From Pseudomonadota bacterium (GTDB lineage Bacteria > Pseudomonadota > Gammaproteobacteria > Acidiferrobacterales > UBA6901): a stretch of DNA of 64,000 bases. The stretch is taken from assembly GCA_021785515.1 (NCBI GenBank), contig JAJYEX010000001.1, positions 514,196 to 578,195 of the forward strand, in the 5' to 3' direction. How positions within the stretch are numbered: the stretch's first letter is position 1; the number at the start of each line of letters is the position of its first letter. Below the pieces are notes generated by a model. That model saw only the letters and a list, made by a program, of their open reading frames with translations, did not search any database and had not been told where the DNA came from. Below, in pieces: positions 1 through 64,000 of this stretch. The position numbers were made by a program, and so were the translations under genes.

Positions 1-173
1 GTGCTGGGGCTGGCTCCGGGGTAGGCGGTGGTAACGGTGACCAAGGTGCTGGTGACTTTCGGGTACTGGCGTACGGTCATCGCCAGCCATGCCCGCACGC
101 CGAGCAGAAGGATCACCAGGCTCAGCGAACTCGCCAGTACCGGTCGCCGTATGAAAATATCGGTGAACTTCAT
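1..173 (-). CDS. RND (AcrB-type) efflux permease, N-terminal fragment running off the left edge
   Basis: Reverse complement of 121-173 reads ATG AAG TTC ACC GAT ATT TTC ATA CGG CGA CCG GTA CTG = MKFTDIFIRRPVL, the canonical RND permease N-terminus. It starts 12 nt after the adaptor gene on the same strand. Confidence 0.75.
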   Translation of the reverse strand, partial: MKFTDIFIRRPVLASSLSLVILLLGVRAWLAMTVRQYPKVTSTLVTVTTAYPGASPS

Positions 174-185
174 CGCCCGCGAACC

Positions 186-1286
186 TCAGCGCTTTTCGTC
201 ATGAACCGAAACAAACATGCCGCTGCGCAGCTTGATCTGGCCCGCAGTTACCACCTGCTCTCCGGCCTTCAGTCCGGAAAGAATCTCGGTAACAGCTCCG
301 CGCGTCTCGCCCGGATGGACTGGTCTGGCGATCGCTACCTGCATCGTCCGCCCCGCCATTTTGCGGTTCTGCACAACATATACGTAATCGCCGAAAGAGC
401 TGTAGCTGACGGCCACCGTCGGCACCACCAACACCGGCTTGGTAACACCCGCCGCGACTGTGGCTTCCGCGAACATGCCGGGACGCAGCAGCAGCTTCCG
501 GTTCGGCAACGTGGCTTCGACCGCTACATTGCGGGTCGTCGGATCGATCTGGGAATCGAGCGCCCGCACACGTCCGGCAAACCGGCGGCCGGGAAACCCG
601 TTGACACCGATTGAAACCTTCTGCCCGGGGCGAATGAGACCGGCCTGGTCTTGCGGCACGGTGAATTCCACGCGCAACGGATCCCAGGAATTGAGGGCGG
701 CTATCGTGACACCCGGAGTCAAATACTGGCCCAGGCTCACCTGGCGAATGCCAATGCGTCCGGAGAACGGAGCGGACACCGCCAGCTTAGCCAGGGTTGC
801 CCGGTCATTTGCCACCGCGGCGCTGGCCATTTGGTACGCAGCGTGCGCTGCGTCCAGGTTCTCGCGGCTCGTGGCATGCAGACGATAGAGGCTGCGCGCG
901 CGTTTGTAGTTCTGGCGGTCCAGCGTCTCCGACGCCAGGTCGCCAGAAAGCTGCGCCAGCTGGTTCGAGTCATTGATCTGTATGAGCCGCTCGCCCCTCC
1001 TTACGGACTCGCCGGAGTGGAAATAGATGCCGGCAACCTGCCCCGGAAGCTGCGTGGTGAGGCTGATGCCGTTAACTGCCGTCAGGCTGGCTACCGCCCG
1101 GATCCGCCCCTGCCATGGCATCGTGGAGGCACGGGCTGCCGACACGCTGACGATATACGGGCCACGGTGCGTCATCGCTTCAAACGCCTTGCGCGCCCTC
1201 CAGTACTTGAACCCGAAGAGCGCGCCTAGCACTACGGCAACAATAACTGCGGTCCACACGAACGAACGCACACCGGACTTGCTCAT
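186..1286 (-). CDS. RND efflux periplasmic adaptor (membrane fusion protein, HlyD family)
   Basis: 366-aa ORF with an N-terminal TM anchor (FVWTAVIVAVVLGALFGF) and MFP-like lipoyl/beta-barrel segments (GQVAGIYFHSGESVRRGERLIQI). It lies between the OMF and RND genes. Confidence 0.85.
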   Translation of the reverse strand: MSKSGVRSFVWTAVIVAVVLGALFGFKYWRARKAFEAMTHRGPYIVSVSAARASTMPWQGRIRAVASLTAVNGISLTTQLPGQVAGIYFHSGESVRRGERLIQINDSNQLAQLSGDLASETLDRQNYKRARSLYRLHATSRENLDAAHAAYQMASAAVANDRATLAKLAVSAPFSGRIGIRQVSLGQYLTPGVTIAALNSWDPLRVEFTVPQDQAGLIRPGQKVSIGVNGFPGRRFAGRVRALDSQIDPTTRNVAVEATLPNRKLLLRPGMFAEATVAAGVTKPVLVVPTVAVSYSSFGDYVYVVQNRKMAGRTMQVAIARPVHPGETRGAVTEILSGLKAGEQVVTAGQIKLRSGMFVSVHDEKR

Positions 1287-2836
1287 CCGCCAGGTCTCCG
1301 ATTCTTTGAGTCTGCATGGATATCCGCCACCGGACTGGCAGCGTCACCGGAGTGCGCCTCCGGCAACCCGCCGCCAAGTGCCACAAACAGCGCGGCGGTA
1401 TCGGTATAACGCTGTGCCAGCGCCTGCACAAAGCCGATACGGGCGCGGCTGTAGGCCGATTCGGCAGACAGCAGCGCCAGATAGTCGACTGCACCGACCC
1501 GATACTGCGCCTGGGTCAACTTTAGCGTGACGGTTGCTGAATCAAGTTCCGTACGCAGCGCGTCGAGCGTTTCCGTGTCGTGCTGGAGGGCTCTCAGGGC
1601 ATCGGCCACCTGCTGGAATGCCCCGATAACCGTAACCTTGTATTGGGCAAAGGATACATCGTAGGCAGCCTGGGCTGCGTGTTTCTGCGCTTCAAGCGTT
1701 CCGCCTTCAAAAATTGGCGCGGTAAGATCTGCAGCCAGGGACCAGACGCGGTTGGCGGAATCGAACAGCGTGTTCATCTTCCCGCTCTCACCGCCAAAGC
1801 TGGCCGTAATGTCGAGAAGCGGGTACATGCGCGCCACCGCCTCGCCGACGCTGGCGTTTGCCGCCCGCAACTGAGCCTCCGCAGCCCGGATATCCGGCCG
1901 ATTTGCGACCAGCGCGGAAGGAAGGCTCACGGGCAGTTTTCCGGGAAGGTGCATCCCAGTAATCAGAAGTACCTGCTGGTTCCACTGCGCTGGATAACTG
2001 CCGCAGAGCGCGGCCAGCGCATCCTGGTCACGGTCGAGGGCCTGTTTCAGGGACGGGAGCGTCGCCTGATCGGCCGCGAGCTGGCTTTTCTGGGCCACCA
2101 CATCAAGATAGGAGGCCGCGCCGATGTGATAACGCTGCTGCGTCAGGGTGAGCAGGCTCTGTTCGTTAGTGATAATCCGGCCGGTGGCTGCAATCTCGGA
2201 TTGAACCGCGGCCGCACTGAGCGCGGTCTGTACTACGTTTCCAGCAACCGACAGACGCGCCGCGTCCAACTCGTCTCTTGCAATGTCCTCCGCGGCTTTG
2301 ACCTGGCGGTACACCAGCCGGTTGATTCCGAACACGTCCGGGTAATAACTGACGCCCACGGTGCCGGTATAAAGGGAAAAGGTGCTCCCCGCAGACGTCC
2401 CGCCGAACTGGGCGCTGGAATTGCGCAGGCGCTCAGCCGACAACCCGGCGTTCACCTGCGGATAGAAAATGCCCATCGCTGCCTGCAGGTTGGCATGGGC
2501 CACACGTAGAGAAGCGCTTGCTGCCTGGAGCGATGGGTTTCGCGCCAGCGCCATGGCCACCAACTGGTTGAGCCGGTGGGACCGGAACATGCGCCACCAC
2601 GTACCGCGAACGGTCTGCCCATAGTTGAACACCTGGGCGCCCTTGACGGGAGGTGTCGCAACACCTGCCGGCGGCAGATATTGCGTAACCGGGGGCGGCG
2701 CCGGCCTGTGATAGGCCGGACCCACCACACAACCGGCAAGCGAAAGCAGAACGCCAACGGCTGCCAGATTGAGACAGTGCTGACCGAACCGTGATGGCGC
2801 AAAAGAATCCCGCCTGGAGACGCCGCGATTGAACAT
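1283..2836 (-). CDS. RND efflux outer-membrane lipoprotein (NodT/OprM family)
   Basis: 517-aa ORF with a lipobox LSLAGC followed by GPAYHRP, the typical NodT N-terminus. It overlaps the adaptor start by 4 nt. Confidence 0.85.
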   Translation of the reverse strand: MFNRGVSRRDSFAPSRFGQHCLNLAAVGVLLSLAGCVVGPAYHRPAPPPVTQYLPPAGVATPPVKGAQVFNYGQTVRGTWWRMFRSHRLNQLVAMALARNPSLQAASASLRVAHANLQAAMGIFYPQVNAGLSAERLRNSSAQFGGTSAGSTFSLYTGTVGVSYYPDVFGINRLVYRQVKAAEDIARDELDAARLSVAGNVVQTALSAAAVQSEIAATGRIITNEQSLLTLTQQRYHIGAASYLDVVAQKSQLAADQATLPSLKQALDRDQDALAALCGSYPAQWNQQVLLITGMHLPGKLPVSLPSALVANRPDIRAAEAQLRAANASVGEAVARMYPLLDITASFGGESGKMNTLFDSANRVWSLAADLTAPIFEGGTLEAQKHAAQAAYDVSFAQYKVTVIGAFQQVADALRALQHDTETLDALRTELDSATVTLKLTQAQYRVGAVDYLALLSAESAYSRARIGFVQALAQRYTDTAALFVALGGGLPEAHSGDAASPVADIHADSKNRRPGG

Positions 2837-3044
2837 TGCCTTATTCTAAATCAGAAAGTCGGTTAGTCCCGAGAGCCCACACCCAAGAACATAGTAAGCA
2901 AATAATTAGCATTCTACCTAAATCTGCGGGCAGGGCTCAAGTCCTCCGGCGTGCCGACTTGCACCCGCCCGGCAGCGTGAGCGGCCGTGTGGATGCCCTA
3001 CGGCATCGTTCATCCCCCGACGTAAAGCGCGGAATTCCCCCGCT

Positions 3045-3992
3045 TTAGTGAATTACCAGGCGCAGGGCAGCCGCCATGAGGTGACGGTAATGGTCAATCA
3101 GAAGCAGGGTGAACAACAGCGCCAGATACTGGATGGAATATACAAAGGTGCGACGCGCCAGGGCATCACTGTAGTGGCGGTACAGTCCCCAGGCGAGCCG
3201 CAGGAAGCCAGCGTCGAGCACCAGTACGCCGGCAAGGTAAAACCAGCCGCTCATGCCGAGCGCGAATGGCAGGAGTGTGACCGACGCCAACAGGATCGTA
3301 TACAAAAGGATATGCAAGCGCGTGAATTCACTGCCGTGCGTGACGGGCAACATCGGGATGCGCACCCGCGCGTACTCCGGCTGCCGGTAAAGCGCCAAGG
3401 CCCAGAAGTGCGGCGGGGTCCAGACAAAGATAATGAGAAACAGAAGAAGCGCATCCGCAGTAACGTGTCCGGTGACGGCCGCCCAGCCGAGCACCGGCGG
3501 AGCGGCGCCGGCGGCACCACCGATCACAATATTCTGCGGCGTGGCATACTTGAGATAGACGGTGTAGATCACACCGTAGCCGATCAGTGCGGCGCACGTA
3601 AGCACAGCAGTAAGCACATTGACTTCCGTAACCAGCACAACCATTGCGACTGCCGCCAGAATAAGTGCGAAGGAAAGGGCTTGCAGCGAGGTAAGCTGGC
3701 CGGTCGGAAGCGGACGGGAGCGGGTACGCTCCATAGACGAGTCCACCGCCTGATCGAGCAGATGATTGATGCTGGCTGCCGAGCTCGCGGCAAGCGCGAT
3801 ACCGATTGTGCCGAATGCCAACACCCTCCACGGGACCAGACCCGGGGCGGCCAGAAACATGCCGACCATTGCGGTAAACACGATAAGAGCCACGACGCGC
3901 GGCTTGCACAGCTGCAAGAACTCCCGCGCCAAGCCCAGGAATCGCTGCCAGCCCGTAGGCAATGTTGATGTCTCGGTCTGTGTGGTAATCAT
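3045..3992 (-). CDS. ctaB: Protoheme IX farnesyltransferase (heme O synthase)
   Basis: 315-aa polytopic UbiA-family ORF ([38 protein letters not shown]) in cox assembly context. Confidence 0.9.
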
Positions 3993-4098
3993 GGCATCAT
4001 ACCCCAGATGTTCTTAAAGTCCGGCGGCACGTACCGGCCGCAAAAGCGGCTCCGGTCCACACCGCTCTGCTCCGCGTGACCCAGCCTGTGGTCACCCG

Positions 4099-4130
4099 GC
4101 AACAAACACGCCCGGTCCAATTCGGACCGG
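4099..4130 (-). terminator. Candidate intrinsic terminator after ctaA
   Basis: Hairpin CCGGTCC-AATTC-GGACCGG at 4112-4130. On the minus strand it is followed by GCGTGTTTGTTG, an imperfect U-tract. Confidence 0.4.
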
Positions 4131-4166
4131 CCTTCCCAAAATCCGGCAACATCACGGCAGCGTGAT

Positions 4167-5207
4167 TCATCCGGCGTGCACGCGGCGCGGCCGGAGAACG
4201 TGATTCAGTGCAATGACGCCAAGCATCAGCAGTCCTCCAATGGCACCATGGATCATTTCGACCACCAGCGGAAGGCGCAACACCACGTCCATTACGCCGA
4301 CAATGGTTTCACCCAGCAGCAGCACCAGCACCAACATGCCGTAACGGCAGAGGTTGCTGTCGAAACCGACCCGTATCGTGCGCAACGCAAGCCACCCCAC
4401 GTAAAGCAGAACAATCAGCGCCGCCACGCGATGCGCAACGTCAATCGCCGTAATCCCTGCGAGATCGATCATGCCACCGCGGTGATTCACGCCGACGCTG
4501 CGCCATAGCGTGAAACCGTCCACGAAATCCATCGCGGGCCACCATCCTCCCTGGCAGGTCGGAAAATCTGGACAGGCGAGCCCCGCATTGTTTGCGGCCG
4601 TCCACCCGCCCAAAAGGATGAGTCCCACAACCAGTATCAATGCAACCAGCGCTCGGGGCCGCAGGTGCTGGATGCGGGGGTGAGGTGGCACTGGCCGCCA
4701 GAACCGCTGTTCCCGAAGCGTCAGCCACCAGAGTATCCCGACGGTTGCCAGAGCAAATGCCAGGTCGGCCATAGCATACCCAGCCCTGGGATGGCGGCCG
4801 GCAGCGAACTGCGCGAGACCGGACTGCAGAAAGGCCAGGGTTGCGGCCGTCGCGGGCGCCATGAACTGCAACACAAGGAAACGGCTGCGCCGTCTGCGGC
4901 CGAGATCGGCAAGACCGACCAGAACCAGCCCAAGAACAGCCGGCAAGTAACGGTAAATCGCGTCCACCGCGACTTGCCGTTGCAGTACTCCGGGAGGCAA
5001 AACCCGATCCTGCCAGGCCTCGTAAATCTCCCGCGCAGTCAGAGGTGCAAACGGCTTTCCATAACAACTGGGCCACGCATCGCAGCCGGGATTGGCATCC
5101 GACAGCCTGACATAGACCCCGAACAGCAGGAGCGCAAACGCAAATGCCGCGCAGCCAAGCGTAAGCCGAAAGTACCTCGTCGATAAATTGGAGCCGGCAT
5201 TCAACAT
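4167..5207 (-). CDS. ctaA: Heme A synthase (COX15/CtaA family)
   Basis: 346-aa polytopic ORF with paired Cys motifs (CDAWPSC, CPDFPTC) typical of CtaA, adjacent to ctaB. Confidence 0.85.
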   Translation of the reverse strand: MLNAGSNLSTRYFRLTLGCAAFAFALLLFGVYVRLSDANPGCDAWPSCYGKPFAPLTAREIYEAWQDRVLPPGVLQRQVAVDAIYRYLPAVLGLVLVGLADLGRRRRSRFLVLQFMAPATAATLAFLQSGLAQFAAGRHPRAGYAMADLAFALATVGILWWLTLREQRFWRPVPPHPRIQHLRPRALVALILVVGLILLGGWTAANNAGLACPDFPTCQGGWWPAMDFVDGFTLWRSVGVNHRGGMIDLAGITAIDVAHRVAALIVLLYVGWLALRTIRVGFDSNLCRYGMLVLVLLLGETIVGVMDVVLRLPLVVEMIHGAIGGLLMLGVIALNHVLRPRRVHAG

Positions 5208-5210
5208 AAG

Positions 5211-5846
5211 CTATCCAACTTGCGACACCTGCAGCAGACGCACGAAATCCTTGCGCATGCCCTCAGGGTTGGCGTCCGGCGGATAGCTCATCATGAGGTT
5301 CCCTTGCGGATCCACGACGTAGATGCGATGGCGATGGTCCGGCAGCCTGCCGTCCAGCGTAAACTGCCCGGCCAGCGATGCAACCGCATGGCGTGGACCT
5401 GTGACGACCCGCATGCCTGGATAGCGCCGCAGCAGCTTTTGCAGACGAGCCATGCCGTGGTTCCCGGTGATCACGAACAGCCGCCGCACGCGTGCCGCAT
5501 TTTCCCCCTGAGCGGCACGCACCTGGCGCATTTTGTACAGATCCTGCACACAGGCGCGATGACAGGAGGCAGCCCCGAAGTAGATCATCAGCCATTTTCC
5601 ACGCAACGCACTGAAACGGAAACTCTGTCCGTCGAGCGACCGCAGACTGATGTCCCTTATTGCACGAACTGGCTGAACCAGCTGGCCGTAATTGACTTGT
5701 GAATGTGGCCGCCAGCCGCCGAAATAGAGCAGCGCAGCGATAATCTGCGGGAGAAAAAACACCAGTATAATGAGCAGCAGCTTCAGCCTGCCGCGCGCTG
5801 CCGGCGGCGGCGGTGATACCTGTTCGTCTAGCCTCGTGGTCGGCAT
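5211..5846 (-). CDS. SCO1/SenC-like thioredoxin-fold copper chaperone, membrane anchored
   Basis: Start trimmed to the ATG at 5846, which abuts the SURF1 stop; the track ORF extends to 5924. It has a TM helix, a CxxxC motif (SCHRAC) and a downstream His in HRIYVVDPQGN, as in SCO proteins. Confidence 0.6.
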   Translation of the reverse strand: MPTTRLDEQVSPPPPAARGRLKLLLIILVFFLPQIIAALLYFGGWRPHSQVNYGQLVQPVRAIRDISLRSLDGQSFRFSALRGKWLMIYFGAASCHRACVQDLYKMRQVRAAQGENAARVRRLFVITGNHGMARLQKLLRRYPGMRVVTGPRHAVASLAGQFTLDGRLPDHRHRIYVVDPQGNLMMSYPPDANPEGMRKDFVRLLQVSQVG

Positions 5847-5848
5847 AT

Positions 5849-6607
5849 TCAAGTGTCCGCGGGAACGCGCTTTACATTTACCCAGACGTAAATCACAAGC
5901 AGCGCGACCGCAAGCAGAAACCACTGCCCGGCATAGGATTGATGCATGGCAATTCCGGTATCAAACCGCGGCCACTTGCGCACAAACCCGCCTGCGGGAC
6001 TGTTTGGGTCGAGCAGTACGACCGCGGGCTGCACCGGAAACGGGACTGCCCGCCGGAATCGGCGCATATCCAGGTTTTCCCAAACTCTCGGCCACACGCT
6101 GGATATGGGCTTTGGGCGCGCCAGAGTAAAGTAATGGGCACTAGGAATCATGGCAACGCCGCTGACCACCTGTTCCCCTATAGGCGTGGCATATAGCGGC
6201 AGGTGGGCACGGCTCTGCCCCATCGGGATCCAGCCGCGATTGACCAGAATCCGGGTATCGCTGCCAGCGATCCGCAGCGGCGTGATCACGTCGTAACCTG
6301 CAAAGCCGTTATGCACCTGATTGTCGAGCAGAAATTGATGGCGGGTGTCGTAAAAACCCGTGGCGACGATACGGGAATAACGCAGGTCATCAGCCTCCAG
6401 GAGTTGCCGGCCGATGGTCAGCGGGTGGCTCTGCGCGTGCGCTTCGATCTCTGCTTGGACATCCTGCGCCTTGCGGGCCCGTTCGAGCTGCCAGAAACCA
6501 AGCGCGACGAGCAACGGAAACAGCAACAGGGCGGCAAGCGTGGGAACAAGACCGGGACGAAAACGGATTCTGGACGTCGACATGGGAAAACGAGGCTTTT
6601 TGCGCAA
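5849..6607 (-). CDS. SURF1 family cytochrome oxidase assembly protein
   Basis: 252 aa with RFRPGLVPTLAALLLFPLLVALGFWQLERARKA, the characteristic SURF1 N-terminus, and a C-terminal TM helix. Confidence 0.85.
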   Translation of the reverse strand: MRKKPRFPMSTSRIRFRPGLVPTLAALLLFPLLVALGFWQLERARKAQDVQAEIEAHAQSHPLTIGRQLLEADDLRYSRIVATGFYDTRHQFLLDNQVHNGFAGYDVITPLRIAGSDTRILVNRGWIPMGQSRAHLPLYATPIGEQVVSGVAMIPSAHYFTLARPKPISSVWPRVWENLDMRRFRRAVPFPVQPAVVLLDPNSPAGGFVRKWPRFDTGIAMHQSYAGQWFLLAVALLVIYVWVNVKRVPADT

Positions 6608-6668
6608 ACCAGATTCGAGTTAAACTTAGTATACTTCAATTCCTCCAAAAACTTATCGGGGACCTCCC

Positions 6669-6890
6669 ATGCCTACCCCTTTGATTCTACGCATCATCAT
6701 TGTCGTGATGTTGGTGCTGGTAGTCGGAAGCCTGTTTTCGGCCTTGGCATTCCTATATAAAGACAAGGGTCAAGGTACCCGAACGGTCCGGTTTCTGACT
6801 GTGCGCATCGCCCTGTCACTGACGCTGTTTTTCCTGATGATCGCCGGCTTCTATTTCGGCCTGATCAGCCCGCACGGCGTACGCCCCTGA
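6669..6890 (+). CDS. Twin transmembrane-helix small protein (resembles DUF2909)
   Basis: 73 aa with two TM helices separated by KDKGQGTRTVRFLTVR. This family is commonly linked to cox loci. Confidence 0.7.
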   Translation: MPTPLILRIIIVVMLVLVVGSLFSALAFLYKDKGQGTRTVRFLTVRIALSLTLFFLMIAGFYFGLISPHGVRP

Positions 6891-6905
6891 CCGGCAGGGA
6901 CCTGA

Positions 6906-6938
6906 CAGGGGGGTGCTGGCTCGTCCGCCACCCCCCTG
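6906..6938. terminator. GC-rich hairpin between convergent genes (possible bidirectional terminator, no U-tract)
   Basis: CAGGGGGGTG (6906-6915) and CACCCCCCTG (6929-6938) are perfect reverse complements with a 13-nt loop. Confidence 0.3.
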
Positions 6939-6944
6939 CTCGCG

Positions 6945-7790
6945 CTACAGCCAGTACACGAAGATAAACAGCCCCAGCCACACCACATCCACGAAGTGCC
7001 AGTACCAAGACACCGCCTCGAACGCGAAGTGGTGATCGGGCTTGAAGTGTCCCTTGATACTGCGGATCAGCATCACGATGAGCATGATCGTGCCGATGGT
7101 TACGTGCAGACCGTGAAATCCGGTCAGCATAAAAAACGTAGCGCCATACACACCGGCCTTGAGCGTCAACCCGAGATGGGTGTAGGCCATGTAGTACTCG
7201 TGGGCCTGGAGCGCGAGAAAGGTGCAGCCAAGCATGATCGTGAGCACCAGACCGATGATCAGCTGGGTACGGTTGTTCTTGAGCAAACCCCAGTGCGCCC
7301 AGGTCACGGTTGCTCCCGATGTCAGCAGGACCAAGGTGTTGATCGCGGCAATGCCCCAGGGAGTCATGGGCTTGAAGGCCACACCTTTTGGGCCGCTCGT
7401 CGGCCAAACTGCATGAAAGCCTGGCCACTGGATGTGATCGGCTGCGATCCAGTGTATGGAAAAGTGACGCTCAAAAAAGAGCGCTCCGAAGAAGGCCGCG
7501 AAGAACATGACTTCCGAGAAGATGAACCATGCCATCCCCATGCGAAACGACATGTCCACCTGCGCATTGTACGCGGCGCTCTCGCTCTCGCTGACAACCT
7601 CTCCGAACCAACGCATCATCATGAATGCGACGATCACGGCTCCAGCTAGCAAAATCCACGGCCCCGCCCCCAGGTCGTTGATCGTCAGGGCTGTGCCGAA
7701 TGCCATAGAAAAGAGGCCGATGGATGCGGTAAGAGGCCACGGGCTCGGGTTCGGCAGGTAGTAATGATCGTGTGTTGCAGACATGTTCAA
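6945..7790 (-). CDS. coxC: Cytochrome c oxidase subunit III
   Basis: 281-aa ORF ending in HFVDVVWLGLFIFVYWL, with other subunit III signatures. Confidence 0.9.
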   Translation of the reverse strand: MNMSATHDHYYLPNPSPWPLTASIGLFSMAFGTALTINDLGAGPWILLAGAVIVAFMMMRWFGEVVSESESAAYNAQVDMSFRMGMAWFIFSEVMFFAAFFGALFFERHFSIHWIAADHIQWPGFHAVWPTSGPKGVAFKPMTPWGIAAINTLVLLTSGATVTWAHWGLLKNNRTQLIIGLVLTIMLGCTFLALQAHEYYMAYTHLGLTLKAGVYGATFFMLTGFHGLHVTIGTIMLIVMLIRSIKGHFKPDHHFAFEAVSWYWHFVDVVWLGLFIFVYWL

Positions 7791-7899
7791 TCCCCCTCTA
7801 TCGTGATGATTTTTCTGGATCTCGCACTATCAGCGGCAGTGCGGTCTTCGGCCTGGCCGGTCTCCGGACCAGGCCGTTTTGTATCCCGCCGGCGAGCGG

Positions 7900-8019
7900 T
7901 CATCGGAAGAAGCCCCGCACTATGGTGTAGACAAAAAGCGCGAGCGCAACCAGGCCCAGCACAGTTGCTATCCATCTGGCGCGGCGCAGCCTACCAGTAC
8001 TGCTGGTCCTGTCGTCCAT
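7900..8019 (-). CDS. 39-aa single-TM small protein (cytochrome oxidase small assembly protein-like)
   Basis: Not in the ORF track because it is under 60 aa. My translation is MDDRTSSTGRLRRARWIATVLGLVALALFVYTIVRGFFR with a TGA stop at 7900-7902. A GGGGAG Shine-Dalgarno lies 4 nt upstream, and the ORF sits between coxA and coxC. Confidence 0.45.
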   Translation of the reverse strand: MDDRTSSTGRLRRARWIATVLGLVALALFVYTIVRGFFR

Positions 8020-8064
8020 CAACTCCCCGATAACCGTCCAGCTTTCCGCTGCTATCCGCCCGCG

Positions 8065-9630
8065 CTACTTGACCGTAGGGGCTGTGGCAAAGCTGTGATA
8101 GGGCGGCGGTGAACTCAGCGTCCACTCAAGACCTTCGGCCCCCTCCCACACCCTGTCCGTCGCTTTCTTTCCACCCTTGACCGTCTGGTAGACCACATAG
8201 ACCCACAGCAGCTGACTCAGTCCCAGACCGAAGGCGCCGATACTCGAGACGCGGTTCAGGTCAGTAAACTGCAGAGCGTAGTCGGGGATGCGGCGCGGCA
8301 TGCCGGCCAGTCCCAGAAAATGCATTGGGAAAAATGTCAGATTGAAAAAGATGGTTGTTAGCCAGAAATGCCATTTGCCCACGGTCTCGCTGTACATGTG
8401 GCCGGTCCACTTCGGGAGCCAGTAGTACGAGCCGCCCATCATGGCCATCGCCGCACCGGCAAATAGCACGTAGTGGAAGTGGGCCACAACGAAGTACGTG
8501 TTGTGGTACTGGAAGTCGGCCGGCACGATCGCCAGCATCAACCCCGACAGCCCACCGATGGTAAACATCACCAGGAAGCCGATGGCAAACAGCATGGGCG
8601 TCTCAAAACTGAGCGAACCGCGCCACATGGTGGCAACCCAGTTGAACACCTTCACGCCCGTTGGCACCGCAATCAGCATCGTCGAGTACATGAAGAACAT
8701 CTCAGCCGGCGCCGGCATGCCCACCGTGAACATGTGATGTCCCCAGACGATAAAGGACAGAAACGCGATTGACGCCGTCGCAAAAACCATGGACTCATAA
8801 CCGAACAGCGGCTTGCGCGAGAATGTCGGAATGATCTGGGAAATGATGCCGAAGGCCGGCAGAATCATGATATAGACTTCGGGGTGCCCGAAGAACCAGA
8901 ACAGATGCTGATATAGCACCGGGTCACCACCGCCGGCAGCGCTGAAGAAATGGGTACCGAAGTGGCGGTCCATCAGCACCATCGTGACGGTACCTGCCAG
9001 CACGGGCATCACCGCAACGAGCAGGAAAGCGGTGATGAGCCAGGTCCACACGAACATGGGCATCTTCATCAACGTCATGCCAGGCGCACGCATGTTGAGG
9101 ATGGTCACGATAATATTGATCGCTCCCAGCACCGACGATATGCCCAGCATGTGGATCGCGAAAATGACGCAGTCCATTCCGACGCCTGCCTGAATTGACA
9201 GCGGCGCGTACATGGTCCAGCCGGTGGCCGGCGCCCCGCCAGGCATGAAGAAAGAACTGAGCATGAGCGTGAACGCGAACGGCAGAATCCAAAAACTCCA
9301 GTTGTTGAGCCGCGGCAAGGCCATGTCGGGTGCGCCGATCATCATCGGAATCAGCCAGTTGGCGAACCCTACGAAACCCGGCATGATCGCCCCGAAAATC
9401 ATGACCAGACCGTGCATCGTGATAAGCTGGTTGAAGAAGTAGGGCTTCATGATCTGCATGCCTGGCGAAAACAGCTCGGCGCGTATCAGCATCGCGAAGC
9501 TGCCGGCGACAAAGAACATCAGCAGGCTGAATACAAGGTACATCGTACCGATGTCCTTGTGATTTGTGGTGAACAACCAACGTTTCAGGCCGACAGGATG
9601 TTCCGCGTGGGTTGCCGCTACACTTGCCAT
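8065..9630 (-). CDS. coxA: Cytochrome c oxidase subunit I
   Basis: 521 aa with the heme-copper oxidase signatures WFFGHPEVYI and HFHYV. Confidence 0.95.
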   Translation of the reverse strand: MASVAATHAEHPVGLKRWLFTTNHKDIGTMYLVFSLLMFFVAGSFAMLIRAELFSPGMQIMKPYFFNQLITMHGLVMIFGAIMPGFVGFANWLIPMMIGAPDMALPRLNNWSFWILPFAFTLMLSSFFMPGGAPATGWTMYAPLSIQAGVGMDCVIFAIHMLGISSVLGAINIIVTILNMRAPGMTLMKMPMFVWTWLITAFLLVAVMPVLAGTVTMVLMDRHFGTHFFSAAGGGDPVLYQHLFWFFGHPEVYIMILPAFGIISQIIPTFSRKPLFGYESMVFATASIAFLSFIVWGHHMFTVGMPAPAEMFFMYSTMLIAVPTGVKVFNWVATMWRGSLSFETPMLFAIGFLVMFTIGGLSGLMLAIVPADFQYHNTYFVVAHFHYVLFAGAAMAMMGGSYYWLPKWTGHMYSETVGKWHFWLTTIFFNLTFFPMHFLGLAGMPRRIPDYALQFTDLNRVSSIGAFGLGLSQLLWVYVVYQTVKGGKKATDRVWEGAEGLEWTLSSPPPYHSFATAPTVK

Positions 9631-9681
9631 TTTTTTCTCCTCGTTCCTTGCTACTGGCTGTTATTCAGGTACTGGACCGGC

Positions 9682-10932
9682 TCAACGCAAAGCTGCCACC
9701 TCGGATGGCTGGATTATGTCTCCGGTGTGATTGCCGAATGAGTTGCGTTCATACGTGACCACCGAAGCAATATCGGCGTTGCTGAGCTGTCCGGAAAACG
9801 ACGGCATGGGCGTTCCGGGTATGCCCCCGAGCACAATCCGAAGGTGATTCTTCACCGGCCCCATGACAACGTGTCCGCTGCTCGTAAGAAAGCCACGGGT
9901 CCGCAGCTGCTGGAGCATGGCCGGGGCAGCCGAAAACGTCCGGCCAGCGGACAGCGGTGGGAACGTCCCCGGAATGCCCAGGCCTGTGACCTGGTGGCAA
10001 ACCGCGCAATTGTTGACGAAGACCGTTTTGCCATGGCTCAGAAGCTGCGCCTTGGTCCAGGTCGCGGCTGTCGCAACGCTACCCGCGGTTGTCGCAACAC
10101 CGCCCGCTGATGCAACCATCAACGCCTTCTGCGCGGTCACCCACTTCTGGAAATCCTTCTGACTCACTGCCTTGACGACGATCGGCATGAAGGCGTGACC
10201 CATGCCGCACAATTCGGTGCACTGGCCACGATAGGTTCCCGGCACTTCAATCTTGGTCCAGCTCTGGTTGATGAACCCGGGGATCGCATCGGTCTTCACA
10301 CCGAAGCTTGGAACCCACCACGAATGGATGACGTCCGCAGCCGTGATCTGAAAGCGAATCTTCTCGCCGACGGGTAACACCAGCGGATGATCCACCTGCA
10401 GCAGGTAATGCTTGTTTTTTGGTTCCTGGTTTTCAATTTGTGCGACCGGCGTCGAAAGATCGCTGAAAAAACTGATACCCTGGCCCGGGTAGCTGTACTG
10501 CCACTTCCACTGGTAGCCGGTGATCCTCACGGTAAGCGCGGAATCACTCGTGTTCTCCATCCTTACCAGCGTGGCGGTAGCGGGCACTGCCACCGCCACC
10601 AGAATCAGGAACGGGACAATCGTCCAGAGCACCTCGATCGTGGTGCTCTGGTGGAAAGTGGCCGGCTTATGTCCCTTGCTTTTACGGTGCGCGAAGATCG
10701 AATAGAACATCACGCCGAAGACAATCACAAAAATGACCACGCACACCCCGAACATGATGTTCTGGAGGTGGTAGATCTGGTGGGCAATGGGCGTTACCGG
10801 AGTCTGGAAATTCCAGCGTATACGCGCCGAAGCAGAGCCGGCGCCAAAAAGCATGGCCACGGCAGCCGCGAAGCGGGTCACGGAAAGGATCAGCGGACCG
10901 GACAGCCTGTTATTCTTGAAGCTTAATGACAT
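9682..10932 (-). CDS. coxB: Cytochrome c oxidase subunit II with C-terminal cytochrome c domain
   Basis: 416 aa with the CuA motif CTELCGMGHAFM and a C-terminal CAVCH heme c site. Confidence 0.9.
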   Translation of the reverse strand: MSLSFKNNRLSGPLILSVTRFAAAVAMLFGAGSASARIRWNFQTPVTPIAHQIYHLQNIMFGVCVVIFVIVFGVMFYSIFAHRKSKGHKPATFHQSTTIEVLWTIVPFLILVAVAVPATATLVRMENTSDSALTVRITGYQWKWQYSYPGQGISFFSDLSTPVAQIENQEPKNKHYLLQVDHPLVLPVGEKIRFQITAADVIHSWWVPSFGVKTDAIPGFINQSWTKIEVPGTYRGQCTELCGMGHAFMPIVVKAVSQKDFQKWVTAQKALMVASAGGVATTAGSVATAATWTKAQLLSHGKTVFVNNCAVCHQVTGLGIPGTFPPLSAGRTFSAAPAMLQQLRTRGFLTSSGHVVMGPVKNHLRIVLGGIPGTPMPSFSGQLSNADIASVVTYERNSFGNHTGDIIQPSEVAALR

Positions 10933-10977
10933 ACTTGCGTTCTCCCATCATCCACTTTTTTTTTGAATTACCTTGCT

Positions 10978-11484
10978 CTAGACCACCCCCGAACCATGCG
11001 GGAGGTCCGCCCATATCGCTGGCCGGGCGCGCAATACCGTGTTAAGACGCGTTGACAGTGACCGTCGTTCATCATCGGTAAGCACAGAGCCGATCTCCAC
11101 CCAGCGTCCGTGCGATCCCACCAGCAGCCGTGTCGGATACCAGTCATCGCCCTGGGTCTCCAGGCGCGTGCGTGCCCAGTAGCGCTGTAGCGCCACGCGT
11201 CGTTCTGTTTTTCCGGTAATCTGCACGATTTCCATCTGGTCGCCGTCGACGACCACAATCTCCCGGTCGTAGGCGTGGCGCGACACCGACACCACTACGG
11301 CCCCGACAATGGCGACCTCCAGCCCCATAAATGGCGCTATCACCCACGCCCCATTTAGGGCAAAGAACGCGGAAATGCTCATAGACACAAGCACATACAT
11401 GCCGAACAGGCGCGCCATGTTGCGCCCGGAGCACGAACGGTTGGGGAGGATGACGACCCGGAATTCCGGCCTAGATGCGCCCAT
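10978..11484 (-). CDS. Integral membrane protein resembling DUF2244, cox-linked
   Basis: Start trimmed to the ATG at 11484 (MGASRPEFRVVILPNRSCS); the track ORF runs to 11595. It has two TM helices followed by a soluble domain, directly upstream of coxB. Confidence 0.6.
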   Translation of the reverse strand: MGASRPEFRVVILPNRSCSGRNMARLFGMYVLVSMSISAFFALNGAWVIAPFMGLEVAIVGAVVVSVSRHAYDREIVVVDGDQMEIVQITGKTERRVALQRYWARTRLETQGDDWYPTRLLVGSHGRWVEIGSVLTDDERRSLSTRLNTVLRARPAIWADLPHGSGVV

Positions 11485-11748
11485 ACGTTCTGAGTTGTCC
11501 CACGTCGCTTTCGGCGACTCAGCGATGCCCAGCAAGGCTGGAATCGCCGCGGTTACCCACCAAATCGCATTCTCTTGATCTACATCAACTACCATTGCAA
11601 TTTATAATGATCCAGATCAATGACAACATCTAGAATGAATGTATCACCGTTTCGGGCAATATCATAGGGGCGACTTTGCCGAGCGGAAGGCGTGCCGAGG
11701 CCTCCCGTGGCAGAATTTCCGCCCCGGAGAGACAAAGGTGCGGAGGTT

Positions 11749-12456
11749 TTAGTACGAGGATTTTTCGGCGGGGTCGGCAAAACCCAGCTGGCTGAGGTCC
11801 AGGAAGCTCTGCGACCCGGCCTTGGCAGCGGCCGGATCGTAGGGGAACGACCCGAGCAGCGGCAGGTCCAGAAGATGGCCTAGGGCCGGCACGTAGTCGT
11901 CGAGAATCGGATCAGGATCAATGCGGTTGGCCACCCAGGCAACGAGTTTTAGCCCGCACGTGCGAATTTCCCTTGCTGTCAGCAAGGCATGATTGATCGC
12001 ACCGAGCCGCACGCCCACCACCAGAATAACTGGCAACCCCAGCGCCGCCGCTACATCGGCCATGGTTTGGGACCTCGAAATCGGAACAAGCCATCCGCCT
12101 ATGCCCTCTACGACCACGCACGGGGCCAAGCCCGTCAGCCGTGCGTAGCTGCGGCAGACATGCGCAATATCGATGGTGACTCCTGTGGCAAGAGCTGCCA
12201 AATGAGGGGCCGTTGCAGCCGGAAAGGCGTAGGGATTGACGTCCGCGTAGTCGGCCCGGACTGAACTCGCCGCGCGCAGCGCCTCGGCATCAGCGTTCCG
12301 CGGGCCCGCTGCACTAGGCTCGCATCCGCTCGCAACCGGCTTCATTCCGACAGCCGGGACACCCGCGACCGTCAATGCGTCGAGCAGGGCGCAGGATACG
12401 CGGGTCTTGCCTACGCCCGTATCAGTTCCGGTGACAAACCATCCTTTCACGGTCAC
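11749..12456 (-). CDS. bioD: Dethiobiotin synthase
   Basis: 235 aa with the P-loop GTDTGVGKT. Confidence 0.9.
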   Translation of the reverse strand: MTVKGWFVTGTDTGVGKTRVSCALLDALTVAGVPAVGMKPVASGCEPSAAGPRNADAEALRAASSVRADYADVNPYAFPAATAPHLAALATGVTIDIAHVCRSYARLTGLAPCVVVEGIGGWLVPISRSQTMADVAAALGLPVILVVGVRLGAINHALLTAREIRTCGLKLVAWVANRIDPDPILDDYVPALGHLLDLPLLGSFPYDPAAAKAGSQSFLDLSQLGFADPAEKSSY

Positions 12457-12457
12457 C

Positions 12458-13357
12458 TCAGCGTCGAATTCGGCTGATGGCGTTCAACGGCACGGTGCCT
12501 GTCCCGTGCGTGCGCCACCGGTTGTCATCGGTAGAGAGGGGTGCCCAGGCATGCCCATAAACAACTTCATAGCTCACCGGCACCTGACCGTCGGGACCTG
12601 CCATGGCCCCATACGCGTGGCGAAACGCCGCAAAGCGGCCCTTTCCCGTCAGTCCCGGGTGCCGGTCGCGGGCTACGTTATGGGCCCCTATAGCCTTCAG
12701 GGCGCGAAGCACTTCCAGCACCCCCGGATACGTCAGCACCAGCCGATCGACATCGACAACGGGCTCAACGAGACGTGCCCGCAGCAGCGCATCGCCAAGA
12801 TCATGCATATCGATGAAATCGTGCACATGCGGAGCATTATCCACGCTGCTCCAGGCTAGACGCAGCTCACGCAGGGTGCCCGGTCCGAAGCTGGTAAACA
12901 TCAGCACCCCTCCCGGTCGTAGTACCCGCGCGATTTCGGCAAAGACTGCATCTGGGCTGCACCACTGTAATGCCAGGTTCGACAAAACCATATCAACCGA
13001 GCCTGACAGGACCGGCAGCGATTCCGCATCCCCGCACACATACCGCACACGCGCACGGCTCACAGGCCATGACAGCCTCCCTGTTCGGCGCGCCGCGTTC
13101 CGCGCCATCGCCGGAGCAATATCCACGCCGATGATGCGCGCACCCGGATAGCGGCGGGCAAGCGCACGCGTACAGTAGCCGGTACCGCTGCCCAGATCGA
13201 TGATACTGCGCGGCTGGAGCCTTATCACATCCAGGCGGCCGATAAGCCGATCACCGATCTCCCGCTGCAGTGCGGCCGCGGAATCATAGGACGGCGCCGC
13301 CTGCTGGAATGCAGCCCTCAGACAACGCTTGTCCAGGAAACCGACGGAATCAACCAT
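12458..13357 (-). CDS. bioC: Malonyl-ACP O-methyltransferase
   Basis: SAM methyltransferase motif IIDLGSGTGY in bio operon position. Start set at the ATG at 13357, overlapping the bioH stop by 8 nt; the track ORF runs to 13414. Confidence 0.8.
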   Translation of the reverse strand: MVDSVGFLDKRCLRAAFQQAAPSYDSAAALQREIGDRLIGRLDVIRLQPRSIIDLGSGTGYCTRALARRYPGARIIGVDIAPAMARNAARRTGRLSWPVSRARVRYVCGDAESLPVLSGSVDMVLSNLALQWCSPDAVFAEIARVLRPGGVLMFTSFGPGTLRELRLAWSSVDNAPHVHDFIDMHDLGDALLRARLVEPVVDVDRLVLTYPGVLEVLRALKAIGAHNVARDRHPGLTGKGRFAAFRHAYGAMAGPDGQVPVSYEVVYGHAWAPLSTDDNRWRTHGTGTVPLNAISRIRR

Positions 13358-14114
13358 CCAGAAAATCCTCGATTGCTGCCCGGAATTCATCGCTGTGAGA
13401 CAGGAATGGAGCATGACCCGCGGACGGGAAAACCCGGCAGCTGACCCCCAAGCCGTGGGCCAGCGCCTCGGCGGCCGCTACCGGCACCAACCGGTCGCGC
13501 GCACCGTGGAGCACGAAACTGGGAACTTTGAGGCACGGCAGCAGCGGACGCAGGTCGGCCGTACGCAGAATGGCGAGACCCGCCTCCAGTCCCGCGGGAT
13601 CCGGAGGCCCATACCGGAACAGCTCTGCGCGAAGCTGGCGCGCTGACACCGAGGGGCTGCCGCACCCCGCCAGCTGCAAGCTGAGGAATCGCTGCAGCGT
13701 CTGGCGATAGGACGTCCTGAGGTCCCGGGAAAACGCATCCAAAGTTTCAATCTCCATCGCCCAGGGCCAGTCCGGTGCACGCGTGAACCGCGGGGTCGCA
13801 CCGACGAGCACCAGCCTTTCAGCCTTGCCTGGGTGGCGCGCGCACAGATGCAGCGACACGGTGGCACCCAAAGACCAGCCGATCCAGCAGGCGGCGGCAG
13901 GCACAACCTCTGCCAATGCGTCAGCCCACGCATCGATATGCTGCGCGAAGGCATCTGCGCTGCGTCCGTGACCCGGAAGATCCACCACCGTGACCCGGTA
14001 CCGGTCAGCAAGAGCCGCTGCCAATCCGTTCCACACGCCGCCGTGCAGACCCCAGCCGTGCACCAGTACCACATCCGGTCCGCTGCCAAGCGTGACATAA
14101 GACAGAGCCGTCAC
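13350..14114 (-). CDS. bioH: Pimeloyl-ACP methyl ester esterase (alpha/beta hydrolase)
   Basis: 254 aa with LVHGWG, the nucleophile elbow GWSLG and a C-terminal GHAPF, between bioF and bioC. Confidence 0.8.
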   Translation of the reverse strand: MTALSYVTLGSGPDVVLVHGWGLHGGVWNGLAAALADRYRVTVVDLPGHGRSADAFAQHIDAWADALAEVVPAAACWIGWSLGATVSLHLCARHPGKAERLVLVGATPRFTRAPDWPWAMEIETLDAFSRDLRTSYRQTLQRFLSLQLAGCGSPSVSARQLRAELFRYGPPDPAGLEAGLAILRTADLRPLLPCLKVPSFVLHGARDRLVPVAAAEALAHGLGVSCRVFPSAGHAPFLSHSDEFRAAIEDFLDG

Positions 14115-15325
14115 GGCGGCGGCGCCGCATAGGCAGCCAGCACATCGAGCAGGCGATCAACCTCGGCCGCGGAGTGCGCCGCCGACAAAGTGATCCGCAG
14201 GCGTGCCGAACCCTGCGGAACGGTTGGCGGACGGATAGCCGGCACCAGAATATCTCTCCGCCGCAGGTTGGCCGCTGCTGCCAGCGCTGCGTTGGAGCTT
14301 CCCAGCACTACCGGCTGAATCGGTGTTTCCGACTGCATGAGTGGCAGGCCAATCTCCGCGGCACCGTGCCGGAATTGCCGGATACGCTCTCGCAACTGTT
14401 CGCGGCGCCAGGTTTCGTTCCGCGCCAGCCGCAAGCTGGCGCGGGTCGCCTCCGCAACCGCCGCGGGTAACGCGGTCGTATAAATATAGCTGCGCGCCCG
14501 CTGGATCAGTGTTTCAACAATCTCTTCCTCGGCAGCCACAAACGCTCCAAAGGTGCCGAAGGCCTTGCCAAGGGTGCCCATGAGAACCGCAGGGGCAGCG
14601 ACCCGCTGCCCGGAGAGCTCGAACGATCCGCCGCCCCGGGCTCCAAGGACACCCAGACCATGGGCATCGTCCACCAGTACCCGCGCGTTCGCCGTCCGCG
14701 CGACGTCGATCAGCGGCCGTAACGGAACCACGTCGCCATCCATGCTGAAGACGCCATCAGTGAGCACTAACTTCTGGCCATCAACCATGGCCATCAGGGA
14801 CTGCAAGCGGACCAGGTCGACGTGCGCGTACCGCCTTACCTTGGCTTGGCAAAGACGGGCCGCGTCAATGAGCGAAGCATGATTGAGCCGGTCCTCAAAG
14901 ATGGTGCCGTGCCGACCCATGAGCGCCTGGACTACGCCCAGATTGGCCATGTATCCCGTAGAGAAGAGGACAGCCCGTGGCGCGCCAACAAACTCCGCAA
15001 GCTCTTCCTCCAGGGCATGGTGTGCCCGACTGTGGCCACTGATTAGGTGCGAAGCACCTGCCCCGACCCCGTAATGCTCGGCACCCATCTGGAAGGCTCT
15101 GACGACCTGCGGGTGGTTGGCCAGACCCAGGTAGTCATTGCTGCAGAAACTGAGACATGCGCGCCCGCCGATCACTACCCTGGTCCCCTGGGCACCGTCA
15201 ACGATCTCGCGTTGCCGGTAGAGATTCCGGGCACGCAAGTCCGCCAGCTGTGCCTGTAGCTGCCGGTCTGACCAGTCGCCCTGTGTCATAGCAATGGATT
15301 CTTCAACAGTGAAGCTGCGCGACAC
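14111..15325 (-). CDS. bioF: 8-amino-7-oxononanoate synthase
   Basis: PLP-dependent AONS family (CSNDYLGL, TLGKAFG). The GTG at 15325 or the ATG at 15289 are both possible starts. Confidence 0.9.
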   Translation of the reverse strand: MSRSFTVEESIAMTQGDWSDRQLQAQLADLRARNLYRQREIVDGAQGTRVVIGGRACLSFCSNDYLGLANHPQVVRAFQMGAEHYGVGAGASHLISGHSRAHHALEEELAEFVGAPRAVLFSTGYMANLGVVQALMGRHGTIFEDRLNHASLIDAARLCQAKVRRYAHVDLVRLQSLMAMVDGQKLVLTDGVFSMDGDVVPLRPLIDVARTANARVLVDDAHGLGVLGARGGGSFELSGQRVAAPAVLMGTLGKAFGTFGAFVAAEEEIVETLIQRARSYIYTTALPAAVAEATRASLRLARNETWRREQLRERIRQFRHGAAEIGLPLMQSETPIQPVVLGSSNAALAAAANLRRRDILVPAIRPPTVPQGSARLRITLSAAHSAAEVDRLLDVLAAYAAPPP

Positions 15326-15482
15326 GGGATGCCTTTGGCATGCCGTCGCTGCGCCCTCTAAATTAAATGTCCCTGGAAAGGCAAGTTACGGCAGTCTATC
15401 GATCCACAGTCCGCAGTCAACTTAGACTCCAATAAACGTTGACTGTTGCGTATAACCTAGACAACTTCCGCTCGTTCCACGC

Positions 15483-16490
15483 TCACCATGCAGCCTCCAA
15501 AATGAGCTTTCCGGTCGCCTCTCCCGACTCCATCAACCGATGCGCTTCCGCTACCTCACCGATCGAAAATTCGTGCACATCAACCAGCGGGCGCAGCGCA
15601 CCCGAGTCAGCCAGGTGCGCCGCCCGTTGCAGAATCATGCCATGCGCGGCGCGGCCTATCCCGTGGATCAACGGAATACACATGAACACAACATGCAGCG
15701 AAAGTCCCTTGATGTGCGCGGGCGAAAGATCAAACTGGCCAAGCGCCACAGTGGTCACTACGGCACCGTTGAGCTTCGCCGCTTCGAATGATTTGGGCAG
15801 ATTGCTGCCTCCAACGGTATCGAACACCACATCGAAACCGGCTCCATCAGTGAGGCGCCGCACATACTCCGGAACATCCTCCATCCGGTAGAGGACTGTC
15901 GCCTGCGCTCCAAAGTCACGGGCAATTTCCGCTTTCCTTTCGGAGGAAACGGTGGCGCAGACCATGGCGCCCGCAGCGCGGATAAGCTGCACGGCCACAT
16001 GCCCGACACCCCCCGCGCCGCCATGAACCAGGACGGTGTGACCGGCTCCGATTCCTGCTTTCTGGATCCCCTCCCAGGCAGCGATGGTGACGAGCGGGAG
16101 CGCTGCCGCGTCCCGCATAGAGAGACGTTTCGGCTTGTGCGCAATCAGCGCCGCATCCGCCAGCATGTATTCCGCCAGGGCACCGCCACTCCCGATCATG
16201 CCGCCCGCACAACCGTAGACCTCATCTCCCGGCTGAAACGCATCGACGTCGGAAGCCACTTGCTCAATGACTCCCGCAACATCGCCGTGAAGAACAGCGG
16301 GCAGTCCGGGACCAAATGGTGGCCCCATTTCCCGGATCAGGCAGTCGACCGGATTGACGCTGGTGGCGTGCACCCGGATCAGGACATGGCCAGGCCGCAA
16401 CACCGGCAGTGGCACCTCCCCCTCCCTGAATACCTCCGCCCCCCCGAATTGATCGATCACCATGGCCCGCATTTTCGCCGTCACCGACAT
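15483..16490 (-). CDS. Zinc-type alcohol dehydrogenase / NADPH:quinone oxidoreductase family
   Basis: MDR family (RAMVIDQFGG, VLVHGGAGGVGHVAVQL). Start set at the ATG at 16490, which is preceded by GGAGG; the track ORF extends to 16592. Confidence 0.8.
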   Translation of the reverse strand: MSVTAKMRAMVIDQFGGAEVFREGEVPLPVLRPGHVLIRVHATSVNPVDCLIREMGPPFGPGLPAVLHGDVAGVIEQVASDVDAFQPGDEVYGCAGGMIGSGGALAEYMLADAALIAHKPKRLSMRDAAALPLVTIAAWEGIQKAGIGAGHTVLVHGGAGGVGHVAVQLIRAAGAMVCATVSSERKAEIARDFGAQATVLYRMEDVPEYVRRLTDGAGFDVVFDTVGGSNLPKSFEAAKLNGAVVTTVALGQFDLSPAHIKGLSLHVVFMCIPLIHGIGRAAHGMILQRAAHLADSGALRPLVDVHEFSIGEVAEAHRLMESGEATGKLILEAAW

Positions 16491-16538
16491 ACCCTCCGTT
16501 TCAAGATTTAGGCCACTGACGGTAGCGGGAGCAGTATA

Positions 16539-16564
16539 GATATGTAAAATATTCAATACATATC
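16539..16564. promoter_or_regulatory. Inverted repeat in the LysR/oxidoreductase divergent intergenic region (candidate LysR site)
   Basis: GATATGTA (16539-16546), a 10-nt AT-rich spacer, then TACATATC (16557-16564): perfect 8-bp arms. Confidence 0.35.
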
Positions 16565-16583
16565 CATCATATATCTGAAACCT

Positions 16584-17432
16584 ATGGATCAACGCCAGAT
16601 TCGCTATTTCACAGCAGTTTTTGAGGAGGGCAGCATATCAGCTGCCTCCAGACGTCTGTTTGTGGCCCAGCCCTCGGTCTCAAATGCCATAGCCCAGCTC
16701 GAGGATGAGGTCGGCACGCAGCTGTTTCTGCGGCACCGACACGGCGTTACCCCGACACATGAGGCCAAGGCGTTTTATTCTCGGGCCGTAAAGATCATGG
16801 GCGAGCTGAAGACCCTGGCAACGATGTTCAGTGACCCCGGCGAACCAGCGGAGCTCAGCCTGGGGATCATGCCCGCAATCAATGTCGGACAGATCGCCAC
16901 ATTTCTGAAGCTCCTGATTCAGCGCATTGATCACCTGAGCCTGCGTCTGGTGACGATGGAAGAGGCTTCCGATGCGCGGATCGTTTCCGATCATGCACTA
17001 CGCAAGGGCGACCGATTCGTGCCGCTATGGAACGAGAAATACGTTTTGGCAGTGCCTACGACCCATGCGCTCGCTGTCAAGATGAAAGTGACTTTCGCGG
17101 ACCTAAATGGAGTCAGGCTGATTGAGCGCTGCCACTGCGAGCATCACGACAAGGTATCCAGTGCGCTGGCCCAACATAAGATAATCCCGGATATCGTCGC
17201 CCGCGCACAGAATGAGGAGTGGGCGCTCGCCCTGGTAGGTGCGGGACTGGGTGTCGCCCTGGTCCCTGAAGGCAGCATCCGTAGCACTCAGGACATCGTT
17301 ATCCGTCCTATGACAGGCCTGTCCATGGTGCGTCGTGTAGGAATAGCCTATGACCCAAAGGCCACGCCCTCCTCGGCATTACGCGCAACAATCGCCTTAT
17401 GCCGGAACGGGAGCAGGAATCAGCCGGGATAA
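16584..17432 (+). CDS. LysR family transcriptional regulator
   Basis: 282 aa with the N-terminal HTH MDQRQIRYFTAVFEEGSISAASRRLFVAQPSVSNAIAQLE. Confidence 0.85.
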   Translation: MDQRQIRYFTAVFEEGSISAASRRLFVAQPSVSNAIAQLEDEVGTQLFLRHRHGVTPTHEAKAFYSRAVKIMGELKTLATMFSDPGEPAELSLGIMPAINVGQIATFLKLLIQRIDHLSLRLVTMEEASDARIVSDHALRKGDRFVPLWNEKYVLAVPTTHALAVKMKVTFADLNGVRLIERCHCEHHDKVSSALAQHKIIPDIVARAQNEEWALALVGAGLGVALVPEGSIRSTQDIVIRPMTGLSMVRRVGIAYDPKATPSSALRATIALCRNGSRNQPG

Positions 17433-17733
17433 CCAGACAGCACGCCCGAACCATGTACTCGCAGTGTACCGTCGCGATCCCCAGCACTGGATTCCGTACG
17501 AAAAAATTGGCGACACCATCGCGCCGTTGATCGGCTAGGGTCACAAGGATTGATCAGCCAGCTCCACGATCGGGACAGCAACTTCTAATGGCCGCTGTCC
17601 GAACTAAGGTTCCGGCCCCGCCAGCAGCGAACGAAGTCTGCAAACAGATGGCGGGCATGGAGCGGAAAGCGGACGTGAGGCTGGCTGCACTGAGGTATTC
17701 GGTCCCGATGGATGCAAGCCGTGCCGGTACCGG

Positions 17734-17762
17734 TTGACAGTCAGCCATAAAACAGTAATAAT
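17734..17762 (+). promoter_or_regulatory. Near-consensus sigma70-type promoter for the NRAMP gene
   Basis: TTGACA (17734-17739), a 17-nt spacer, then AATAAT (17757-17762). Confidence 0.4.
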
Positions 17763-17789
17763 TCTCATTCACACCGATGAATGAGAATT
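17760..17789. promoter_or_regulatory. Perfect 12-6-12 palindrome overlapping the -10 element and the ATG of the NRAMP gene (candidate metalloregulator operator)
   Basis: AATTCTCATTCA (17760-17771), CACCGA, then TGAATGAGAATT (17778-17789). The arms are exact reverse complements. Confidence 0.45.
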
Positions 17790-19051
17790 GTTCTAAAGTG
17801 TCTACTGTCCCTGCGCTTCCTGAAACCCGCAATTTCCGCTGGGCCAGCGTTATGGCCGTGCTCGGCCCCGGCCTCGTGGTCATGCTGGCAGATACCGATG
17901 CGGGCAGTGTCGTCACCGCTGCCCAGAGCGGCGCCCAGTGGGGCTACAGCCTTCTGCTGCTGCAGTTTCTGCTGATGCCGGTGCTCTATTTTGTTCAGGA
18001 GCTGACCGTGCGGCTGGGCATTTTCACGGGAAAAGGTCACGGTGAACTGATCAGCGAGACCTTCGGAAAATCGTGGGCCTATTTCTCAGTCGCCGGCCTG
18101 ACGGTTGCCGCCACGGGGGCGCTGCTCACGGAGTTTGCCGGCGTGGCCGGAGTGAGCGAGCTATTCGGCGAGCCGCGAGCTGTGGGTGTGGGGATTGCAG
18201 CCCTCACCCTGCTGATCGTGGTGTGGACGGGATCCTACCGGCAGGTGGAACGAATTGCTCTGGCCTTGGGAGGGTTCGAAATCGTTTTTTTCGGCATCGC
18301 TTGGGTCAGCCATCCGGACCTGCATGCCATGGTGGATGGTCTGGCGCACGCGCCGTTCGGTAATCGCGGGTACATGACGTTGGTGGCAGCCAATATCGGT
18401 GCCGTCATCATGCCGTGGATGATCTTCTACCAGCAGTCGGCTGTCGCCGACAAGGGGCTGCATCCGGAGGATTACCGCGCGGCTCGTTGGGACACTGCCA
18501 TCGGGTCTGTGATCACGCAGGCCGTTATGGCCGCCATTCTGGTCGCCACCGCCGCCACGATCGGGATCCGTAACCCCAGCGCACCCCTCAACACCGTCCA
18601 GCAGATTGCGCACGCCTTTATCCCCTATCTCGGCAATTACTGGGGACGTGTGGTGTTTTCTCTCGGCATCATCGGGGCCGGAATGATCGCCGCCATCGTG
18701 GCCTCGCTGGCGGGAGCCTGGGGGTGGGGCGAGGTCACCGGATTCAAGCACTCACTCGAACACCACCCGCTCGAGGCGCCTTGGTTCTACGGCGTTTACA
18801 CCACCATCATTGTTGCCGGTGCCCTGGCCGTGGTGCTGATTCCCAACCTGGTGAGCCTGGACATAGCGGTAGAAGTTATGAATGCATTTCTGCTGCCCAT
18901 GGTACTGGGCTTTCTGGTGGCGTTGGCCGTCAAGGCTCTTCCCAAGGAACACCGGATTAGCGGCGGATATTTCTGGCTGGTCACTGTCATTGCAACGATT
19001 TCAGCCGGACTGGGTGTGTATGGCGCGTTGACGACCTTGCCAGGATTCTGA
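17777..19051 (+). CDS. NRAMP family divalent metal (Mn/Fe) transporter
   Basis: 424 aa with GPGLVVMLADTDAGSVVTAAQSGAQWGY and a polytopic profile. The start is uncertain because the ATG at 17777 lies inside the palindrome with no obvious SD. Confidence 0.85.
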   Translation: MNENCSKVSTVPALPETRNFRWASVMAVLGPGLVVMLADTDAGSVVTAAQSGAQWGYSLLLLQFLLMPVLYFVQELTVRLGIFTGKGHGELISETFGKSWAYFSVAGLTVAATGALLTEFAGVAGVSELFGEPRAVGVGIAALTLLIVVWTGSYRQVERIALALGGFEIVFFGIAWVSHPDLHAMVDGLAHAPFGNRGYMTLVAANIGAVIMPWMIFYQQSAVADKGLHPEDYRAARWDTAIGSVITQAVMAAILVATAATIGIRNPSAPLNTVQQIAHAFIPYLGNYWGRVVFSLGIIGAGMIAAIVASLAGAWGWGEVTGFKHSLEHHPLEAPWFYGVYTTIIVAGALAVVLIPNLVSLDIAVEVMNAFLLPMVLGFLVALAVKALPKEHRISGGYFWLVTVIATISAGLGVYGALTTLPGF

Positions 19052-19320
19052 TCAGGAATGCCGGCACACTCAGGCGATGATGCGTCGCATCGCGTGTGTC
19101 TCCGCCGGGTTGATGTGTGTACTGCAGTGCCGTGCAACGTCATTGTTTCGCATCAAGCAGAAAACCATCCAGTTTGATCGGTTGACTCATCGCAACAGCC
19201 TGCAAGCGCAACCCGACCATCTTCGGTTGGCTGGCAAAACGAAAGGAGGACGTATCGGATCGGCCGCTTGCCCTGAACAACCTTCAGGACGGGCGGACCG
19301 CTCTGCACCCTATCCGTCGG

Positions 19321-20439
19321 TCAGCGCCAGCGGATTGCGTGCAGACGTTCTGCCGCGTACCTCTGGAGGACCGGATCAAGCCGGGTGAGCGTTGCGCGCG
19401 AGTAGGCCTGCTGCGCCGATGACCACTGTTTTTCGGCCTCGAGCGAGATTCCGAGGCCGATCCACCAGGCACCGTCGAGAGGCCTGAGCGCGAGCGCCCG
19501 TCTGAACAGACTGATGGCCTCATCATTCTTGCCAGCGCGCTGCTCAAGCGTAGCGAGTAGCGCAAGATAATTGGCGTCTGATCCCGCGCCCGGCAACCCA
19601 CGACTGAGCAGCGTAACCGCTTCAGTCGTCGCACCGCGTGCGGCATCAATGCGCGCCAGGAGATAGATGAATCCGGCCTGCTGCGGCAGCAGGACCAGCC
19701 CCTGCGCGAGCACCCGCGCGGCGTCGGACTGCCGGCCCTGCTCCAGCAGCAGCGCTGCCAGCAACTCGCGGGCAGACACGTTTTCCGGATCAGCAAGCAG
19801 CGCTGATCTGAGCACATCCCGGGCCCGGCCCGGGTGACCTTGCGCCAGGAGGTTCTCGCTGCGACGGTAAGTATTCTCGGTAATCTGTGCGGAAGTAAGC
19901 GGAATCACCCGCTTTTCGAAGCGTTGGTCCTGGGCCACTCGGTCACTGGATGCCGCGGCAAGCGGCGGCCGATCCGCGGCCATCCGGCCGGTCGCTGCAA
20001 CCGCAATGAGTGCCGGACGCTGGGCGCCTGCCCGATGGCGATGATCAGCCGCTTTGGCACGCGCCTTTTCTACGGAAACGGACTTCCGGCGCTGTGCGGA
20101 CTCGTGACGCGGCCCCGCACCGGATGCGGGAGCGCGTCTGGCACCGCTGCGCCGTTGCACCGCCGAATGACTGGCCACGACTGCAACCGTGCGCTGGGGC
20201 CCGGATAGGTCGGAAGTGGAGACGGCATGCACCGGTACCAACCAGCGATGACGCACAAACAGACCGGTTGCGATCAGCGCTGCAGCGACCGGAATCAGGA
20301 GCCAGGCCAGCGTACGACCGCGGACGGCGTGCGTGGCGGCCGGCCTCAAGTCCTCGTATACGGACCCTCGCACCACGTTTCCTGCGCCGGGCCGCTGGCG
20401 CGCTTCCAGGTCCTTCAACATCTTGTTCACAAGGCTCAC
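19321..20439 (-). CDS. mshN: MSHA biogenesis TPR protein MshN
   Basis: N-terminus MSLVNKMLKDLEARQ, one TM helix and C-terminal TPR-like repeats. It overlaps the mshM stop by 4 nt. Confidence 0.75.
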   Translation of the reverse strand: MSLVNKMLKDLEARQRPGAGNVVRGSVYEDLRPAATHAVRGRTLAWLLIPVAAALIATGLFVRHRWLVPVHAVSTSDLSGPQRTVAVVASHSAVQRRSGARRAPASGAGPRHESAQRRKSVSVEKARAKAADHRHRAGAQRPALIAVAATGRMAADRPPLAAASSDRVAQDQRFEKRVIPLTSAQITENTYRRSENLLAQGHPGRARDVLRSALLADPENVSARELLAALLLEQGRQSDAARVLAQGLVLLPQQAGFIYLLARIDAARGATTEAVTLLSRGLPGAGSDANYLALLATLEQRAGKNDEAISLFRRALALRPLDGAWWIGLGISLEAEKQWSSAQQAYSRATLTRLDPVLQRYAAERLHAIRWR

Positions 20440-21347
20440 GCGCGGTATCTCCAGAGAAGCAGTCCGGCGGATACCAGCATTAGCCCGAGCATAGCCGCAA
20501 CCCTCAGGGCACGGATCCGCTGCCAGATCGGCCGCCGACGGGTCGACTCGGTGTCCTCAATCGCCTCCTGCACGTAACGCGCCCCGATGAGATTAGCGCC
20601 CTCGCCGAAGGCGGCGATCATGGCCTTGTGCGCCAGAATGTTGATAAGCCGCGGGATCCCGCGGCTTGCCCGGTACAGGGCGCTCACGGCCTGCCGGGAA
20701 AACAGCTGCGGACCCCGGTAGCCGGCAATCGCGAGCCGGTGCGCGACATAGTATTCGACGTCGGCGACGCTCATGGCAGCGAGGCTGCAGGAGAAGCTGA
20801 TGCGTTGTCTCAGCTGACGGATCGACGGATCGTCCAGCCGGATATCGAGCTCCGGCTGACCGAACAACACTACCTGCAACAGCTTGCGGCGTTCCGTCTC
20901 AAGGTTGCTGAGCAGCCGTAGCGCTTCGAGCGTCTCGATCGGCATAGCCTGGGCCTCGTCCAGACAGAGGACGACCTGCCGCCCGTGCGCATGCACGTCG
21001 ACCAGAAAGGCCGTAAGTGCCTTGAGCAGATGATGCTGGTCGGCGCCCCTTCCGTACTCCACCCCGAGTTCGTCGGCTACCGCTAGCAGCAGCGTCGTCG
21101 GCTCTACGTAGGGGTTGGGTATGTAGGCGGTGACATATCCGTCCTCAAGGCTGGCCAGCAGCTTGCGGCACAGCAGGGTCTTCCCGGTTCCGACCTCGCC
21201 CACCACCTTGATAAACCCCTCGCCGCTGCGCACCGAAACGAGCAACGTATTGAGTGCGTCCTGGCAGCTCGAGTGCCCGTAAAAGAAGCTGGTGTCGGGC
21301 GTAATGCTGAAGGGAAGTTCGGTCAGCCCGAAATGAGACAGATACAT
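20436..21347 (-). CDS. mshM: MSHA biogenesis ATPase MshM (ExeA-like AAA)
   Basis: YLSHFGLTELPFSITPDTSFFY followed by the Walker A motif GEVGTGKT. Confidence 0.85.
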   Translation of the reverse strand: MYLSHFGLTELPFSITPDTSFFYGHSSCQDALNTLLVSVRSGEGFIKVVGEVGTGKTLLCRKLLASLEDGYVTAYIPNPYVEPTTLLLAVADELGVEYGRGADQHHLLKALTAFLVDVHAHGRQVVLCLDEAQAMPIETLEALRLLSNLETERRKLLQVVLFGQPELDIRLDDPSIRQLRQRISFSCSLAAMSVADVEYYVAHRLAIAGYRGPQLFSRQAVSALYRASRGIPRLINILAHKAMIAAFGEGANLIGARYVQEAIEDTESTRRRPIWQRIRALRVAAMLGLMLVSAGLLLWRYRA

Positions 21348-21381
21348 GGTTCAATCATCCGGGTGTGTGCTGCCCATATCA

Positions 21382-23109
21382 TCACGGGCTTCTTCCGATG
21401 TCGCGGAACTGCCGGTCGGAGTCCTCAATCGAGTCCTCCCACACCTGGCCATTGTCCACGATCGTCGGCTTGATCAGGATCACCAGCTCGTTTTTGACCC
21501 GTATCACCTGCTTGTCCTTGAACAGGTTGCCGAGCACCGGAATGTTGTCGAGGAACGGCACGCCAGCATTCTCGTCAGTGCTCTCTTGCTTCATCAGACC
21601 GCCAATCACCACATACTGGCCGCTCCTGGCGCGCACCACATCATCGGATTCCTGGATCGTGCTCGAGGCAAGCGGCAGGCTGTTGACCTGGCCGTTAAGT
21701 GTAAACGTGTTGTCCTTCTGCACCACCTGACTCACTGACGGGTGGATGTGAAGAATGATGTCACCGTGCGCATTGATCTGCGGCGTCACATCCAGCGCAA
21801 TGCCGGAGAAAAACGGCGTCAGGTCCACCTGGCTGGATACGGTCGTGGCGCCGCCGAGGGAAGCCAGCGGAGTATTGGTCACCCCCGTGATGAAGAAATC
21901 ATCTCCGCCAACCTTGATCACCGCTTTCTGGTTGTTGATGGTGGCCACCCGCGGGCTCGACAACACGTGCACAGTTCCCTGCGTCTGCAACAGCTCCAGA
22001 AACGAGGCAAAGTTGGCCGACTTGGTCGCGATGCTGAAGACACCGCCGAACGCCGACACCGCGGTGTTGTCGATGACGCTGCTCGGGTTGTTGCCCGCGA
22101 GGGTGGGATTGAGCGTCCCGGTGTTACCCGCAATGTCGCTCGTTCCGGCGCCGCCGAAGATCGTGCCGCCGCCAGTCTGCGCGAACACCGATGAACCCTG
22201 CAGGGCCGCCCAGTTGATACCGGTCTGGAACTGGTTGTTGAGTTGAACGTCCAGGATCTTGGCGTCGAGTATCACTTCCCGGTCTACGGAAGCACTCGTC
22301 TGGCGCAGATAGCGGCGCACCATCTCCAGTTCCCGCGGCATGGCGCGCACGATCACGATGCCTGCCTGGGGATTTACGACCACCTGCCGGCCGTCCGCGG
22401 TTCCGATGATGGCCGTGAGGCTGCGTTTGAGCGTTCCCCAGAAATCCCACTTGGAAACGGTCTTGACACGGATCTCGGGTGCCACCTGGGAGGTCGATGT
22501 TGAACTGCCGAGGGAATTGTTGCCACCCTGCGATGAAGTGGTGGTCTGCGTGAGTTCGCCCGAGGTGACACGGATATCCGATTCGCCGTCGCGAACCATG
22601 TCGAGGTAGTTGATGTGGAAAATGCGTGTCTGCATCCCCAGGCCGTAGACGTAGAAGCTGCTGCCCTCCCTCCGGTATCCGTAGCCATAGGCCGAACGGA
22701 TCGCATCCAGGGCTTCGGGTACCGTAACGTCCTTGAGGTGCAGGGTAATGGTCCCCGTGAGCCCGGGAGGCAGGATCATGTTGTAGGACGTTCCCCTTAC
22801 CAGCCCCATGAACACATCGCTCGCCGGAGCATCACGCACGGAAAGATCGAAATGCGGCTCGAGCGGCGTGCTCTGGCCGTGCGGCAGGCGGATTGTGAGC
22901 GGCGGAAGCAGCGCCTGACTCACGGAAGGGGGTACCGACGAAGCGTCCGTCTTGCTGGCACGCGTAAGGTTCGCGCCGATACGGTTACCGACCTCGTGGC
23001 TCCAGTGATACGGGTTCGTCTGGCAGGCCGCCAGCGCCGCCGCAGCCACAACCGCCACCAGGACGCGTGCGCGGCACTTACCGCATTGCGGCAGGAATGC
23101 TGTGCTCAT
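21382..23109 (-). CDS. mshL: MSHA pilus secretin MshL (GspD/PilQ superfamily lipoprotein)
   Basis: 575 aa with the lipobox LAAC and a C-terminal secretin domain (VPFLDNIPVLGNLFK). Confidence 0.9.
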   Translation of the reverse strand: MSTAFLPQCGKCRARVLVAVVAAAALAACQTNPYHWSHEVGNRIGANLTRASKTDASSVPPSVSQALLPPLTIRLPHGQSTPLEPHFDLSVRDAPASDVFMGLVRGTSYNMILPPGLTGTITLHLKDVTVPEALDAIRSAYGYGYRREGSSFYVYGLGMQTRIFHINYLDMVRDGESDIRVTSGELTQTTTSSQGGNNSLGSSTSTSQVAPEIRVKTVSKWDFWGTLKRSLTAIIGTADGRQVVVNPQAGIVIVRAMPRELEMVRRYLRQTSASVDREVILDAKILDVQLNNQFQTGINWAALQGSSVFAQTGGGTIFGGAGTSDIAGNTGTLNPTLAGNNPSSVIDNTAVSAFGGVFSIATKSANFASFLELLQTQGTVHVLSSPRVATINNQKAVIKVGGDDFFITGVTNTPLASLGGATTVSSQVDLTPFFSGIALDVTPQINAHGDIILHIHPSVSQVVQKDNTFTLNGQVNSLPLASSTIQESDDVVRARSGQYVVIGGLMKQESTDENAGVPFLDNIPVLGNLFKDKQVIRVKNELVILIKPTIVDNGQVWEDSIEDSDRQFRDIGRSP

Positions 23110-23453
23110 CGCTTGGTTCTCTCAATATGTAGTTGCGGCAGGAGATGCAGCACCCGGCGTCTGCCGGAGCGCTCCACCAGCACATCGTACGGCCGGATCT
23201 GCAGAATCCTGGCGCCGTCGATGCGTTCGCCGACCTTGACTGTACGGCCGTCGATCACGGCCATGCGCTGCAGCGGCGAAACCAGCGTCGACTGCAGCAC
23301 CATCCCCGGGCGTCGTTGGCTGGCAGCGGGTATACCGGAATAGGGCCGCGTGGGATCCGCAAGACCAGCCAGCGAATCGGCGGCGAACACCCGCCCGCTG
23401 GACGCAACCAGCAGCCCCAGCGACAGCGCGACCATGACGTAATCCTTGCTCAT
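23106..23453 (-). CDS. mshK: MSHA biogenesis protein MshK
   Basis: Small periplasmic protein with a signal peptide and a DPTRP motif. Start set at the ATG at 23453; the track ORF runs to 23495. Confidence 0.6.
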   Translation of the reverse strand: MSKDYVMVALSLGLLVASSGRVFAADSLAGLADPTRPYSGIPAASQRRPGMVLQSTLVSPLQRMAVIDGRTVKVGERIDGARILQIRPYDVLVERSGRRRVLHLLPQLHIERTKR

Positions 23454-23504
23454 TCGCCTGAATCCACTCTCAAGATTCATGCCAGTTGGACGCATGGTGA
23501 ACGG

Positions 23505-24242
23505 TTACATCCCGATCCACGCCCGGTTGAAGCCGAGCGTATAGATAACCAGGGTTACCTCAGACACGGGGTAATACTCGCTCTTGAGCCTGAGACTCCC
23601 CCAGAACATTTTCCAGCGCAGCCCCTGCAAAGCCTGGAGATAGCGCACGATGTCGATATAGCGGCCCTTGAGCACCACTTTCATGCCGTGCAGATACACC
23701 ACCGGAACACCGGGGTACGTGTCGCCGGGGACAGCGGATACCACCGGGCTGCCCACTGCCGGCATCGGAACGGTATTCGACTTGCCGGTAGCGGTGCCGG
23801 TACGCGTTAGCGCCAGCGGCGGCAGGTTTTCAATAGATACCAACTGCAACCTGCCGTTTTTTGCCAGCATCGCCCGCACCAACCCCGCCATTTCCCGCGG
23901 GTCGACCAGGCCACGCGTCATCGCGGTCAACTTGTCGTGGTCCGTGCGCAGCCGCTGCTGTAGTTGCGCGATCTGTGCCCGCACCGCGGCATCAGGACGC
24001 CCGGTCCGCGACTTGAGCAGGACATCTCCTGCGGTGTCGAGCGCGCTGGCCTGATGCAGACGTCCGGTTATATGCGCCTCCAGACGCAGCTGCTCGGCGC
24101 GAAGCGGTGCAAACAGGAAATTGACAGCGATCACGATGGGCACGACCAGAATGCCGACAAAGATCAGCGCACGCTCCCGCGGCGACAGCGCATCGATCCG
24201 GTCGGCTGCCCGCCGGATCTTCTGGCGCCATTCAGCATTCAT
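23505..24242 (-). CDS. mshJ: MSHA biogenesis protein MshJ (PilO-like)
   Basis: 245 aa with an N-terminal TM helix and coiled coil, positioned between the PilN-like gene and mshK. Confidence 0.65.
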   Translation of the reverse strand: MNAEWRQKIRRAADRIDALSPRERALIFVGILVVPIVIAVNFLFAPLRAEQLRLEAHITGRLHQASALDTAGDVLLKSRTGRPDAAVRAQIAQLQQRLRTDHDKLTAMTRGLVDPREMAGLVRAMLAKNGRLQLVSIENLPPLALTRTGTATGKSNTVPMPAVGSPVVSAVPGDTYPGVPVVYLHGMKVVLKGRYIDIVRYLQALQGLRWKMFWGSLRLKSEYYPVSEVTLVIYTLGFNRAWIGM

Positions 24243-24877
24243 GATCCACCCACCGAGCCCGGCCCCGAACCACCGGTCCGGATGACGAAGTCGACATACG
24301 GCTCGAGCGGTCCTTTACCGGAGTCGCGCCGGGGGCGGACGATGCGGAACAGCTCGAAATCCGTGCCCGCAAGGATCTGTTCGCCCGCCAGGCGCTGCAG
24401 GTAGCGCGGTACCAGATCCGGCGCCACACTCCGCCCTTCGAGACTCATGTCCCGGCCACCACCCGCAATGCTCAATCCCGTGAGCCACAGCCCGGGCACG
24501 TGTTCGCGGGCGAAGGCGATCAGAAAACCGGAATAGCCGCGGGTGCTGCCGAAGTGCCGGTGTGCGAGGATTGAGTAGGCCTGCTGGCTCGCGGCCAGCC
24601 GTTCCTGCAGGCGGCGTAATTGCGCCACCAGCTTAGGTTTCGCCGCGCGTGGCGGAAATTCCCGTCCGATATCGGCAATGCGGTGGGCGGCGGCAAGCTG
24701 CTGCTGATCCACCTCGCTTGCCTGTGCCCGCAAGACCTCGATCCGCCACCAGCTCAGCGCGTACAGCAGCGCGATACCCCCGAACACCACCACACCTGCT
24801 TGCAACATGGCCTTGGCAGAGAACTTCTTCTCCTGCCGGCGGAAAATCGGATAATAGAGATTGACCTGCTGGATCAC
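24239..24877 (-). CDS. PilN-like fimbrial assembly protein (second half of MshI, here a separate ORF)
   Basis: MIQQVNLYYPIFRRQEKKF followed by a TM helix, the PilN-type N-terminus. Both neighbours overlap it by 4 nt. Confidence 0.65.
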   Translation of the reverse strand: MIQQVNLYYPIFRRQEKKFSAKAMLQAGVVVFGGIALLYALSWWRIEVLRAQASEVDQQQLAAAHRIADIGREFPPRAAKPKLVAQLRRLQERLAASQQAYSILAHRHFGSTRGYSGFLIAFAREHVPGLWLTGLSIAGGGRDMSLEGRSVAPDLVPRYLQRLAGEQILAGTDFELFRIVRPRRDSGKGPLEPYVDFVIRTGGSGPGSVGGS

Positions 24878-25812
24878 AGCGCCTTGACCTCCTGGCGCAA
24901 TGCCGCACCCACGTGGGTCAGACAGCGCGCCTGCATGGTTGGCGGGAGAGGCGAATTGCAGTCCAGCAGCTGTGTCAGATCAAGCGCCGAAACCTGTACG
25001 TTGAGATTTGCGCGCACATGTTCCACCAGCAGCGGCGGCAACCCCGTTGCCGCCCCACCGAGGACAAGATGGCGGATGGGTGCAACCCGGAAATGGCTTT
25101 CGAAATAGTCGAGCGAGCGCTGCACCTCCAGAACGATGTGGTCATAATACCCAGCCGGCTCGGCCGCGGCATGCAGGACATCAAAACCCACACTGAGCGT
25201 GCGACTGAGATACAGCTGTCCCTGGCGAGTCAGGGTCACGAGGCCGCTCGCCGCCTGCAGCGTCAGCATAGCCACGCCGCTTGCATCTTCAGGCAGCAGC
25301 ACCGCGACATTACGCTGGGCCATCTCGGGAATATCGATCACCTCAAGATTGATTCCGGCCGCATCAAGGGCGTCCGCCCGGGACCGGATCGCATCGTTGC
25401 GCGCCGCCACGACGTACATTTCACGGGCCCGCCCCGGGGCGATATCGCCCGGCAGGTCGAACACGTCGAGACTGGCATCGTCGATATGAAAGTTGATGAG
25501 ATCCTTGACACGCCAGCGCAACGCCGCTTTCAGTTCGTCAGCATGCACGTCCGGCGCCTCGGTCAGCACCAGCTGATAGTCCGCCACATCGAGCAGCGTC
25601 GTGCAGCGGGCGCGCTTGAGTTCATAGTCACGAGCAAGTGCCGAGAGCACCTTGTCCTGCGACGCGTCCGCGCTGACCGGCCGGAAATCCCAGTGCAGGA
25701 TGCGCGGGCGCTTCCCGGATTCGCGCAGCATGCGCACCAGATATACGCCGTCGTCACCAAGCCCGACTGCCGTCAGCCCAGGCAGAGTCTGTCTTTTCCT
25801 TATTGCGAACAA
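24874..25812 (-). CDS. mshI: PilM-like (actin-fold) MSHA biogenesis protein MshI
   Basis: 312-aa cytoplasmic protein, first gene after the AT-rich promoter region 25813-26098. Confidence 0.65.
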   Translation of the reverse strand: MFAIRKRQTLPGLTAVGLGDDGVYLVRMLRESGKRPRILHWDFRPVSADASQDKVLSALARDYELKRARCTTLLDVADYQLVLTEAPDVHADELKAALRWRVKDLINFHIDDASLDVFDLPGDIAPGRAREMYVVAARNDAIRSRADALDAAGINLEVIDIPEMAQRNVAVLLPEDASGVAMLTLQAASGLVTLTRQGQLYLSRTLSVGFDVLHAAAEPAGYYDHIVLEVQRSLDYFESHFRVAPIRHLVLGGAATGLPPLLVEHVRANLNVQVSALDLTQLLDCNSPLPPTMQARCLTHVGAALRQEVKAL

Positions 25813-26098
25813 CGGCGGAATTCCGGCAAGCGGTCAATGAACGGTCCGGCCACAGACATGATCCATCCCATGTGGTTATTGTTCATAGTTGAACCATAGC
25901 AGAAAATTTACATAGTAACTCTATGTTGTCAATGATAATTCTAAATGCCCACCTCTCCCCGACGCCGCTCCGGGTTTGCCGTCAAATAGCGCGGAAATTA
26001 TCAAAAAATACTTTTTAAATTATAGGCTTGCTATCGTAGAATCTCCGTATCTCGGCGGTAGCCCTATCGGCTTTCCGGGGCCCACTAACCTCACTCTG

Positions 26099-27472
26099 TT
26101 AGGACTCGACTTCATGCCACTGGATAACCACTGTCGAGCCACCTCCGCCAGCACCGGCGGGGAACGATACCGCGTTGAGCGGCGCGGTCGTCCCGGATGT
26201 CACGGCCGTCCAGGTGCGGGCCGCCCCTACACCGCTGCCGAGCAAGACTGTCCCGTTGGCGCCCACAGCCCAGCATTCACTCGCAGACACACAATCGATA
26301 CCGGAAAGGCCCTTCTTTCCTGGGGCGGGGGGTTGTTGGCTCCAGGTACTGTTGTTCCAATAGGCAAACGTGGAGTGCGCTCCGTTCTGGGCTTCAGCGG
26401 CCCAGCAGTCGGTCGTGGCATCGCACGAGATGGGGTTGGAGAGCTGAGTACTGTTGTTGCCTTTGATTGTAATCTTCGATTCGCTCCCGCCACCAGGTCC
26501 GAGATGGTCGAAATACCATAGTTTTCCGGATCCGTTGCTTTCGGTCGCCCAGCAGTCATTCGTCGATGCACAGGAAACAGCGCTCAGAGGATCCGTTGCG
26601 TTTGTGAATAAAAGATTCGGGGTTCCGCCCCCCACTTCGACCCAGTACTGATTGCCGGTGGTGGTCGCATAACAGCTGGTCGCGGCGCCGGTTCCGGCAC
26701 AGGCGATGGCGGTAAATGGCGATGCGCCCGAAGTTATAAGTTTCCAGCTGGTGCCGTTCCACTGCATGAGTTCCGGAATAACCCCCGGCCCCACGCCGAC
26801 GGCGTAGCAGTCGGCTCCGTTGCCCGGCTCGCAGGCCACGGCCGTAAACTGCAGGCCAGAATAGCCGGTTGGTATCGGTTGCCAGATCGAGCCGTTCCAT
26901 TGGATAGCTGTTCCTTGCGCACCCACTGCAATACAGTCCGAGGCTGTAGGACACGATACGCCGACCAGATTGTCAGTCGTGTTGGTATTGGTAGCAGTGC
27001 AGGTGCTGCCGCCGCACTGCAGCGCCACACCGCCGTTGCCGACGACAAAACCGGTCGATGCCGGTAGCTGAAGAATTGCCTGAACCGTACGCTGCACCAT
27101 GCCGACGACGCCCTGCACCTGCACACGACATTCGCCTGTGGGTAGGGTCGTCCCGCTAAAATCGGTGGTGTAGGAAGCATTGATCGTGAACGACCCCTGA
27201 CCCACAGCATAGGGGCCGTCCACCGCCAGGCTGGTGCAAGAAGTGCCTGCGACATAGCGGGCGGCGGCGCGTTCTATGCCGCTTTCCGCCAGCAGCAGCG
27301 CGCTCACGCTGCTTTGCCCGAGGCTGGTGTCGGTGATGTCGGAGCCGGACATGCGGGTCGCCACCAGCACCGCAAACGCGATCACGATGAGCAGGAACAG
27401 CACCGCCATCAGGGTGGCTGCGCCCTGCTCGCGTGCGCGCCGGCGAAAACCCGCCGCGAATGGCATTTTCAT
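26099..27472 (-). CDS. PilX_N/MshP-like minor pilin-associated protein with a C-terminal Cys-paired repeat domain (probable beta-propeller)
   Basis: The N-terminus QGAATLMAVLFLLIVIAFAVLVATRMSG...AESGIERAAARY resembles the PilX N-terminal domain. Residues ~150-440 hold at least 6 repeats of the type L-x-AVSC-x5-8-C[WY]A-x-G...WNG[ST]-W. The start overlaps the mshO stop in an ATGA. Confidence 0.6.
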   Translation of the reverse strand: MKMPFAAGFRRRAREQGAATLMAVLFLLIVIAFAVLVATRMSGSDITDTSLGQSSVSALLLAESGIERAAARYVAGTSCTSLAVDGPYAVGQGSFTINASYTTDFSGTTLPTGECRVQVQGVVGMVQRTVQAILQLPASTGFVVGNGGVALQCGGSTCTATNTNTTDNLVGVSCPTASDCIAVGAQGTAIQWNGSIWQPIPTGYSGLQFTAVACEPGNGADCYAVGVGPGVIPELMQWNGTSWKLITSGASPFTAIACAGTGAATSCYATTTGNQYWVEVGGGTPNLLFTNATDPLSAVSCASTNDCWATESNGSGKLWYFDHLGPGGGSESKITIKGNNSTQLSNPISCDATTDCWAAEAQNGAHSTFAYWNNSTWSQQPPAPGKKGLSGIDCVSASECWAVGANGTVLLGSGVGAARTWTAVTSGTTAPLNAVSFPAGAGGGGSTVVIQWHEVES

Positions 27473-28023
27473 GACTGGTTCCTCAGCGTCACCCAGGTCG
27501 TCTGGCTATAGGGTTCCCCGTTCTGGGTCAGCGTGAGATCGATGCGGATGAATGCCACGTCCGCGGCGCTGGTGGCCGGCGTCACGCCGTCGATCTGGAG
27601 ATAGCTGAACGCAAGGCTGCTGACCTCGTCGGTAAGCACCGCCGAGGTCGCCGGTGTCGAGTAGGCAAGCATGACGTCCGGAGGACTTTCACTGATCGTC
27701 ACCGTGGTGCCGTCGGTCTTGGTAAAGGAAAGCGTCGTCGCGGTCATGGTGGCGATGTCGTAATCGGCGGTATTGGCTGGATTGCGCCGGATCTCGCGCA
27801 GCTCGCGCGCCATACGCGCGGTGGCGTAGCGCAGCTTGCTCAACGCATCAAGGCTTGCCGACGTGGTATGGAACGTCTGGACGCCGCTGAGCAGCACGGG
27901 CGTGGCGGCAACGGCAATGATGCCGATGAGCACGATCACCATGACGAGCTCAATAAGCGAGAAACCCTTCTGCGCGCGATGCGCTGTCAGGGCGCCGACA
28001 GTACCTGACATGGCCCGCCGCAT
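27469..28023 (-). CDS. Minor pilin, MshO-like (prepilin-type N-terminus)
   Basis: KGFSLIELVMVIVLIGIIAVAA is a class III signal peptide/N-methylation motif. The MshO name is assigned by gene order. Confidence 0.6.
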   Translation of the reverse strand: MRRAMSGTVGALTAHRAQKGFSLIELVMVIVLIGIIAVAATPVLLSGVQTFHTTSASLDALSKLRYATARMARELREIRRNPANTADYDIATMTATTLSFTKTDGTTVTISESPPDVMLAYSTPATSAVLTDEVSSLAFSYLQIDGVTPATSAADVAFIRIDLTLTQNGEPYSQTTWVTLRNQS

Positions 28024-28427
28024 CAGTAGCTCGCCAGCATGAGGCTGGCGGTGTCGAGGGTCTGCGTTCCCTGGGTCACCGTGATGTCCGCCAGCTTGCA
28101 GGAGGAGAGGCCCGCACAGGCCGCGCCGCTGTAGGGATAAGTGAACGCAACCGCCACGGTGAGACCCTGCGGATCCGGCAGCGTGCTGCAGATATTGGCT
28201 CCGGTCACGCCGCTATAGCCCACGAGCGGATTATCGCGGCGCTGCGCAATCAGGTACTCGCCGCATTCGCGGGCGAGCTGCGTGCCCGCCTGCAGATCCG
28301 CATTGGTGCTGAGCGAGCGCGCCACCTGGCCGTAGCCGGAAATGATCGCGACCGCGGCGATGCCGAGCAGCACGATCACCATGATCAGTTCGACCAGCGT
28401 AAAACCGCGTGCGCCGCGCCGGCTCAT
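28023..28427 (-). CDS. Minor pilin, MshD-like
   Basis: Start at the ATG at 28427 (MSRRGARGFTLVELIMVIVLLGIAAV), forming an ATGA overlap with the upstream gene. The track ORF has a spurious extension to 28667. Confidence 0.6.
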   Translation of the reverse strand: MSRRGARGFTLVELIMVIVLLGIAAVAIISGYGQVARSLSTNADLQAGTQLARECGEYLIAQRRDNPLVGYSGVTGANICSTLPDPQGLTVAVAFTYPYSGAACAGLSSCKLADITVTQGTQTLDTASLMLASY

Positions 28428-28945
28428 GGCGTAGCCACCGTCACGAAGCCGGTGATGGGCGCCACGCTCACCGACCAGGTCTGGGTGCCACCACTGAGGG
28501 TGTAGACGGTCGCTGTACTGAGGAGGGTTCCGGCCGAGGACACCGGCCGGCCCAGGCTGTCGAGATACAGGGCCGGACCGGTGAGCGTGACCCCGTAGCT
28601 CAGTACGACACGGAAGGGCGCACTGCTCGCCGGGTCCGTGACCGGCGTGCCGGGGCCGCTGGCGCACGCGGGGGTACCGGTGCTGGCACAGGAAACGCTG
28701 TAGCCACCGCTTGCCGGCGTAAGCAGCAAAGTGCTGTCCCAGGTCATGGCCAGCATCTGCATGTGGCGGAGGCTGCGTGCGAGGAGCTCGCCCTGATACG
28801 GCGCGGTCTCACCGGGTGCGTTCCAGCGGCTGGCGGCTACCGCGGCGAGTACCCCTGCAATCACCAAAACGACAACCAGCTCGACGAAGGTAAACCCGCG
28901 CGCATAGGCCAGTCGTACCTTCGCATTTCGAGCGTGCTCGTTCAT
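28424..28945 (-). CDS. Minor pilin, MshC-like
   Basis: Start at the ATG at 28945 (MNEHARNAKVRLAYARGFTFVELVVVLVIAGVLAAV). The track ORF extends to 29083. Confidence 0.6.
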   Translation of the reverse strand: MNEHARNAKVRLAYARGFTFVELVVVLVIAGVLAAVAASRWNAPGETAPYQGELLARSLRHMQMLAMTWDSTLLLTPASGGYSVSCASTGTPACASGPGTPVTDPASSAPFRVVLSYGVTLTGPALYLDSLGRPVSSAGTLLSTATVYTLSGGTQTWSVSVAPITGFVTVATP

Positions 28946-28986
28946 GGCATTCCCTCTGCGCATGGCGCGGGGCTCCGGCAGGGGCC

Positions 28987-29022
28987 AAAAAAAAGACGGG
29001 GTGCTGTGTGCCAACACCCCGT
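28987..29022 (-). terminator. Intrinsic terminator/attenuator immediately after the major pilin gene
   Basis: The minus strand reads ACGGGGTG-TTGGCACACAG-CACCCCGT followed by CTTTTTTTT. The stem spans 28996-29003 and 29015-29022, and the A-run on the plus strand is 28987-28994. Confidence 0.65.
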
Positions 29023-29079
29023 TCTTGTTACCTCCGCATCCGGATCGCAGCCGGCCGTACCGGCCTGAACCGCGGCCGA

Positions 29080-29526
29080 TCAACAGCCCGTGATGGTCGT
29101 GACATAAGTCGGGGTCGCTGTGGCGGTGGCGGCCGTGTAGGTCGTCTCACAGGTGGACGGAGTCGTCGCGTTGGTCATTTCGATCTCGCCGGGCGGGCCC
29201 GCGACGGTCGTGAAGTCGCCCTGAGGAGAAAGGTCCATCACCTTTTCCAGGTCGCCCACCGTGGCGGCGTATCCGTAAGCCGTATTGACGGTGGCACCGT
29301 TGATGGTCACGCTGGACGTGGCACCCAACCCGCCGGTCGCCTGCGCCGCCACGGCGTAGATCTCGGCGTTCGCGCCGCGCATGCTGCCTTCCACGCCCTG
29401 GATCACCGAGGTCCGTGCATCGCCCCCCAGATTGACGAACTTCGGCAGTGCGACGGCGGCCAGGATCCCAAGGATCACGATCACCATCACCAATTCAATC
29501 AGAGTAAAACCCGTCTGCTTCTTCAT
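29080..29526 (-). CDS. mshA: Type IVa pilin, MshA-like major subunit
   Basis: MKKQTGFTLIELVMVIVILGILAAVALPKF with a C-terminal Cys pair (STC...TITGC). An AGGAG RBS precedes it and a strong terminator follows. Confidence 0.8.
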   Translation of the reverse strand: MKKQTGFTLIELVMVIVILGILAAVALPKFVNLGGDARTSVIQGVEGSMRGANAEIYAVAAQATGGLGATSSVTINGATVNTAYGYAATVGDLEKVMDLSPQGDFTTVAGPPGEIEMTNATTPSTCETTYTAATATATPTYVTTITGC

Positions 29527-29590
29527 GTCAGGACTCCTGTTTCAAAATAGAGATTTGCGATAGTCAAAATAAGTGCAATTGTCGGGCCAG

Positions 29591-30052
29591 CTAGCAGCCC
29601 GTGATCGTGACGGCCACCACTCCGATGAGGGTGGTTCCGTTTTCGGTATAGGTGGCATAGCAGTTCGTGCGCAGCGTGAAGGTCGCGACGCTGCCGGCAT
29701 AGGTGGTGGTGTAACCGGAAAACGGCGCGGTGTTGCTCGCCGCCTGGACGGCGTTGCCGATCCCGGTCGCCGTTGCCTGGGGAATGCCGCCGTCGTTGGC
29801 ACCCGTGTCGACGGCCACCGTAGTGCCATCGAGCATGGTCACCGGCGAGGTCGTCTGGCCGGTGGCGATGTAGCGCGACTGGACCACGGCCACCGCCGAA
29901 CGCAGACCACCGGCCACGCCATTGACGCTTGCGACGCGCGCCGACTGGCCCAGGTTCACATAGCGCGGCAGGGCGATGGCCGCGAGCACGCCGAGAATGA
30001 TGATCACGATCACGAGCTCGATCAGAGTAAAGCCCGCCTGCTGTGATTTCAT
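29591..30052 (-). CDS. mshB: Type IVa pilin paralogue, MshB-like
   Basis: Start at the ATG at 30052 (MKSQQAGFTLIELVIVIIILGVLAAIALPRY). It ends in TITGC like the neighbouring pilin. Confidence 0.75.
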   Translation of the reverse strand: MKSQQAGFTLIELVIVIIILGVLAAIALPRYVNLGQSARVASVNGVAGGLRSAVAVVQSRYIATGQTTSPVTMLDGTTVAVDTGANDGGIPQATATGIGNAVQAASNTAPFSGYTTTYAGSVATFTLRTNCYATYTENGTTLIGVVAVTITGC

Positions 30053-30066
30053 TGCTGCCTCCTCAC

Positions 30067-30753
30067 TCAGAAACCGAAAATCCTGCCGATACGCCATACG
30101 ATGCCTCGCCTTCGCTCTGCTGCGCCTCGCGGTCCCCAACGGTAGGGCGCCACCGCAACCAGCTCGGCGCCGACCGCTTTGCCGTGCGTGTGCCGCGCCT
30201 GTGCAATCCGGATCATAAAGCCGGCCCGGGGCGGCAGGCCCAGTCCGCCGCTGAAATAATCCCGGTTCCGAACCCGGTAGATCAGCATCCGGCTGCCCCG
30301 GTCGAAGTACCAGTGGCCCCCCGGAATACTGGCCGGGTTCACGCCATCGAACGCGCCCAGATAATTCTTTGGCGTCTGCGCCAGCTCCCGCATCGGGTTG
30401 CTGCCCGCCAGGCGGCGCAGATCAGCGATATCGTCGTTCACCAGGTCACTTGCAACCTTCATGCCAAGTGCGCTGCGCAGCGTACCGAGCACCTGCTCCA
30501 TCGCGGTCGCCTCCGCCTCCTTCTGCAGGACCCACAAACGACCGATCGCGACCGTCAGCAGCAGTGCGATGACGGCGATGACGACCACGAGTTCCAGCAG
30601 AGCAAATCCCCGCTCCCGCCACGATCGTGCGAGAGACCCCCCTGATGGACTTGTGCCCCCCGCAAAGCGCAGATGCCGGGTCTTAAGTTCTTTCATCGAA
30701 CCGTAGGATGCGCACCACAGTTTGTCCAGCTTCTCGCCATCCGGGTGACGCAT
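30067..30753 (-). CDS. MshF-like pseudopilin-type protein
   Basis: RGFALLELVVVIAVIALLLTVAIG hydrophobic segment, positioned after mshG. The start is ambiguous (30753 or the ATG at 30696). Confidence 0.5.
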   Translation of the reverse strand: MRHPDGEKLDKLWCASYGSMKELKTRHLRFAGGTSPSGGSLARSWRERGFALLELVVVIAVIALLLTVAIGRLWVLQKEAEATAMEQVLGTLRSALGMKVASDLVNDDIADLRRLAGSNPMRELAQTPKNYLGAFDGVNPASIPGGHWYFDRGSRMLIYRVRNRDYFSGGLGLPPRAGFMIRIAQARHTHGKAVGAELVAVAPYRWGPRGAAERRRGIVWRIGRIFGF

Positions 30754-30757
30754 GGCG

Positions 30758-31999
30758 TCAGTGGCCCTGGGCAGCGCGGGCCAGGTCCCACATGGGCAGA
30801 AAGACGCCGAGGGCGAGGATGAGCACGATCACGCCAATGATCGTGATCAGAATGGGTTCGATCGCGGTGTTGAGGTTGCGCAGATCGTAGTCGACTTCAC
30901 GTTCGTAGTAACCGGCCACTTCGCCGAGCAGTTCCTCGAGCGCACCCGACTCCTCGCCCACCGAGATCATCTGGAGCACCAGCGGCGGAAACATGGCTGT
31001 GGCCGTGGCACAGCGGGTGACGCTCTCGCCCCGCTCCACCCCATCGCGCATCTGGGCGATGCGCTCGCCGACGAACTCATTGTCCACCGCCCGGCTGACC
31101 ACCGACATACCCTGGACCAGGGGCACCCCTGCCTTAAGCGTCACCGCAAGCGAACGTGCAAAACGGCCCAGCGTGGCACAATAGATAATGCGCCCTACGA
31201 CCGGAAGCTTGAGCTTGGCCCGGTGCCAGCGGTAACGCCCGTCGGCGGTACGCAGGTAGTAGCGGACCGCCACGGTCACGGCCACCATGGCCGCCACCAT
31301 CAGACCCCAGTAATGCACCATGAAGTGCGAGGTGGCGATGAGTATGCGCGTCGGCAAGGGCAGTTGCGCGTGAAAACCGGCATACACGCGGGCAAAGGCC
31401 GGTATGACGAAGATGTTGATAATGAACAGAGCGACGGTGATGGCGAACACCACGATCGAAGGGTAGCGCAGGGCCTGCTTGATACGTTCGCGCGTGTCTT
31501 TCTCGCGCTCGAGGTAGGCGGCGAGCTGCTGGAACGCCTCAGCCAGATTCCCGGTGGTCTCACCCACCTGCACCATGCTCGCAAACAGATTGGAGAACAC
31601 CGCAGGATGCCGGCGGACGGCGGTGGCGAGATCCATACCGGCATCGAGACTCTCTGCAATACTGCCGATCACTTCCGCCAGCGCCGGATTCTGTGTCGAA
31701 TCGCGCAGTCCGCGCAGACTCTGCATGATCGGCACCCCGGCCTTGAGCAGGGTGTACATCTGCCGGCAGAAAAAGACCAGATCGTCGATCGCCACCCGGC
31801 CTGCGCGCAGCCGTTTTGCCAGGCTCTTCAGGCCACTGAAGACGTCCTGCGCGGCGGCCGCAGGGCGGATGTCGATGGGGGTAATGCCGTTGTTGAAGAG
31901 CTGGCCGGCCACCGCGTCGGCAGTGGCAGCCTCGATCTTTCCGTTTACGGCTTCGCCGCGGCGGTTGCGTCCGGTGTACTGGAAACAGGTCATGCGCAT
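30758..31999 (-). CDS. mshG: Type IV pilus platform protein MshG (GspF/PilC family)
   Basis: 413 aa with duplicated GspF domains, ending in ILALGVFLPMWDL. Confidence 0.9.
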   Translation of the reverse strand: MRMTCFQYTGRNRRGEAVNGKIEAATADAVAGQLFNNGITPIDIRPAAAAQDVFSGLKSLAKRLRAGRVAIDDLVFFCRQMYTLLKAGVPIMQSLRGLRDSTQNPALAEVIGSIAESLDAGMDLATAVRRHPAVFSNLFASMVQVGETTGNLAEAFQQLAAYLEREKDTRERIKQALRYPSIVVFAITVALFIINIFVIPAFARVYAGFHAQLPLPTRILIATSHFMVHYWGLMVAAMVAVTVAVRYYLRTADGRYRWHRAKLKLPVVGRIIYCATLGRFARSLAVTLKAGVPLVQGMSVVSRAVDNEFVGERIAQMRDGVERGESVTRCATATAMFPPLVLQMISVGEESGALEELLGEVAGYYEREVDYDLRNLNTAIEPILITIIGVIVLILALGVFLPMWDLARAAQGH

Positions 32000-32009
32000 C
32001 GCGCGGCCA

Positions 32010-33725
32010 TCACTCCACCATGCCGAAAGTGGCGCGCATCACCTGGTCCATGGTGGTCAGTCCGCGCGCGGCAAGCTCTATCGCGCTGCGCTTCAGGGTC
32101 TGAAAGCCGGGCTGCGTCCTGGCCGCCTGGGCAAAAGCAAGGGGATCGCCACGATGCAGCGCCTGCACCAGATTCTCGTCCATGTCGAGCAGCTCATAGA
32201 CACCGATCCGTCCGTGGTAGCCGGTGTGATTGCAGTAGGTACAACCGCGCCCACGACGAAACTCCAGGCCGTCGGCGGCCCGGCCCAGCTCCTCCTCCAC
32301 CACCACGCGCAGACCAGGTTCGAGCTTCACCGGCTCCGAACAGGTCTCGCAGATTCTGCGCACGAGGCGCTGGGCGAGAATGCCGCGCAGACTTGCCGCA
32401 ATCAGGAACGGCGCCGCCCCCATGTCTAGCAGGCGCGCAGGCGTAGACACCGCGTCATTGGTATGCAGCGTCGACAGCACCAGATGCCCGGTCATCGCCG
32501 CCCGCAGACCGATCTCGGCGGTCTCCTGGTCACGCATCTCACCCACCAGCACGATGTCCGGATCCTGACGCAGGACCGAGCGCAGCACCCGTCCGAAGGT
32601 CAGGTTGATCCGGCTGTTCACTTGCACCTGGTTTATGCCCGGCAGACGGTACTCGATCGGATCCTCGACCGTAATGGCCTTCAGGGTCGGCTTGTTGAGT
32701 TCGCGCAACGCGCCATACAGCGTCGTGGTCTTGCCGCTGCCCGTCGGGCCGGTGACCAGCACCATTCCGTGCGGGCTGTGTATCATCGCGCGGAACCGGG
32801 CAAGCAGGGTTTCGGGCATGCCGAGCTGTCCGAGATCGAGCACCCCGCTCGTCTGGTTCAGCAGCCGCATAACCGCGGACTCGCCGTACAGCACCGGCAA
32901 CGTCGACAAGCGCACGTCTACGCTCTTGTCGCGCACCCGCACGTTGAACCGGCCATCCTGCGGCAGGCGCTTTTCCGAGATGTCCAGGCCCGCCATAAGT
33001 TTCAGACGCGACAGCAGCGCGCTGGCGATACGTCGTTCGGCGGTGGTCTGCACGCGCAGCACGCCGTCCAGACGGAACCGGATGCGCAGCTCCTTTTCAT
33101 CGGGCTCGATATGGATATCCGATGCATTCACCTGAACTGCGTCCTCAAACATCGTCTGCAGCAGCTTGACCACCGGCGCATCGGTCAGGCCTTCGGCCCC
33201 GCCCAGCTGGCCCAGATCGACATCGTAGGCCGACATTTCCTGCCCAAGCTCCTGCGCGAGCCCGCTGATCTCGTCGGTGCGGCGGTACATGAGATCAATG
33301 GCCTTGAGCAGATCCACCTCGCGCACCACCGACAGGCGCAGCGGCCGGCGCAGCACCCGCGCCAGCTCGTCGTAGGCAAAAATATCGGTGGGGTCAGCCA
33401 TTCCGATGAGCAGGCTGTCGTGTCCTTCTTCCAGCGCCAGCACGCGGAAACGGCGTGCATGCGCCTCCGGGATAAGACGCACCACCTCGGGCTTGAGGTG
33501 GTAGCGTTTGAGATCGATGTAGGGAATATTCAGCTGGCGCGCGAGAAAATCGAGCAGCTGATCTTCGGACAGGTAGCCGTTTTCGATCAGCACCCGCCCA
33601 AGCTTGCGCCCGCTCTTTTTCTGTTCCGCGAGGGCAACATTGAGCTGCTCGTGCGAAATAACCCTATGCTCTATGAGCAGATCCCCGATGCGGATCTTTT
33701 TCGGCTTGGCCGTGACTGCGGACAT
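32010..33725 (-). CDS. mshE: MSHA pilus extension ATPase MshE (GspE family) with N-terminal MshEN c-di-GMP-binding motifs
   Basis: 571 aa with Walker A GPTGSGKTTT, a tetracysteine motif (CETC...CTYC) and tandem N-terminal R/K-[IL]-G-xx-L-I ... L-xxx-L-xx-Q motifs. Confidence 0.9.
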   Translation of the reverse strand: MSAVTAKPKKIRIGDLLIEHRVISHEQLNVALAEQKKSGRKLGRVLIENGYLSEDQLLDFLARQLNIPYIDLKRYHLKPEVVRLIPEAHARRFRVLALEEGHDSLLIGMADPTDIFAYDELARVLRRPLRLSVVREVDLLKAIDLMYRRTDEISGLAQELGQEMSAYDVDLGQLGGAEGLTDAPVVKLLQTMFEDAVQVNASDIHIEPDEKELRIRFRLDGVLRVQTTAERRIASALLSRLKLMAGLDISEKRLPQDGRFNVRVRDKSVDVRLSTLPVLYGESAVMRLLNQTSGVLDLGQLGMPETLLARFRAMIHSPHGMVLVTGPTGSGKTTTLYGALRELNKPTLKAITVEDPIEYRLPGINQVQVNSRINLTFGRVLRSVLRQDPDIVLVGEMRDQETAEIGLRAAMTGHLVLSTLHTNDAVSTPARLLDMGAAPFLIAASLRGILAQRLVRRICETCSEPVKLEPGLRVVVEEELGRAADGLEFRRGRGCTYCNHTGYHGRIGVYELLDMDENLVQALHRGDPLAFAQAARTQPGFQTLKRSAIELAARGLTTMDQVMRATFGMVE

Positions 33726-33855
33726 GAACCCAACCTCGCTGGCTGGAGCTGGTTCGGATAGACTGCCGGCACCTGTAGCTAACTGTAGTTAAGGTCTGAA
33801 CAAATTCTACCCATCCCCTGCAAATTGTGCGCCAACGCCATCCGGTGACCGGGCG

Positions 33856-34311
33856 ATGCTTCATGTCGTGCTTTATCAGCCGGAAATTCCACCGAACACC
33901 GGCAACGTCATCCGGCTGTGCGCGAACACCGGCGCGCAACTGCACCTGATCGAGCCCTTGGGCTTTGCGCTGGATGATCGGCGGCTGAAGCGCGCCGGTC
34001 TGGACTACCATGAATGGGTAAGGGTGTGTCGCTACCCCGGGCTGGATCGGTTCATGAGGGAGGTCGCACCGGCGCGTCTGCTCGCGTTCTCAACCCGTGG
34101 ACAGCGGCGGTACAGTGACATCGAGTACCGGGGCGACGATGCCCTGCTGTTCGGGCCCGAGACACGCGGTTTGCCGCAGGAGGTGCTGCTGAGCCTGCCG
34201 CCCGAGCACCGCCTGTGTCTGCCCATGCGGCCCGGTATCCGCAGCCTCAACCTCTCCAACGCGGTGGCCATTGCCGTCTACGAGGCTTGGCGGCAGCTCG
34301 ACTTTGCCTGA
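33856..34311 (+). CDS. trmL: tRNA (cytidine/uridine-34 2'-O)-methyltransferase (SpoU/TrmL)
   Basis: 151 aa: MLHVVLYQPEIPPNTGNVIRLCANTG...SLNLSNAVAI. Confidence 0.85.
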   Translation: MLHVVLYQPEIPPNTGNVIRLCANTGAQLHLIEPLGFALDDRRLKRAGLDYHEWVRVCRYPGLDRFMREVAPARLLAFSTRGQRRYSDIEYRGDDALLFGPETRGLPQEVLLSLPPEHRLCLPMRPGIRSLNLSNAVAIAVYEAWRQLDFA

Positions 34312-34357
34312 TAACGGGATGCTGACGCCCGCGGGTGGTGTCCGGAACTGGTTCGAC

Positions 34358-35383
34358 TCAGGATTTTTCCTGCTTCGGTTCGCGCCGCAGCAGCGCCGCT
34401 ACTGCCTCGCGCGGCGCCAAACCCTTGAACAGCACGCGGTACACCTGCTCGGTGATGGGCATGTCCACGCCCAGGCGACGGGCCAGTGACCAGACCTCGC
34501 GGGCCGTGCCAACACCTTCCGCCACCTGCCCGAGACCGGCTAACGTGTCAGCCAGGCTGCTTCCTCTCCCGAGGGCCAGCCCGACCTGGCGGTTGCGCGA
34601 CTGGTCGTCCGTACAGGTCAGGACCAGATCGCCCATGCCGGTTAAACCCATGAAGGTTTCCGGTCGGCCGCCAAGCGCCATCCCCAGACGTTCAATCTCG
34701 GCCAGCCCGCGGGTGATGAGCGCGGCGCGGGCATTGGCACCCAGCCCCAGACCATCGCTGATGCCGGTGGCAATGGCCATGACGTTCTTTACCGCACCGC
34801 CGAGCTGCACGCCGACCAGATCCTCGCTGGTATAGACGCGCAGGTGATCATTGCGCAACCACACGGCAACCGCCTCGGCCGTCTGCGGATTACGGGCTGC
34901 CACAGTCATCGCCGCCGGCAGACCCCTGGCCACTTCCCGCGCGAACGTCGGACCGGAAATGACCGCGATGCGCCGCTGCGTCCCGAGCACTGCGCTGCAC
35001 ACCTCGCTCAGCAGCTTGCCGGACCCCGGCTCCAGACCTTTGGTGGCCGAAGCGACGATGGCCGCCGGCGGCGCGTGGGGGGCCAGAGTCTCGAGCGTGG
35101 CACGGAACCCGGCGCTCGGTACCGCGATCAGGAAGCGTTCGCACTCCTTGGCAAGCGACACCAGATCATTGCGCACCTGCAGCGCGTCGGGGAAGCGGAT
35201 TCCGGGAAGATAGAGAGAGTTCGTGCGCTCGCGCGCCATGCTGGCCATGCGGGCAGGATCGTGCCCCCACAGGAGACTGTGATAACCGTTGCCAGCCAGC
35301 ACCACGGCCAGCGCCGTACCCCAGGATCCCGCCCCGAGGATCGCGACGGGAGAACCAGCCGCCGCCCGCATCACCTGTGGCAC
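34358..35383 (-). CDS. gpsA: NAD(P)H-dependent glycerol-3-phosphate dehydrogenase
   Basis: 341 aa with GAGSWGTALA and a conserved GpsA core. Confidence 0.9.
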   Translation of the reverse strand: MPQVMRAAAGSPVAILGAGSWGTALAVVLAGNGYHSLLWGHDPARMASMARERTNSLYLPGIRFPDALQVRNDLVSLAKECERFLIAVPSAGFRATLETLAPHAPPAAIVASATKGLEPGSGKLLSEVCSAVLGTQRRIAVISGPTFAREVARGLPAAMTVAARNPQTAEAVAVWLRNDHLRVYTSEDLVGVQLGGAVKNVMAIATGISDGLGLGANARAALITRGLAEIERLGMALGGRPETFMGLTGMGDLVLTCTDDQSRNRQVGLALGRGSSLADTLAGLGQVAEGVGTAREVWSLARRLGVDMPITEQVYRVLFKGLAPREAVAALLRREPKQEKS

Positions 35384-35422
35384 CGGGATTGTCTGCGGCC
35401 GCGCCGGACAGCGTCTGGCGCG

Positions 35423-35884
35423 TCAGTGGTTGGCCGACGGGGTGCCGGCCGTCTGCTTCTGCTGATAGAGCAGATCAAAATTCACCGGGCTGATCAGCAG
35501 TTGCGGAAATCCCCCTTTGCCGACCAGGTCGTTGATCACCTCGCGCGCGAACGGCAGAAGGATATTGGGGCAGCCGATCTCGAGCACCAACGGCAACTCG
35601 TCGACCGCCACGCCGCTGATACGGAACAGCCCGCACTGCTGGACCTCCGCGAGAAACACCGTCTTTTCCTGGACCTTGGCTGTCACGGTCACACCGAGGA
35701 TCACTTCGTAAAGACCTTCATCGCGCGCCACCGGACTATGCGCAATGTGAAGCTGGATCCCGACCTCCGGCACTGTCTGTTCCAGGAATACCTGCGGGAC
35801 ATTCGGTGCTTCGTAGGAGATGTCCTTCACATAGATCTTTTCGACGTTCAGGGCAGGACCCTGAGATTGGTTCGAATCTGCCAT
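35423..35884 (-). CDS. secB: Protein export chaperone SecB
   Basis: Start at the ATG at 35884 (MADSNQSQGPALNVEKIYVKDISYEAPN), the typical SecB N-terminus. The track ORF extends to 35926. Confidence 0.9.
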   Translation of the reverse strand: MADSNQSQGPALNVEKIYVKDISYEAPNVPQVFLEQTVPEVGIQLHIAHSPVARDEGLYEVILGVTVTAKVQEKTVFLAEVQQCGLFRISGVAVDELPLVLEIGCPNILLPFAREVINDLVGKGGFPQLLISPVNFDLLYQQKQTAGTPSANH

Positions 35885-35999
35885 CGGCGATTTCCTGTTG
35901 GTAGGATGAAAAAATGCGGGACACACCCGCCGTCACGGTTCGTTATGGTTCACGTGGCTGTGCCGGGGCGCAGCTGGTCCGGCCACCCGCTCTGCCGCC

Positions 36000-36269
36000 T
36001 CAGGCCTGCGAAGCAAGCAAGGCGTCGAGCTTGCCGCTACGCTCGAGCTCTGCCAGGTCGGTATAGCCCCCCACGTGGGTCGTGCCGATGAAAATCTGGG
36101 GCACCGTGGTCCTGCCCGTGATCCGCACCATTTCCGCGCGCTGATCCGGCAATTCGTCCACGAGTATCTTATCCGCTTTCACACCCTTACGTGCCAGCAG
36201 CTGGTCCGCCATATTACAGTACGGACATATACGCGTGCAGTACATCAGAACTCTGGCTGCATCTCCCAT
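36000..36269 (-). CDS. grxC: Glutaredoxin 3
   Basis: CPYC active site and a TVPQIFI motif. Start set at the ATG at 36269, 8 nt after the rhodanese stop. Confidence 0.85.
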   Translation of the reverse strand: MGDAARVLMYCTRICPYCNMADQLLARKGVKADKILVDELPDQRAEMVRITGRTTVPQIFIGTTHVGGYTDLAELERSGKLDALLASQA

Positions 36270-36277
36270 GACTGGCC

Positions 36278-36688
36278 TCACTTCTGTGTTGGCAGGTTTT
36301 CGTTCTGCCATGCAAGGATGCCGCCGGCAAGGATATGCACCGACTGGAAATTTTGGCTCCGCAGCATCGAAGCGGCCTTGGCGGAACGCTGGCTGGTGCG
36401 GCAGCTGATGAGGAGCGGGCGGCTCTTGAACTTCTCGAGTTCACTTACCCGCGTGCGCAGGGCGCTGAGCGGGATGTTGATCGCATCGGGAATGTGTCCA
36501 TTTCTGAATTCATCCGGTTCACGCACGTCGACCACCAGTGCCGAGTCGCGATTGACCATGCGCACCGCTTCGCTCACCGGCACCGACTTGATGCCACGGA
36601 GCACGCGATTCAGCGGGGCGGCAATGAGCATGACGAGGACTACTACCAGGGCCAGAAACAGATACCAGTTTTGAATCACGAACTGCAT
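36278..36688 (-). CDS. Membrane-anchored rhodanese-domain protein (YibN-like)
   Basis: Start at the ATG at 36688 (MQFVIQNWYLFLALVVVLVMLIAAP), then a rhodanese fold with the active-site loop CRTSQRS. Confidence 0.8.
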   Translation of the reverse strand: MQFVIQNWYLFLALVVVLVMLIAAPLNRVLRGIKSVPVSEAVRMVNRDSALVVDVREPDEFRNGHIPDAINIPLSALRTRVSELEKFKSRPLLISCRTSQRSAKAASMLRSQNFQSVHILAGGILAWQNENLPTQK

Positions 36689-36814
36689 TGTGGGTTCTCG
36701 GCAGAAACGGCAAGGGTTGTTGTCGGGGTTGAAGAAAAATTCGCAATGCCCGCAGGCAACGCGGACGCGGCACATGCAACACGCATCCGGGCTGCATTAC
36801 GCCCGGCCGGCGCA

Positions 36815-37147
36815 TCATGCTCCGTCGAATCGGCTGCAGAATGCAGCACGCAGCGCGCCGATGAGATTGATGATCTCCGGCTCAGCGATCCGGTAGTAAA
36901 CCTTGTTGGCGTCTTTGCGCGATGCGAGAATGCCCTTGTCGCGCAGAATGGACAGATGCTGGGAGATGTTGCTTTGAGACGTCCCCACGTGCTCCACGAT
37001 CTCCTGCACGCTGACTTCGTTTACCGCGCCCAGCATACAAAGGATCTTCAGGCGCAGCGGATGTGCCATGGCTTTCAACGAATGGGAGGCGCGATAGATG
37101 TCCTCCTCGTTGCTGATCAGGCCCACATGCTCGGCGGTCACGCTCAT
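36815..37147 (-). CDS. ArsR/SmtB family regulator, two-Cys BigR/SqrR/YgaV-like
   Basis: 110 aa with HPLRLKILCML (Cys37), the wHTH ISQHLSILRDKGIL, and a C-terminal Cys104 (AAFCSRF). Confidence 0.75.
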   Translation of the reverse strand: MSVTAEHVGLISNEEDIYRASHSLKAMAHPLRLKILCMLGAVNEVSVQEIVEHVGTSQSNISQHLSILRDKGILASRKDANKVYYRIAEPEIINLIGALRAAFCSRFDGA

Positions 37148-37320
37148 GTCTTTACCTCGTCTCGGTTAGAAGTTGCCCGCTGGTACTTCGCTTATCCTCC
37201 AGCCGTCCGCCACTTCCGATGTACGAATCCATGATTATGGCTGTCATTGTGTTGGAAACATTATACAATATTAGCGAATTTTAAAAGACCTCAGACTCCG
37301 AGCAGGTTAAACGAAAGGCA

Positions 37321-38871
37321 ATGTCGTCGACCCCGAAACCACTTGTTCTGATAATCATGGACGGTTGGGGCTACCGCGAAGACACCGAATATAATGCCAT
37401 TGCCGGCGCCCGGAAACCGAACTGGGATCGCCTGTGGAGCGACTATCCGCACGCCCTGATCCGCGCCTCTGAGGCGGCCGTGGGCCTACCCTCCAATCAG
37501 ATGGGGAACTCCGAGGTAGGGCACCTGAACCTCGGCGCCGGCCGCGTAGTTTACCAGGAATATACGCGCATCAACCGCGCCATCAGCTCCGGGTCGTTTT
37601 TCACCAATAAGACGTTTATCGACGCCGTAGACCTCGCCGTCAGTACCGGCCAGGCTATCCACGTGCTCGGCCTGCTGTCTCCCGGGGGCGTACACAGTCA
37701 CGAAGATCACATCCGCGCGATCATGGAGCTGGCCACGCAGCGCGGTGCCAAAAAGCTGTTTCTGCATGCGTTTCTGGACGGCCGCGACACGCCACCGCAG
37801 AGCGCCCGGGCCTCCATCGACGCCATGGAGCAGAAATTTCGCGAACTCGGCAGCGGCCGGTTCGCAACCATGATCGGGCGCTATTACGCCATGGACCGCG
37901 ACCACCGATGGCCGCGCATTCAGGCGGCCTATGACCTGATGACAATGGGCAAGGCTGAATACCGGGCGCCCTCGGCGGCGGCCGCACTGGAGGCAGCCTA
38001 CGCACGCGGCGAGACGGACGAATTCGTGAAAGCAACGGTGATTGCGCCGCCCGGCACAGAACCGGTACGCATAGTCGATGGCGACGTGATGCTGTTCATG
38101 AATTTTCGGTCAGATCGGGCACGCCAAATTACGCGCCCGTTCATCGAAGAGGGCTTCGATGGGTTTGTCCGCATGGCGCACCCGAGGCTGGGGCGGTTCG
38201 TGAGCCTGACCGAATACCAGTCCGAATTTCACATTCCGGTGGCATTCCCGCCCGAACGTCTGCGCAATGTGCTCGGCGCCTATCTGGCGAGTCTTGGCAA
38301 ACGTCAGCTGCGGATTGCCGAGACCGAGAAATATGCGCACGTGACCTTTTTCTTCAATGGTGGAGTGGAAACCCCGTTTGAAGGGGAAGACCGCATCCTC
38401 GTCCCCTCGGTTACCGACGTGGCAACCTACAACCTGAAACCCGAGATGAGCGCTCCGGTGGTCACGGACAAGGTGGTGGAGGCGGTGCATAGCGGCGTTT
38501 ACGACGTCATCATCTGCAACTTCGCCAACGCGGACATGGTCGGCCATACCGGCGACATTCCAGCCACGATACGCGCCATCGAGGCGCTCGACCGCTCCCT
38601 GGGGCGGATCATACCGTCGGTTCTGGAGGCGGGCGGTGAAGTTCTCATCACCGCCGATCACGGCAATGCCGAACAGATGTTTGATCCGCAAACCGGTCAG
38701 CCGCAGACCGCTCATACCACCAATCCGGTACCGTTGCTGTATGTCGGCCGCACAGCCCGGATCACCAGCGGTGGATCGCTCGAGGATGTGGCCCCGACCA
38801 TGCTTTACCTGATGGGTCTGCGCATACCGGCAGAGATGACTGGGCGATCGCTGGTTGAACTGGAAACCTGA
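37321..38871 (+). CDS. gpmI: 2,3-bisphosphoglycerate-independent phosphoglycerate mutase
   Basis: 516 aa: [33 protein letters not shown]. Confidence 0.95.
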
Positions 38872-40129
38872 CAGTAAGCGTTGCGGTACCGGTGCAGCCG
38901 GCCGCCCGGTTCTTCCGAGAAGCATAGTCCCTGCCCGCACCTCGGCCACGCAACCGACGTGGCGCCGCAAAACACAGCCCCCGGCGGCTCGGTTCGCCGC
39001 CGTGTTGTTCGCCCTTCTTTTTCTGTGCGGAAGCGCAACAGTAGGGGCCGAATCCGTGGCCGACCGGCTCTCCCAGTTGCGCTCCAGGCTCGAGAAACTG
39101 GAACGCAGCCTTGTACACACCCGCGGACAACGTGACTCGCAGCGGCAAGCGTTGCGCGACGCGGAAGTGCGGATCGGGAAAAGCCTGCGCGTGCTGCGGG
39201 AGCTGGCGGGAGCCGACCGCCGGCAGAATGAGCGCCTTATCGCACTGCGCGCCCAGCAGCAAACCGATCGCCGCGAGATCAGGGCCCAGCTCCATGAGCT
39301 CGAGAATGAAGCGCGCGCAGCATACATCCTCGGGCACCAGGCATACCTGAAGCTGCTTCTCAACCAGGAGGATCCGGCCACCGTGAGCCGGGCGCTCGCC
39401 TATTACGGGTACCTCCAGAAGGCGCGGGCCAAGCAGATCACTGCGGCACGCTCTGCCGTGATGCGCCTGACCGCCCTCCGCAGCCACATCCGCAAGCGCC
39501 GGAAGTTGCTGGAGCAGCTGCGGGCAAAAGAACTGGCCAGACGCCGGACATTGCTGCAGACCGAGGCGCGCCGCCGCGTGTTGCTGGCCGAGCTGGACCG
39601 CAAGGTGGTTAGCCAGTCCCAGGAGATCGAACGCCTGCGGGGCAATGAACGACGCCTGAACCGCCTGGTCAAAGGGATCAGGGGTGTCATGGTGGGTTCC
39701 GCAGCCGTGCCGCTGCCACCCGCCAATAGCCGGTTCGCGGAATTTCGCGGTAGACTTCCCATGCCAGTAGCGGGCAGAATTGTGCATCGGTTCGGAGCCC
39801 CTGAAGGCATCGGCAACCTCAGATGGCAAGGAATATTTGTTGCGGCACCAGAGGGAGCCAAGGTGGTTTCGGTATTCAACGGGCGGGTCGCCTATGCCAA
39901 TTGGCTGCGCGGATTCGGCCTGCTCATGATCATCGATCACGGTGACGGCTACATGTCGTTGTATGCCCACAACCAGAGCCTGTACGAACGGGCTGGGGAC
40001 TGGGTTAGGGCGGGGCAAGTCATCGCGACGGTGGGCAATACCGGCGGGACACGTCAGCCCGGCCTATACTTCGAGGTCCTGCATGACGAGCGACCGGTAA
40101 ATCCGCTAAATTGGTGCACAATACGCTAG
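38855..40129 (+). CDS. envC: Murein hydrolase activator EnvC-like (coiled coil plus LytM/M23 domain)
   Basis: Signal peptide-like [18 protein letters not shown], a long coiled coil, and a C-terminal [15 protein letters not shown]...GNTGG. The start is uncertain: it is a TTG at 38855 overlapping the gpmI end. Confidence 0.8.
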
Positions 40130-40227
40130 CCTAGGAAACCTTCTTTTAAAGGAACGCACCATCAACCGCGGCGGCAGTCTGCATAGACAGACGGCTGCGT
40201 GATGAGCGCAATCCGGAGAAATCTATA

Positions 40228-41631
40228 ATGAATCTACTGTATCGGCCCCGTCGTGAGGGGCGTACCCGCCCGCGGAGCAGCCAATTCCTGCGCTGCGCCC
40301 TGATCCTGCTGCTGGGCGTCTTCATCGGGGCGGGCATCACCCTGGAACGCTCGGCACAGGCGGAGCGCAAAACCTCCGGAGCTCCGGTCCATGCACCGCA
40401 GCAAGCAGCCCCGGCAAGCCAGCCCCTGCCGATCGGTGAGCTGCGCACCTTTACCGACGTGTTCGCCCGCATCAAGGCGGATTACGTAGAACCGGAAAGC
40501 GACCGGAAACTCATCGACAACGCGATCCAGGGCATGGTGTCCTCGCTGGATCCCCATTCCGCCTTCCTTGACCGGCGGGCGTTCCGCGAGATGCGCATCA
40601 GCACCGAAGGCGACTTTGGCGGCCTCGGACTGCAGGTGACGATGATCGACGGGGTGGTGAAAGTCATCTCTCCGATCGACGGGACGCCGGCGGCCGAGGC
40701 CGGACTGAAGCCTGGAGATCTGATCATCAGGATCGACCAGAAGGCCGTGCAGGGCATGTCCCTAGAACAGGCGGTCAACATGATGCGCGGCAAACCGGGC
40801 AGCGAGATTACGCTGACAGTGTTCCGTCGCGGCATCAACAAGCCGCTGGAATTCAAGCTCAAGCGCGCAGTGATTAAGATCGAAAGCGTCAAGTCGCGCC
40901 TGCTGGGGCCGGGTTACGGCTACGTCCGCATTTCCCAGTTCCAGGCCAATACCGAGGACAGCCTGATGCGCGCGCTCAAAACCCTGAAGCGCGACAACAA
41001 GGGCCCCCTGAGGGGCCTGGTGCTGGATCTGCGCAACAACCCCGGCGGGGTGCTGAACGCCGCCGTGGCGGTCAGCAACACCTTTCTCAACAAGGGGCTG
41101 ATCGTCTATACCAAGGGACGCACGCCGGATTCCAACATGACCTTTGCCGCCTCCCCGGGAGGCGACTTCCTGCACGGGGCCCCCATGGTAGTGCTGGTCA
41201 ACGGCGGCTCCGCATCAGCATCGGAAATCGTCGCGGGGGCGCTCCAGGACAACAGGCGCGCCATCATCATGGGCACCAAGACCTTCGGCAAGGGGTCGGT
41301 TCAGACAATCATTCCACTGAGCGATGGGTCGGCCCTGCGGCTTACGACTGCCCGCTACTACACACCCAATGGCGACTCGATCCAGGATCGCGGCATTACT
41401 CCAAACGTGATCGTCGACCAGATGAAAATACCGAAGACCGAGAAAGCCAACGACGGCCTGTTGAAGGAAGCAGATCTTGAAGGGCATTTGAAGAACACCG
41501 GACCGGCTACAGCGAACGCGCCGGCAACCAGCACGGTGCCGCCCGATACGGTCGGGTCGGACTACCAGCTTTGGGAGGCGCTCAATCTGCTCAAGGGAAT
41601 CTCGGTCTACCGGCAAGAAGCGACACGGTAG
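40228..41631 (+). CDS. Carboxy-terminal processing protease (S41 family)
   Basis: 467 aa with a PDZ domain followed by GGSASASEIVAGALQD and TFGKGSVQT. Confidence 0.9.
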   Translation: MNLLYRPRREGRTRPRSSQFLRCALILLLGVFIGAGITLERSAQAERKTSGAPVHAPQQAAPASQPLPIGELRTFTDVFARIKADYVEPESDRKLIDNAIQGMVSSLDPHSAFLDRRAFREMRISTEGDFGGLGLQVTMIDGVVKVISPIDGTPAAEAGLKPGDLIIRIDQKAVQGMSLEQAVNMMRGKPGSEITLTVFRRGINKPLEFKLKRAVIKIESVKSRLLGPGYGYVRISQFQANTEDSLMRALKTLKRDNKGPLRGLVLDLRNNPGGVLNAAVAVSNTFLNKGLIVYTKGRTPDSNMTFAASPGGDFLHGAPMVVLVNGGSASASEIVAGALQDNRRAIIMGTKTFGKGSVQTIIPLSDGSALRLTTARYYTPNGDSIQDRGITPNVIVDQMKIPKTEKANDGLLKEADLEGHLKNTGPATANAPATSTVPPDTVGSDYQLWEALNLLKGISVYRQEATR

Positions 41632-41688
41632 GTGCGGCGCGGAACACGCGCAGCGACGAACACAATCGAGGAACTTCGGGGCAGGCAA

Positions 41689-42627
41689 ATGCTGACGCCT
41701 GCCCCGTCCCGGTCCGATAAGCTGGCGGTTCGGCGGCGGGCGCCGTACGCAGCCTCGCAATTCCTTTTCCTCGCGCTGCTGGTCACGGGCCGGGCGACCG
41801 GCGCCACCCCACATTTCCCTCCCACCTATGTCAGCATCGTCATCGACGACCTAGGCAACAGCGGGCCCGCCGGGGTTAAAGCCGTGCGGCTCCCGGGTCC
41901 GGTCGCATGTGCCATTCTGCCGTACACGCCGTACGCCGCCGAACTGGCCGGCATGGCGCGCCGTCGCGGCAAGGAGGTGCTGCTGCACCTGCCGATGGAA
42001 CCGATATCGGGCCTCGATCCTGGCCCGGGCGCCCTCGATACCGCCATGTCGCAGAATATCCTGGAACTCACACTCGCAGGCGATCTGGCAAGCGTCCCCT
42101 ACGCGTCGGGCGTGAACAACCACATGGGCAGTCTGCTGACCTCGCGGGCGATACCCATGGACTGGCTCATGGACGCCCTGCACCGGCGCGGCGGGTTGTT
42201 CTTCCTCGATTCCCGGACCACCGCCCAGACGGTGGCTGCCCACACGGCCGGTATCTACCATGTACCGCACCTGTCCCGCGACGTATTTCTGGATGACGTC
42301 GCGACGACCGGGGCCATAGAACAGCAGTTCGCCCTGCTAATCCGCATCGCCCGCAAACGCGGGTACGCGGTCGCTATCGGCCACCCGCGTCCCGCAACAC
42401 TGAAAGTCTTACAGGCGCTGCTGCCGCAACTCGCTTTCTACAGGGTCCGTCTGGTACCGCTATCGATGCTGCTGGCGCTAAGGCGGCCGGCCACAGCGTA
42501 CTGGCCACTGCCCCTGATCCGCCCGCCACAGGCCGTACGCATACCGCCGACGCCCCTGCCGAAACAGGATACCCCGTCAAGCGGCTGGCCCGGCATCGAG
42601 ACGGCGCCCGGCCACGGCAACCCTTGA
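41689..42627 (+). CDS. Divergent polysaccharide deacetylase family protein (YibQ-like)
   Basis: VSIVIDDLG and LLHLPMEP motifs. The ATG at 41689 is preferred over the GTG at 41632. Confidence 0.75.
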   Translation: MLTPAPSRSDKLAVRRRAPYAASQFLFLALLVTGRATGATPHFPPTYVSIVIDDLGNSGPAGVKAVRLPGPVACAILPYTPYAAELAGMARRRGKEVLLHLPMEPISGLDPGPGALDTAMSQNILELTLAGDLASVPYASGVNNHMGSLLTSRAIPMDWLMDALHRRGGLFFLDSRTTAQTVAAHTAGIYHVPHLSRDVFLDDVATTGAIEQQFALLIRIARKRGYAVAIGHPRPATLKVLQALLPQLAFYRVRLVPLSMLLALRRPATAYWPLPLIRPPQAVRIPPTPLPKQDTPSSGWPGIETAPGHGNP

Positions 42628-42658
42628 TTGGCCGCAGGATCGGGGACGGACCGGACCC

Positions 42659-44311
42659 TTATCGGACGATAGGGCGCCGCAACAGCGACGCCACCAGAAG
42701 CAGGCCTGCCCCCCCAAGACCCAGTAACCAGCCGACCATGGACAGTGCCCCTATCGGCTGCCCCTTCCCGAGGAAGTAAGTCATCACTGCGGCCAGAACC
42801 AGCCCTCCGCCCGACAGGGCCACAGCCAGACGTCGTTGGCTGTGAGCAACCTCCTGGCGCAGCCGCTCGATTTCGTTCCCATCCTGCCCGCTGGCGCTGG
42901 TGCTGCGCTGCAGGGCGTCGTAGACCATGACTGGCAGTTCCGGCAACACTCTAGACCACTTCGGGAGCTCTCGTGCGAGGTTGCGCAGGAACGCGCGTGG
43001 CCCGACCTGATCACGCATCCAGCGTTCGAGAAACGGCTTGGCCGTCTCCCACAGATCCAGTTCCGGATAGAGTCGCCGGCCGAGACCTTCGATGTTGAAG
43101 AGCGTCTTTTGCAGCAGCACAAGCTGGGGCTGCACTTCCATGTTGAAGCGACGCGCGGTCTGGAACAGCCGCAGCAACAACCGGCCAAAGGAAATATCCT
43201 TGAGCGGCCGCGCAAATATGGGTTCGCACACCGCGCGGATCGCCGCTTCGAACTCATCCATACGGATATCATGCGCCACCCACCCGGCGCGCACATGCGA
43301 TTCCGCGATAGCACGGTAATCCCGCCGGAAGAAACCGAGGAAATTCTCGGCCAAGTACTGCTTGTCGCGCGCCGTCAGTGTCCCCATGATGCCGAAATCC
43401 ATCGCGATGTACTGGCCGGCCTCGGATACGAAGATATTACCGGGATGCATATCGGCATGGAAAAAACCGTCCCGGAAGGCCTGGGTAAAGAAAATCTCCA
43501 CGCCGTTGTGCGCCAGACGGCGCAGGTCGACACCCGCATCCTTCAGTGCTGCGATGTTGCTGATCGGAATCCCGCTGAGGCGCTCCATCACCATTACTTC
43601 GCTGCGGGTCAGGTCCCAGTAGATCCGGGGTACGTACAGCAGTGCCGATGCTGCAAAGTTGGCGCGCAGCTGACTGCCATTGGCGGCCTCGCGCATCAGG
43701 TCAAGTTCGGCATGGATCGTGTTGCTGTATTCATCGACCACTTCGATGGGGCGCAGGCGCCGTGCATCCGGCAAGTAGCGCTGGGCCAGACCGGCCAGGG
43801 TATACAGCAGCGCCAGATCGCGTTCGATGACAGGGCGGATACCCGGCCGCAGGATCTTGACCGCCACCGGCGTGCCGTCCAGCAGCTCCGCGAAATGCAC
43901 CTGCGCTACCGACGCGGATGCCGTGGGCTGCGGGTTGAATGCCTTCAGAAACCGGTCAAGCTTCCCGCCATAGGCCCGCTCGGCCACCGCGATTGCCTGG
44001 TCCCCGGGAAAGGGTGGAACCTGATCCTGCAACCGGCTGAGCTCCTCGGCAATGTCCTCCGGCAGTAGGTCCGGGCGGGTCGACAGCAGTTGTCCGAATT
44101 TGACGAATACCGGACCCAGCTCTTCCAGCGCCTCCCGCAGACGCCTGGCACGCGGCACCGAGCTGGAACGGAACCAGCGCCAGGGCATCGAGCGCAGCAA
44201 CAGGCGATAGGGACCGAACAGGTGCAGGGCACTGATGAACTCATCGAGATCGTGACGCACGAATACCTGCGTGATCCGCAGGAGCCGCCCTATTTGCGCT
44301 GTGCGCCTCAT
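42659..44311 (-). CDS. ubiB: Ubiquinone biosynthesis regulatory kinase-like protein UbiB
   Basis: 550-aa ABC1/ADCK family protein (FVKFGQLLSTRPDLLP, HADMHPGNIF) with C-terminal TM helices. Confidence 0.9.
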   Translation of the reverse strand: MRRTAQIGRLLRITQVFVRHDLDEFISALHLFGPYRLLLRSMPWRWFRSSSVPRARRLREALEELGPVFVKFGQLLSTRPDLLPEDIAEELSRLQDQVPPFPGDQAIAVAERAYGGKLDRFLKAFNPQPTASASVAQVHFAELLDGTPVAVKILRPGIRPVIERDLALLYTLAGLAQRYLPDARRLRPIEVVDEYSNTIHAELDLMREAANGSQLRANFAASALLYVPRIYWDLTRSEVMVMERLSGIPISNIAALKDAGVDLRRLAHNGVEIFFTQAFRDGFFHADMHPGNIFVSEAGQYIAMDFGIMGTLTARDKQYLAENFLGFFRRDYRAIAESHVRAGWVAHDIRMDEFEAAIRAVCEPIFARPLKDISFGRLLLRLFQTARRFNMEVQPQLVLLQKTLFNIEGLGRRLYPELDLWETAKPFLERWMRDQVGPRAFLRNLARELPKWSRVLPELPVMVYDALQRSTSASGQDGNEIERLRQEVAHSQRRLAVALSGGGLVLAAVMTYFLGKGQPIGALSMVGWLLGLGGAGLLLVASLLRRPIVR

Positions 44312-44940
44312 CCGCGGGAAGAACCAGCCAGCGGCGCGAGGCGGGCGAGACGTTGTTCCAGACGGTCGACATCCAGGCGCAACACGTCAACGGCATCGAG
44401 GAAGGTGTCGACCTCATGACGCGGCGGCAGATCGCCACGCTCGCACTGCAAGTACTCCGCGAGATCGCGCAGGATTACCGCGCCTGACGCGCGGACGCCT
44501 GAACCGGCTGCCCGCAACAGGTTGCCCAGCCGGTGGGCCAGAGGATCCCCGAACAGCCGGGCCGCCGCCTCCTCCCAGTCCGGCCGCAACCGCCACAGCG
44601 CTGCTTGAAAACGCTGGCCGAGCTCGACGTCGCCGCTGATCGTGATCTCGCCCGCAGAAAAAGCCCGGCTCTGCCGCCCCCCGGCCAGATCCAGCAGACC
44701 GGCAAGACTGGCGCTGAGCGTGGTATCAGGCAGACCCGCATATTCGGTGCGAACGTCCACTCCGGCCTCGGATGGAAACAGATAGAACGATTTCCGCCAG
44801 GCGCGCAGATCCAGGCGGATGACATGCCCGGAGAATTCGCCAAGTTCACTCAGACCGTCCGGGTCGAGACGCAGGATCCGGTTCACCGCATCCCCGAAGA
44901 TCCCAACCAGTGCCTGCAGCGCGTCAGCCATCGGCGGCAA
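44308..44940 (-). CDS. ubiJ: Ubiquinone biosynthesis accessory factor UbiJ (SCP2 domain)
   Basis: 210-aa ORF located between ubiE and ubiB, with a 4-nt overlap with ubiB. Confidence 0.7.
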   Translation of the reverse strand: MPPMADALQALVGIFGDAVNRILRLDPDGLSELGEFSGHVIRLDLRAWRKSFYLFPSEAGVDVRTEYAGLPDTTLSASLAGLLDLAGGRQSRAFSAGEITISGDVELGQRFQAALWRLRPDWEEAAARLFGDPLAHRLGNLLRAAGSGVRASGAVILRDLAEYLQCERGDLPPRHEVDTFLDAVDVLRLDVDRLEQRLARLAPLAGSSRG

Positions 44941-44955
44941 CTCGGGCAGGGCGAT

Positions 44956-45741
44956 TCAGAGCTTGTAGCCCCGGTGCAAGGCAACGATCCCGCCGCTCAG
45001 ATTGAAATAGTGCGTCCTCTCAAAACCGGCCGCCTCCATCATGGACTTGAGCGTTTCCTGGTCCGGGTGCTTGCGTATCGACTCGACCAGATAGCGATAG
45101 CTATCCTCGTCGTTGGCGATGATCCGCCCCATCAGCGGCAGCAGGGAGAAGGAGTAGAGGTCATACAGCCGGCCCAGACCGGGCAGGACCGGCCTGGAAA
45201 ACTCCAGCACCAGCAGCCGGCCGCCCGGCTTCAGCACGCGGAACATGGAGGCGAGCGCCGCCTCTTTGCGTGTGACATTGCGCAGGCCAAAGGCAATGCT
45301 GACGCAGTCGAAATAGTCATCCTCAAACGGCAGGCGCTCGGCGTCGGCCTGAACGAACTCCACGTTGCCGGCAACGCCGCGATCGGCAAGGCGCCGACGC
45401 CCGACATCCAGCATGGCAGCGTTTATGTCAGCGATAACCACGGTTCCCGCCGGCCCCACACGCCCCGCGAATTTGGCCGTCAGGTCGCCGGTGCCACCCG
45501 CAACGTCCAGCACGCGCTGGCCGCGTCGCACGCCGCTTTGGCTCACGGCAAACTGCTTCCACACCCGGTGGATACCGAACGACATTGCGTCGTTCATCAG
45601 GTCGTATCTGTCGGCGACCGAGTCGAATACCCGCGCCACAAGGCCGGCCTTGTCCCGCGCCGAAACCTCGCGAAAACCGAAATGGGTCAGGTTCTCATCC
45701 GGCGCCCGGTCCGGTGGCGGCTTCAACGAACTAGGCTCCAT
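44956..45741 (-). CDS. ubiE: Ubiquinone/menaquinone C-methyltransferase UbiE
   Basis: Start at the ATG at 45741 (MEPSSLK...THFGFREV...[14 protein letters not shown]) with the SAM motif [10 protein letters not shown]. The track ORF to 45894 is a spurious extension. Confidence 0.9.
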
Positions 45742-46114
45742 CGCCGGACTGTGGATTGCGCCTGTGTCCCGCCTTCTCCAGGCGATCCAGGTACTGCTGC
45801 CACAGCTGCTGGTGGTTGAGTCCGAGGCTGTGCAGCAAATCCCAGGAGTAGATCCCGGTGTTGTGTCCGTCGTCGAAATGGAGACACACAGCATACGTCC
45901 CCACGGGCTCGATATTGGTGATATTCACGTTTTCCTTGCCAAGCTGCAGCACCTCCTGTCCCGGACCGTGGCCGCGAACCTCGGCAGACGGAGAGTACAC
46001 GCGCAGATACTCGCAGGGATACCGGAAATGACTGCCGTCATCGAAACTGATCTCAAGGGCACGCGACTTCTGGTGCAGCTTGATGTCCGTCGGTCTTACC
46101 GCATTTTTACGCAT
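45731..46114 (-). CDS. DUF971 (gamma-butyrobetaine hydroxylase-like N-terminal) domain protein
   Basis: [27 protein letters not shown]...IYSWDLL, upstream of ubiE. Start set at the ATG at 46114. Confidence 0.7.
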
Positions 46115-46246
46115 GGTCAACCTGTGTCCCCTGGTACGTGCCCGCAAGAGCCGGCACGGCGAATCAGCCCCGATCGGCCCGCCCCTCCCGCCGGGGTACG
46201 GCCAATTATACCGGTTTTGCCGGGGGATACGCGCCTAGTAACCGAA

Positions 46247-46264
46247 CTGTCATAATTATGGTAT
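46247..46264 (+). promoter_or_regulatory. Pho box upstream of phoB
   Basis: CTGTCAT-AATT-ATGGTAT, compared with the E. coli consensus CTGTCATA(A/T)A(T/A)CTGTCA(C/T). It lies 58 nt upstream of the phoB ATG. Confidence 0.5.
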
Positions 46265-46321
46265 GAAATATGCGCCAAAAAAACGAGTAAAACTGAACCT
46301 TTAAGGACCGACAACCGACCA

Positions 46322-47011
46322 ATGCCGGCAAAAATTTTGATCGTCGAAGACGAGCAGGCCATCCGTGATATGGTCTGCGTAGCGTTGCGCCATGCGGGAT
46401 ATGAGTGCCTGGAAGCGGCAGACGCCACCCAGGCCCAGGCGCGGATCCTGGCCAGCGTACCGGATATCGTACTGCTCGACTGGATGCTGCCGGGCATGAA
46501 CGGGGTGGACTACGCCCGCCGCCTGCGCCAGGACCGGCTTACCCGCCACCTTCCGATCATCATGCTGACGGCGCGCACCCAGGAAGAAGACAAGCTCAAG
46601 GGTCTGGAAACCGGCGCGGATGATTATGTCACCAAACCGTTTTCGACCAAGGAGCTGCTGGCCCGCATCCGTGCGCTATTGCGCCGCAGCGCACCACAGA
46701 CCGCCGACATCGCCGTAGCCATCGGCGGACTGCATCTCGATCCGGTCACGCACCGGGTACAGGCCAATGGAACCAAGCTTGCGCTCGGTCCGATGGAATT
46801 CAGGTTGCTACACTTCTTCATGACCCACCCGGAACGCGTGCACAGCCGGGAACGGATCCTAGACAGCGTGTGGGGCGGCAATGTCTATGTCGAAGAACGC
46901 ACCGTGGATGTACACATCCGGCGGTTGCGCAAGGTGCTTGAGGCTTCCGGCCATGACGCTCTCATCCAAACGGTACGCGGTGCTGGCTATCGCATGTCAG
47001 CGCAGGACTAG
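46322..47011 (+). CDS. phoB: Phosphate regulon response regulator PhoB
   Basis: 229-aa OmpR-family protein: ILIVEDE...DWMLPG...YRMS. Confidence 0.9.
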   Translation: MPAKILIVEDEQAIRDMVCVALRHAGYECLEAADATQAQARILASVPDIVLLDWMLPGMNGVDYARRLRQDRLTRHLPIIMLTARTQEEDKLKGLETGADDYVTKPFSTKELLARIRALLRRSAPQTADIAVAIGGLHLDPVTHRVQANGTKLALGPMEFRLLHFFMTHPERVHSRERILDSVWGGNVYVEERTVDVHIRRLRKVLEASGHDALIQTVRGAGYRMSAQD

Positions 47012-47015
47012 CTGA

Positions 47016-48329
47016 GTGCGCGAGAGCTGGGTACGCGAGTTCTCGGTGCTCGTCGGTATCCTGGCGGGCTTTTCCGCAATCGGCCTGATGTTCGGTCACT
47101 TTCTTGTTGCCATCCTATTAGGCCTTGTCATCTATCTGGCGCTTACCCTGCGGCAGCTGTTTCAGCTGCACCGCTGGCTGCAGGGGGGGCGCCGCGAAGA
47201 CATACCGGAGGCAGCAGGCCTGTGGGGGGACGTCTTCGACAGCATCCGGGTACTGATGAAGGAGACGGAACGCCGCGAGGACCAGCTCACGCAGATGCTG
47301 ACGCGCTTCCAGAACACCAGCGCTGCAACCCCGGACGCGATGGTCGTGCTGGCGCACAATGATGCCATCGAGTGGGCCAACCCGGCGGCGGAACGGCTTC
47401 TGGGAATCTCGTTCTCGCGCGACCACGGTCTGCGGGTAACGAATCTGCTGCGCGATCCGGATTTTGCCAACTACCTGAAGAGGGGCGATTTTACCGATGC
47501 GCTAACCGCCCCCTCCCCCGAACATCCCGAAAAGACCCTGACACTGCAGATCATTCCTTTCGGAAGCAGCCAGAAGCTGTTGATCGGGCGCGACATTACG
47601 CGCCTTGAGCGCCTCGAGGTCATGCGCCGCGACTTTGTGGCCAACATCTCCCACGAGCTGCGCACACCCCTCACGGTGATCTCGGGATTCCTGGAGACCC
47701 TTCAGGACATGGAGGCGCCAGCGACCAATGAGCTTCACAAACACCTGGGCACCATGCATGAACAGGCAGTGCGGATGCAGCGTCTGGTAAACGATCTGCT
47801 GACGCTATCCAAGCTCGAGACCGAGCCGCCGCCGGTACACCTGGTCCCGGTTGACGTGCCGGCCATGCTGTCCGGACTGAAGGAAATGGCGGAAATACTG
47901 AGCGGTGATCAGCATCACCGCATCACCCTGGACACCGATCCGGACCTCAAACTGCTGGGTAACGAAGACGAGCTGCGCAGCGCGTTCTCGAACCTGATCA
48001 ACAATGCCGTCCGCTACACACCGGCGAACCAGCCCATCGAGCTGAAGTGGGCCGCCACGACCCAGGGCGCGCGATTCTCGGTCACCGACGCGGGCGAAGG
48101 AATCGCCCCACAGCATATTGTGCACCTGACGGAGCGCTTCTACCGGGTGGACAGCGCCCGCTCGCGCGCCACCGGGGGCACCGGCCTGGGGCTATCGATC
48201 GTCAAGCACGTTCTTCTGCGCCACGACGCGAAGCTGCTGATCGAAAGCACGCCCGGCCACGGCAGCACCTTCAGCTGCCAGTTTCCACCGGCACGCGCGC
48301 AGCGCACTGCCCACAACCGGACGGTGTAA
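47016..48329 (+). CDS. phoR: Phosphate regulon sensor histidine kinase PhoR
   Basis: 437 aa with two N-terminal TM helices, a PAS domain, the H-box FVANISHELRTPLT, and N/G boxes. Confidence 0.9.
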   Translation: MRESWVREFSVLVGILAGFSAIGLMFGHFLVAILLGLVIYLALTLRQLFQLHRWLQGGRREDIPEAAGLWGDVFDSIRVLMKETERREDQLTQMLTRFQNTSAATPDAMVVLAHNDAIEWANPAAERLLGISFSRDHGLRVTNLLRDPDFANYLKRGDFTDALTAPSPEHPEKTLTLQIIPFGSSQKLLIGRDITRLERLEVMRRDFVANISHELRTPLTVISGFLETLQDMEAPATNELHKHLGTMHEQAVRMQRLVNDLLTLSKLETEPPPVHLVPVDVPAMLSGLKEMAEILSGDQHHRITLDTDPDLKLLGNEDELRSAFSNLINNAVRYTPANQPIELKWAATTQGARFSVTDAGEGIAPQHIVHLTERFYRVDSARSRATGGTGLGLSIVKHVLLRHDAKLLIESTPGHGSTFSCQFPPARAQRTAHNRTV

Positions 48330-49070
48330 TCCCGGGGTCACAGACCGGACACAGCGCGGTCAAAGCTAAACGTTAGTCTTGCGGTCCCGTAACTGACATG
48401 CGGGAACGGCGCGTCATGGCGCAGCAGCGAGTTGCGGCCGCCAATTGCGAACGCCAGCATATGGTAATGCATTGTTTCGTGTGCGGGGGTCACACGTACA
48501 GGGATGTTGTATCGGACCCATATGGTCCGAATACCCCACCAAAATTTGCGGTGGACGGCGGTGCCAGGGACCGACGGGGTCTTGGCACCGCTTCCGTTCA
48601 ATCAGAACATATTTCCATCCACTGGCATCCGGTTGACAAAGAAATTGGCTTTTTGATCGCCGGTAAGATGCCATCTCGCATCGCTGCCGCTTTGCGACCG
48701 CAATTGCAATTGAAGCCCGCGCGAAAGATCATAAAAGGCTTGTTTTTGAACGCTATTCCCAACTTCATCGCGGAATCAACCGGGCGCTTTCAATTGACCG
48801 TACCCGTATTTGAGCATATATTTTTCAGATGCTTGTGGATGCGGTGGGGCGGACCCGTAGCGGCGCGATATGCTGGCGCCGGATCGCCACATCATGGCGC
48901 GGATATGGATGCCGCACCCCCGCGCAGAAGCACTTTCGATTTGCAGGTGCCGGGCACCGGTTGATTCCCGCCCTGCCTGTCACCGGCCACCGCGTATGGA
49001 CCTCCCAACCGCAGCACAACCCTCAAGCTTCCCGGGGCCGGATCCTCTGGCCCGATAGCCGCTGTGAGCG

Positions 49071-50441
49071 GTGGACGGTCGACGGCCGACCCCGGCGATC
49101 GGCACAGCGCTGCTTTCTGGCATGAGCGGACGCGAATCGGGTTCGCCCGGCGACCAGAGCGAGGAATTGGCGCGCGTCCTGAATCGCGACTGCCATTGCT
49201 TGAGCATCGATGCTGACGCATTGCAGCGCGAGCTGGAACAAGATCCCCAGAACAGCGACCTCTATCATTCCATCATTGAATCGAGGCCATACCTGTTCAG
49301 CGCCTCGGCAGTGTTCGTATCGCGGCCGGACGTCGAACGCATGGCCTCCGTTATCCGTGCGGTTGAAAGCGTTGTGGCCCTGCCCGGCTACCGGGAGACG
49401 GTGCTGGCCTGGGGACCAGCCATCGCCCGGATCGACCACGGTCCGCGCGGCGTGTTTCTCGGCTTCGACTTTCACCTTGGGACGGAAGGACCACGACTCA
49501 TTGAAATCAACACCAACGCTGGCGGAGCCCTTTTGAACACCGTGCTGGCCCGGGCCCAGCGCGCCTGCTGCGATCAGGTCCGGCAGCTCGCCACGGGACC
49601 CGTGGACCTGCGCCTGCTTGAACAGGTGTTTTACGACATGTTTCTTGCTGAGTGGCGCCTGCAACGCGGTGGCGGCCAGCCCCGGGTCATCGCCATCGTT
49701 GACGATGATCCTTCGCAACAGTACCTGTATCCCGAATTTGTGCTGTTTCGGCAGCTATTTATGCGTAACGGTCTGCGGTGCGTCATCGTCGACCCCGGGA
49801 ACCTGATCTACGACGGAACTGCGCTGCGGCATGAAGGCGAGACCATAGATGTTGTGTACAACCGCCTTACCGATTTCGCGCTGGAGCAACCGCACCATGC
49901 GGCCCTGCGTGCCGCCTATGCCGAAGGTGCCGTCGTGCTGACGCCCCACCCACGCGCCCATGCGTTGTATGCTGACAAGCGTAACCTGTCGGTACTCACC
50001 GACGCGCATCTTCTGGAAACCTGGGGAGTGGATGAAGCCACACAACGCATCTTGCAGACGGGTATTCCCCATACCACGCTCATCGAGCCGGACCGCCATA
50101 CCGGCCTGTGGACCGACCGGAGAAAATTTTTCTTCAAGCCGGTGGCCGGCTACGGCAGCAAGGCCGCATACCGCGGGGACAAGCTTACCAAGCGCGCGTG
50201 GTCCGAGATTGTCGCCGGCCAGTTTGTGGCTCAGGAGACCGTGCCGCCGAGCGAACGCCGTCTGCGCGTCGGTGGTGAGGAAGTGAGTCTCAAGCTTGAT
50301 ATGCGCAATTACGTCTACAACGGCGCCGTGCAGCTGCTGTCGGCAAGGCTGTACCGGGGCCAGACTACCAATTTCCGGACACCGGGCGGCGGGTTCGCAC
50401 CTGTTTTTCTGCCCGACGCGTCCTGCGACCGGCGCCTCTGA
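49071..50441 (+). CDS. Uncharacterised ATP-grasp-type ligase with glutathionylspermidine-synthase-like layout
   Basis: GFDFHLGTEGPRLIEINTNAGG resembles the RFDF...KLLEYNADTP pre-ATP-grasp motif. It also has YADKRNLSVL and a C-terminal NFRTPGGGFAPV. The start is either the GTG at 49071 or the ATG at 49122, and neither has a clear SD. Confidence 0.5.
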   Translation: MDGRRPTPAIGTALLSGMSGRESGSPGDQSEELARVLNRDCHCLSIDADALQRELEQDPQNSDLYHSIIESRPYLFSASAVFVSRPDVERMASVIRAVESVVALPGYRETVLAWGPAIARIDHGPRGVFLGFDFHLGTEGPRLIEINTNAGGALLNTVLARAQRACCDQVRQLATGPVDLRLLEQVFYDMFLAEWRLQRGGGQPRVIAIVDDDPSQQYLYPEFVLFRQLFMRNGLRCVIVDPGNLIYDGTALRHEGETIDVVYNRLTDFALEQPHHAALRAAYAEGAVVLTPHPRAHALYADKRNLSVLTDAHLLETWGVDEATQRILQTGIPHTTLIEPDRHTGLWTDRRKFFFKPVAGYGSKAAYRGDKLTKRAWSEIVAGQFVAQETVPPSERRLRVGGEEVSLKLDMRNYVYNGAVQLLSARLYRGQTTNFRTPGGGFAPVFLPDASCDRRL

Positions 50442-50483
50442 GGCCGCAGGAAACGGTGGCCGTTAACGCGACCGGCTGATGCG

Positions 50484-50939
50484 ATGTATAAGCGGTGTGC
50501 GCGCATTCTGTTTGTAGACACGGACCGGCTTTCCTGCTCGCTCATGGCATGGGCCTGGTCACGGCAGCTGGGTGCGGACCGCATCGAGGCGCGCACCGCG
50601 GACATCGGCCTGCAGGCGGTGAACCCGGCCATCCAGACTGTCATGCGGGAAGTCGGGATCGATATCACGGACGTGCATTCGCCCCGCCTCACTTCGGACA
50701 TGCTGGCCTGGGCCGATCTGGTGGTCACCATCTCCGGCAGCGATTCTAAGACCGCTCCGGCGCCACTGCCGCCGGGCGTCCAGGGGAAACTCTGGCGGCT
50801 TGGCAACGCCGGGGCGACCCCGGACCTCGAGACCTGGCGCAGGTTGCGCGACACGATCCGTGATCGGATAGAAAGCATGATCGGCGGCATGAACATGCTC
50901 AAGCGGATGGACCAGGATGAACCGGCTGAGGGTGAGTAG
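50484..50939 (+). CDS. ArsC/LMW-PTP-fold protein with all catalytic residues substituted (pseudo-phosphatase)
   Basis: It aligns along its length with thioredoxin-coupled ArsC. ILFVDTDRLSCSLMA replaces I-x-F-[IV]-CTGNSCRSQMA, VVTISGSDSKTAP replaces VVTLCSDADNNCP, and LGNAGA replaces FDDPAG. Confidence 0.7.
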   Translation: MYKRCARILFVDTDRLSCSLMAWAWSRQLGADRIEARTADIGLQAVNPAIQTVMREVGIDITDVHSPRLTSDMLAWADLVVTISGSDSKTAPAPLPPGVQGKLWRLGNAGATPDLETWRRLRDTIRDRIESMIGGMNMLKRMDQDEPAEGE

Positions 50940-51003
50940 TGGATCTGGCCCGCCAGACCCTTTGTAACACACTGATTATTAATATACTTAAATATTCACA
51001 TTC

Positions 51004-51042
51004 CTGTCATATTTGTTCATCAAACTGTCATATGACAGTTGG
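51004..51042 (+). promoter_or_regulatory. Tandem Pho boxes of the pstS promoter
   Basis: CTGTCAT-ATTT-GTTCATC (51004-51021), then AAA, then CTGTCAT-ATGA-CAGTTGG (51025-51042). A candidate -10 element, CATACT, lies at 51045-51050. Confidence 0.7.
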
Positions 51043-51087
51043 AACATACTGCCCGCCGCAAACTTACCCAAATTCCTGGAGAGCAAC

Positions 51088-52134
51088 ATGTTAAATTCTG
51101 TGCATAGAAAGGGTCGCCTGTCAGCCGGCCGACTCGCGGTCGCCATTGGCACCGCTGCGCTTGCGCTGGGGCTGGCCACTGCCCGAGCGGATGAAATCAC
51201 GGGTGCGGGCAGCACCTGGGTATATCCCCTGGTTATCAAGTGGGCTGTCGCGTATCAGCATAAGACCGGCACCCAAATCAATTATCAGGGCATCGGTTCG
51301 GGCGGCGGAATTGCCCAGATCAATGCCGGCACCGTTGCGTTTGGGGCAAGTGACATGCCGCTGACGCCGGCCTACCTGCGCAAACATCACCTGATCCAGT
51401 TCCCGACGGCAATCGCCGGCGAAGACCTTGTCATGAACATTCCCGGAATCAGGCCAGGCGAGCTGATTCTGAGCGGCCCGGTTGTTGCCAAGATCTATCT
51501 TCACGAGATCGCCAAGTGGAATGACCCGCGCATCCAGGCCCTGAACCCGCACGTAAAACTGCCCAATCTCGACATCGCGGTTGTCCACCGCTCTGACGGT
51601 TCCGGCACGACTTTCACCTTCACAAACTACCTGTCCAAGGTGAGCCCGGAATGGAAGAAGCGGATCGGCGCCAACACCGTCGTCGCCTGGCCCACTGGCC
51701 TCGGTGGCAAGGGTAACGAGGGCGTCGCCGCCTATGTGCAGCGTATTCGCGGTGCGATCGGCTACGTCGAGTACGCCTACATCCTCGAGAACCACATGAC
51801 CTATGCCCGGATGTACAACCGCGAGCACCGGCTGGTGAGCCCGAGCCTGGCCGGATTCCAGGCGGCCGCCTCACACGTCGACTTCACCAAGGCGCATGAC
51901 TTCTATGTCATCCTCACCGACCAGCCCGGTCCGACCACTTGGCCGATTTCAGGCTGCACGTGGCAGATCCTGCGCACCAATGCGCCCAAAGCCAAGAACG
52001 AGAAAGTGGTGAAATTCTTCAGCTGGGGCTTCGAGCATGGCCAGAGCATGGCACGGTCCATCGCCTTCGGACCTCTGCCTCCGCCCACGGTCCGGGCGAT
52101 TCAGGCCTACTGGATGAAACATCTGGGTATATAA
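51088..52134 (+). CDS. pstS: Phosphate ABC transporter substrate-binding protein PstS
   Basis: The ATG at 51088 follows GGAGAG. It has the signal peptide AVAIGTAALALGLATARA and the motif GAGSTWVYPL. The track start at 51013 lies inside the Pho boxes. Confidence 0.9.
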   Translation: MLNSVHRKGRLSAGRLAVAIGTAALALGLATARADEITGAGSTWVYPLVIKWAVAYQHKTGTQINYQGIGSGGGIAQINAGTVAFGASDMPLTPAYLRKHHLIQFPTAIAGEDLVMNIPGIRPGELILSGPVVAKIYLHEIAKWNDPRIQALNPHVKLPNLDIAVVHRSDGSGTTFTFTNYLSKVSPEWKKRIGANTVVAWPTGLGGKGNEGVAAYVQRIRGAIGYVEYAYILENHMTYARMYNREHRLVSPSLAGFQAAASHVDFTKAHDFYVILTDQPGPTTWPISGCTWQILRTNAPKAKNEKVVKFFSWGFEHGQSMARSIAFGPLPPPTVRAIQAYWMKHLGI

Positions 52135-52199
52135 GTCCGTGAAGTATTTGGGCATCTAAGTCGCGGGTACCGGATCATTCGTCGCGATTTAGGTGAAAG

Positions 52200-52229
52200 A
52201 CGGGGCCGTTTCGGCCCCGTTCTTTTCTT
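52200..52229 (+). terminator. Intrinsic terminator/attenuator between pstS and pstC
   Basis: ACGGGGCCG-TTT-CGGCCCCGT (perfect 9-bp stem, 52200-52220) followed by TCTTTTCTT. Confidence 0.6.
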
Positions 52230-52300
52230 GGCCCCTACGCTCTGATATAACCTGCCCCGACCATTTCCCTTACACCAGACCAGCCTGTCCGGGAGATTTC

Positions 52301-53254
52301 GTGGAAAAACCGCCTTCGCCGCCTCGCCTGACCCGTCTATGGGACCCCCTGTTCAAGGGGACAACGGCAGCCTTGGCGTACATGGTGCTCATACTGCTGG
52401 TGGCAGTTTGTCTCGCCTTGCTGCACCAGGGCGCACTGGCGTTCCGGACCTTTGGCTGGCATTTCCTCGTCAGCAAGGCCTGGGATCCCGCCAACAACCA
52501 CTTTGGCGCCCTGATTCCGATCTACGGCACCCTGGTCAGTTCGCTGATTGCCATCGTTATCGCAGTCCCGGTCAGTCTGGGCATCGCACTGTTTATCACC
52601 GAACTGGCGCCACGGTGGCTTCGCCAGCCGGTCTCGGCCGCCATCGAACTGCTCGCCGCTATCCCCAGCATCATCTTCGGGATGTGGGGCCTGTTTACTT
52701 TTGCTCCCTGGTTTTCCGGTTACGAACCCTGGATCAGCGACCATCTGGGATCCATTCCGGGGGTCGGTGCCCTGTTCCGCGGACCGCCGTTTGGAATCGG
52801 CATGCTGACGGCCGGGATCATATTGGCCATCATGATCATTCCCTTCATTGCCTCCATCATGCGCGAAGTGTTTCTGCTGACACCGCCGCTGCTTAAGGAA
52901 TCGGCCTATGGCGTAGGCGCTACCACCTGGGAAGTGCTGCGCAACGTGGTGTTGCCGTACACGCGCACGGCGGTGGCCGGCGGCATCTTTCTGGGTCTGG
53001 GACGGGCGCTGGGCGAGACGATGGCCGTAACGTTCGTCATTGGCAACGCCCACAGTATCAGCGCCTCACTGCTCAACCCCGGCTATTCGATCGCCGCGGC
53101 GCTAGCCAATGAGTTCACCGAAGCCTTCTCCCCACTGTACAAGTCCTCGCTGATTGCCCTGGGATTCATTCTGTTCATCATAACTTTCATCATCCTCGTC
53201 CTGGCGAAGCTGCTCCTTCTGCGGCTTGAGCGTGCGCAGGGCGAATCGACATAG
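52301..53254 (+). CDS. pstC: Phosphate ABC transporter permease PstC
   Basis: Polytopic permease containing an EAA-like loop. The GTG at 52301 follows GGGAGA and is preferred over the track start 52193, which would include the terminator hairpin. Confidence 0.85.
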   Translation: MEKPPSPPRLTRLWDPLFKGTTAALAYMVLILLVAVCLALLHQGALAFRTFGWHFLVSKAWDPANNHFGALIPIYGTLVSSLIAIVIAVPVSLGIALFITELAPRWLRQPVSAAIELLAAIPSIIFGMWGLFTFAPWFSGYEPWISDHLGSIPGVGALFRGPPFGIGMLTAGIILAIMIIPFIASIMREVFLLTPPLLKESAYGVGATTWEVLRNVVLPYTRTAVAGGIFLGLGRALGETMAVTFVIGNAHSISASLLNPGYSIAAALANEFTEAFSPLYKSSLIALGFILFIITFIILVLAKLLLLRLERAQGEST

Positions 53255-53263
53255 GGCACCGCC

Positions 53264-54103
53264 GTGGATTTGCGCTACCTCAGACGACGCTTTACCAACG
53301 TGTTCAACCTCGGGATGGCGGTGGCGACCACCGTCCTGGGACTTTTCTGGCTGCTCTGGATCCTCTACACCACCGCGCGCTTCGGATACCACAATCTCAA
53401 TCTGGCGCTGTTCACCCAGGATACCCCTGCTCCCGGAGCCCCGGGCGGGCTGCGGAACGCCTTCGTAGGCAGCCTGATCATGATTGGCGTCGCCATCGCA
53501 GTGGGGACACCGGCGGGCGTCCTGGCTGGCACCTATCTGGCGGAATTTGCCGGACGCCGACGCATCGGCGAAATCGTGCGCTTTTTCAATGATATCCTTC
53601 TGAGCGCCCCTTCCATCGTCGTCGGGCTGTTCGTCTATTCAGTGGTGGTGTCAGTGACCGGCAATTTTTCCGGGCTCTCCGGGGGGCTGGCGCTTGCCAT
53701 CGTTCTGCTTCCGGTCGTCGTACGCACAACGGATGAGATGTTGCGCCTGGTGCCATCGACCATGCGGGAAGCCGCCATGGCGCTGGGCTCCCCATACTGG
53801 AGGGTGGTTGTTCAGATCACCTATCGGGCGGCACGCTCGGGGATCCTGACCGGGGTATTGCTCGGGGTCGCGCGCATCAGCGGGGAAACGGCCCCGCTGC
53901 TTTTTACGGCCCTGAATAACCAGTTCTGGAGCACGAATCTATCTAAACCCATGGCAAACGTACCAGTCACCATATTCCAGTTCGCCCTGAGTCCCTACCA
54001 GGGATGGCAGCATCTGGCGTGGGCTGGCGCGCTGGTCGCCACTTTCGCGGTTCTTGGGCTAAGCATTTTTTCCCGCTTCCTCATCAGGCAAAGGAACAGT
54101 TAA
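53264..54103 (+). CDS. pstA: Phosphate ABC transporter permease PstA
   Basis: 279-aa polytopic protein with a GTG start, containing MREAAMALGSPYWRVV. Confidence 0.9.
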   Translation: MDLRYLRRRFTNVFNLGMAVATTVLGLFWLLWILYTTARFGYHNLNLALFTQDTPAPGAPGGLRNAFVGSLIMIGVAIAVGTPAGVLAGTYLAEFAGRRRIGEIVRFFNDILLSAPSIVVGLFVYSVVVSVTGNFSGLSGGLALAIVLLPVVVRTTDEMLRLVPSTMREAAMALGSPYWRVVVQITYRAARSGILTGVLLGVARISGETAPLLFTALNNQFWSTNLSKPMANVPVTIFQFALSPYQGWQHLAWAGALVATFAVLGLSIFSRFLIRQRNS

Positions 54104-54877
54104 ATGAGCGGTACAGCGCCACCGGAACCGAAGATCAGCGTGCGCAACCTGAACTTCCATTACGGCAAGTTCCATGCACTGAAGAACATCAGCCTGGACG
54201 TTGCCGAACGCGAGGTCACGGCCTTCATTGGCCCCTCCGGCTGCGGAAAGTCCACGCTTCTGCGGGTCTTTAACCGCATGTACGCGCTTTATCCGAACCA
54301 GGTGGCGACCGGGGAAGTGCTTCTGGACCAGCAGAATATCCTTGATCGAAGGCAGGATCTGCACCATCTGCGTTCCCGGGTCGGCATGGTCTTTCAGAAA
54401 CCGACTCCGTTCCCCATGTCGATCTACGACAACATCGCCTTCGGCGTGCGCCTGCATGAGCGGCTGAAAAAGGGGGCCATGGATGACCGGATCGAGGCGG
54501 CGTTGCGGCAGGCGGCCCTGTGGGACGAAGTCAAGGACAAGCTCAAGCAGAGCGGTATGAGCCTGTCTGGCGGACAGCAGCAGCGGCTGTGTATTGCACG
54601 TGCAATCGCTGTCAGACCGGACGTTTTGCTGCTGGACGAACCGGCATCGGCCCTCGATCCGATATCGACCCTCAAGATCGAAGAGCTGATTTATGAGCTG
54701 CGACAGAATTACACGATCGTCATCGTGACGCATAATATGCAACAGGCCGCGCGCGTGTCCGACTATACTGCGTTCATGTACCTGGGGGAACTGGTGGAGT
54801 TTGGTGACACCAACTCGATCTTCACCAACCCGAGCCAGAGGCAGACGGAAGACTACATCACCGGCCGGTACGGCTGA
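54104..54877 (+). CDS. pstB: Phosphate ABC transporter ATP-binding protein PstB
   Basis: Walker [10 protein letters not shown], signature LSGGQQQR and Walker B LLLDEP. Confidence 0.95.
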
Positions 54878-54893
54878 TCAAGGAGCACAGGCC

Positions 54894-55613
54894 ATGGAGC
54901 CCATTCATACGCACATTTCCCGCCAGTTCAACGCCGAACTTGAGGACATCCGCACGCGGGTTCTGCAGATGGGCGGACTGGTCGAGCGGCAGATAGAACA
55001 CGCGATCGAATCCCTGGTGAAGGGCGACGTGAACCTTGGAGAAGCGGTCATCATGGACGACACCAAGGTGAACGCCATGGAGGTGTCCATCGATGAGGAA
55101 TGCAACCAGATCATCGCCAAGCGCCAACCGGCGGCCAGCGACCTGCGGCTGGTGGTAGCGGTAATCAAGACCATAACGGATCTGGAGCGTATCGGCGACG
55201 AAGCCGAGAAGATTGCCCGCATGGCGGTGCGCCTGGCGCAGGAGGAACGGCCGAAAAGCAACTACATGGAGATCCAGGCGCTAGGAAACAGGGTGCAGCA
55301 GATGCTGCGTGACGCCCTGAACGCCTTTGCTCGCCTGGACGCAACGGCTGCGGTCCACTCCGCGCAGGAAGACATCAAGGTGGACCAGGATTATGACGGC
55401 GTGATGCGCCAGATGATCACGTTCATGATGGAAGATCCCCGGACAATCAGCCGCATGCTGAACGTAATCTGGGCCGCGCGCGCGCTCGAACGCATCGGGG
55501 ACCACGCCAGCAACATCTGCGAGTATGTAATCTATCTGGTCAAGGGCAAGGACGTGCGGCACGTCAGTCTCGAGCAGATCGAGAAGGAAGTGCTGGGCGG
55601 AAAGAACGTCTAG
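54894..55613 (+). CDS. phoU: Phosphate signalling complex protein PhoU
   Basis: The ATG at 54894 follows AGGAG (MEPIHTHISRQFNAELEDIR). Two PhoU repeats contain E(R)IGD motifs. Confidence 0.9.
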   Translation: MEPIHTHISRQFNAELEDIRTRVLQMGGLVERQIEHAIESLVKGDVNLGEAVIMDDTKVNAMEVSIDEECNQIIAKRQPAASDLRLVVAVIKTITDLERIGDEAEKIARMAVRLAQEERPKSNYMEIQALGNRVQQMLRDALNAFARLDATAAVHSAQEDIKVDQDYDGVMRQMITFMMEDPRTISRMLNVIWAARALERIGDHASNICEYVIYLVKGKDVRHVSLEQIEKEVLGGKNV

Positions 55614-55640
55614 CTGCCTGTCCGGCTCCGTCGGCCGGGT

Positions 55641-55871
55641 TCAGGCGTGATGAACCTGGGACTCTTCGTCCCTAAGCGCATCCATGATGCGGCGCCGGAT
55701 AAGTACCGGCAGATATTCCATGATTTTTGCGCCGGCCTTGAGTTTCTCCAGCTCCGACTCATACAGCGCCTCTATTTTACCCTCAGGCAGTCCGCACTGA
55801 AGTGAAATAGCGTGGATCAGTTCATGGTGCACCGCGCGCTCTTTCTCATTCTGGTAGAGCTCGTTTGACAT
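55641..55871 (-). CDS. Small protein resembling DUF3562
   Basis: The ATG at 55871 follows GGGAGG. The product is MSNELYQNEKERAVHHELIHAISLQCGLPEGKIEALYESELEKLKAGAKIMEYLPVLIRRRIMDAL. Confidence 0.55.
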   Translation of the reverse strand: MSNELYQNEKERAVHHELIHAISLQCGLPEGKIEALYESELEKLKAGAKIMEYLPVLIRRRIMDALRDEESQVHHA

Positions 55872-56179
55872 AGTGCCTCCCTTGTCGATTATTGATTTCC
55901 CATATCCGCCCGCCGCCACTGCCGCTGCAGTTTACTCCGACCAGACCCTAGAGGCCCGTCAATTTTTGGGGTGGGCATACGCCGGTCGACAGATACATTT
56001 CTAAATAATAAGAAAGAAAATTTTGTTAATGCAATACTAAATGTTAGATTTGTAAGTATCTGGTCTTATATGAATTTATTCTGACTTGTCCGTCCAGGTA
56101 TCCGGCTATTCCTGACGGCGCACTGGCCCCAGGCAGCCCGGTGTCCCCGGACATGCAGCGGTGCGATAATGAAACATTT

Positions 56180-56197
56180 CTGTCATGTTTGATGTTT
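56180..56197 (+). promoter_or_regulatory. Pho box upstream of ppk
   Basis: CTGTCAT-GTTT-GATGTTT, 47 nt upstream of the ppk ATG. Confidence 0.5.
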
Positions 56198-56243
56198 ATA
56201 CTCAGCAAGTGCAACGTGTTTGCGCCGAAAGGGCCTTAACCCG

Positions 56244-58385
56244 ATGAGCGTGGCTGAACCCGCCGTTCTAGCGGCCCAGCAATCTCCCCCCCTGAGCAAC
56301 CGGGAACTGAGTTTGCTGGCATTCAACGGCCGGGTACTTGAGCAAGCCCGGGATGTGAACACCCCCCTCCTTGAGCGCCTGCGGTTTCTCTGCATTTCCA
56401 GCACCAATCTCGATGAATTCTTCGAGATTCGCAAGGCACGCCTACAGGAGCAAGTGGCCTCCGGGTCGATGGGCACCGGACCTGACAACCGCAACCCCCA
56501 CGAACTGCTGCAGCAGATCAGCGCTGAAACCCACAAACTGGTCAATGAACAGTACCGGGTGCTCAACGATGAGCTTTTCCCGGCGTTGGAGCGCGAGAAT
56601 ATCCGCTTCCTGCGGCGCACTGAGTGGGATCCGGCGGCCACGGAGTGGGTAAAAAACTATTTCGAGAACGAGCTGCTGCCCATGCTCACCCCCATGGGTC
56701 TCGATCCGGCACATCCTTTTCCGCGCATCCTGAACAAGAGCCTGAATTTTCTGGTCACCTTGGAAGGGAACGACGCCTTCGGAAGACGCAGCGGCATCGC
56801 CATCGTGCAGGCGCCCCGGGCCTTGCCGCGCGTGATCCGGCTGCCCAAGGAATGCGGTGGCGGACCCCACGCATTCGTCTTCCTCACCTCCATCATCCAT
56901 GCCCATGTAGACGACCTGTTTCCGGGAATGCGGGTCACCGGATGCTACCAGTTCCGCGTTACCCGGAATTCCGAGCTGTTCGTGGATGAAGAAGAAGTTC
57001 AGGACCTCCTGCGCGCACTGGAAGGCGAGCTGGCAGCACGCCGCTACGGAGACTCCGTGCGTCTGGAAATCGCTGACAACTGCCCTATGGAAACAGCCGC
57101 CTACCTGCTCCGCCAGTTCGAGCTGGAGCCACAGGACCTTTACCAGGTCAACGGACCAGTGAATCTCAACCGCCTGATGGCAGTTGCCGACGTGGTAGAC
57201 CGGCCTGACCTGAAGTACCCGCCCTTCACCCCGGGCCTGCCCAGACGGCTGGCACGTGCCAGCCGTCTGTTTGACGCCATCCGCCAAGAAGACATTTTGC
57301 TGCATCACCCCTTTGATTCATTCGCGCCGGTGGTGGATTTCGTCCGCCAGGCGGCAGCCGACCCCCGGGTGCTCGCTATCAAGCAGACTCTCTACCGTAC
57401 CGGGCCACAGTCGGCGCTGGTAGACGCATTGGTCACTGCGGCCCGTGCCGGCAAGGAAGTCACCGTGGTCATAGAGTTGCGAGCGCGCTTTGATGAAGAG
57501 GCGAATATTGGGCTTGCCACGGTTCTCCAGGAGGCCGGGGCGCATGTGGTCTACGGCGTGGTCGGCTACAAGACCCACGCCAAGATGATACTGGTTGTGC
57601 GCCGCGAACGTGGCCATCTGCGCCACTACGTGCACCTGGGCACGGGCAATTACCATGACCGTACGGCACGCGCCTACACCGATTTCGGTGTATTTACCTG
57701 TTCCGATGCCATCGGCGAAGACGTAAACAAGCTGTTCCGGCAACTGACCAGCCTCGGGCGGGTACCAAAACTGTCCAAACTTCTGCAGTCTCCGTTCACC
57801 CTGCACACAGAACTGCTGCGCCGGATCAAACATGAGGCCGAGTGCGCGCTTCAGGGGCGGCCGGCACGCATCGTCGCCAAGCTCAATGCGCTGACCGAAC
57901 CCCAGATCATCCAGGCCCTTTATGACGCCTCTGCGGCCGGCGTGCGTATCGACCTGATCGTGCGCGGCATCTGCTGCTTGCGCCCGGGCTTGGCCGGAAT
58001 CTCCGAGAACATAAGGGTCCGGTCGGTCGTAGGCCGGTTTCTCGAGCATACCCGCGTGTACTGGTTTCTGAATGGCGGACGCGGCCCCGCAGGCGACAGG
58101 AGCATCCAGGATCCGGAAATCGTGCCCGGGAGCGGAGAGGTCTTCTGCGCCAGCGCCGACTGGATGGACCGCAATTTTTTCAGGCGGGTCGAAATCGCCT
58201 TCCCGATCGAGAACCGCAAGCTGCACGAACGAGTCGTACGGGAAGCGCTCAACTATTACCTGCGCGATAACACCCATGCATGGACCCTCGACGCCGACGG
58301 TCACTATCACCGTCTGACTCCCGAAGGCACTGAGCCCTGGTCAGCCCAGGCCAAACTCGTTCAGGAGCTGTCCGAGTCAACCTAG
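56244..58385 (+). CDS. ppk: Polyphosphate kinase 1
   Basis: NRELSLLAFNGRVLEQA, two PLD-like HKD regions (KTHAKM), and SADWMDRNFFRRVE. The ATG at 56244 is preferred over the TTG at 56220. Confidence 0.95.
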   Translation: MSVAEPAVLAAQQSPPLSNRELSLLAFNGRVLEQARDVNTPLLERLRFLCISSTNLDEFFEIRKARLQEQVASGSMGTGPDNRNPHELLQQISAETHKLVNEQYRVLNDELFPALERENIRFLRRTEWDPAATEWVKNYFENELLPMLTPMGLDPAHPFPRILNKSLNFLVTLEGNDAFGRRSGIAIVQAPRALPRVIRLPKECGGGPHAFVFLTSIIHAHVDDLFPGMRVTGCYQFRVTRNSELFVDEEEVQDLLRALEGELAARRYGDSVRLEIADNCPMETAAYLLRQFELEPQDLYQVNGPVNLNRLMAVADVVDRPDLKYPPFTPGLPRRLARASRLFDAIRQEDILLHHPFDSFAPVVDFVRQAAADPRVLAIKQTLYRTGPQSALVDALVTAARAGKEVTVVIELRARFDEEANIGLATVLQEAGAHVVYGVVGYKTHAKMILVVRRERGHLRHYVHLGTGNYHDRTARAYTDFGVFTCSDAIGEDVNKLFRQLTSLGRVPKLSKLLQSPFTLHTELLRRIKHEAECALQGRPARIVAKLNALTEPQIIQALYDASAAGVRIDLIVRGICCLRPGLAGISENIRVRSVVGRFLEHTRVYWFLNGGRGPAGDRSIQDPEIVPGSGEVFCASADWMDRNFFRRVEIAFPIENRKLHERVVREALNYYLRDNTHAWTLDADGHYHRLTPEGTEPWSAQAKLVQELSEST

Positions 58386-58435
58386 ACCTGGAAAGAGCAT
58401 ATCGACTTCGGTGCGCCCTATAGGCCAGCACCGGC

Positions 58436-59971
58436 CTAGCTGAACTCGAGGGTGATCCTGGCCGCCCTGAGCCAGGCCGCTTCCTGCACCAGATCCGCCT
58501 GGGTCAGCGGATGTCTTCCCAGCCACCCGCGCGCAAACCTAATTTTCAAGGATCGCCTGCCCGCCTGCAGACGCAGGCCGCGCGGGGTACTCCCGGAGCG
58601 GGACCGGTGCAACAGCACGGCAAGCCGCAACAGGATGCAAAGACGTCTGGCAGCCGAGCGCTGGGGCTCCGGTAAAGCGTCAAACACCTCTGCCGGAAAC
58701 TTACGGCGGTGTCCGCGGATGATGGCCGCAAGCTGTCTCTGCGTCTGCCACGAAAACCCGGGCAAATCGGATTTTTCCGCCAGGTAGGCGCCGTGCTTGT
58801 GGTACTGGTTGTGCGCAACAGCCAGCCCAATCTCGTGCAGACGCGCCGCCCAGTTCAGCAGGCGCTCATCATCTTCGGTCAGTCCCCATTTACGCGCCAC
58901 ATACTCGAATCCGTGTCTGGCGGTGCGCATCACCCGCTGGGCCTGGGCGAGATCCGCGTGAAAACGACGGGCGAGCACCGCGACCGTGTGCTCGCGCACA
59001 TCCTCGCGTCGCAAACGGCCCGCCAAATCGTAGAGCAACCCTTCCCGCAACGCGCCGTCGGCAACCAGCATGCGTTTGATGCCAAGCGACTCGTGCGCCG
59101 CCAGCAGTATGGCCACCCCCCCGGGGAATACCGCCGCCCGGTCAGCAGCCAGTCCGGGAAGCTTGAGCCGATCCAGATGTCGCGCTGACACCAGCGCCGC
59201 CCGCAGCCGGCGCAGCGCAGTGGGCGTGATCGTACCGTCAGTCCAGCCCTGTGCCCGCAATACCGACCGTACCGCACGTATCGTGCCCGACGTACCGATC
59301 ACCGTCTCCCAGCCATGGCGAAACTGTGCCTGCACCGGCCGCAGCTCGAGTCGCGCGGCCGTTTCAGCACGGCTCATGGCCTTGTCGCTGAGGACACCGT
59401 CGCCGAAGTACCCTTCGCTCAGGCTGACACAACCCATGTACAGGCTTTCCATGGTGATGGCATCCAGCCCCTGACCGAGAATGATCTCCGTGCTTCCACC
59501 GCCGATATCGATGACAAGCCGTGGTCGTCCGTCATCCGGCCAGCTGCGGGCCATGCCCTGATAAATCAGCCTGGCCTCCTCCCGTCCTGCGATGATATCT
59601 ATGGGATGACCGAGGACGCGCTCTGCGGCATTCAGGAATTCGGCGGCATTGTGCATACGCCGCAGCGTATTCGTTCCCACCGCACGGACACTTCCACGCG
59701 GGAAGCCGCGCAGACGCTGTCCGAAGCGGGCGAGACAGGCGAGCGCCCGGGCACGGGCCGCCGGCAACAGATGGTCGCGCTCATCGAGACCGCCTCCCAG
59801 CCGGACCATCTCCTGCAGTCGGTCAATCACATGCAGTCGCCCGTCCTGCATCTGGGCCACAATCAGATGAAAGCTGTTGGAACCAAGATCAAGTGCCGCC
59901 ACGGCACGGGACGCCCCCCCCAGTCTGCGGAGCGTGCGGCCACCCTGGGCAGCGGCAACCCGCGGCGTCAT
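58436..59971 (-). CDS. ppx: Exopolyphosphatase (Ppx/GppA family)
   Basis: 511 aa with AALDLGSNSFHLIV and DIGGGSTE actin-fold motifs plus a C-terminal HD-like domain. Confidence 0.9.
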   Translation of the reverse strand: MTPRVAAAQGGRTLRRLGGASRAVAALDLGSNSFHLIVAQMQDGRLHVIDRLQEMVRLGGGLDERDHLLPAARARALACLARFGQRLRGFPRGSVRAVGTNTLRRMHNAAEFLNAAERVLGHPIDIIAGREEARLIYQGMARSWPDDGRPRLVIDIGGGSTEIILGQGLDAITMESLYMGCVSLSEGYFGDGVLSDKAMSRAETAARLELRPVQAQFRHGWETVIGTSGTIRAVRSVLRAQGWTDGTITPTALRRLRAALVSARHLDRLKLPGLAADRAAVFPGGVAILLAAHESLGIKRMLVADGALREGLLYDLAGRLRREDVREHTVAVLARRFHADLAQAQRVMRTARHGFEYVARKWGLTEDDERLLNWAARLHEIGLAVAHNQYHKHGAYLAEKSDLPGFSWQTQRQLAAIIRGHRRKFPAEVFDALPEPQRSAARRLCILLRLAVLLHRSRSGSTPRGLRLQAGRRSLKIRFARGWLGRHPLTQADLVQEAAWLRAARITLEFS

Positions 59972-60945
59972 CTGGTCCTCCCCGAATGTCCGCGTCCAGT
60001 GTCACGCGTCATGCCATAGAGGCTGAGCTGCCGGGCCAGATCCCGCGGCGCGCGCAACACCTGTCGCGCGCGCGCGCCCACATAGCGTCGGCCAATGACC
60101 CCGCGCAGGAAGCAAGCTTCCTGCCAGTTCCGTTCCGCGATCGCCCCCAAGCCGGCGCGCAACCTATCGCGCAACCCTTGGGGCACAGCGTCCTTCAGCA
60201 TCGGCGACAGCCGCTGCGCCATCACGTGGCGGTCATGCAGATCCCCCAGGCAATCCTGCAACTCCCTCAGCGGGGCGAGCACATCGTTCGCCACCTGTCC
60301 CTGCACCAGCGGTTCGACCAGATAGCGCAGCTTTTTAACCGCGATACGCGCTGCGTGCACCTCGGCTTCATCGGCGCGGGGGCCCATTCGCCGCAGACTC
60401 CCGGAGAGCACGGTGGCATATTCGCGCACGCGCCGCGCCGCCTCACTGGCGAACCGGATTTCCATCCCCGCCGCGTCAGGATCCGATGCCGCCGGCCCCG
60501 ATTCCTCGAGCGCATGGCGCAATTTGTGGGCCAGTCGATCGAATTCGGGTAGCGCCTCGTGGCGGACCGTACGGTAGGCCGCCTTGCGTTCAGATGCCAG
60601 CGACTTCCGCAACCAGCGTCTCCCAGGCCGCTCGGCTGGCGGGACACCCCGCTTGCCAGAATCTATCCATTCAATCTGGACCTCGGCGTCGCGGGCAGCA
60701 TTGGTGACATGCGCCACGGCCCGCAGACGCTTTCCGAACCGCTCATAGATCTCCCCCGACAGCAGCGGCGCATAGGCACGCAAGATGACGCGCAGCCGTC
60801 GCAGGGCCACCCGCAGATCATGCATTGCTCGTGGATCAGATTCGTGTTCCAACCGCAGACGGGCATTGGTAGCCGCCTTCAGGTTCCGACGTGCCAGCCG
60901 ACGCACCGCCCGGGCGGCAGGAAGATCCAGGATGGCCGATCCCAC
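59968..60945 (-). CDS. CHAD domain protein
   Basis: 325-aa helical protein with repeated CHAD-type motifs (MHDLRVALRRLR, HAARIAVKKLRY). It has a GTG start and overlaps the ppx start by 4 nt. Confidence 0.8.
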   Translation of the reverse strand: MGSAILDLPAARAVRRLARRNLKAATNARLRLEHESDPRAMHDLRVALRRLRVILRAYAPLLSGEIYERFGKRLRAVAHVTNAARDAEVQIEWIDSGKRGVPPAERPGRRWLRKSLASERKAAYRTVRHEALPEFDRLAHKLRHALEESGPAASDPDAAGMEIRFASEAARRVREYATVLSGSLRRMGPRADEAEVHAARIAVKKLRYLVEPLVQGQVANDVLAPLRELQDCLGDLHDRHVMAQRLSPMLKDAVPQGLRDRLRAGLGAIAERNWQEACFLRGVIGRRYVGARARQVLRAPRDLARQLSLYGMTRDTGRGHSGRTR

Positions 60946-60948
60946 TTT

Positions 60949-61443
60949 TCAGCGCCCCAGCCGCCGTAACATGGCTGGCACAAAAAACCATGTCAGCAAA
61001 CCCGACCCGGCAACGGGCTTCGCGGAAAACTCGATGAGACAGGCGCCGCCCTTCTTGAGCGGAATAAATGATTCGCGGCACCGCGCAAGCAGCCAGCTGG
61101 CCAAGCCGCCCAGGTCTGGCTCATGCCCCACCGCCACCAGCACCGCATCTGCTGGCAACCGCCCCAACCAGGTCAAAAAGGCAGACCGGCGGCTCCCCGG
61201 AGCCAGGGCGGCCAGGTTCTGGACATCCGCAAAGGAATAGGTCTCGGCGATGATTCGCGCTGTCTGCTGCGTCCGCACGGTGGGACTGGCTGCGATATGT
61301 GTGATGTGCGGAACCAGGATTTTCAGACCCCTGGCCGCCGCCCGCATGCGCCGGGCGCCTTGCGCAGTGAGCCGTCGGTCCCAGTCGCGTTCAGCGGACC
61401 CGCGGTCTTCCGCAGCAGCATGGCGAATCAGAACAAGCTTCAT
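60949..61443 (-). CDS. SixA-type histidine phosphatase family protein
   Basis: Start at the ATG at 61443 (MKLVLIRHAAAEDRG), with the RH catalytic motif and VGHEPDLG. The track ORF extends to 61548. Confidence 0.75.
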   Translation of the reverse strand: MKLVLIRHAAAEDRGSAERDWDRRLTAQGARRMRAAARGLKILVPHITHIAASPTVRTQQTARIIAETYSFADVQNLAALAPGSRRSAFLTWLGRLPADAVLVAVGHEPDLGGLASWLLARCRESFIPLKKGGACLIEFSAKPVAGSGLLTWFFVPAMLRRLGR

Positions 61444-61498
61444 CGCGGCCAGTATACCCAGAATCAAATCGGCTCCGGTGACTGCTGCGGTCGAAGAA

Positions 61499-62607
<1,109 letters not shown>

Positions 62608-62636
62608 AGTGACTACTGGCACGTCTGTCGCCTTAA

Positions 62637-63560
62637 CTATTTCTTGGCCTTGGCAGCTTTCTTCGCTACCTTCTTGGCCGCTTTCTTCGGCGCCGCTTTC
62701 TTCGCTACCTTCTTGGCCGCTTTCTTCGGCGCCGCTTTCTTCGCTACCTTCTTGGCCGCTTTCTTCGGCGCCGCTTTCTTCGCTACCTTCTTGGCCGCTT
62801 TCTTCAGTGCCTTCTTGGCGGCCGCCGGAGCAGCGCCTCTGGCCGATGCCGCCCTGGCTTGACCGGCCGAGGCCGCGGCACTCACCGCGACACCCGCAGC
62901 GGCCAAGGGCCGCATCTGGGCCTCGATAATGTCGCTGATCGATTTGAAAATATCACTGATGCTGCCGACACCGCGGGCGGTGCGCAACTTGCCCTGTGCC
63001 TTGTAATACGACACCAGCGGAGCAGTCTGCTCCTCGTACACCTTGAGCCGGTTACGGACGGTCGTTTCATTGTCGTCCGAACGGTGCTGCAGGCTCCCCC
63101 CGCATTTGTCACACTTTCCGGGAACCTTTGTGGGTGTGTAGTAAACGTTATAGATCGCACCACAACTGCCGCAGGTGCGCCGCCCCGTAAGGCGTTTCAT
63201 CAATACTTCGATATCCACGTCCACCAGCAGCGCAAGTTGAAGCGGCTGTCCGACACGGGCCAGCATTGCATCGAGTGTTTGCGCCTGGGGAATGTTCCTC
63301 GGGAATCCGTCCAAGATGAACCCACCCTTGGAATCGGGCGTAGCCAAACGCTCCTGGATCATCCCCAAAACAACGTCATCCGCCACCAATTGCCCCGAAT
63401 CCATCGCCGCCTTGGCCTTTTTCCCAAGTTCGGTGCCCGCTGCAACCGCTGCCCTCAAAAGGTCACCGGTGGAGATCTGGGGAATTTTATATTTTTCGAT
63501 CAGTAACTTAGCTTGAGTTCCTTTCCCGGAACCCGGCGCTCCCAGTAGTACAATTCGCAT
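62637..63560 (-). CDS. adk: Adenylate kinase fused to a C-terminal Ala-rich linker and a (P)AKKA lysine-rich histone-H1-like tail
   Basis: Core residues 1-~215 carry GAPGSGKGTQA and a Cys4 lid (CGSCG...CDKCG). Residues 248-307 are AKKALKKAAKKVAKKAAPKKAAKKVAKK...AKAKK in the same frame, with no intervening stop. Confidence 0.9.
   Translation of the reverse strand: MRIVLLGAPGSGKGTQAKLLIEKYKIPQISTGDLLRAAVAAGTELGKKAKAAMDSGQLVADDVVLGMIQERLATPDSKGGFILDGFPRNIPQAQTLDAMLARVGQPLQLALLVDVDIEVLMKRLTGRRTCGSCGAIYNVYYTPTKVPGKCDKCGGSLQHRSDDNETTVRNRLKVYEEQTAPLVSYYKAQGKLRTARGVGSISDIFKSISDIIEAQMRPLAAAGVAVSAAASAGQARAASARGAAPAAAKKALKKAAKKVAKKAAPKKAAKKVAKKAAPKKAAKKVAKKAAPKKAAKKVAKKAAKAKK
62661..62805. repeat. Perfect 39-bp tandem repeat, 3 full copies plus 28 bp of a fourth, inside the adk tail
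   Basis: The unit CTTCGCTACCTTCTTGGCCGCTTTCTTCGGCGCCGCTTT occurs at 62661, 62700 and 62739 with identical sequence. The fourth copy, from 62778, diverges at 62806. Each unit encodes KKAAKKVAKKAAP on the minus strand. Confidence 0.9.
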
Positions 63561-63822
63561 GGCATTCTTCTCGCTTTAGGTTCTTGAATGCGAACCCACC
63601 TTTTTATGATACTCCCCAATCGGGGCCCAGTGCCCCGGTAAGCTACCTTTTGGCCATGCTGTCGTCAATGCTTTTGGTGCCATAAATAGGGCCTATCCAT
63701 ACATATAATCTTTGCAGTGATCCACTTTGGGGATTTCAGTTAATCTACCTCCCCGCACTGCCCGGCTGGACCGTTCGCCAGCGTCACGGCCCGGCCGACA
63801 TGGGGAACAAGTTCAGACAACC

Positions 63823-64000
63823 ATGAACCAGATACCGGATTTCAGCGAAACCGAGATATGGGTCATTCGCTCAACCGTAAATCAGCGCTACGGAAAGGCT
63901 GTTGAGCTTCAGCTGGCAGACGCCGAGCTGAAGCTGGATCCCGCGGCTTCGGTCCTCGCAACCTGTCCGGCTGTGTTCTGGAGCGAGCGGGGCGCCAGTT
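63823..64000 (+). CDS. Hypothetical protein, 5' fragment running off the right edge
   Basis: An open frame from the ATG at 63823 (MNQIPDFSETEIWVIRSTVNQRYGKAVELQLADAELKLDP...) with no stop before the window end. I recognise no family. Confidence 0.3.
   Translation, partial: MNQIPDFSETEIWVIRSTVNQRYGKAVELQLADAELKLDPAASVLATCPAVFWSERGAS

Follow-up and report, generated by a model that had tools for sequence, protein, structure and literature searches.

An arsenate reductase homologue without catalytic residues, retained between phoBR and pstSCAB-phoU

Results and discussion

The locus

What does a homologue of arsenate reductase do between phoBR and the pst genes once its catalytic residues are gone, and is it kept or merely left over? 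The analysis covers a stretch of 64,000 nucleotides (the window). The label ArsCx is used here for the protein in question, which is derived from ArsC and has the LMW-PTP fold. The genes and sites around it, all on the forward strand, are as follows.

46322-47011, forward: phoB; 47016-48329, forward: phoR (ORFs and synteny; Pfam on the orthologues in L008)
49122-50441, forward: uncharacterised permuted ATP-grasp ligase, glutathione-synthetase or glutathionylspermidine-synthetase-like (AF2 and Foldseek)
50484-50939, forward: ArsCx, ArsC-derived and catalytically dead, 151 aa, ATG start
50994-51038, forward: pstS Pho boxes downstream of ArsCx, in the pstS promoter, 11-bp-phased ATTCACA / CTGTCAT / GTTCATC / CTGTCAT
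51088-52134, forward: pstS (PBP_like_2; Pfam, ORF and synteny)
52193-53254, forward: pstC (start uncertain); 53264-54103, forward: pstA
54104-54877, forward: pstB; 54897-55613, forward: phoU (start uncertain)

The open ArsCx frame by itself is weak evidence for a gene, because the DNA has a G+C content of 62-69%. The base composition at the three codon positions (GC1/2/3 of 0.63/0.49/0.81) resembles that of the adjoining genes and is of the real-gene type, in contrast to the spurious ORF at 48398-48964 (0.60/0.50/0.58). Long spurious ORFs are frequent in the window. An identical ArsCx gene is found on other metagenome contigs, where the sole differences (in L001) fall in pstS. An Rfam scan of the window gave no match reaching the gathering score.

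Homology to thioredoxin-coupled ArsC and loss of the catalytic residues

A phmmer comparison with PDB sequences matched ArsCx residues 8-131 to 2ipa_B (E=1.9e-13), 1jl3_A (E=2.9e-12) and 1jf8_A (E=9e-12), and among the NCBIfam models PRK13530 (E=3.9e-18) and arsC_pI258_fam (E=9e-17) were hit. The homology to thioredoxin-type ArsC is clearly far above chance on these sequence scores. ArsCx nevertheless fails the curated thresholds, with 66.1 bits for PRK13530 (cut-off 215) and 61.5 bits for TIGR02691 (cut-off 174.3). The Pfam LMWPc profile reached 17.9 bits (E=0.0037) over its N-terminal 92 positions only and missed the gathering score of 23.2.

Residues were placed with HMMER and MAFFT alignments that included 1jl3, 1jf8 and 2ipa. 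All five catalytic positions are substituted in ArsCx (C10 to D12, R16 to C18, C82 to S84, C89 to A91 and D105 to N108), and the altered segments lie between two terminal motifs:

50484-50513, forward: N-terminal motif MYKRCARILF (family consensus M-YKRKARILF), running into strand beta-1
50517-50540, forward: remnant of the CX5R(S) P-loop, CTGNSCRS having become D12-T-D-R-L-S-C18-S19 (alignments to 1jl3, 1jf8 and 2ipa)
50733-50756, forward: former redox-relay loop, VVTLC(82)...C(89)P having become VVTIS84GSDSKTA91P (alignments)
50805-50807, forward: N108 where the general-acid Asp105 stood, WGFDD(105)P having become WRLGN108A (alignments)
50847-50912, forward: C-terminal helix motif RDTIRDRIESMIGGMNMLKRMD (family consensus RDxIRxRVEGMIGGMxMLxRxD; conserved columns and AF2)

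The preliminary description of this DNA had stated that every catalytic position it could place was replaced, in the P-loop, at the Cys82/Cys89 pair and at the Asp, and both kinds of alignment bear this out. No intact Cys/Arg pair turned up elsewhere in the protein: a search through all of ArsCx found no C-x5-R motif, and the DP general-acid loop is likewise gone. ArsCx has only two cysteines, C5 and C18, and therefore no other alignment could restore the catalytic set. The Cys82/Cys89 disulfide relay to thioredoxin is also absent, its positions being occupied by S84 and A91. Because the catalytic residues are lost, ArsCx must be regarded, judging from its sequence, as incapable of arsenate reduction or phosphoester hydrolysis by the mechanism of its family.

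It could be asked whether the chemistry was switched rather than lost, with D12-x-D14 at the end of beta-1 forming an Asp phosphoryl-transfer site like the HAD DxDxT motif, so that ArsCx would be a different enzyme. The segment ILFVDTDRL does put two Asp residues at the former Cys nucleophile and at Gly12, and D-x-D/E occurs at the same place in a few inactive relatives (DED in L022, DTE in P0062, DSE in P0078). However, the motif is found in no orthologue, position 10 is Gly in L010, L013, L014 and L016, and the other HAD motifs have no evident counterparts. D12 is most simply a neutral step, since a single nucleotide substitution separates it from the Gly found in the sister species. We consider such a new activity very improbable indeed.

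Predicted fold and terminal motifs

An AF2 model of ArsCx was obtained with a pLDDT of 84.4 and a pTM of 0.81. The top Foldseek matches of this model were 2cd7, 1jf8 and 1jl3 (E=3e-12 to 2e-10, TM 0.81-0.89), the best being pI258 ArsC (E=3e-12, TM 0.89). The earlier suggestion that the fold is kept thus agrees with the prediction. In the P-loop region the model has a strand at residues 6-12, a loop and a helix at residues 18-30, with a pLDDT of about 83.

Across the relatives that carry the terminal motifs (57 inactive, 13 intact), the columns of the N-terminal motif rank among the best conserved. The C-terminal motif reaches past the canonical end of ArsC and is predicted by AF2 to form a single long helix (residues 115-144). 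ArsCx carries all the sequence marks of this motif-bearing ArsC subfamily, namely MYKRCARILF, WADLVVT, LPPGVQ and ESMIGGMNMLKR; the subfamily is unnamed and was delimited in this analysis.

A reduced arsenic-resistance cassette

The relatives show how an arsC-like gene came to lie beside pstS. Their ancestral-type gene order is gbbh (in reverse orientation), phoB, phoR, psiE, arsR, ligase, intact arsC, acr3 and pstSCAB-phoU, and in eight loci an intact arsC lies together with acr3 in the interval from phoBR to pst (L005, L006, L018, L042, L081, L083, L090 and L103). In L010, L013, L014 and L016 the order is gbbh (reverse), phoB, phoR, ligase, ArsCx, pstSCAB and phoU, which identifies these copies as orthologues by synteny. 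No acr3 was found in the full 64-kb window, and its sole ArsR-family match (36815-37147) is about 13 kb off. Relics of arsR, psiE, arsP, Trx, OsmC and acr3 were sought at 48250-49200 and 50900-51120, where nothing scored better than E=0.6.

The syntenic species display graded P-loops: GTGNSCRS in L014, GTGDSCPS in L013, GTGGPCQS in L016 and GLGPRGRS in L010. All four retain C82 and C89, and erosion has gone furthest in the window copy. Ser19, the Ser after CX5R, is present in all five syntenic copies. Neither a frameshift nor a stop codon interrupts the gene in any of the six related loci (window, L010, L013, L014, L016, L021).

A neighbour-joining tree placed the window and L010 copies with a long-branch inactive clade, while those of L013, L014, L016 and L021 nested within intact ArsC linked to pho and acr3. 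We read the split of the window and L010 from L013, L014 and L016 as long-branch attraction, because the synteny of the full locus shows all five to be orthologous. No count of independent losses beyond "at least two" was taken from this tree.

ArsCx thus descends from a thioredoxin-type arsC in a cassette of arsR, ATP-grasp ligase, arsC and acr3 that had inserted between phoBR(-psiE) and pstSCAB-phoU. In the lineage of the window, arsR and the arsenite pump gene acr3 were dropped, which left the ligase and the arsC descendant as an adjacent pair. Cys10 was lost first (it is Gly in the sister species), followed by Arg16 and Asp105, and the window copy has also lost Cys82/Cys89.

The adjacent ATP-grasp ligase

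The ligase gene ends 42 nt before ArsCx, and the two are adjacent in all five syntenic loci as well as in ars operons elsewhere. The protein matched nothing in Pfam or among PDB sequences. Its AF2 model (pLDDT 83) was matched by Foldseek to 9cjn, 1m0w, 2hgs and 3n6x, and the family has at least 8000 homologues as well as invariant CxC and CC pairs. Its dN/dS is about 0.1. We found the ligase in ars-operon contexts in L018, L042, L080, L081, L083, L090 and L103. With a limited query set, 13 out of 53 metagenome loci that were 5 kb or longer carried ars genes; the linkage is real, not universal. The terminal motifs of ArsC do not strictly track the presence of the ligase, as the ArsC of L042 adjoins the ligase yet carries no motifs. 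A literature search for an ATP-grasp ligase of ars operons found nothing relevant. Recurring in ars operons and having no Pfam domain, this ligase family is a candidate arsenic-related gene.

Pho boxes and phosphate-gene linkage

The heptamer CTGTCAT occurs at 46247, upstream of phoB, and at 51004 and 51025 in the pstS promoter. The first of the pstS copies lies exactly 64 nt past the ArsCx stop codon, the distance given in the preliminary description. The pstS Pho boxes are conserved in L010, L013, L014, L016 and L021, and in syntenic relatives they are 83-261 nt from the ArsCx stop codon compared with 64 nt in the window. The interval from the phoR stop (48329) to the ArsCx start, including the region upstream of the ligase/ArsCx pair, contains no CTGTCAT. 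The E. coli 18-mer Pho consensus with up to 3 mismatches gave nothing near ArsCx, and it also missed the pstS and phoB promoters. ArsCx therefore appears to lack a promoter with a Pho box of its own; read-through from phoBR is possible.

The proximity to pstS had been taken as a hint of oxyanion binding or regulation. According to this idea, the former P-loop pocket of ArsCx would bind phosphate or arsenate, and the protein would serve as a non-catalytic sensor whose output reaches Pho regulation or Pst transport. In its favour, the P-loop region is predicted to keep its strand-loop-helix geometry, Ser19 is shared by the five syntenic copies, GTGNSCRS of L014 is a complete P-loop minus the nucleophile only, and seven inactive relatives sit between phoBR and pst. 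Against this, no part of the protein is conserved less than the P-loop, either among the syntenic relatives or in the inactive family; its versions include GLGPRGRS, GTGDSCPS, Pro-rich forms such as GGLHPVPP, SGHAVGA and deletions. The loop in the window has Asp at 12 and 14 and lacks Arg16. This variability, together with the two Asp residues, argues against a conserved anion pocket.

The position of the gene does not support the sensor either. The pho linkage must be older than the loss of activity, because intact relatives are linked to pho together with acr3, and a place inherited from the ars cassette does not point to an oxyanion or Pho-regulatory role. The boxes lie downstream, serve pstS and are not at a conserved distance. 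A check for co-occurrence with pst/pho genes, proposed along with the idea, gave a divided answer: the clade of the window is linked (window, L008, L010, L013, L014, L016 and L021), but only 7 of the 23 inactive members in the genomes examined are linked, the other 16 lacking pho linkage. We regard the sensor as improbable, and somewhat more so than simple decay of the gene, which is weighed next.

Selection on ArsCx

After the loss of acr3 and arsR, an arsC gene may be useless, and ArsCx could be a decaying relic that drifts towards a pseudogene, its frame still open owing to the rarity of stop codons in GC-rich DNA and the short time elapsed. Several observations fit such a relic. Pairwise dN/dS is 0.20-0.42 for ArsCx, above all adjoining genes (0.01-0.14, pstS being left out of this comparison) and above intact ArsC, although synonymous sites are near saturation in comparisons with the window copy. 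The adjoining genes are under 2-5 times stronger constraint than ArsCx, and intact ArsC is under 2-3 times stronger constraint. The branch leading to the window carries 29 amino-acid changes versus 12 on the L010 branch, about a twofold difference. Catalytic residues were lost stepwise over the sister species, and the window copy has even departed from the consensus of the inactive family, as Cys89 and Asp82, kept by most of its members, are missing. The frequency of long spurious ORFs in the window also suits this explanation.

The pattern of substitutions speaks against it. At unambiguous codons the window branch shows 11 non-synonymous changes against 16 synonymous ones, giving a pN/pS of 0.23 that is significantly below 1 (binomial p=1.5e-4); a more conservative count gave 0.30. 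Unsaturated comparisons also stay below 1, as in the pair L013-L016 (dN 0.06, dS 0.25). The differences between ArsCx and its relatives pile up in columns that vary within the family (Fisher p = 1e-5 to 1e-9) and spare the conserved ones: across 51 independent inactive members, 34 columns reach a conservation of at least 70%, and the window copy matches 29 of these. The uninterrupted frame in six loci and a GC3 of 0.81, as in real genes, likewise disagree with decay, and inactive relatives elsewhere are constrained as strongly as active enzymes (dN/dS 0.10-0.15 in an inactive Sulfuriferula subgroup, 0.07-0.22 in intact ArsC). A mere relic is thus unlikely. The codon comparisons instead indicate a pseudoenzyme under purifying selection, not a plain pseudogene, with constraint relaxed relative to its neighbours and to intact ArsC. 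This agrees with the earlier proposal that the chemistry was lost in the manner of a pseudoenzyme, in view of the replaced residues, the predicted fold and the apparent purifying selection.

A wider group of ArsC-like proteins, mostly inactive

Judged by its motifs, ArsCx belongs to a broad group of ArsC-like proteins that has no name, consists mostly of inactive members and is marked by an N-terminal MYKRKARILF and a C-terminal EGMIGGMxMLxR. Among non-redundant motif-bearing sequences, 57 lack the C10/R16/C82/C89 set versus 13 that are intact, and 53 of the 57 lack Cys10. None of 23 inactive members adjoins acr3, compared with 5 of 9 intact motif-bearing ones. A gene for a cNMP_binding protein comes after the inactive copy in seven loci, and in L022 both read as one 333-aa ORF. 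Cultivable carriers of an inactive homologue include Sulfuriferula multivorans and S. plumbiphila, and the Sulfuriferula-type paralogue has such a cNMP-binding neighbour. The inactive members mostly lack pho linkage and have other neighbours, and therefore function may differ between clades.

Some inactive members are constrained like active ArsC, the termini are kept over the active site and there is one apparent cNMP fusion; these features suggest an undescribed, non-catalytic role of the ArsC fold in sulfur- and iron-oxidising Proteobacteria. It is conceivable, though we would put it forward only tentatively, that the group is a widespread non-catalytic family whose members arose from arsenate reductases on several occasions and took up binding or signalling tasks. 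They would pair or fuse with a cNMP-domain protein in some bacteria and work with an As/thiol-related ATP-grasp ligase in the window, and would thereby couple regulation to arsenate/phosphate or redox status with no catalysis involved.

The preferred explanation

We favour, with a probability of roughly 0.6, the explanation that ArsCx is a former arsC from an ars cassette that is dead, kept by selection and now serving, without catalysis, in binding or as an adaptor. Retention despite the loss of activity is shown by the predicted fold, by non-synonymous change at about a quarter of the synonymous rate (including the window branch) and by the sparing of conserved columns. As to the adaptor role, the best that we can infer, and purely by inference, is that ArsCx would act through its conserved termini and scaffold, not through the former P-loop. 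Its likeliest partner would be the adjacent, presumably co-transcribed ligase, with a phosphate- or arsenate-handling component as the alternative. Transcription probably starts at a promoter-like site near 48794-48822, ahead of the ligase gene, rather than from the Pho boxes of pstS. Indirect hints of partners are the adjacency of the ligase here and the adjacency or apparent fusion of cNMP_binding in other clades.

Database entries label the inactive proteins 'arsenate reductase', 'LMW phosphatase family protein' or 'hypothetical'. If such copies were counted as arsC, the arsenic-resistance potential inferred from metagenomes would come out too high, a problem that concerns at least 57 non-redundant sequences. 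The syntenic series, from the intact enzyme through Cys10 to Gly and an eroded P-loop to the fully dead window copy, also offers a clean natural time course from enzyme to pseudoenzyme after the loss of acr3.

Comparison with known systems

Arsenic islands in which arsR, arsC and acr3 are physically linked to pstSCAB and to pho genes have been described and are recurrent (Li et al. 2013, Front Microbiol, PMC3834237). The window locus is a reduced version of these islands, which were defined around the arsenite oxidase genes aioBA and contain active ars genes, whereas in the window pump and repressor are missing and the reductase is dead.

The closest characterised proteins are the thioredoxin-coupled ArsC enzymes of S. 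aureus pI258 and B. subtilis (1jf8, 1ljl, 1jl3, 2ipa; TIGR02691). ArsCx is 30-33% identical to them end to end (E about 1e-12) and has the same predicted fold, and its intact close relatives lie in arsR-arsC-acr3 operons. It differs in scoring about one third of the curated cut-off, in the replacement of the five catalytic residues, in the conserved MYKRxARILF and MIGGMxMLxR termini that it adds, and in having no arsR or acr3 beside it.

The pseudophosphatase STYX binds phosphorylated ligands with its catalytic Cys changed to Gly. Both STYX and ArsCx keep a phosphatase-type fold without the Cys nucleophile in a gene retained by selection, and GTGNSCRS of L014 shows the same Cys-to-Gly change. 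The phosphate-binding loop of STYX is intact, however, while that of ArsCx is eroded. Within the LMW-PTP family itself, Drosophila Primo-1 and CG31469 are pseudophosphatases that keep the fold and have lost the Cys nucleophile. STYX, Primo-1 and CG31469 are all eukaryotic protein phosphatases, not arsenate reductases. Within the library of papers searched, there was no paper combining 'arsenate reductase' and 'pseudoenzyme', none with 'lacks the catalytic cysteine' and no bacterial LMW-PTP pseudophosphatase.

Spx and MgsR are regulators with an ArsC fold that bind RNA polymerase; they belong to the glutaredoxin-type ArsC family (PF03960), which has a thioredoxin-like fold and is unrelated to that of ArsCx. 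Spx keeps a CxxC redox switch, whereas ArsCx has no conserved Cys. By analogy, they would provide a precedent for an 'arsenate reductase' fold being reused as a binding or regulatory protein that is not a reductase.

ArsCx is an arsenate reductase homologue without its catalytic residues

The analysis concerns two adjoining genes of the window:
49122-50441, + strand, ligase gene (439 aa), 42 nt upstream of ArsCx
50484-50939, + strand, ArsCx, an ArsC-derived protein of 151 aa with an ATG start

Judged by its database matches, ArsCx is a homologue of the thioredoxin-coupled arsenate reductases and has the LMW-PTP fold. In phmmer searches of PDB sequences, residues 8-131 matched 2ipa_B (E = 1.9e-13), 1jl3 (2.9e-12) and 1jf8 (9e-12). 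The best NCBIfam models were PRK13530 (E = 4e-18, 66 bits) and arsC_pI258_fam (E = 9e-17, 61.5 bits), with bit scores about one third of the curated cut-offs; the Pfam LMWPc score (17.9 bits) also lies below its gathering score. The preliminary description had proposed an end-to-end ArsC/LMW-PTP homologue in which every catalytic position that could be placed is replaced. Both statements were borne out: HMMER pairwise alignments and two MAFFT alignments agree that Cys10 of ArsC corresponds to Asp12 in the window protein, Arg16 to Cys18, Cys82 to Ser84, Cys89 to Ala91 and Asp105 to Asn108. Since ArsCx contains only two cysteines (C5 and C18) and no C-x5-R motif anywhere, no re-alignment can rescue the chemistry. 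The protein is incapable of the reaction of its family.

The fold appears to be kept, as had been suggested. A confident AlphaFold2 model built from an alignment of close relatives (pLDDT 84.4, pTM 0.81) has the beta-1/loop/helix arrangement and a long C-terminal helix (residues 115-144). In a Foldseek search of the PDB with this model, the ArsC proteins of pI258 and B. subtilis were the top matches (E = 3e-12 to 2e-10, TM 0.81-0.89), and ordinary LMW-PTPs ranked below them.

Origin from an ars cassette

The closest database relatives of ArsCx are 38-45% identical to it and share two features that canonical ArsC lacks, M-YKRKARILF at the N-terminus and an extension, EGMIGGMxMLxR, at the C-terminus. 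Those with intact catalytic residues are located in arsenic-resistance operons inside the phosphate locus.

Loci from other genomes and metagenome contigs with an intact arsC
L005 (Sulfuricaulis MAG): pstS< arsR arsC acr3 pstCAB phoU
L006: arsR arsC acr3 pstSCAB
L018: gbbh< phoB phoR psiE arsR ligase arsC acr3 pstCAB phoU
L081: phoB phoR ... arsR arsP ... ligase arsC acr3
L083 and L103: as L081, then pstSCA

A scan of one genome per species, in which the window's own species had no genome, found the exact order of the window (gbbh< phoB phoR ligase ArsCx pstS pstC pstA pstB phoU) in four loci, L010, L013, L014 and L016. Their neighbouring proteins are 77-97% identical to those of the window, so that the ArsC-like genes are orthologues. 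All of these syntenic loci lack acr3 and arsR. Among the genome-scan and earlier loci, acr3 adjoins none of the 23 inactive motif-bearing copies vs 5 of 9 intact ones. ArsCx thus descends from the arsC of an ars cassette, and its position between phoBR and pstSCAB was inherited with that cassette. In arsenic islands, ars genes are known to occur linked to pst/pho genes (PMC3834237). The location next to pstS, which had been read as a sign of a Pho or oxyanion-related role, is therefore ancestral and does not bear that reading out. The linkage itself held for the four loci with the window's order; of the 23 inactive members covered by the genome scan, only 7 show linkage to pho genes.

Two further observations concern genes of the window. 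A DUF3562 gene (55641-55919, - strand) lies just downstream of phoU, and another adjoins the ars/pst cluster of L006; it is possibly a recurrent neighbour. At 36278-37147 (- strand), an ArsR-family HTH protein of 110 aa, which the arsR query from L005 hit, adjoins a 165-aa ORF that looks rhodanese-like by eye. None of the expected As(III)-binding Cys motifs was seen, so the pair probably serves sulfur or redox regulation and is not an arsenic repressor.

The syntenic loci form an unusually clear decay series, which is one source of the interest of this locus.

P-loops of the syntenic loci
L014: GTGNSCRS; Cys10 changed to Gly and Asp105 to His
L013: GTGDSCPS; Arg16 lost too
L016: GTGGPCQS; Arg16 lost too
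L010: GLGPRGRS; more eroded, Arg16 retained
Window: DTDRLSCS; five of five catalytic positions gone

Cys82 and Cys89 are retained in all four relatives.

Selection on ArsCx

In GC-rich DNA with many long spurious overlapping ORFs an open frame is weak evidence, and selection was therefore tested directly. Pairwise dN/dS (Nei-Gojobori, five syntenic loci) was 0.20-0.42, vs 0.01-0.14 for the neighbouring genes other than pstS; for the pairs with unsaturated dS, dN/dS was 0.06/0.25 (L013-L016) and 0.22/0.56 (L013-L014). Changes were assigned to the window branch where L010 agrees with the L013/L014/L016 group. This branch carries 11 non-synonymous and 16 synonymous changes (pN/pS = 0.23, binomial p = 1.5e-4 vs neutrality), and pN/pS is 0.30 when non-synonymous changes are counted generously. 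By the generous count there were 29 amino-acid changes on the window branch vs 12 on that of L010 (about twofold); the same count gave no asymmetry in the neighbouring ligase and phoR. Differences between the window and its relatives are enriched in the variable columns of 51 independent inactive members (Fisher p = 1e-5 to 1e-9), and ArsCx keeps 29 of the 34 columns conserved at 70% or more in that set. Its GC3 of 0.81 is typical of real genes. Other metagenome contigs carry an identical sequence and hence give no within-population signal.

Constraint on ArsCx is relaxed but real, and purifying selection holds the gene. That it is slowly decaying and drifting toward loss is unlikely, given the departure of the window branch from neutrality. 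ArsCx is no plain pseudogene but a non-enzyme that is being maintained, and the initial pseudoenzyme reading is supported by the lost catalytic set, the predicted fold and the selection.

A wider inactive family

A profile of the clade was searched against 1.84 billion cluster representatives. Among the best 150 matches, a list biased toward motif-bearing sequences, at least 57 non-redundant sequences have both terminal motifs without the C10/R16/C82/C89 set, and 13 motif-bearing ones are intact. Of the 57 inactive sequences, 53 have Ser, Gly, Asp, Glu, Ala or His at position 10. Their P-loop is the least conserved segment, while the N-terminal motif, WADLVVT, LPxGVQ and the C-terminal helix are conserved best. 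Cys89 is retained in 39 and position 82 is Asp in 32 of the 57; the window copy has neither. According to the locus records, carriers include Sulfuriferula, Gallionellaceae, Sulfuricellaceae, Thioalkalivibrio, Thiohalorhabdus, Acidiferrobacterales and Sulfurifustaceae. The dN/dS of the inactive protein in the Sulfuriferula group (0.10-0.15) is the same as that of intact ArsC from the pho+acr3 clade (0.07-0.22).

A gene for a cNMP_binding-domain protein follows the inactive copy in seven loci. In Sulfuriferula and related loci this gene encodes 170-174 aa (L055, L060, L069, L059 and L061 at about 8.0-9.0 kb; L058 at 1.6-2.5 kb), and in L060 it begins 38 nt downstream. L022 shows an apparent fusion on a single MAG contig (7995-8996), one 333-aa ORF matching both LMWPc and cNMP_binding.

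The curated NCBIfam and Pfam models include none specific to these proteins, and their public labels are 'hypothetical', 'arsenate reductase', 'protein-tyrosine-phosphatase' or 'LMW phosphatase family protein'. The family is apparently an undescribed pseudoenzyme branch of thioredoxin-type ArsC; the consequences for annotation add to its interest, as does the hint, at the level of the family, that these proteins have a non-catalytic function.

The upstream ligase gene and non-coding elements

The ligase had no match in Pfam or PDB sequences, and its homologues (at least 8000 at about 60% identity) are all annotated as hypothetical. Its AF2 model (pLDDT 83, pTM 0.86) matches ATP-grasp ligases, namely ligase Cp1B (9cjn), eukaryotic glutathione synthetase (1m0w, 2hgs) and glutathionylspermidine synthetase (3n6x, 2io7), which we take to be of the permuted ATP-grasp type. 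C24-x-C26 and C149-C150 are invariant in a 16-sequence alignment, and dN/dS is about 0.1. The gene occurs inside ars operons in L018, L042, L080, L081, L083, L090, L103 and others, where it adjoins arsC or acr3; in a metagenome sample searched with limited ars queries, ars genes were present in 13 of 53 ligase loci of at least 5 kb. This recurrence makes the widespread, uncharacterised family a candidate new arsenic-related ligase. The pair in the window, ligase and inactive ArsC, is thus what remains of the larger ars cassette.

The non-coding elements around the pair are:
46247-46253, + strand, CTGTCAT with AT-rich sequence after it; the start of phoB lies about 70 nt downstream
48476-48530 (approximate), conserved two-hairpin element between phoR and the ligase gene, upstream of the promoter-like site
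48794-48822, + strand, sigma-70-like site TTGACC-17-TATATT in a second conserved patch of the phoR-ligase spacer
50994-51038, + strand, pstS promoter repeats ATTCACA / CTGTCAT / GTTCATC / CTGTCAT, kept in all syntenic loci

The 64 nt originally given between the ArsCx stop and the first CTGTCAT of the pstS promoter proved correct; the repeats lie 83-261 nt from the stop in the relatives. The copy before phoB is consistent with Pho-box autoregulation of phoBR. A CTGTCAT search upstream of the ligase/ArsCx pair found none, and there was no direct evidence for Pho control of ArsCx; the sigma-70-like site is possibly the pair's own promoter, without a Pho box. Hairpin 1 (CGTGTGC...GTCACACG) does not vary among the five syntenic loci, and in hairpin 2 (CGGACC-CATAT-GGTCCG in the window) pairing is kept through two-sided changes in four pairs. 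Rfam gave no gathering-score match anywhere in the window. The element may be an RNA structure or may serve as an operator.

Several metagenome contigs have the ORF at 48398-48964 (+ strand) annotated as a gene of 182 aa. It has no Pfam match, its GC profile (0.60/0.50/0.58) is not of the coding type, and it is located in a low-GC spacer; it is probably not a gene. Over about 3.5 kb, the L001 metagenome contig differs from the window only by 53 changes, which cluster in the 3' part of pstS (51786-52014). Its pstS may be a recombinant allele at the level of strains, or the contig may be an assembly chimera with a paralogue.

Possible function

In the alignments, the conserved surfaces of ArsCx map to the termini and scaffold, not to the P-loop. 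The most likely role of ArsCx is that of a module for binding without catalysis. Because the two genes stay adjacent, the ligase is a possible partner, and the cNMP-binding partner in other clades would lend a regulatory flavour. An Asp-based catalytic switch at the D-x-D that ends beta-1 is unlikely and finds no support in conservation. The oxyanion sensor of the preliminary description is poorly supported for the window protein, because its P-loop contains two Asp, Arg16 is gone and the loop is variable among its orthologues. For a stage like L014, which keeps a complete P-loop minus the nucleophile, such a sensor is plausible; in lacking just the nucleophile, this stage resembles STYX.

Follow-up and report, generated by a model that had tools for sequence, protein, structure and literature searches.

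For the adk gene of the window (the whole 64-kb stretch of DNA that was analysed), we found that one reading frame joins three parts: an adenylate kinase (Adk) core, an Ala-rich linker and a 60-residue polycationic tail (Table 1). This fusion is genuine, evolutionarily maintained in numerous sulfur-oxidising bacteria and recurrent. The gene most likely encodes the working adenylate kinase of the cell (ATP + AMP <-> 2 ADP), with a predicted product of ~32 kDa and, to judge from the homologous proteins, the tail is under selection. We lean towards the reading that the enzyme is active and that its disordered polycation serves as a tether to cellular polyanions.

Adk is the textbook small, soluble and freely diffusing enzyme that sets the cellular energy charge, and the fact that an H1-like fusion to it has been kept across lineages and invented more than once suggests that the site of adenylate equilibration can matter. 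Annotation pipelines call these proteins plain 'adenylate kinase', so that the tailed architecture is effectively invisible in databases. A literature search for a described lysine-tailed Adk, which covered few subscription journals, returned nothing relevant. The statement of the sequence-only reading that no such Adk had been described therefore stands as far as papers are concerned, but not for databases, where the architecture is common and where the equivalog NF010381 has been curated for one lineage. Tailed Adks are connected with present work on polyphosphate (polyP) and nucleoid condensates (AlgP, Hfq) and offer a natural test case that is easily truncated, with a single enzyme, a single tail and simple assays.

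Adenylate kinase core, linker and tail

The core was recognised by several models. Matches to Pfam ADK (PF00406, residues 5-190; 1e-55, 188.5 bits against a cut-off of 26.8) and ADK_lid (PF05191, residues 127-162; 1.8e-15, 57 bits against a cut-off of 26.6) were accompanied by the NCBIfam adk equivalog NF001380, spanning residues 1-214 (298.1 bits, cut-off 251), and by TIGR01351 (251.1 bits, cut-off 168). Among solved chains, Zn-lid Adks (5g3y and 1zin, for instance) come closest, and AF2 pLDDT is 80-93 over the core. Residues G7-T15, R36, R88, R123, R127, R128, R160 and R171 are all present and are invariant in alignment A1; they include the GFPR arginine of the NMP site and the lid arginines, and the GFPR motif is invariant as well. 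A complete Adk core with P-loop and Cys4 zinc lid had been read from the letters alone, and Pfam, NF001380 and the invariant motifs agree on it, with the core at residues 1-214.

Table 1. Features of the tailed adk locus, in coordinates of the window.
Feature	Position	Strand	Basis and remarks
adk coding sequence	62637..63560	-	ORF list and sequence; ATG to TAG, 307 codons + stop (62637-62639)
Adk core, residues 1-214, long type, Zn lid	62919..63560	-	Pfam, NCBIfam, AF2, solved-chain matches
P-loop GAPGSGKGT, residues 7-15	63516..63542	-	Translation; residues invariant in alignment A1
Cys4 zinc lid, C130/C133 to C150/C153	63102..63173	-	All four Cys invariant in A1 and A2
Junction motif Q215-M-R217-P218-L219-A220, end of the last helix of the core	62901..62918	-	Alignment
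Ala-rich uncharged linker, residues 215-247	62820..62918	-	Composition, AF2
Polycationic tail, residues 248-307, net charge +29	62640..62819	-	Composition, AF2, six-frame scan
39-bp tandem repeat, 3.8 copies, 100% identical, encoding KKAAPKKAAKKVA	62656..62805	-	TRF
Intrinsic-terminator-like hairpin, AGGCCCGG-CAAAGT-CCGGGCCT then TTTTGTCAAA	62576..62607	-	Terminator scan; 30 nt past the stop
Candidate sigma-70 promoter of adk, TTGACG, 17 nt, TAGCTT	63640..63668	-	Conservation, alignment A3
Start of divergent small118, cut by the window end	63823..64000	+	tblastn, 71% identity to small118 of locus L043

The junction that follows the core is itself conserved. Q215, R217, P218, L219 and A220 are invariant across 38 aligned homologues, RPLA was found in 120 of the 120 nearest homologues, and distant tailed Adks have related E[IV]RPLE junctions. 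The linker (QMRPLAAAGVAVSAAASAGQARAASARGAAPAA) consists of 16 A and 3 R among other residues, with no K and no D or E, and the distance from RPLA to the first KK ranges from 9 to 55 residues among homologues. AF2 pLDDT falls below 50 over residues 224-307 and reaches ~35-41 in the tail, for which no secondary structure is predicted. The tail comprises 29 K, 23 A, 4 V and 3 P in 60 residues (K 48%, A 38%, P 5%) and lacks D, E and R altogether; our recount of Lys gave exactly the number first reported. Given the 2.7% Lys of 10 neighbouring proteins, the probability of at least 29 K in 60 residues is ~3e-29, and a six-frame scan of the 64-kb window returned the Adk tail as its sole K/A-rich stretch. 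The full-length protein has a predicted mass of 32.07 kDa and the core alone one of 22.98 kDa; the tryptic peptide of the junction and linker is PLAAAGVAVSAAASAGQAR, and trypsin shreds the K-rich part.

In composition the tail resembles the C-terminal domain of histone H1. The tail of the window Adk reaches no Pfam model at E <= 0.1, HC2 included (PF07382, gathering threshold 40 bits), whereas the longer tails of relatives exceed the HC2 threshold (52.2 bits against 40 for protein P0292) and have many precomputed HC2 matches. This match is one of composition, not of homology.

The sequence-only reading held that the DNA really encodes the fusion, and this was borne out: a database protein on an 852-kb NCBI contig (P0121) is identical to the window Adk over 307 aa, and in each of the 120 nearest homologues the frame runs on into such a tail. 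Independent assemblies with the same or nearly the same tailed protein rule out an assembly artefact or frameshift. Two antisense ORFs in the repeat, 62597-62929 (+) and 62644-62862 (+), were discounted, since the repeat gives rise to them mechanically. The 39-bp repeat is the source of tail-length variation, as an allele of 281 aa (P0001) differs from the 307-aa protein solely by missing two 13-aa units. We propose that slippage of this repeat would generate and resize the tail, with selection acting on the charge and composition of the tail and not on its sequence.

A strong terminator had been placed after the tail at 62581-62607. A terminator-like hairpin does lie there, with an 8-bp stem including 7 G-C pairs followed by TTTT, at 62607-62586. 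Upstream of adk, six orthologous regions (alignment A3) share an invariant ATTGACG and a conserved TAG(C/T)TT; a stricter automated promoter scan called nothing upstream of adk, and the candidate promoter is based on conservation across these six loci.

Spread of tailed adenylate kinases

Inspection of orthologue C-termini, which had been suggested as a check, gave tails in 120 of the 120 nearest homologues (68-100% identity), as extensions that are 44-172 aa long, contain 12-95 K and 0-6 D+E and have a net charge of +12 to +91. Repeat units vary from one homologue to another and the sequence of the tail is not conserved; the pooled composition is K 39%, A 33%, P 9% and 1.2% acidic residues, and basic C-termini (KKKK, KKTK, KKRR) are conserved. 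This first search used a query that contained the tail, which favours tailed matches. With the core alone as the query, against 1.84 billion representatives, K-rich tails of 100-320 aa are present in ~23 of the 28 single-domain, full-length clusters that share >=55% identity, and 59 of the 95 sampled overall are tailed, in a representative library that may favour long cluster members. The best 120 matches of a profile search were all proteins of 379-555 aa, and the named carriers among them include Thioalkalivibrio denitrificans, the gill symbiont of Solemya pervernicosa and a Thiobacillus sp. Complete genomes that encode a tailed Adk include GCA_002000365.1 (T. denitrificans) and CP054491.1 (a Solemya symbiont).

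Tails were also found on lid-less Adks, namely that of Tardiphaga and two Bacteroidota proteins. The Tardiphaga Adk matches NF010381 over its full length, tail included (457.9 bits, cut-off 426). The tails of these lid-less Adks arose independently of those on Zn-lid Adks, and a rough neighbour-joining estimate gives 7 changes of tail state. A search of contigs with the pattern AKKVAKKA, which also matches many lysine-repeat proteins, yielded one close relative among the matches listed (locus L001), together with independently tailed Adks (L008, L033-L035) and loci with an adk-hemH-HC2-like arrangement. A homologue search with the tail only gave 5 weak matches and is uninformative on other tail-bearing families, because composition correction removes the signal.

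The same tail on unrelated proteins of the genome would point to a generic low-complexity expansion. Within ~210 kb of sampled DNA, made up of the 64-kb window and the flanks of L001 and L043-L049 (~150 kb) and holding an estimated ~190 neighbouring genes, Adk is the only protein with a K-rich tail, the lone exception being a short basic N-terminal stretch on a PPi-dependent phosphofructokinase (PPi-PFK). The idea that tailed Adk cores are systematically more basic was rejected, since their median net charge is -2 against -1 for tail-less Adks (Mann-Whitney p = 0.32). The Acidiferrobacterales group, with a median of +8, is the only one with basic cores, so that outside it there is no sign of a polyanion adaptation of the whole protein.

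Possible targets of the tail

We infer polyanion binding and localisation from the composition of the tail, by its likeness to AlgP, PhaF, Hc2, histone H1 and the tail of Caulobacter Ppk1. The Adk fold would end in the RPLA cap and continue through the uncharged Ala-rich spacer into a disordered tail of ~60 residues and charge +29, which would act as a non-specific electrostatic tether. An Adk that otherwise diffuses freely could in this way be parked on a polyanion phase, that is, nucleoid DNA or RNA with embedded polyP condensates, and the equilibration of AMP, ADP and ATP would therefore be concentrated there. PolyP is a candidate target beside the nucleoid and RNA, not a demonstrated one.

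Several known systems can be compared with this arrangement. AlgP and PhaF of Pseudomonas likewise have a K/A/P-rich, disordered C-terminal domain of tandem repeats (the disorder of the Adk tail being predicted) whose copy number varies by strain. They differ in that their tail sits on a coiled-coil or phasin domain of a structural protein, whereas here it sits on the Adk fold of a housekeeping enzyme. Their repeat is KPAA, in place of the 13-mer KKAAPKKAAKKVA of the window Adk, and the repeat region of AlgP is 154 aa long (net charge of the protein +55), while the Adk tail is shorter (60 aa, +29). For the KPAA tail of AlgP, both DNA binding and localisation to polyP granules are known (PMC9239181, PMC11894788), and the Ppk1 of Caulobacter needs a basic C-terminal tail of 22 aa for granule localisation (PMC3806658). 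Caulobacter crescentus Ppk1 thus resembles the window Adk, both being phosphotransfer enzymes extended at the C-terminus by a positively charged stretch, but its 22 residues form no repeat array and belong to PPK1 itself, and the PPK1 of the window has no such tail.

A similar layout is that of NF010381 (PRK13808), whose profile of 335 positions includes a K-rich tail and which also combines Adk with a long Lys-rich C-terminus. Its core is a short, lid-less Adk from a secY-adk-rpsK operon, in contrast with the Zn-lid type of the window. The window Adk scores 201.4 bits against the cut-off of 426, with its best stretch at residues 1-125, and is therefore not a member. A related concept is found in eukaryotes, where Adk isoforms such as those of the trypanosome flagellum are localised by a non-catalytic terminal extension, so that adenylates are buffered on the spot. 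The trypanosome extensions are N-terminal and are specific targeting sequences, not polycationic repeats.

A narrower version of tethering, in which an abundant Adk anchored on DNA would also moonlight as an H1-like nucleoid-associated protein that neutralises DNA charge, is possible but rather unlikely. The composition of the tail is H1-like, the longer tails of relatives are HC2 by Pfam, and tails of this type on AlgP, PhaF and Ku bind DNA (PMC9239181, PMC11894788 and PMC3553676, the last on PAKKA repeats that modulate DNA binding in the Ku of M. smegmatis). Like Adk, M. smegmatis Ku and the ValRS of family NF011492 bear low-complexity K/A(/P) C-terminal repeats on a standard enzyme. Lysine repeats are also appended to the C-terminus of actinobacterial TopA. 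Ku, TopA and ValRS work on DNA or tRNA, which gives a tail that binds nucleic acids an evident rationale in them; the substrates of Adk, however, are free nucleotides, and an obvious reason for Adk to sit on DNA is absent. In Pseudomonadales/Microbulbifer, a stand-alone K-rich HC2-like gene lies 1-2 genes downstream of a tail-less adk, possibly as a split fusion, but this adk-hemH-HC2-like arrangement comes from a single lineage and is biased by selection, because the loci came from the lysine-repeat search pattern. We set aside a Rosetta-stone reading of these loci, which we treat as a lead.

Docking on polyP granules, where tailed Adk and PPK1 would together form a granule-bound polyP:AMP phosphotransferase (PAP) that recharges adenylates (polyP + ADP -> ATP by PPK1; ATP + AMP -> 2 ADP by Adk), is in our view unlikely. 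The genome encodes a PPK1 with all four of its domains (56220-58385, +), PPK1 and Adk of E. coli together yield PAP activity (review PMC3163519), and the tails of AlgP (PMC9239181) and Caulobacter Ppk1 (PMC3806658) target granules. The suggestion in the sequence-only reading had drawn on the gene neighbourhood, and its gene content was confirmed as listed: hemB, a SixA-like gene, CHAD, ppx and ppk1 lie beside adk, which is ~2.7 kb from ppx and ~4.3 kb from ppk1; a phoBR-pstSCAB-phoU-ppk1-ppx-CHAD island has adk at its edge. The same layout is seen in L001 and L043, and in L044 the slot after adk-hemB is filled by another phosphate module, PhoU_div-PHO4.

The argument for polyP coupling drawn from this neighbourhood nevertheless found no support. 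The genes hemB, sixA-like, CHAD and ppx form a tightly packed unit separate from adk, which is set apart from it by the terminator-like hairpin and its own conserved promoter-like site. The neighbour of adk that is kept across lineages is a pyrophosphate cluster (see below). Furthermore, the window, L001 and L043, which belong to the closest subclade, are alone in having ppx and ppk1 next to a tailed adk; neither ppk nor ppx was found within 10 kb of the tailed adk in L045-L049, in L044 or in the shorter flank of L008. A search for Pho boxes gave 6 matches against 3.8 expected, none of them near adk, with an E. coli consensus that may not suit this organism, and thus gives no evidence of phosphate regulation. 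Independently tailed Adks are encoded in other settings, ribosomal in Tardiphaga (secY-adk-rpsK) and hpt-adk-obgE in Bacteroidia. Moreover, the PPK1, PPX and CHAD proteins of the window have no complementary acidic or basic tails, and PPK1 itself lacks a basic one. The polyP reading is thus partly supported: by the H1-like tail and the precedents on granules, but not by the linkage with ppk1 and ppx.

A broader proposal would make tailed Adks a large, overlooked bifunctional class in sulfur-oxidising and other bacteria, in which the H1-like tail places abundant Adk in nucleoid/polyP condensates, either as a PPK1-coupled, granule-bound polyP:AMP phosphotransferase or as a major nucleoid-associated polycation with an occupancy that follows the adenylate energy charge. 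We regard it as decidedly unlikely. If it were true, the recurrent gain of tails (on Zn-lid, Tardiphaga and Bacteroidota Adks) would speak of a general advantage of adenylate equilibration at a polyanion phase.

It is very unlikely that the tail binds RNA or ribosomes and so places Adk beside translation, where aminoacyl-tRNA synthetases release AMP. The ribosomal operon of the Tardiphaga gene and the proximity of the Bacteroidia one to obgE speak for this idea, and the ValRS family NF011492 matches the Adk tail at profile positions 908-1041 (E = 5.6e-9), so that an AMP-producing enzyme of translation bears a similar appendage. At the same time, adk genes of both kinds, with and without a tail, are common in ribosomal operons, and the Acidiferrobacterales-type adk lies outside them.

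That the tail is a low-complexity product of repeat slippage, neutral or almost so and without specific function, is highly improbable: the repeats are 100% identical and therefore recent, near-identical strains differ in their copy number and the tail sequence is not conserved, but 120/120 nearest homologues and most related 50%-identity clusters are tailed, acidic residues are nearly excluded (1.2%) and basic C-termini kept, two or more further Adk backbones gained tails independently, the estimated ~190 neighbouring genes of related loci have no comparable tail, and Lys codons are costly at 61% G+C, with Lys at 2.7% of neighbouring proteins.

Conserved neighbours of adk

The neighbour of adk that is conserved across lineages is a divergent cluster of PPi-PFK, H+-PPase and pyrophosphatase genes. 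In related loci small118 is the first gene of this cluster, in the order small118 / PPi-PFK / small73 / H+-PPase / YfcE-like. The conserved association of adk with the divergently oriented PPi-PFK and H+-PPase genes points to an adenylate/pyrophosphate module whose parts are inherited together in sulfur-oxidising autotrophs.

Adenylate kinase core, linker and tail

The sequence-only reading had claimed an adenylate kinase (Adk) core with an in-frame lysine tail, and the ORF, the Pfam and NCBIfam scores and the composition confirm it. Residues 1-214 make up a full-length Adk (Pfam ADK 1e-55, ADK_lid 1.8e-15), with 298 bits on the NCBIfam equivalog NF001380 against a cut-off of 251 (alignment 1-214 on the 216-position profile), the P-loop GAPGSGKGT and four of four lid cysteines (C130, C133, C150, C153). 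Among solved structures, the nearest chains (5g3y, 1zin) are Adks with a Zn lid, of Bacillus or ancestral-reconstruction type, and since no matched solved chain is longer than 245 residues, no solved Adk with a comparable tail is found among them. As to enzyme class, the window protein reads as a bona fide long Zn-lid member of the Adk family.

The core is followed by a 33-residue linker (QMRPLAAAGVAVSAAASAGQARAASARGAAPAA) and a 60-residue tail that lacks acidic residues and contains 29 K, 23 A, 4 V and 3 P. As neighbouring proteins hold 2.7% Lys, the Lys content of the tail is not due to chance (P ~3e-29), and a scan of all frames across the 64-kb window gave no second K/A-rich stretch. The tail DNA is a 39-bp repeat in 3.8 copies, 100% identical, and 30 nt 3' of the adk stop there is a terminator-like hairpin (8-bp stem, 7 G-C pairs, T-run). 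In an AlphaFold2 model built with a 38-sequence alignment, pLDDT is 80-93 for the core, whose last helix extends to about residue 230, and below 50 for residues 224-307, modelled without secondary structure. Two antisense ORFs, with translations inside the repeat of the LPSWPLSS... and FFATFLAAFF... type, were rejected as genes, being by-products of the repeat.

Coordinates of features in the window and in loci from other genomes (L handles) compared with it
Feature	Locus	Coordinates	Strand	Remark
adk ORF	window	62637-63560	-	307 codons, ATG to TAG
Tail repeat	window	62656-62805		
Antisense ORF	window	62597-62929	+	110 aa; rejected
Antisense ORF	window	62644-62862	+	72 aa; rejected
Start of small118 (uncharacterised small protein)	window	63823-64000	+	first 59 codons; window end cuts gene
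Pho/polyP island	window	46322-62563		phoB, phoR, two ORFs, pstSCAB, phoU, ppk1, ppx, CHAD, SixA-like, hemB
Island ORF	window	48398-48964		no Pfam match
Island ORF	window	49071-50441		no Pfam match
Divergent cluster	L043	4909-9733		
Divergent cluster	L048	4668-9754		
Divergent cluster	L049	5587-9655		
Divergent cluster	L008	5681-9861		
K/R-rich stretch of PPi-PFK	L044	9191-9277	-	N-terminal
Stand-alone Lys-rich protein	L016	12299-13129		
Stand-alone Lys-rich protein	L017	11964-12569		
Stand-alone Lys-rich protein	L028	10933-11994		

Maintenance and recurrence of the tail

Sequence comparison points to a genuine fusion that has been retained. An 852-kb NCBI contig encodes the same 307-aa protein, and a 281-aa allele (P0001) lacks exactly two 13-aa repeat units and is otherwise 100% identical, so that repeat copy number is polymorphic. 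Inspection of orthologous C-termini, a check that the sequence-only reading had proposed, found the tail read in frame in 120 of the 120 best homologues (68-100% identity, 264-392 aa; named 'Acidiferrobacterales bacterium' or 'Gammaproteobacteria bacterium'). These share an invariant RPLA motif (Q215, R217, P218, L219 and A220 are invariant across the 38 aligned sequences), and the extensions past it span 44-172 aa, with 12-95 K, 0-6 D+E, a net charge of +12 to +91 and a pooled composition of 39% K, 33% A and 9% P. Nearly all close with a basic tetrapeptide, most commonly KKKK, KKTK or KKRR, and the repeat units vary by lineage; the conserved property of the tail thus appears to be its charge and composition, not its sequence.

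Because the query of the first homologue search included the tail, we ran a second one with the Adk core as sole query, against 1.84 billion cluster representatives. Of the 28 full-length single-domain representatives with >=55% identity, about 23 carry a K-rich extension, as do 59 of 95 overall; these extensions measure roughly 100-320 aa, and an E[IV]RPLE junction is present in many. The tailed Adks group mostly in one large clade when a rough neighbour-joining tree is drawn (7 parsimony changes). The best 120 matches of a profile built from 17 distant tailed Adks are 379-555 aa long, with no shorter protein, and named examples are Adks of 446 aa from Thioalkalivibrio denitrificans, 418 aa from the Solemya pervernicosa gill symbiont and 400 aa from a Thiobacillus sp. 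Many tails in this search carry precomputed matches to Pfam HC2 ('histone H1-like nucleoprotein'), as in the homologue P0292 (52.2 bits, gathering cut-off 40); a Pfam search gave no HC2 match for the shorter tail of the window protein.

Several distant tailed Adks (P0160, P0161, P0165, P0166, P0174, P0191, P0194, P0205, P0208, P0222 and P0247) share a core-tail module, E[IV]RPLE.KV, 10-20 residues, then [ST].I[AS]GG.[VI].[KR], of which the window lineage keeps only RPLA, followed by the Ala-rich linker. Acidiferrobacterales-type cores (residues 1-210) are basic (net charge +2 to +11, median +8) and those of longer-tailed relatives slightly acidic (median -2), so more basic cores go with shorter tails.

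Tailed Adks on other backbones came as by-catch of a lysine-repeat pattern scan of genomes, among the matches listed. A Tardiphaga Adk (308 aa, lid-less core, secY-adk-rpsK context) scores 457.9 bits on NCBIfam NF010381 (cut-off 426), a profile whose 335 positions make the tail part of the model; the window Adk, tailed likewise, is not a member, since its 201 bits fall below the cut-off. Two Bacteroidota tailed Adks (349 and 391 aa) also have lid-less cores, in an hpt-adk-obgE context. Moreover, C-terminal positions 908-1041 of 1044 of the curated valine-tRNA ligase family NF011492 match Adk residues 168-306 (E = 5.6e-9), so that a similar lysine tail is present in at least one further housekeeping enzyme that produces AMP. 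Adk has thus acquired lysine tails recurrently, with independent origins, and such proteins sit unremarked in curated databases. No paper on a lysine-tailed Adk was found by a literature search whose coverage omits most subscription journals; the architecture occurs commonly in sequence databases and is, within that coverage, unstudied. To specialists in bacterial cell organisation it would be a neat, easily testable case.

Within the window and ~150 kb flanking the tailed adk of eight related loci (L001, L043-L049), the Adk tail is the only K-rich tail, which argues against a generic low-complexity expansion; the spread over unrelated proteins that the sequence-only reading had named as counter-evidence was not seen there. 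The one exception is the PPi-dependent phosphofructokinase (PPi-PFK) of L044, with a short K/R-rich N-terminal stretch (PKARAKTKTRAKTKTKARTARPKAKPKNA), an extension that PFK orthologues of other loci do not have.

Gene neighbourhoods of adk

Domain annotation agrees with the gene map proposed earlier: on the minus strand adk is followed by hemB, a SixA-like gene (under its NCBIfam cut-off), CHAD and ppx, with ppk1 convergent and, beyond it, phoU, pstBACS, two ORFs and phoRB. The genes from phoB to hemB are contiguous and thus form a Pho/polyP island, with adk flanking it at one end and ubiE/ubiB at the opposite end. The link between island and adk is weak, because adk has its own terminator-like hairpin and its own promoter-like site (TTGACG-17 nt-TAGCTT, kept in six orthologous loci), because hemB, sixA, CHAD and ppx are overlap-packed as a separate unit, because a motif search of the window with the E. 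coli consensus, which may not suit this organism, gave no Pho-box-like site near adk, and because no locus other than the window, L001 (95% Adk identity) and L043 (77%) places ppx/ppk1 beside adk. L044 has adk-hemB-PhoU_div-PHO4, then ubiE and ubiB, so that the hemB-to-ubiE position holds differing phosphate modules by lineage; L045 reads adk-hemB-rsmJ, and at L046 hemB is absent from the adk neighbourhood. The polyP coupling that the sequence-only reading drew from this adjacency, and to which the finding owed its appeal, is unsupported by the comparative context.

All Acidiferrobacterales-type loci examined share a conserved cluster transcribed divergently from adk: small118 (~118 aa, no Pfam or NCBIfam match; 48% identity between Acidiferrobacterales and the Solemya symbiont), PPi-PFK (660 bits on NF010675), the uncharacterised small73 (~73 aa), a membrane H+/Na+ pyrophosphatase (H+-PPase; 1146 bits on NF001951) and a YfcE-like phosphodiesterase. 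The pairing extends to distant lineages, where divergent from adk lie Metallophos, soluble PPase, H+-PPase, PFK and small120 in the Solemya symbiont, PPase, H+-PPase and PFK at L049, PFK and H+-PPase at L008, and a soluble PPase in T. denitrificans. PFK and PPase share 73-80% identity between lineages in which the Adk core is only ~52-58% identical to that of the window. None of the tail-less Adk loci listed has a PFK neighbour, an association of tailed adk with the cluster that is confounded by shared ancestry. The reverse APS reductase/ATP sulfurylase route uses AMP and PPi; Adk would provide the AMP, and PPi-PFK and H+-PPase would provide or use PPi. Given this demand, adk and the cluster look like an adenylate/pyrophosphate module of sulfur-oxidising autotrophs, as textbook sulfur biochemistry suggests, which accounts for the synteny and not for the tail.

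Candidate polyanion targets and stand-alone lysine-rich neighbours

Our comparisons demonstrate an intact Adk, repeat-driven change in tail length, long-term maintenance and recurrence on Adk. The tail itself is a predicted-disordered, acid-free polycation of net charge +29, likened in architecture to the H1-like tails of AlgP, PhaF, Hc2 and Ku, although the window protein belongs to none of those families and carries its tail on an enzyme of nucleotide metabolism. By analogy, it would bind polyanions and thereby localise Adk. The K/P/A tail of AlgP binds DNA and brings AlgP to polyP granules, and in a ppk mutant AlgP is spread over the nucleoid (PMC9239181, PMC11894788); Caulobacter Ppk1 reaches granules only with its 22-aa basic tail (PMC3806658); DNA binding by mycobacterial Ku is modulated by its PAKKA repeats (PMC3553676); and E. 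coli PPK1 and Adk together give polyP:AMP phosphotransferase activity (review PMC3163519). On these precedents we lean towards an active Adk whose disordered polycationic tail tethers it to a nucleoid/polyP polyanion phase.

As to the target within such a phase, the likelihoods that follow partly overlap with that of the general claim. Nucleoid DNA, which AlgP and Ku tails contact, is a possible but tentative candidate. PolyP, for which AlgP and Ppk1 offer the analogy, comes close behind but is doubtful: tailed Adks do not in general have more basic cores than their tail-less counterparts, no matching tails occur on PPK1, PPX or the CHAD protein of the window, and comparative gene context does not support it. 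RNA or ribosomes seem an unlikely target, and a tail without function very unlikely.

A different arrangement is seen in Microbulbifer and two Pseudomonadales MAGs, where adk has no tail and the next gene, or the one past hemH, encodes a stand-alone protein of 28-32% Lys, that of L028 matching Pfam HC2 with 99.8 bits. Such a gene may represent the fusion in split form, in a sample biased by selection on the lysine-repeat pattern.
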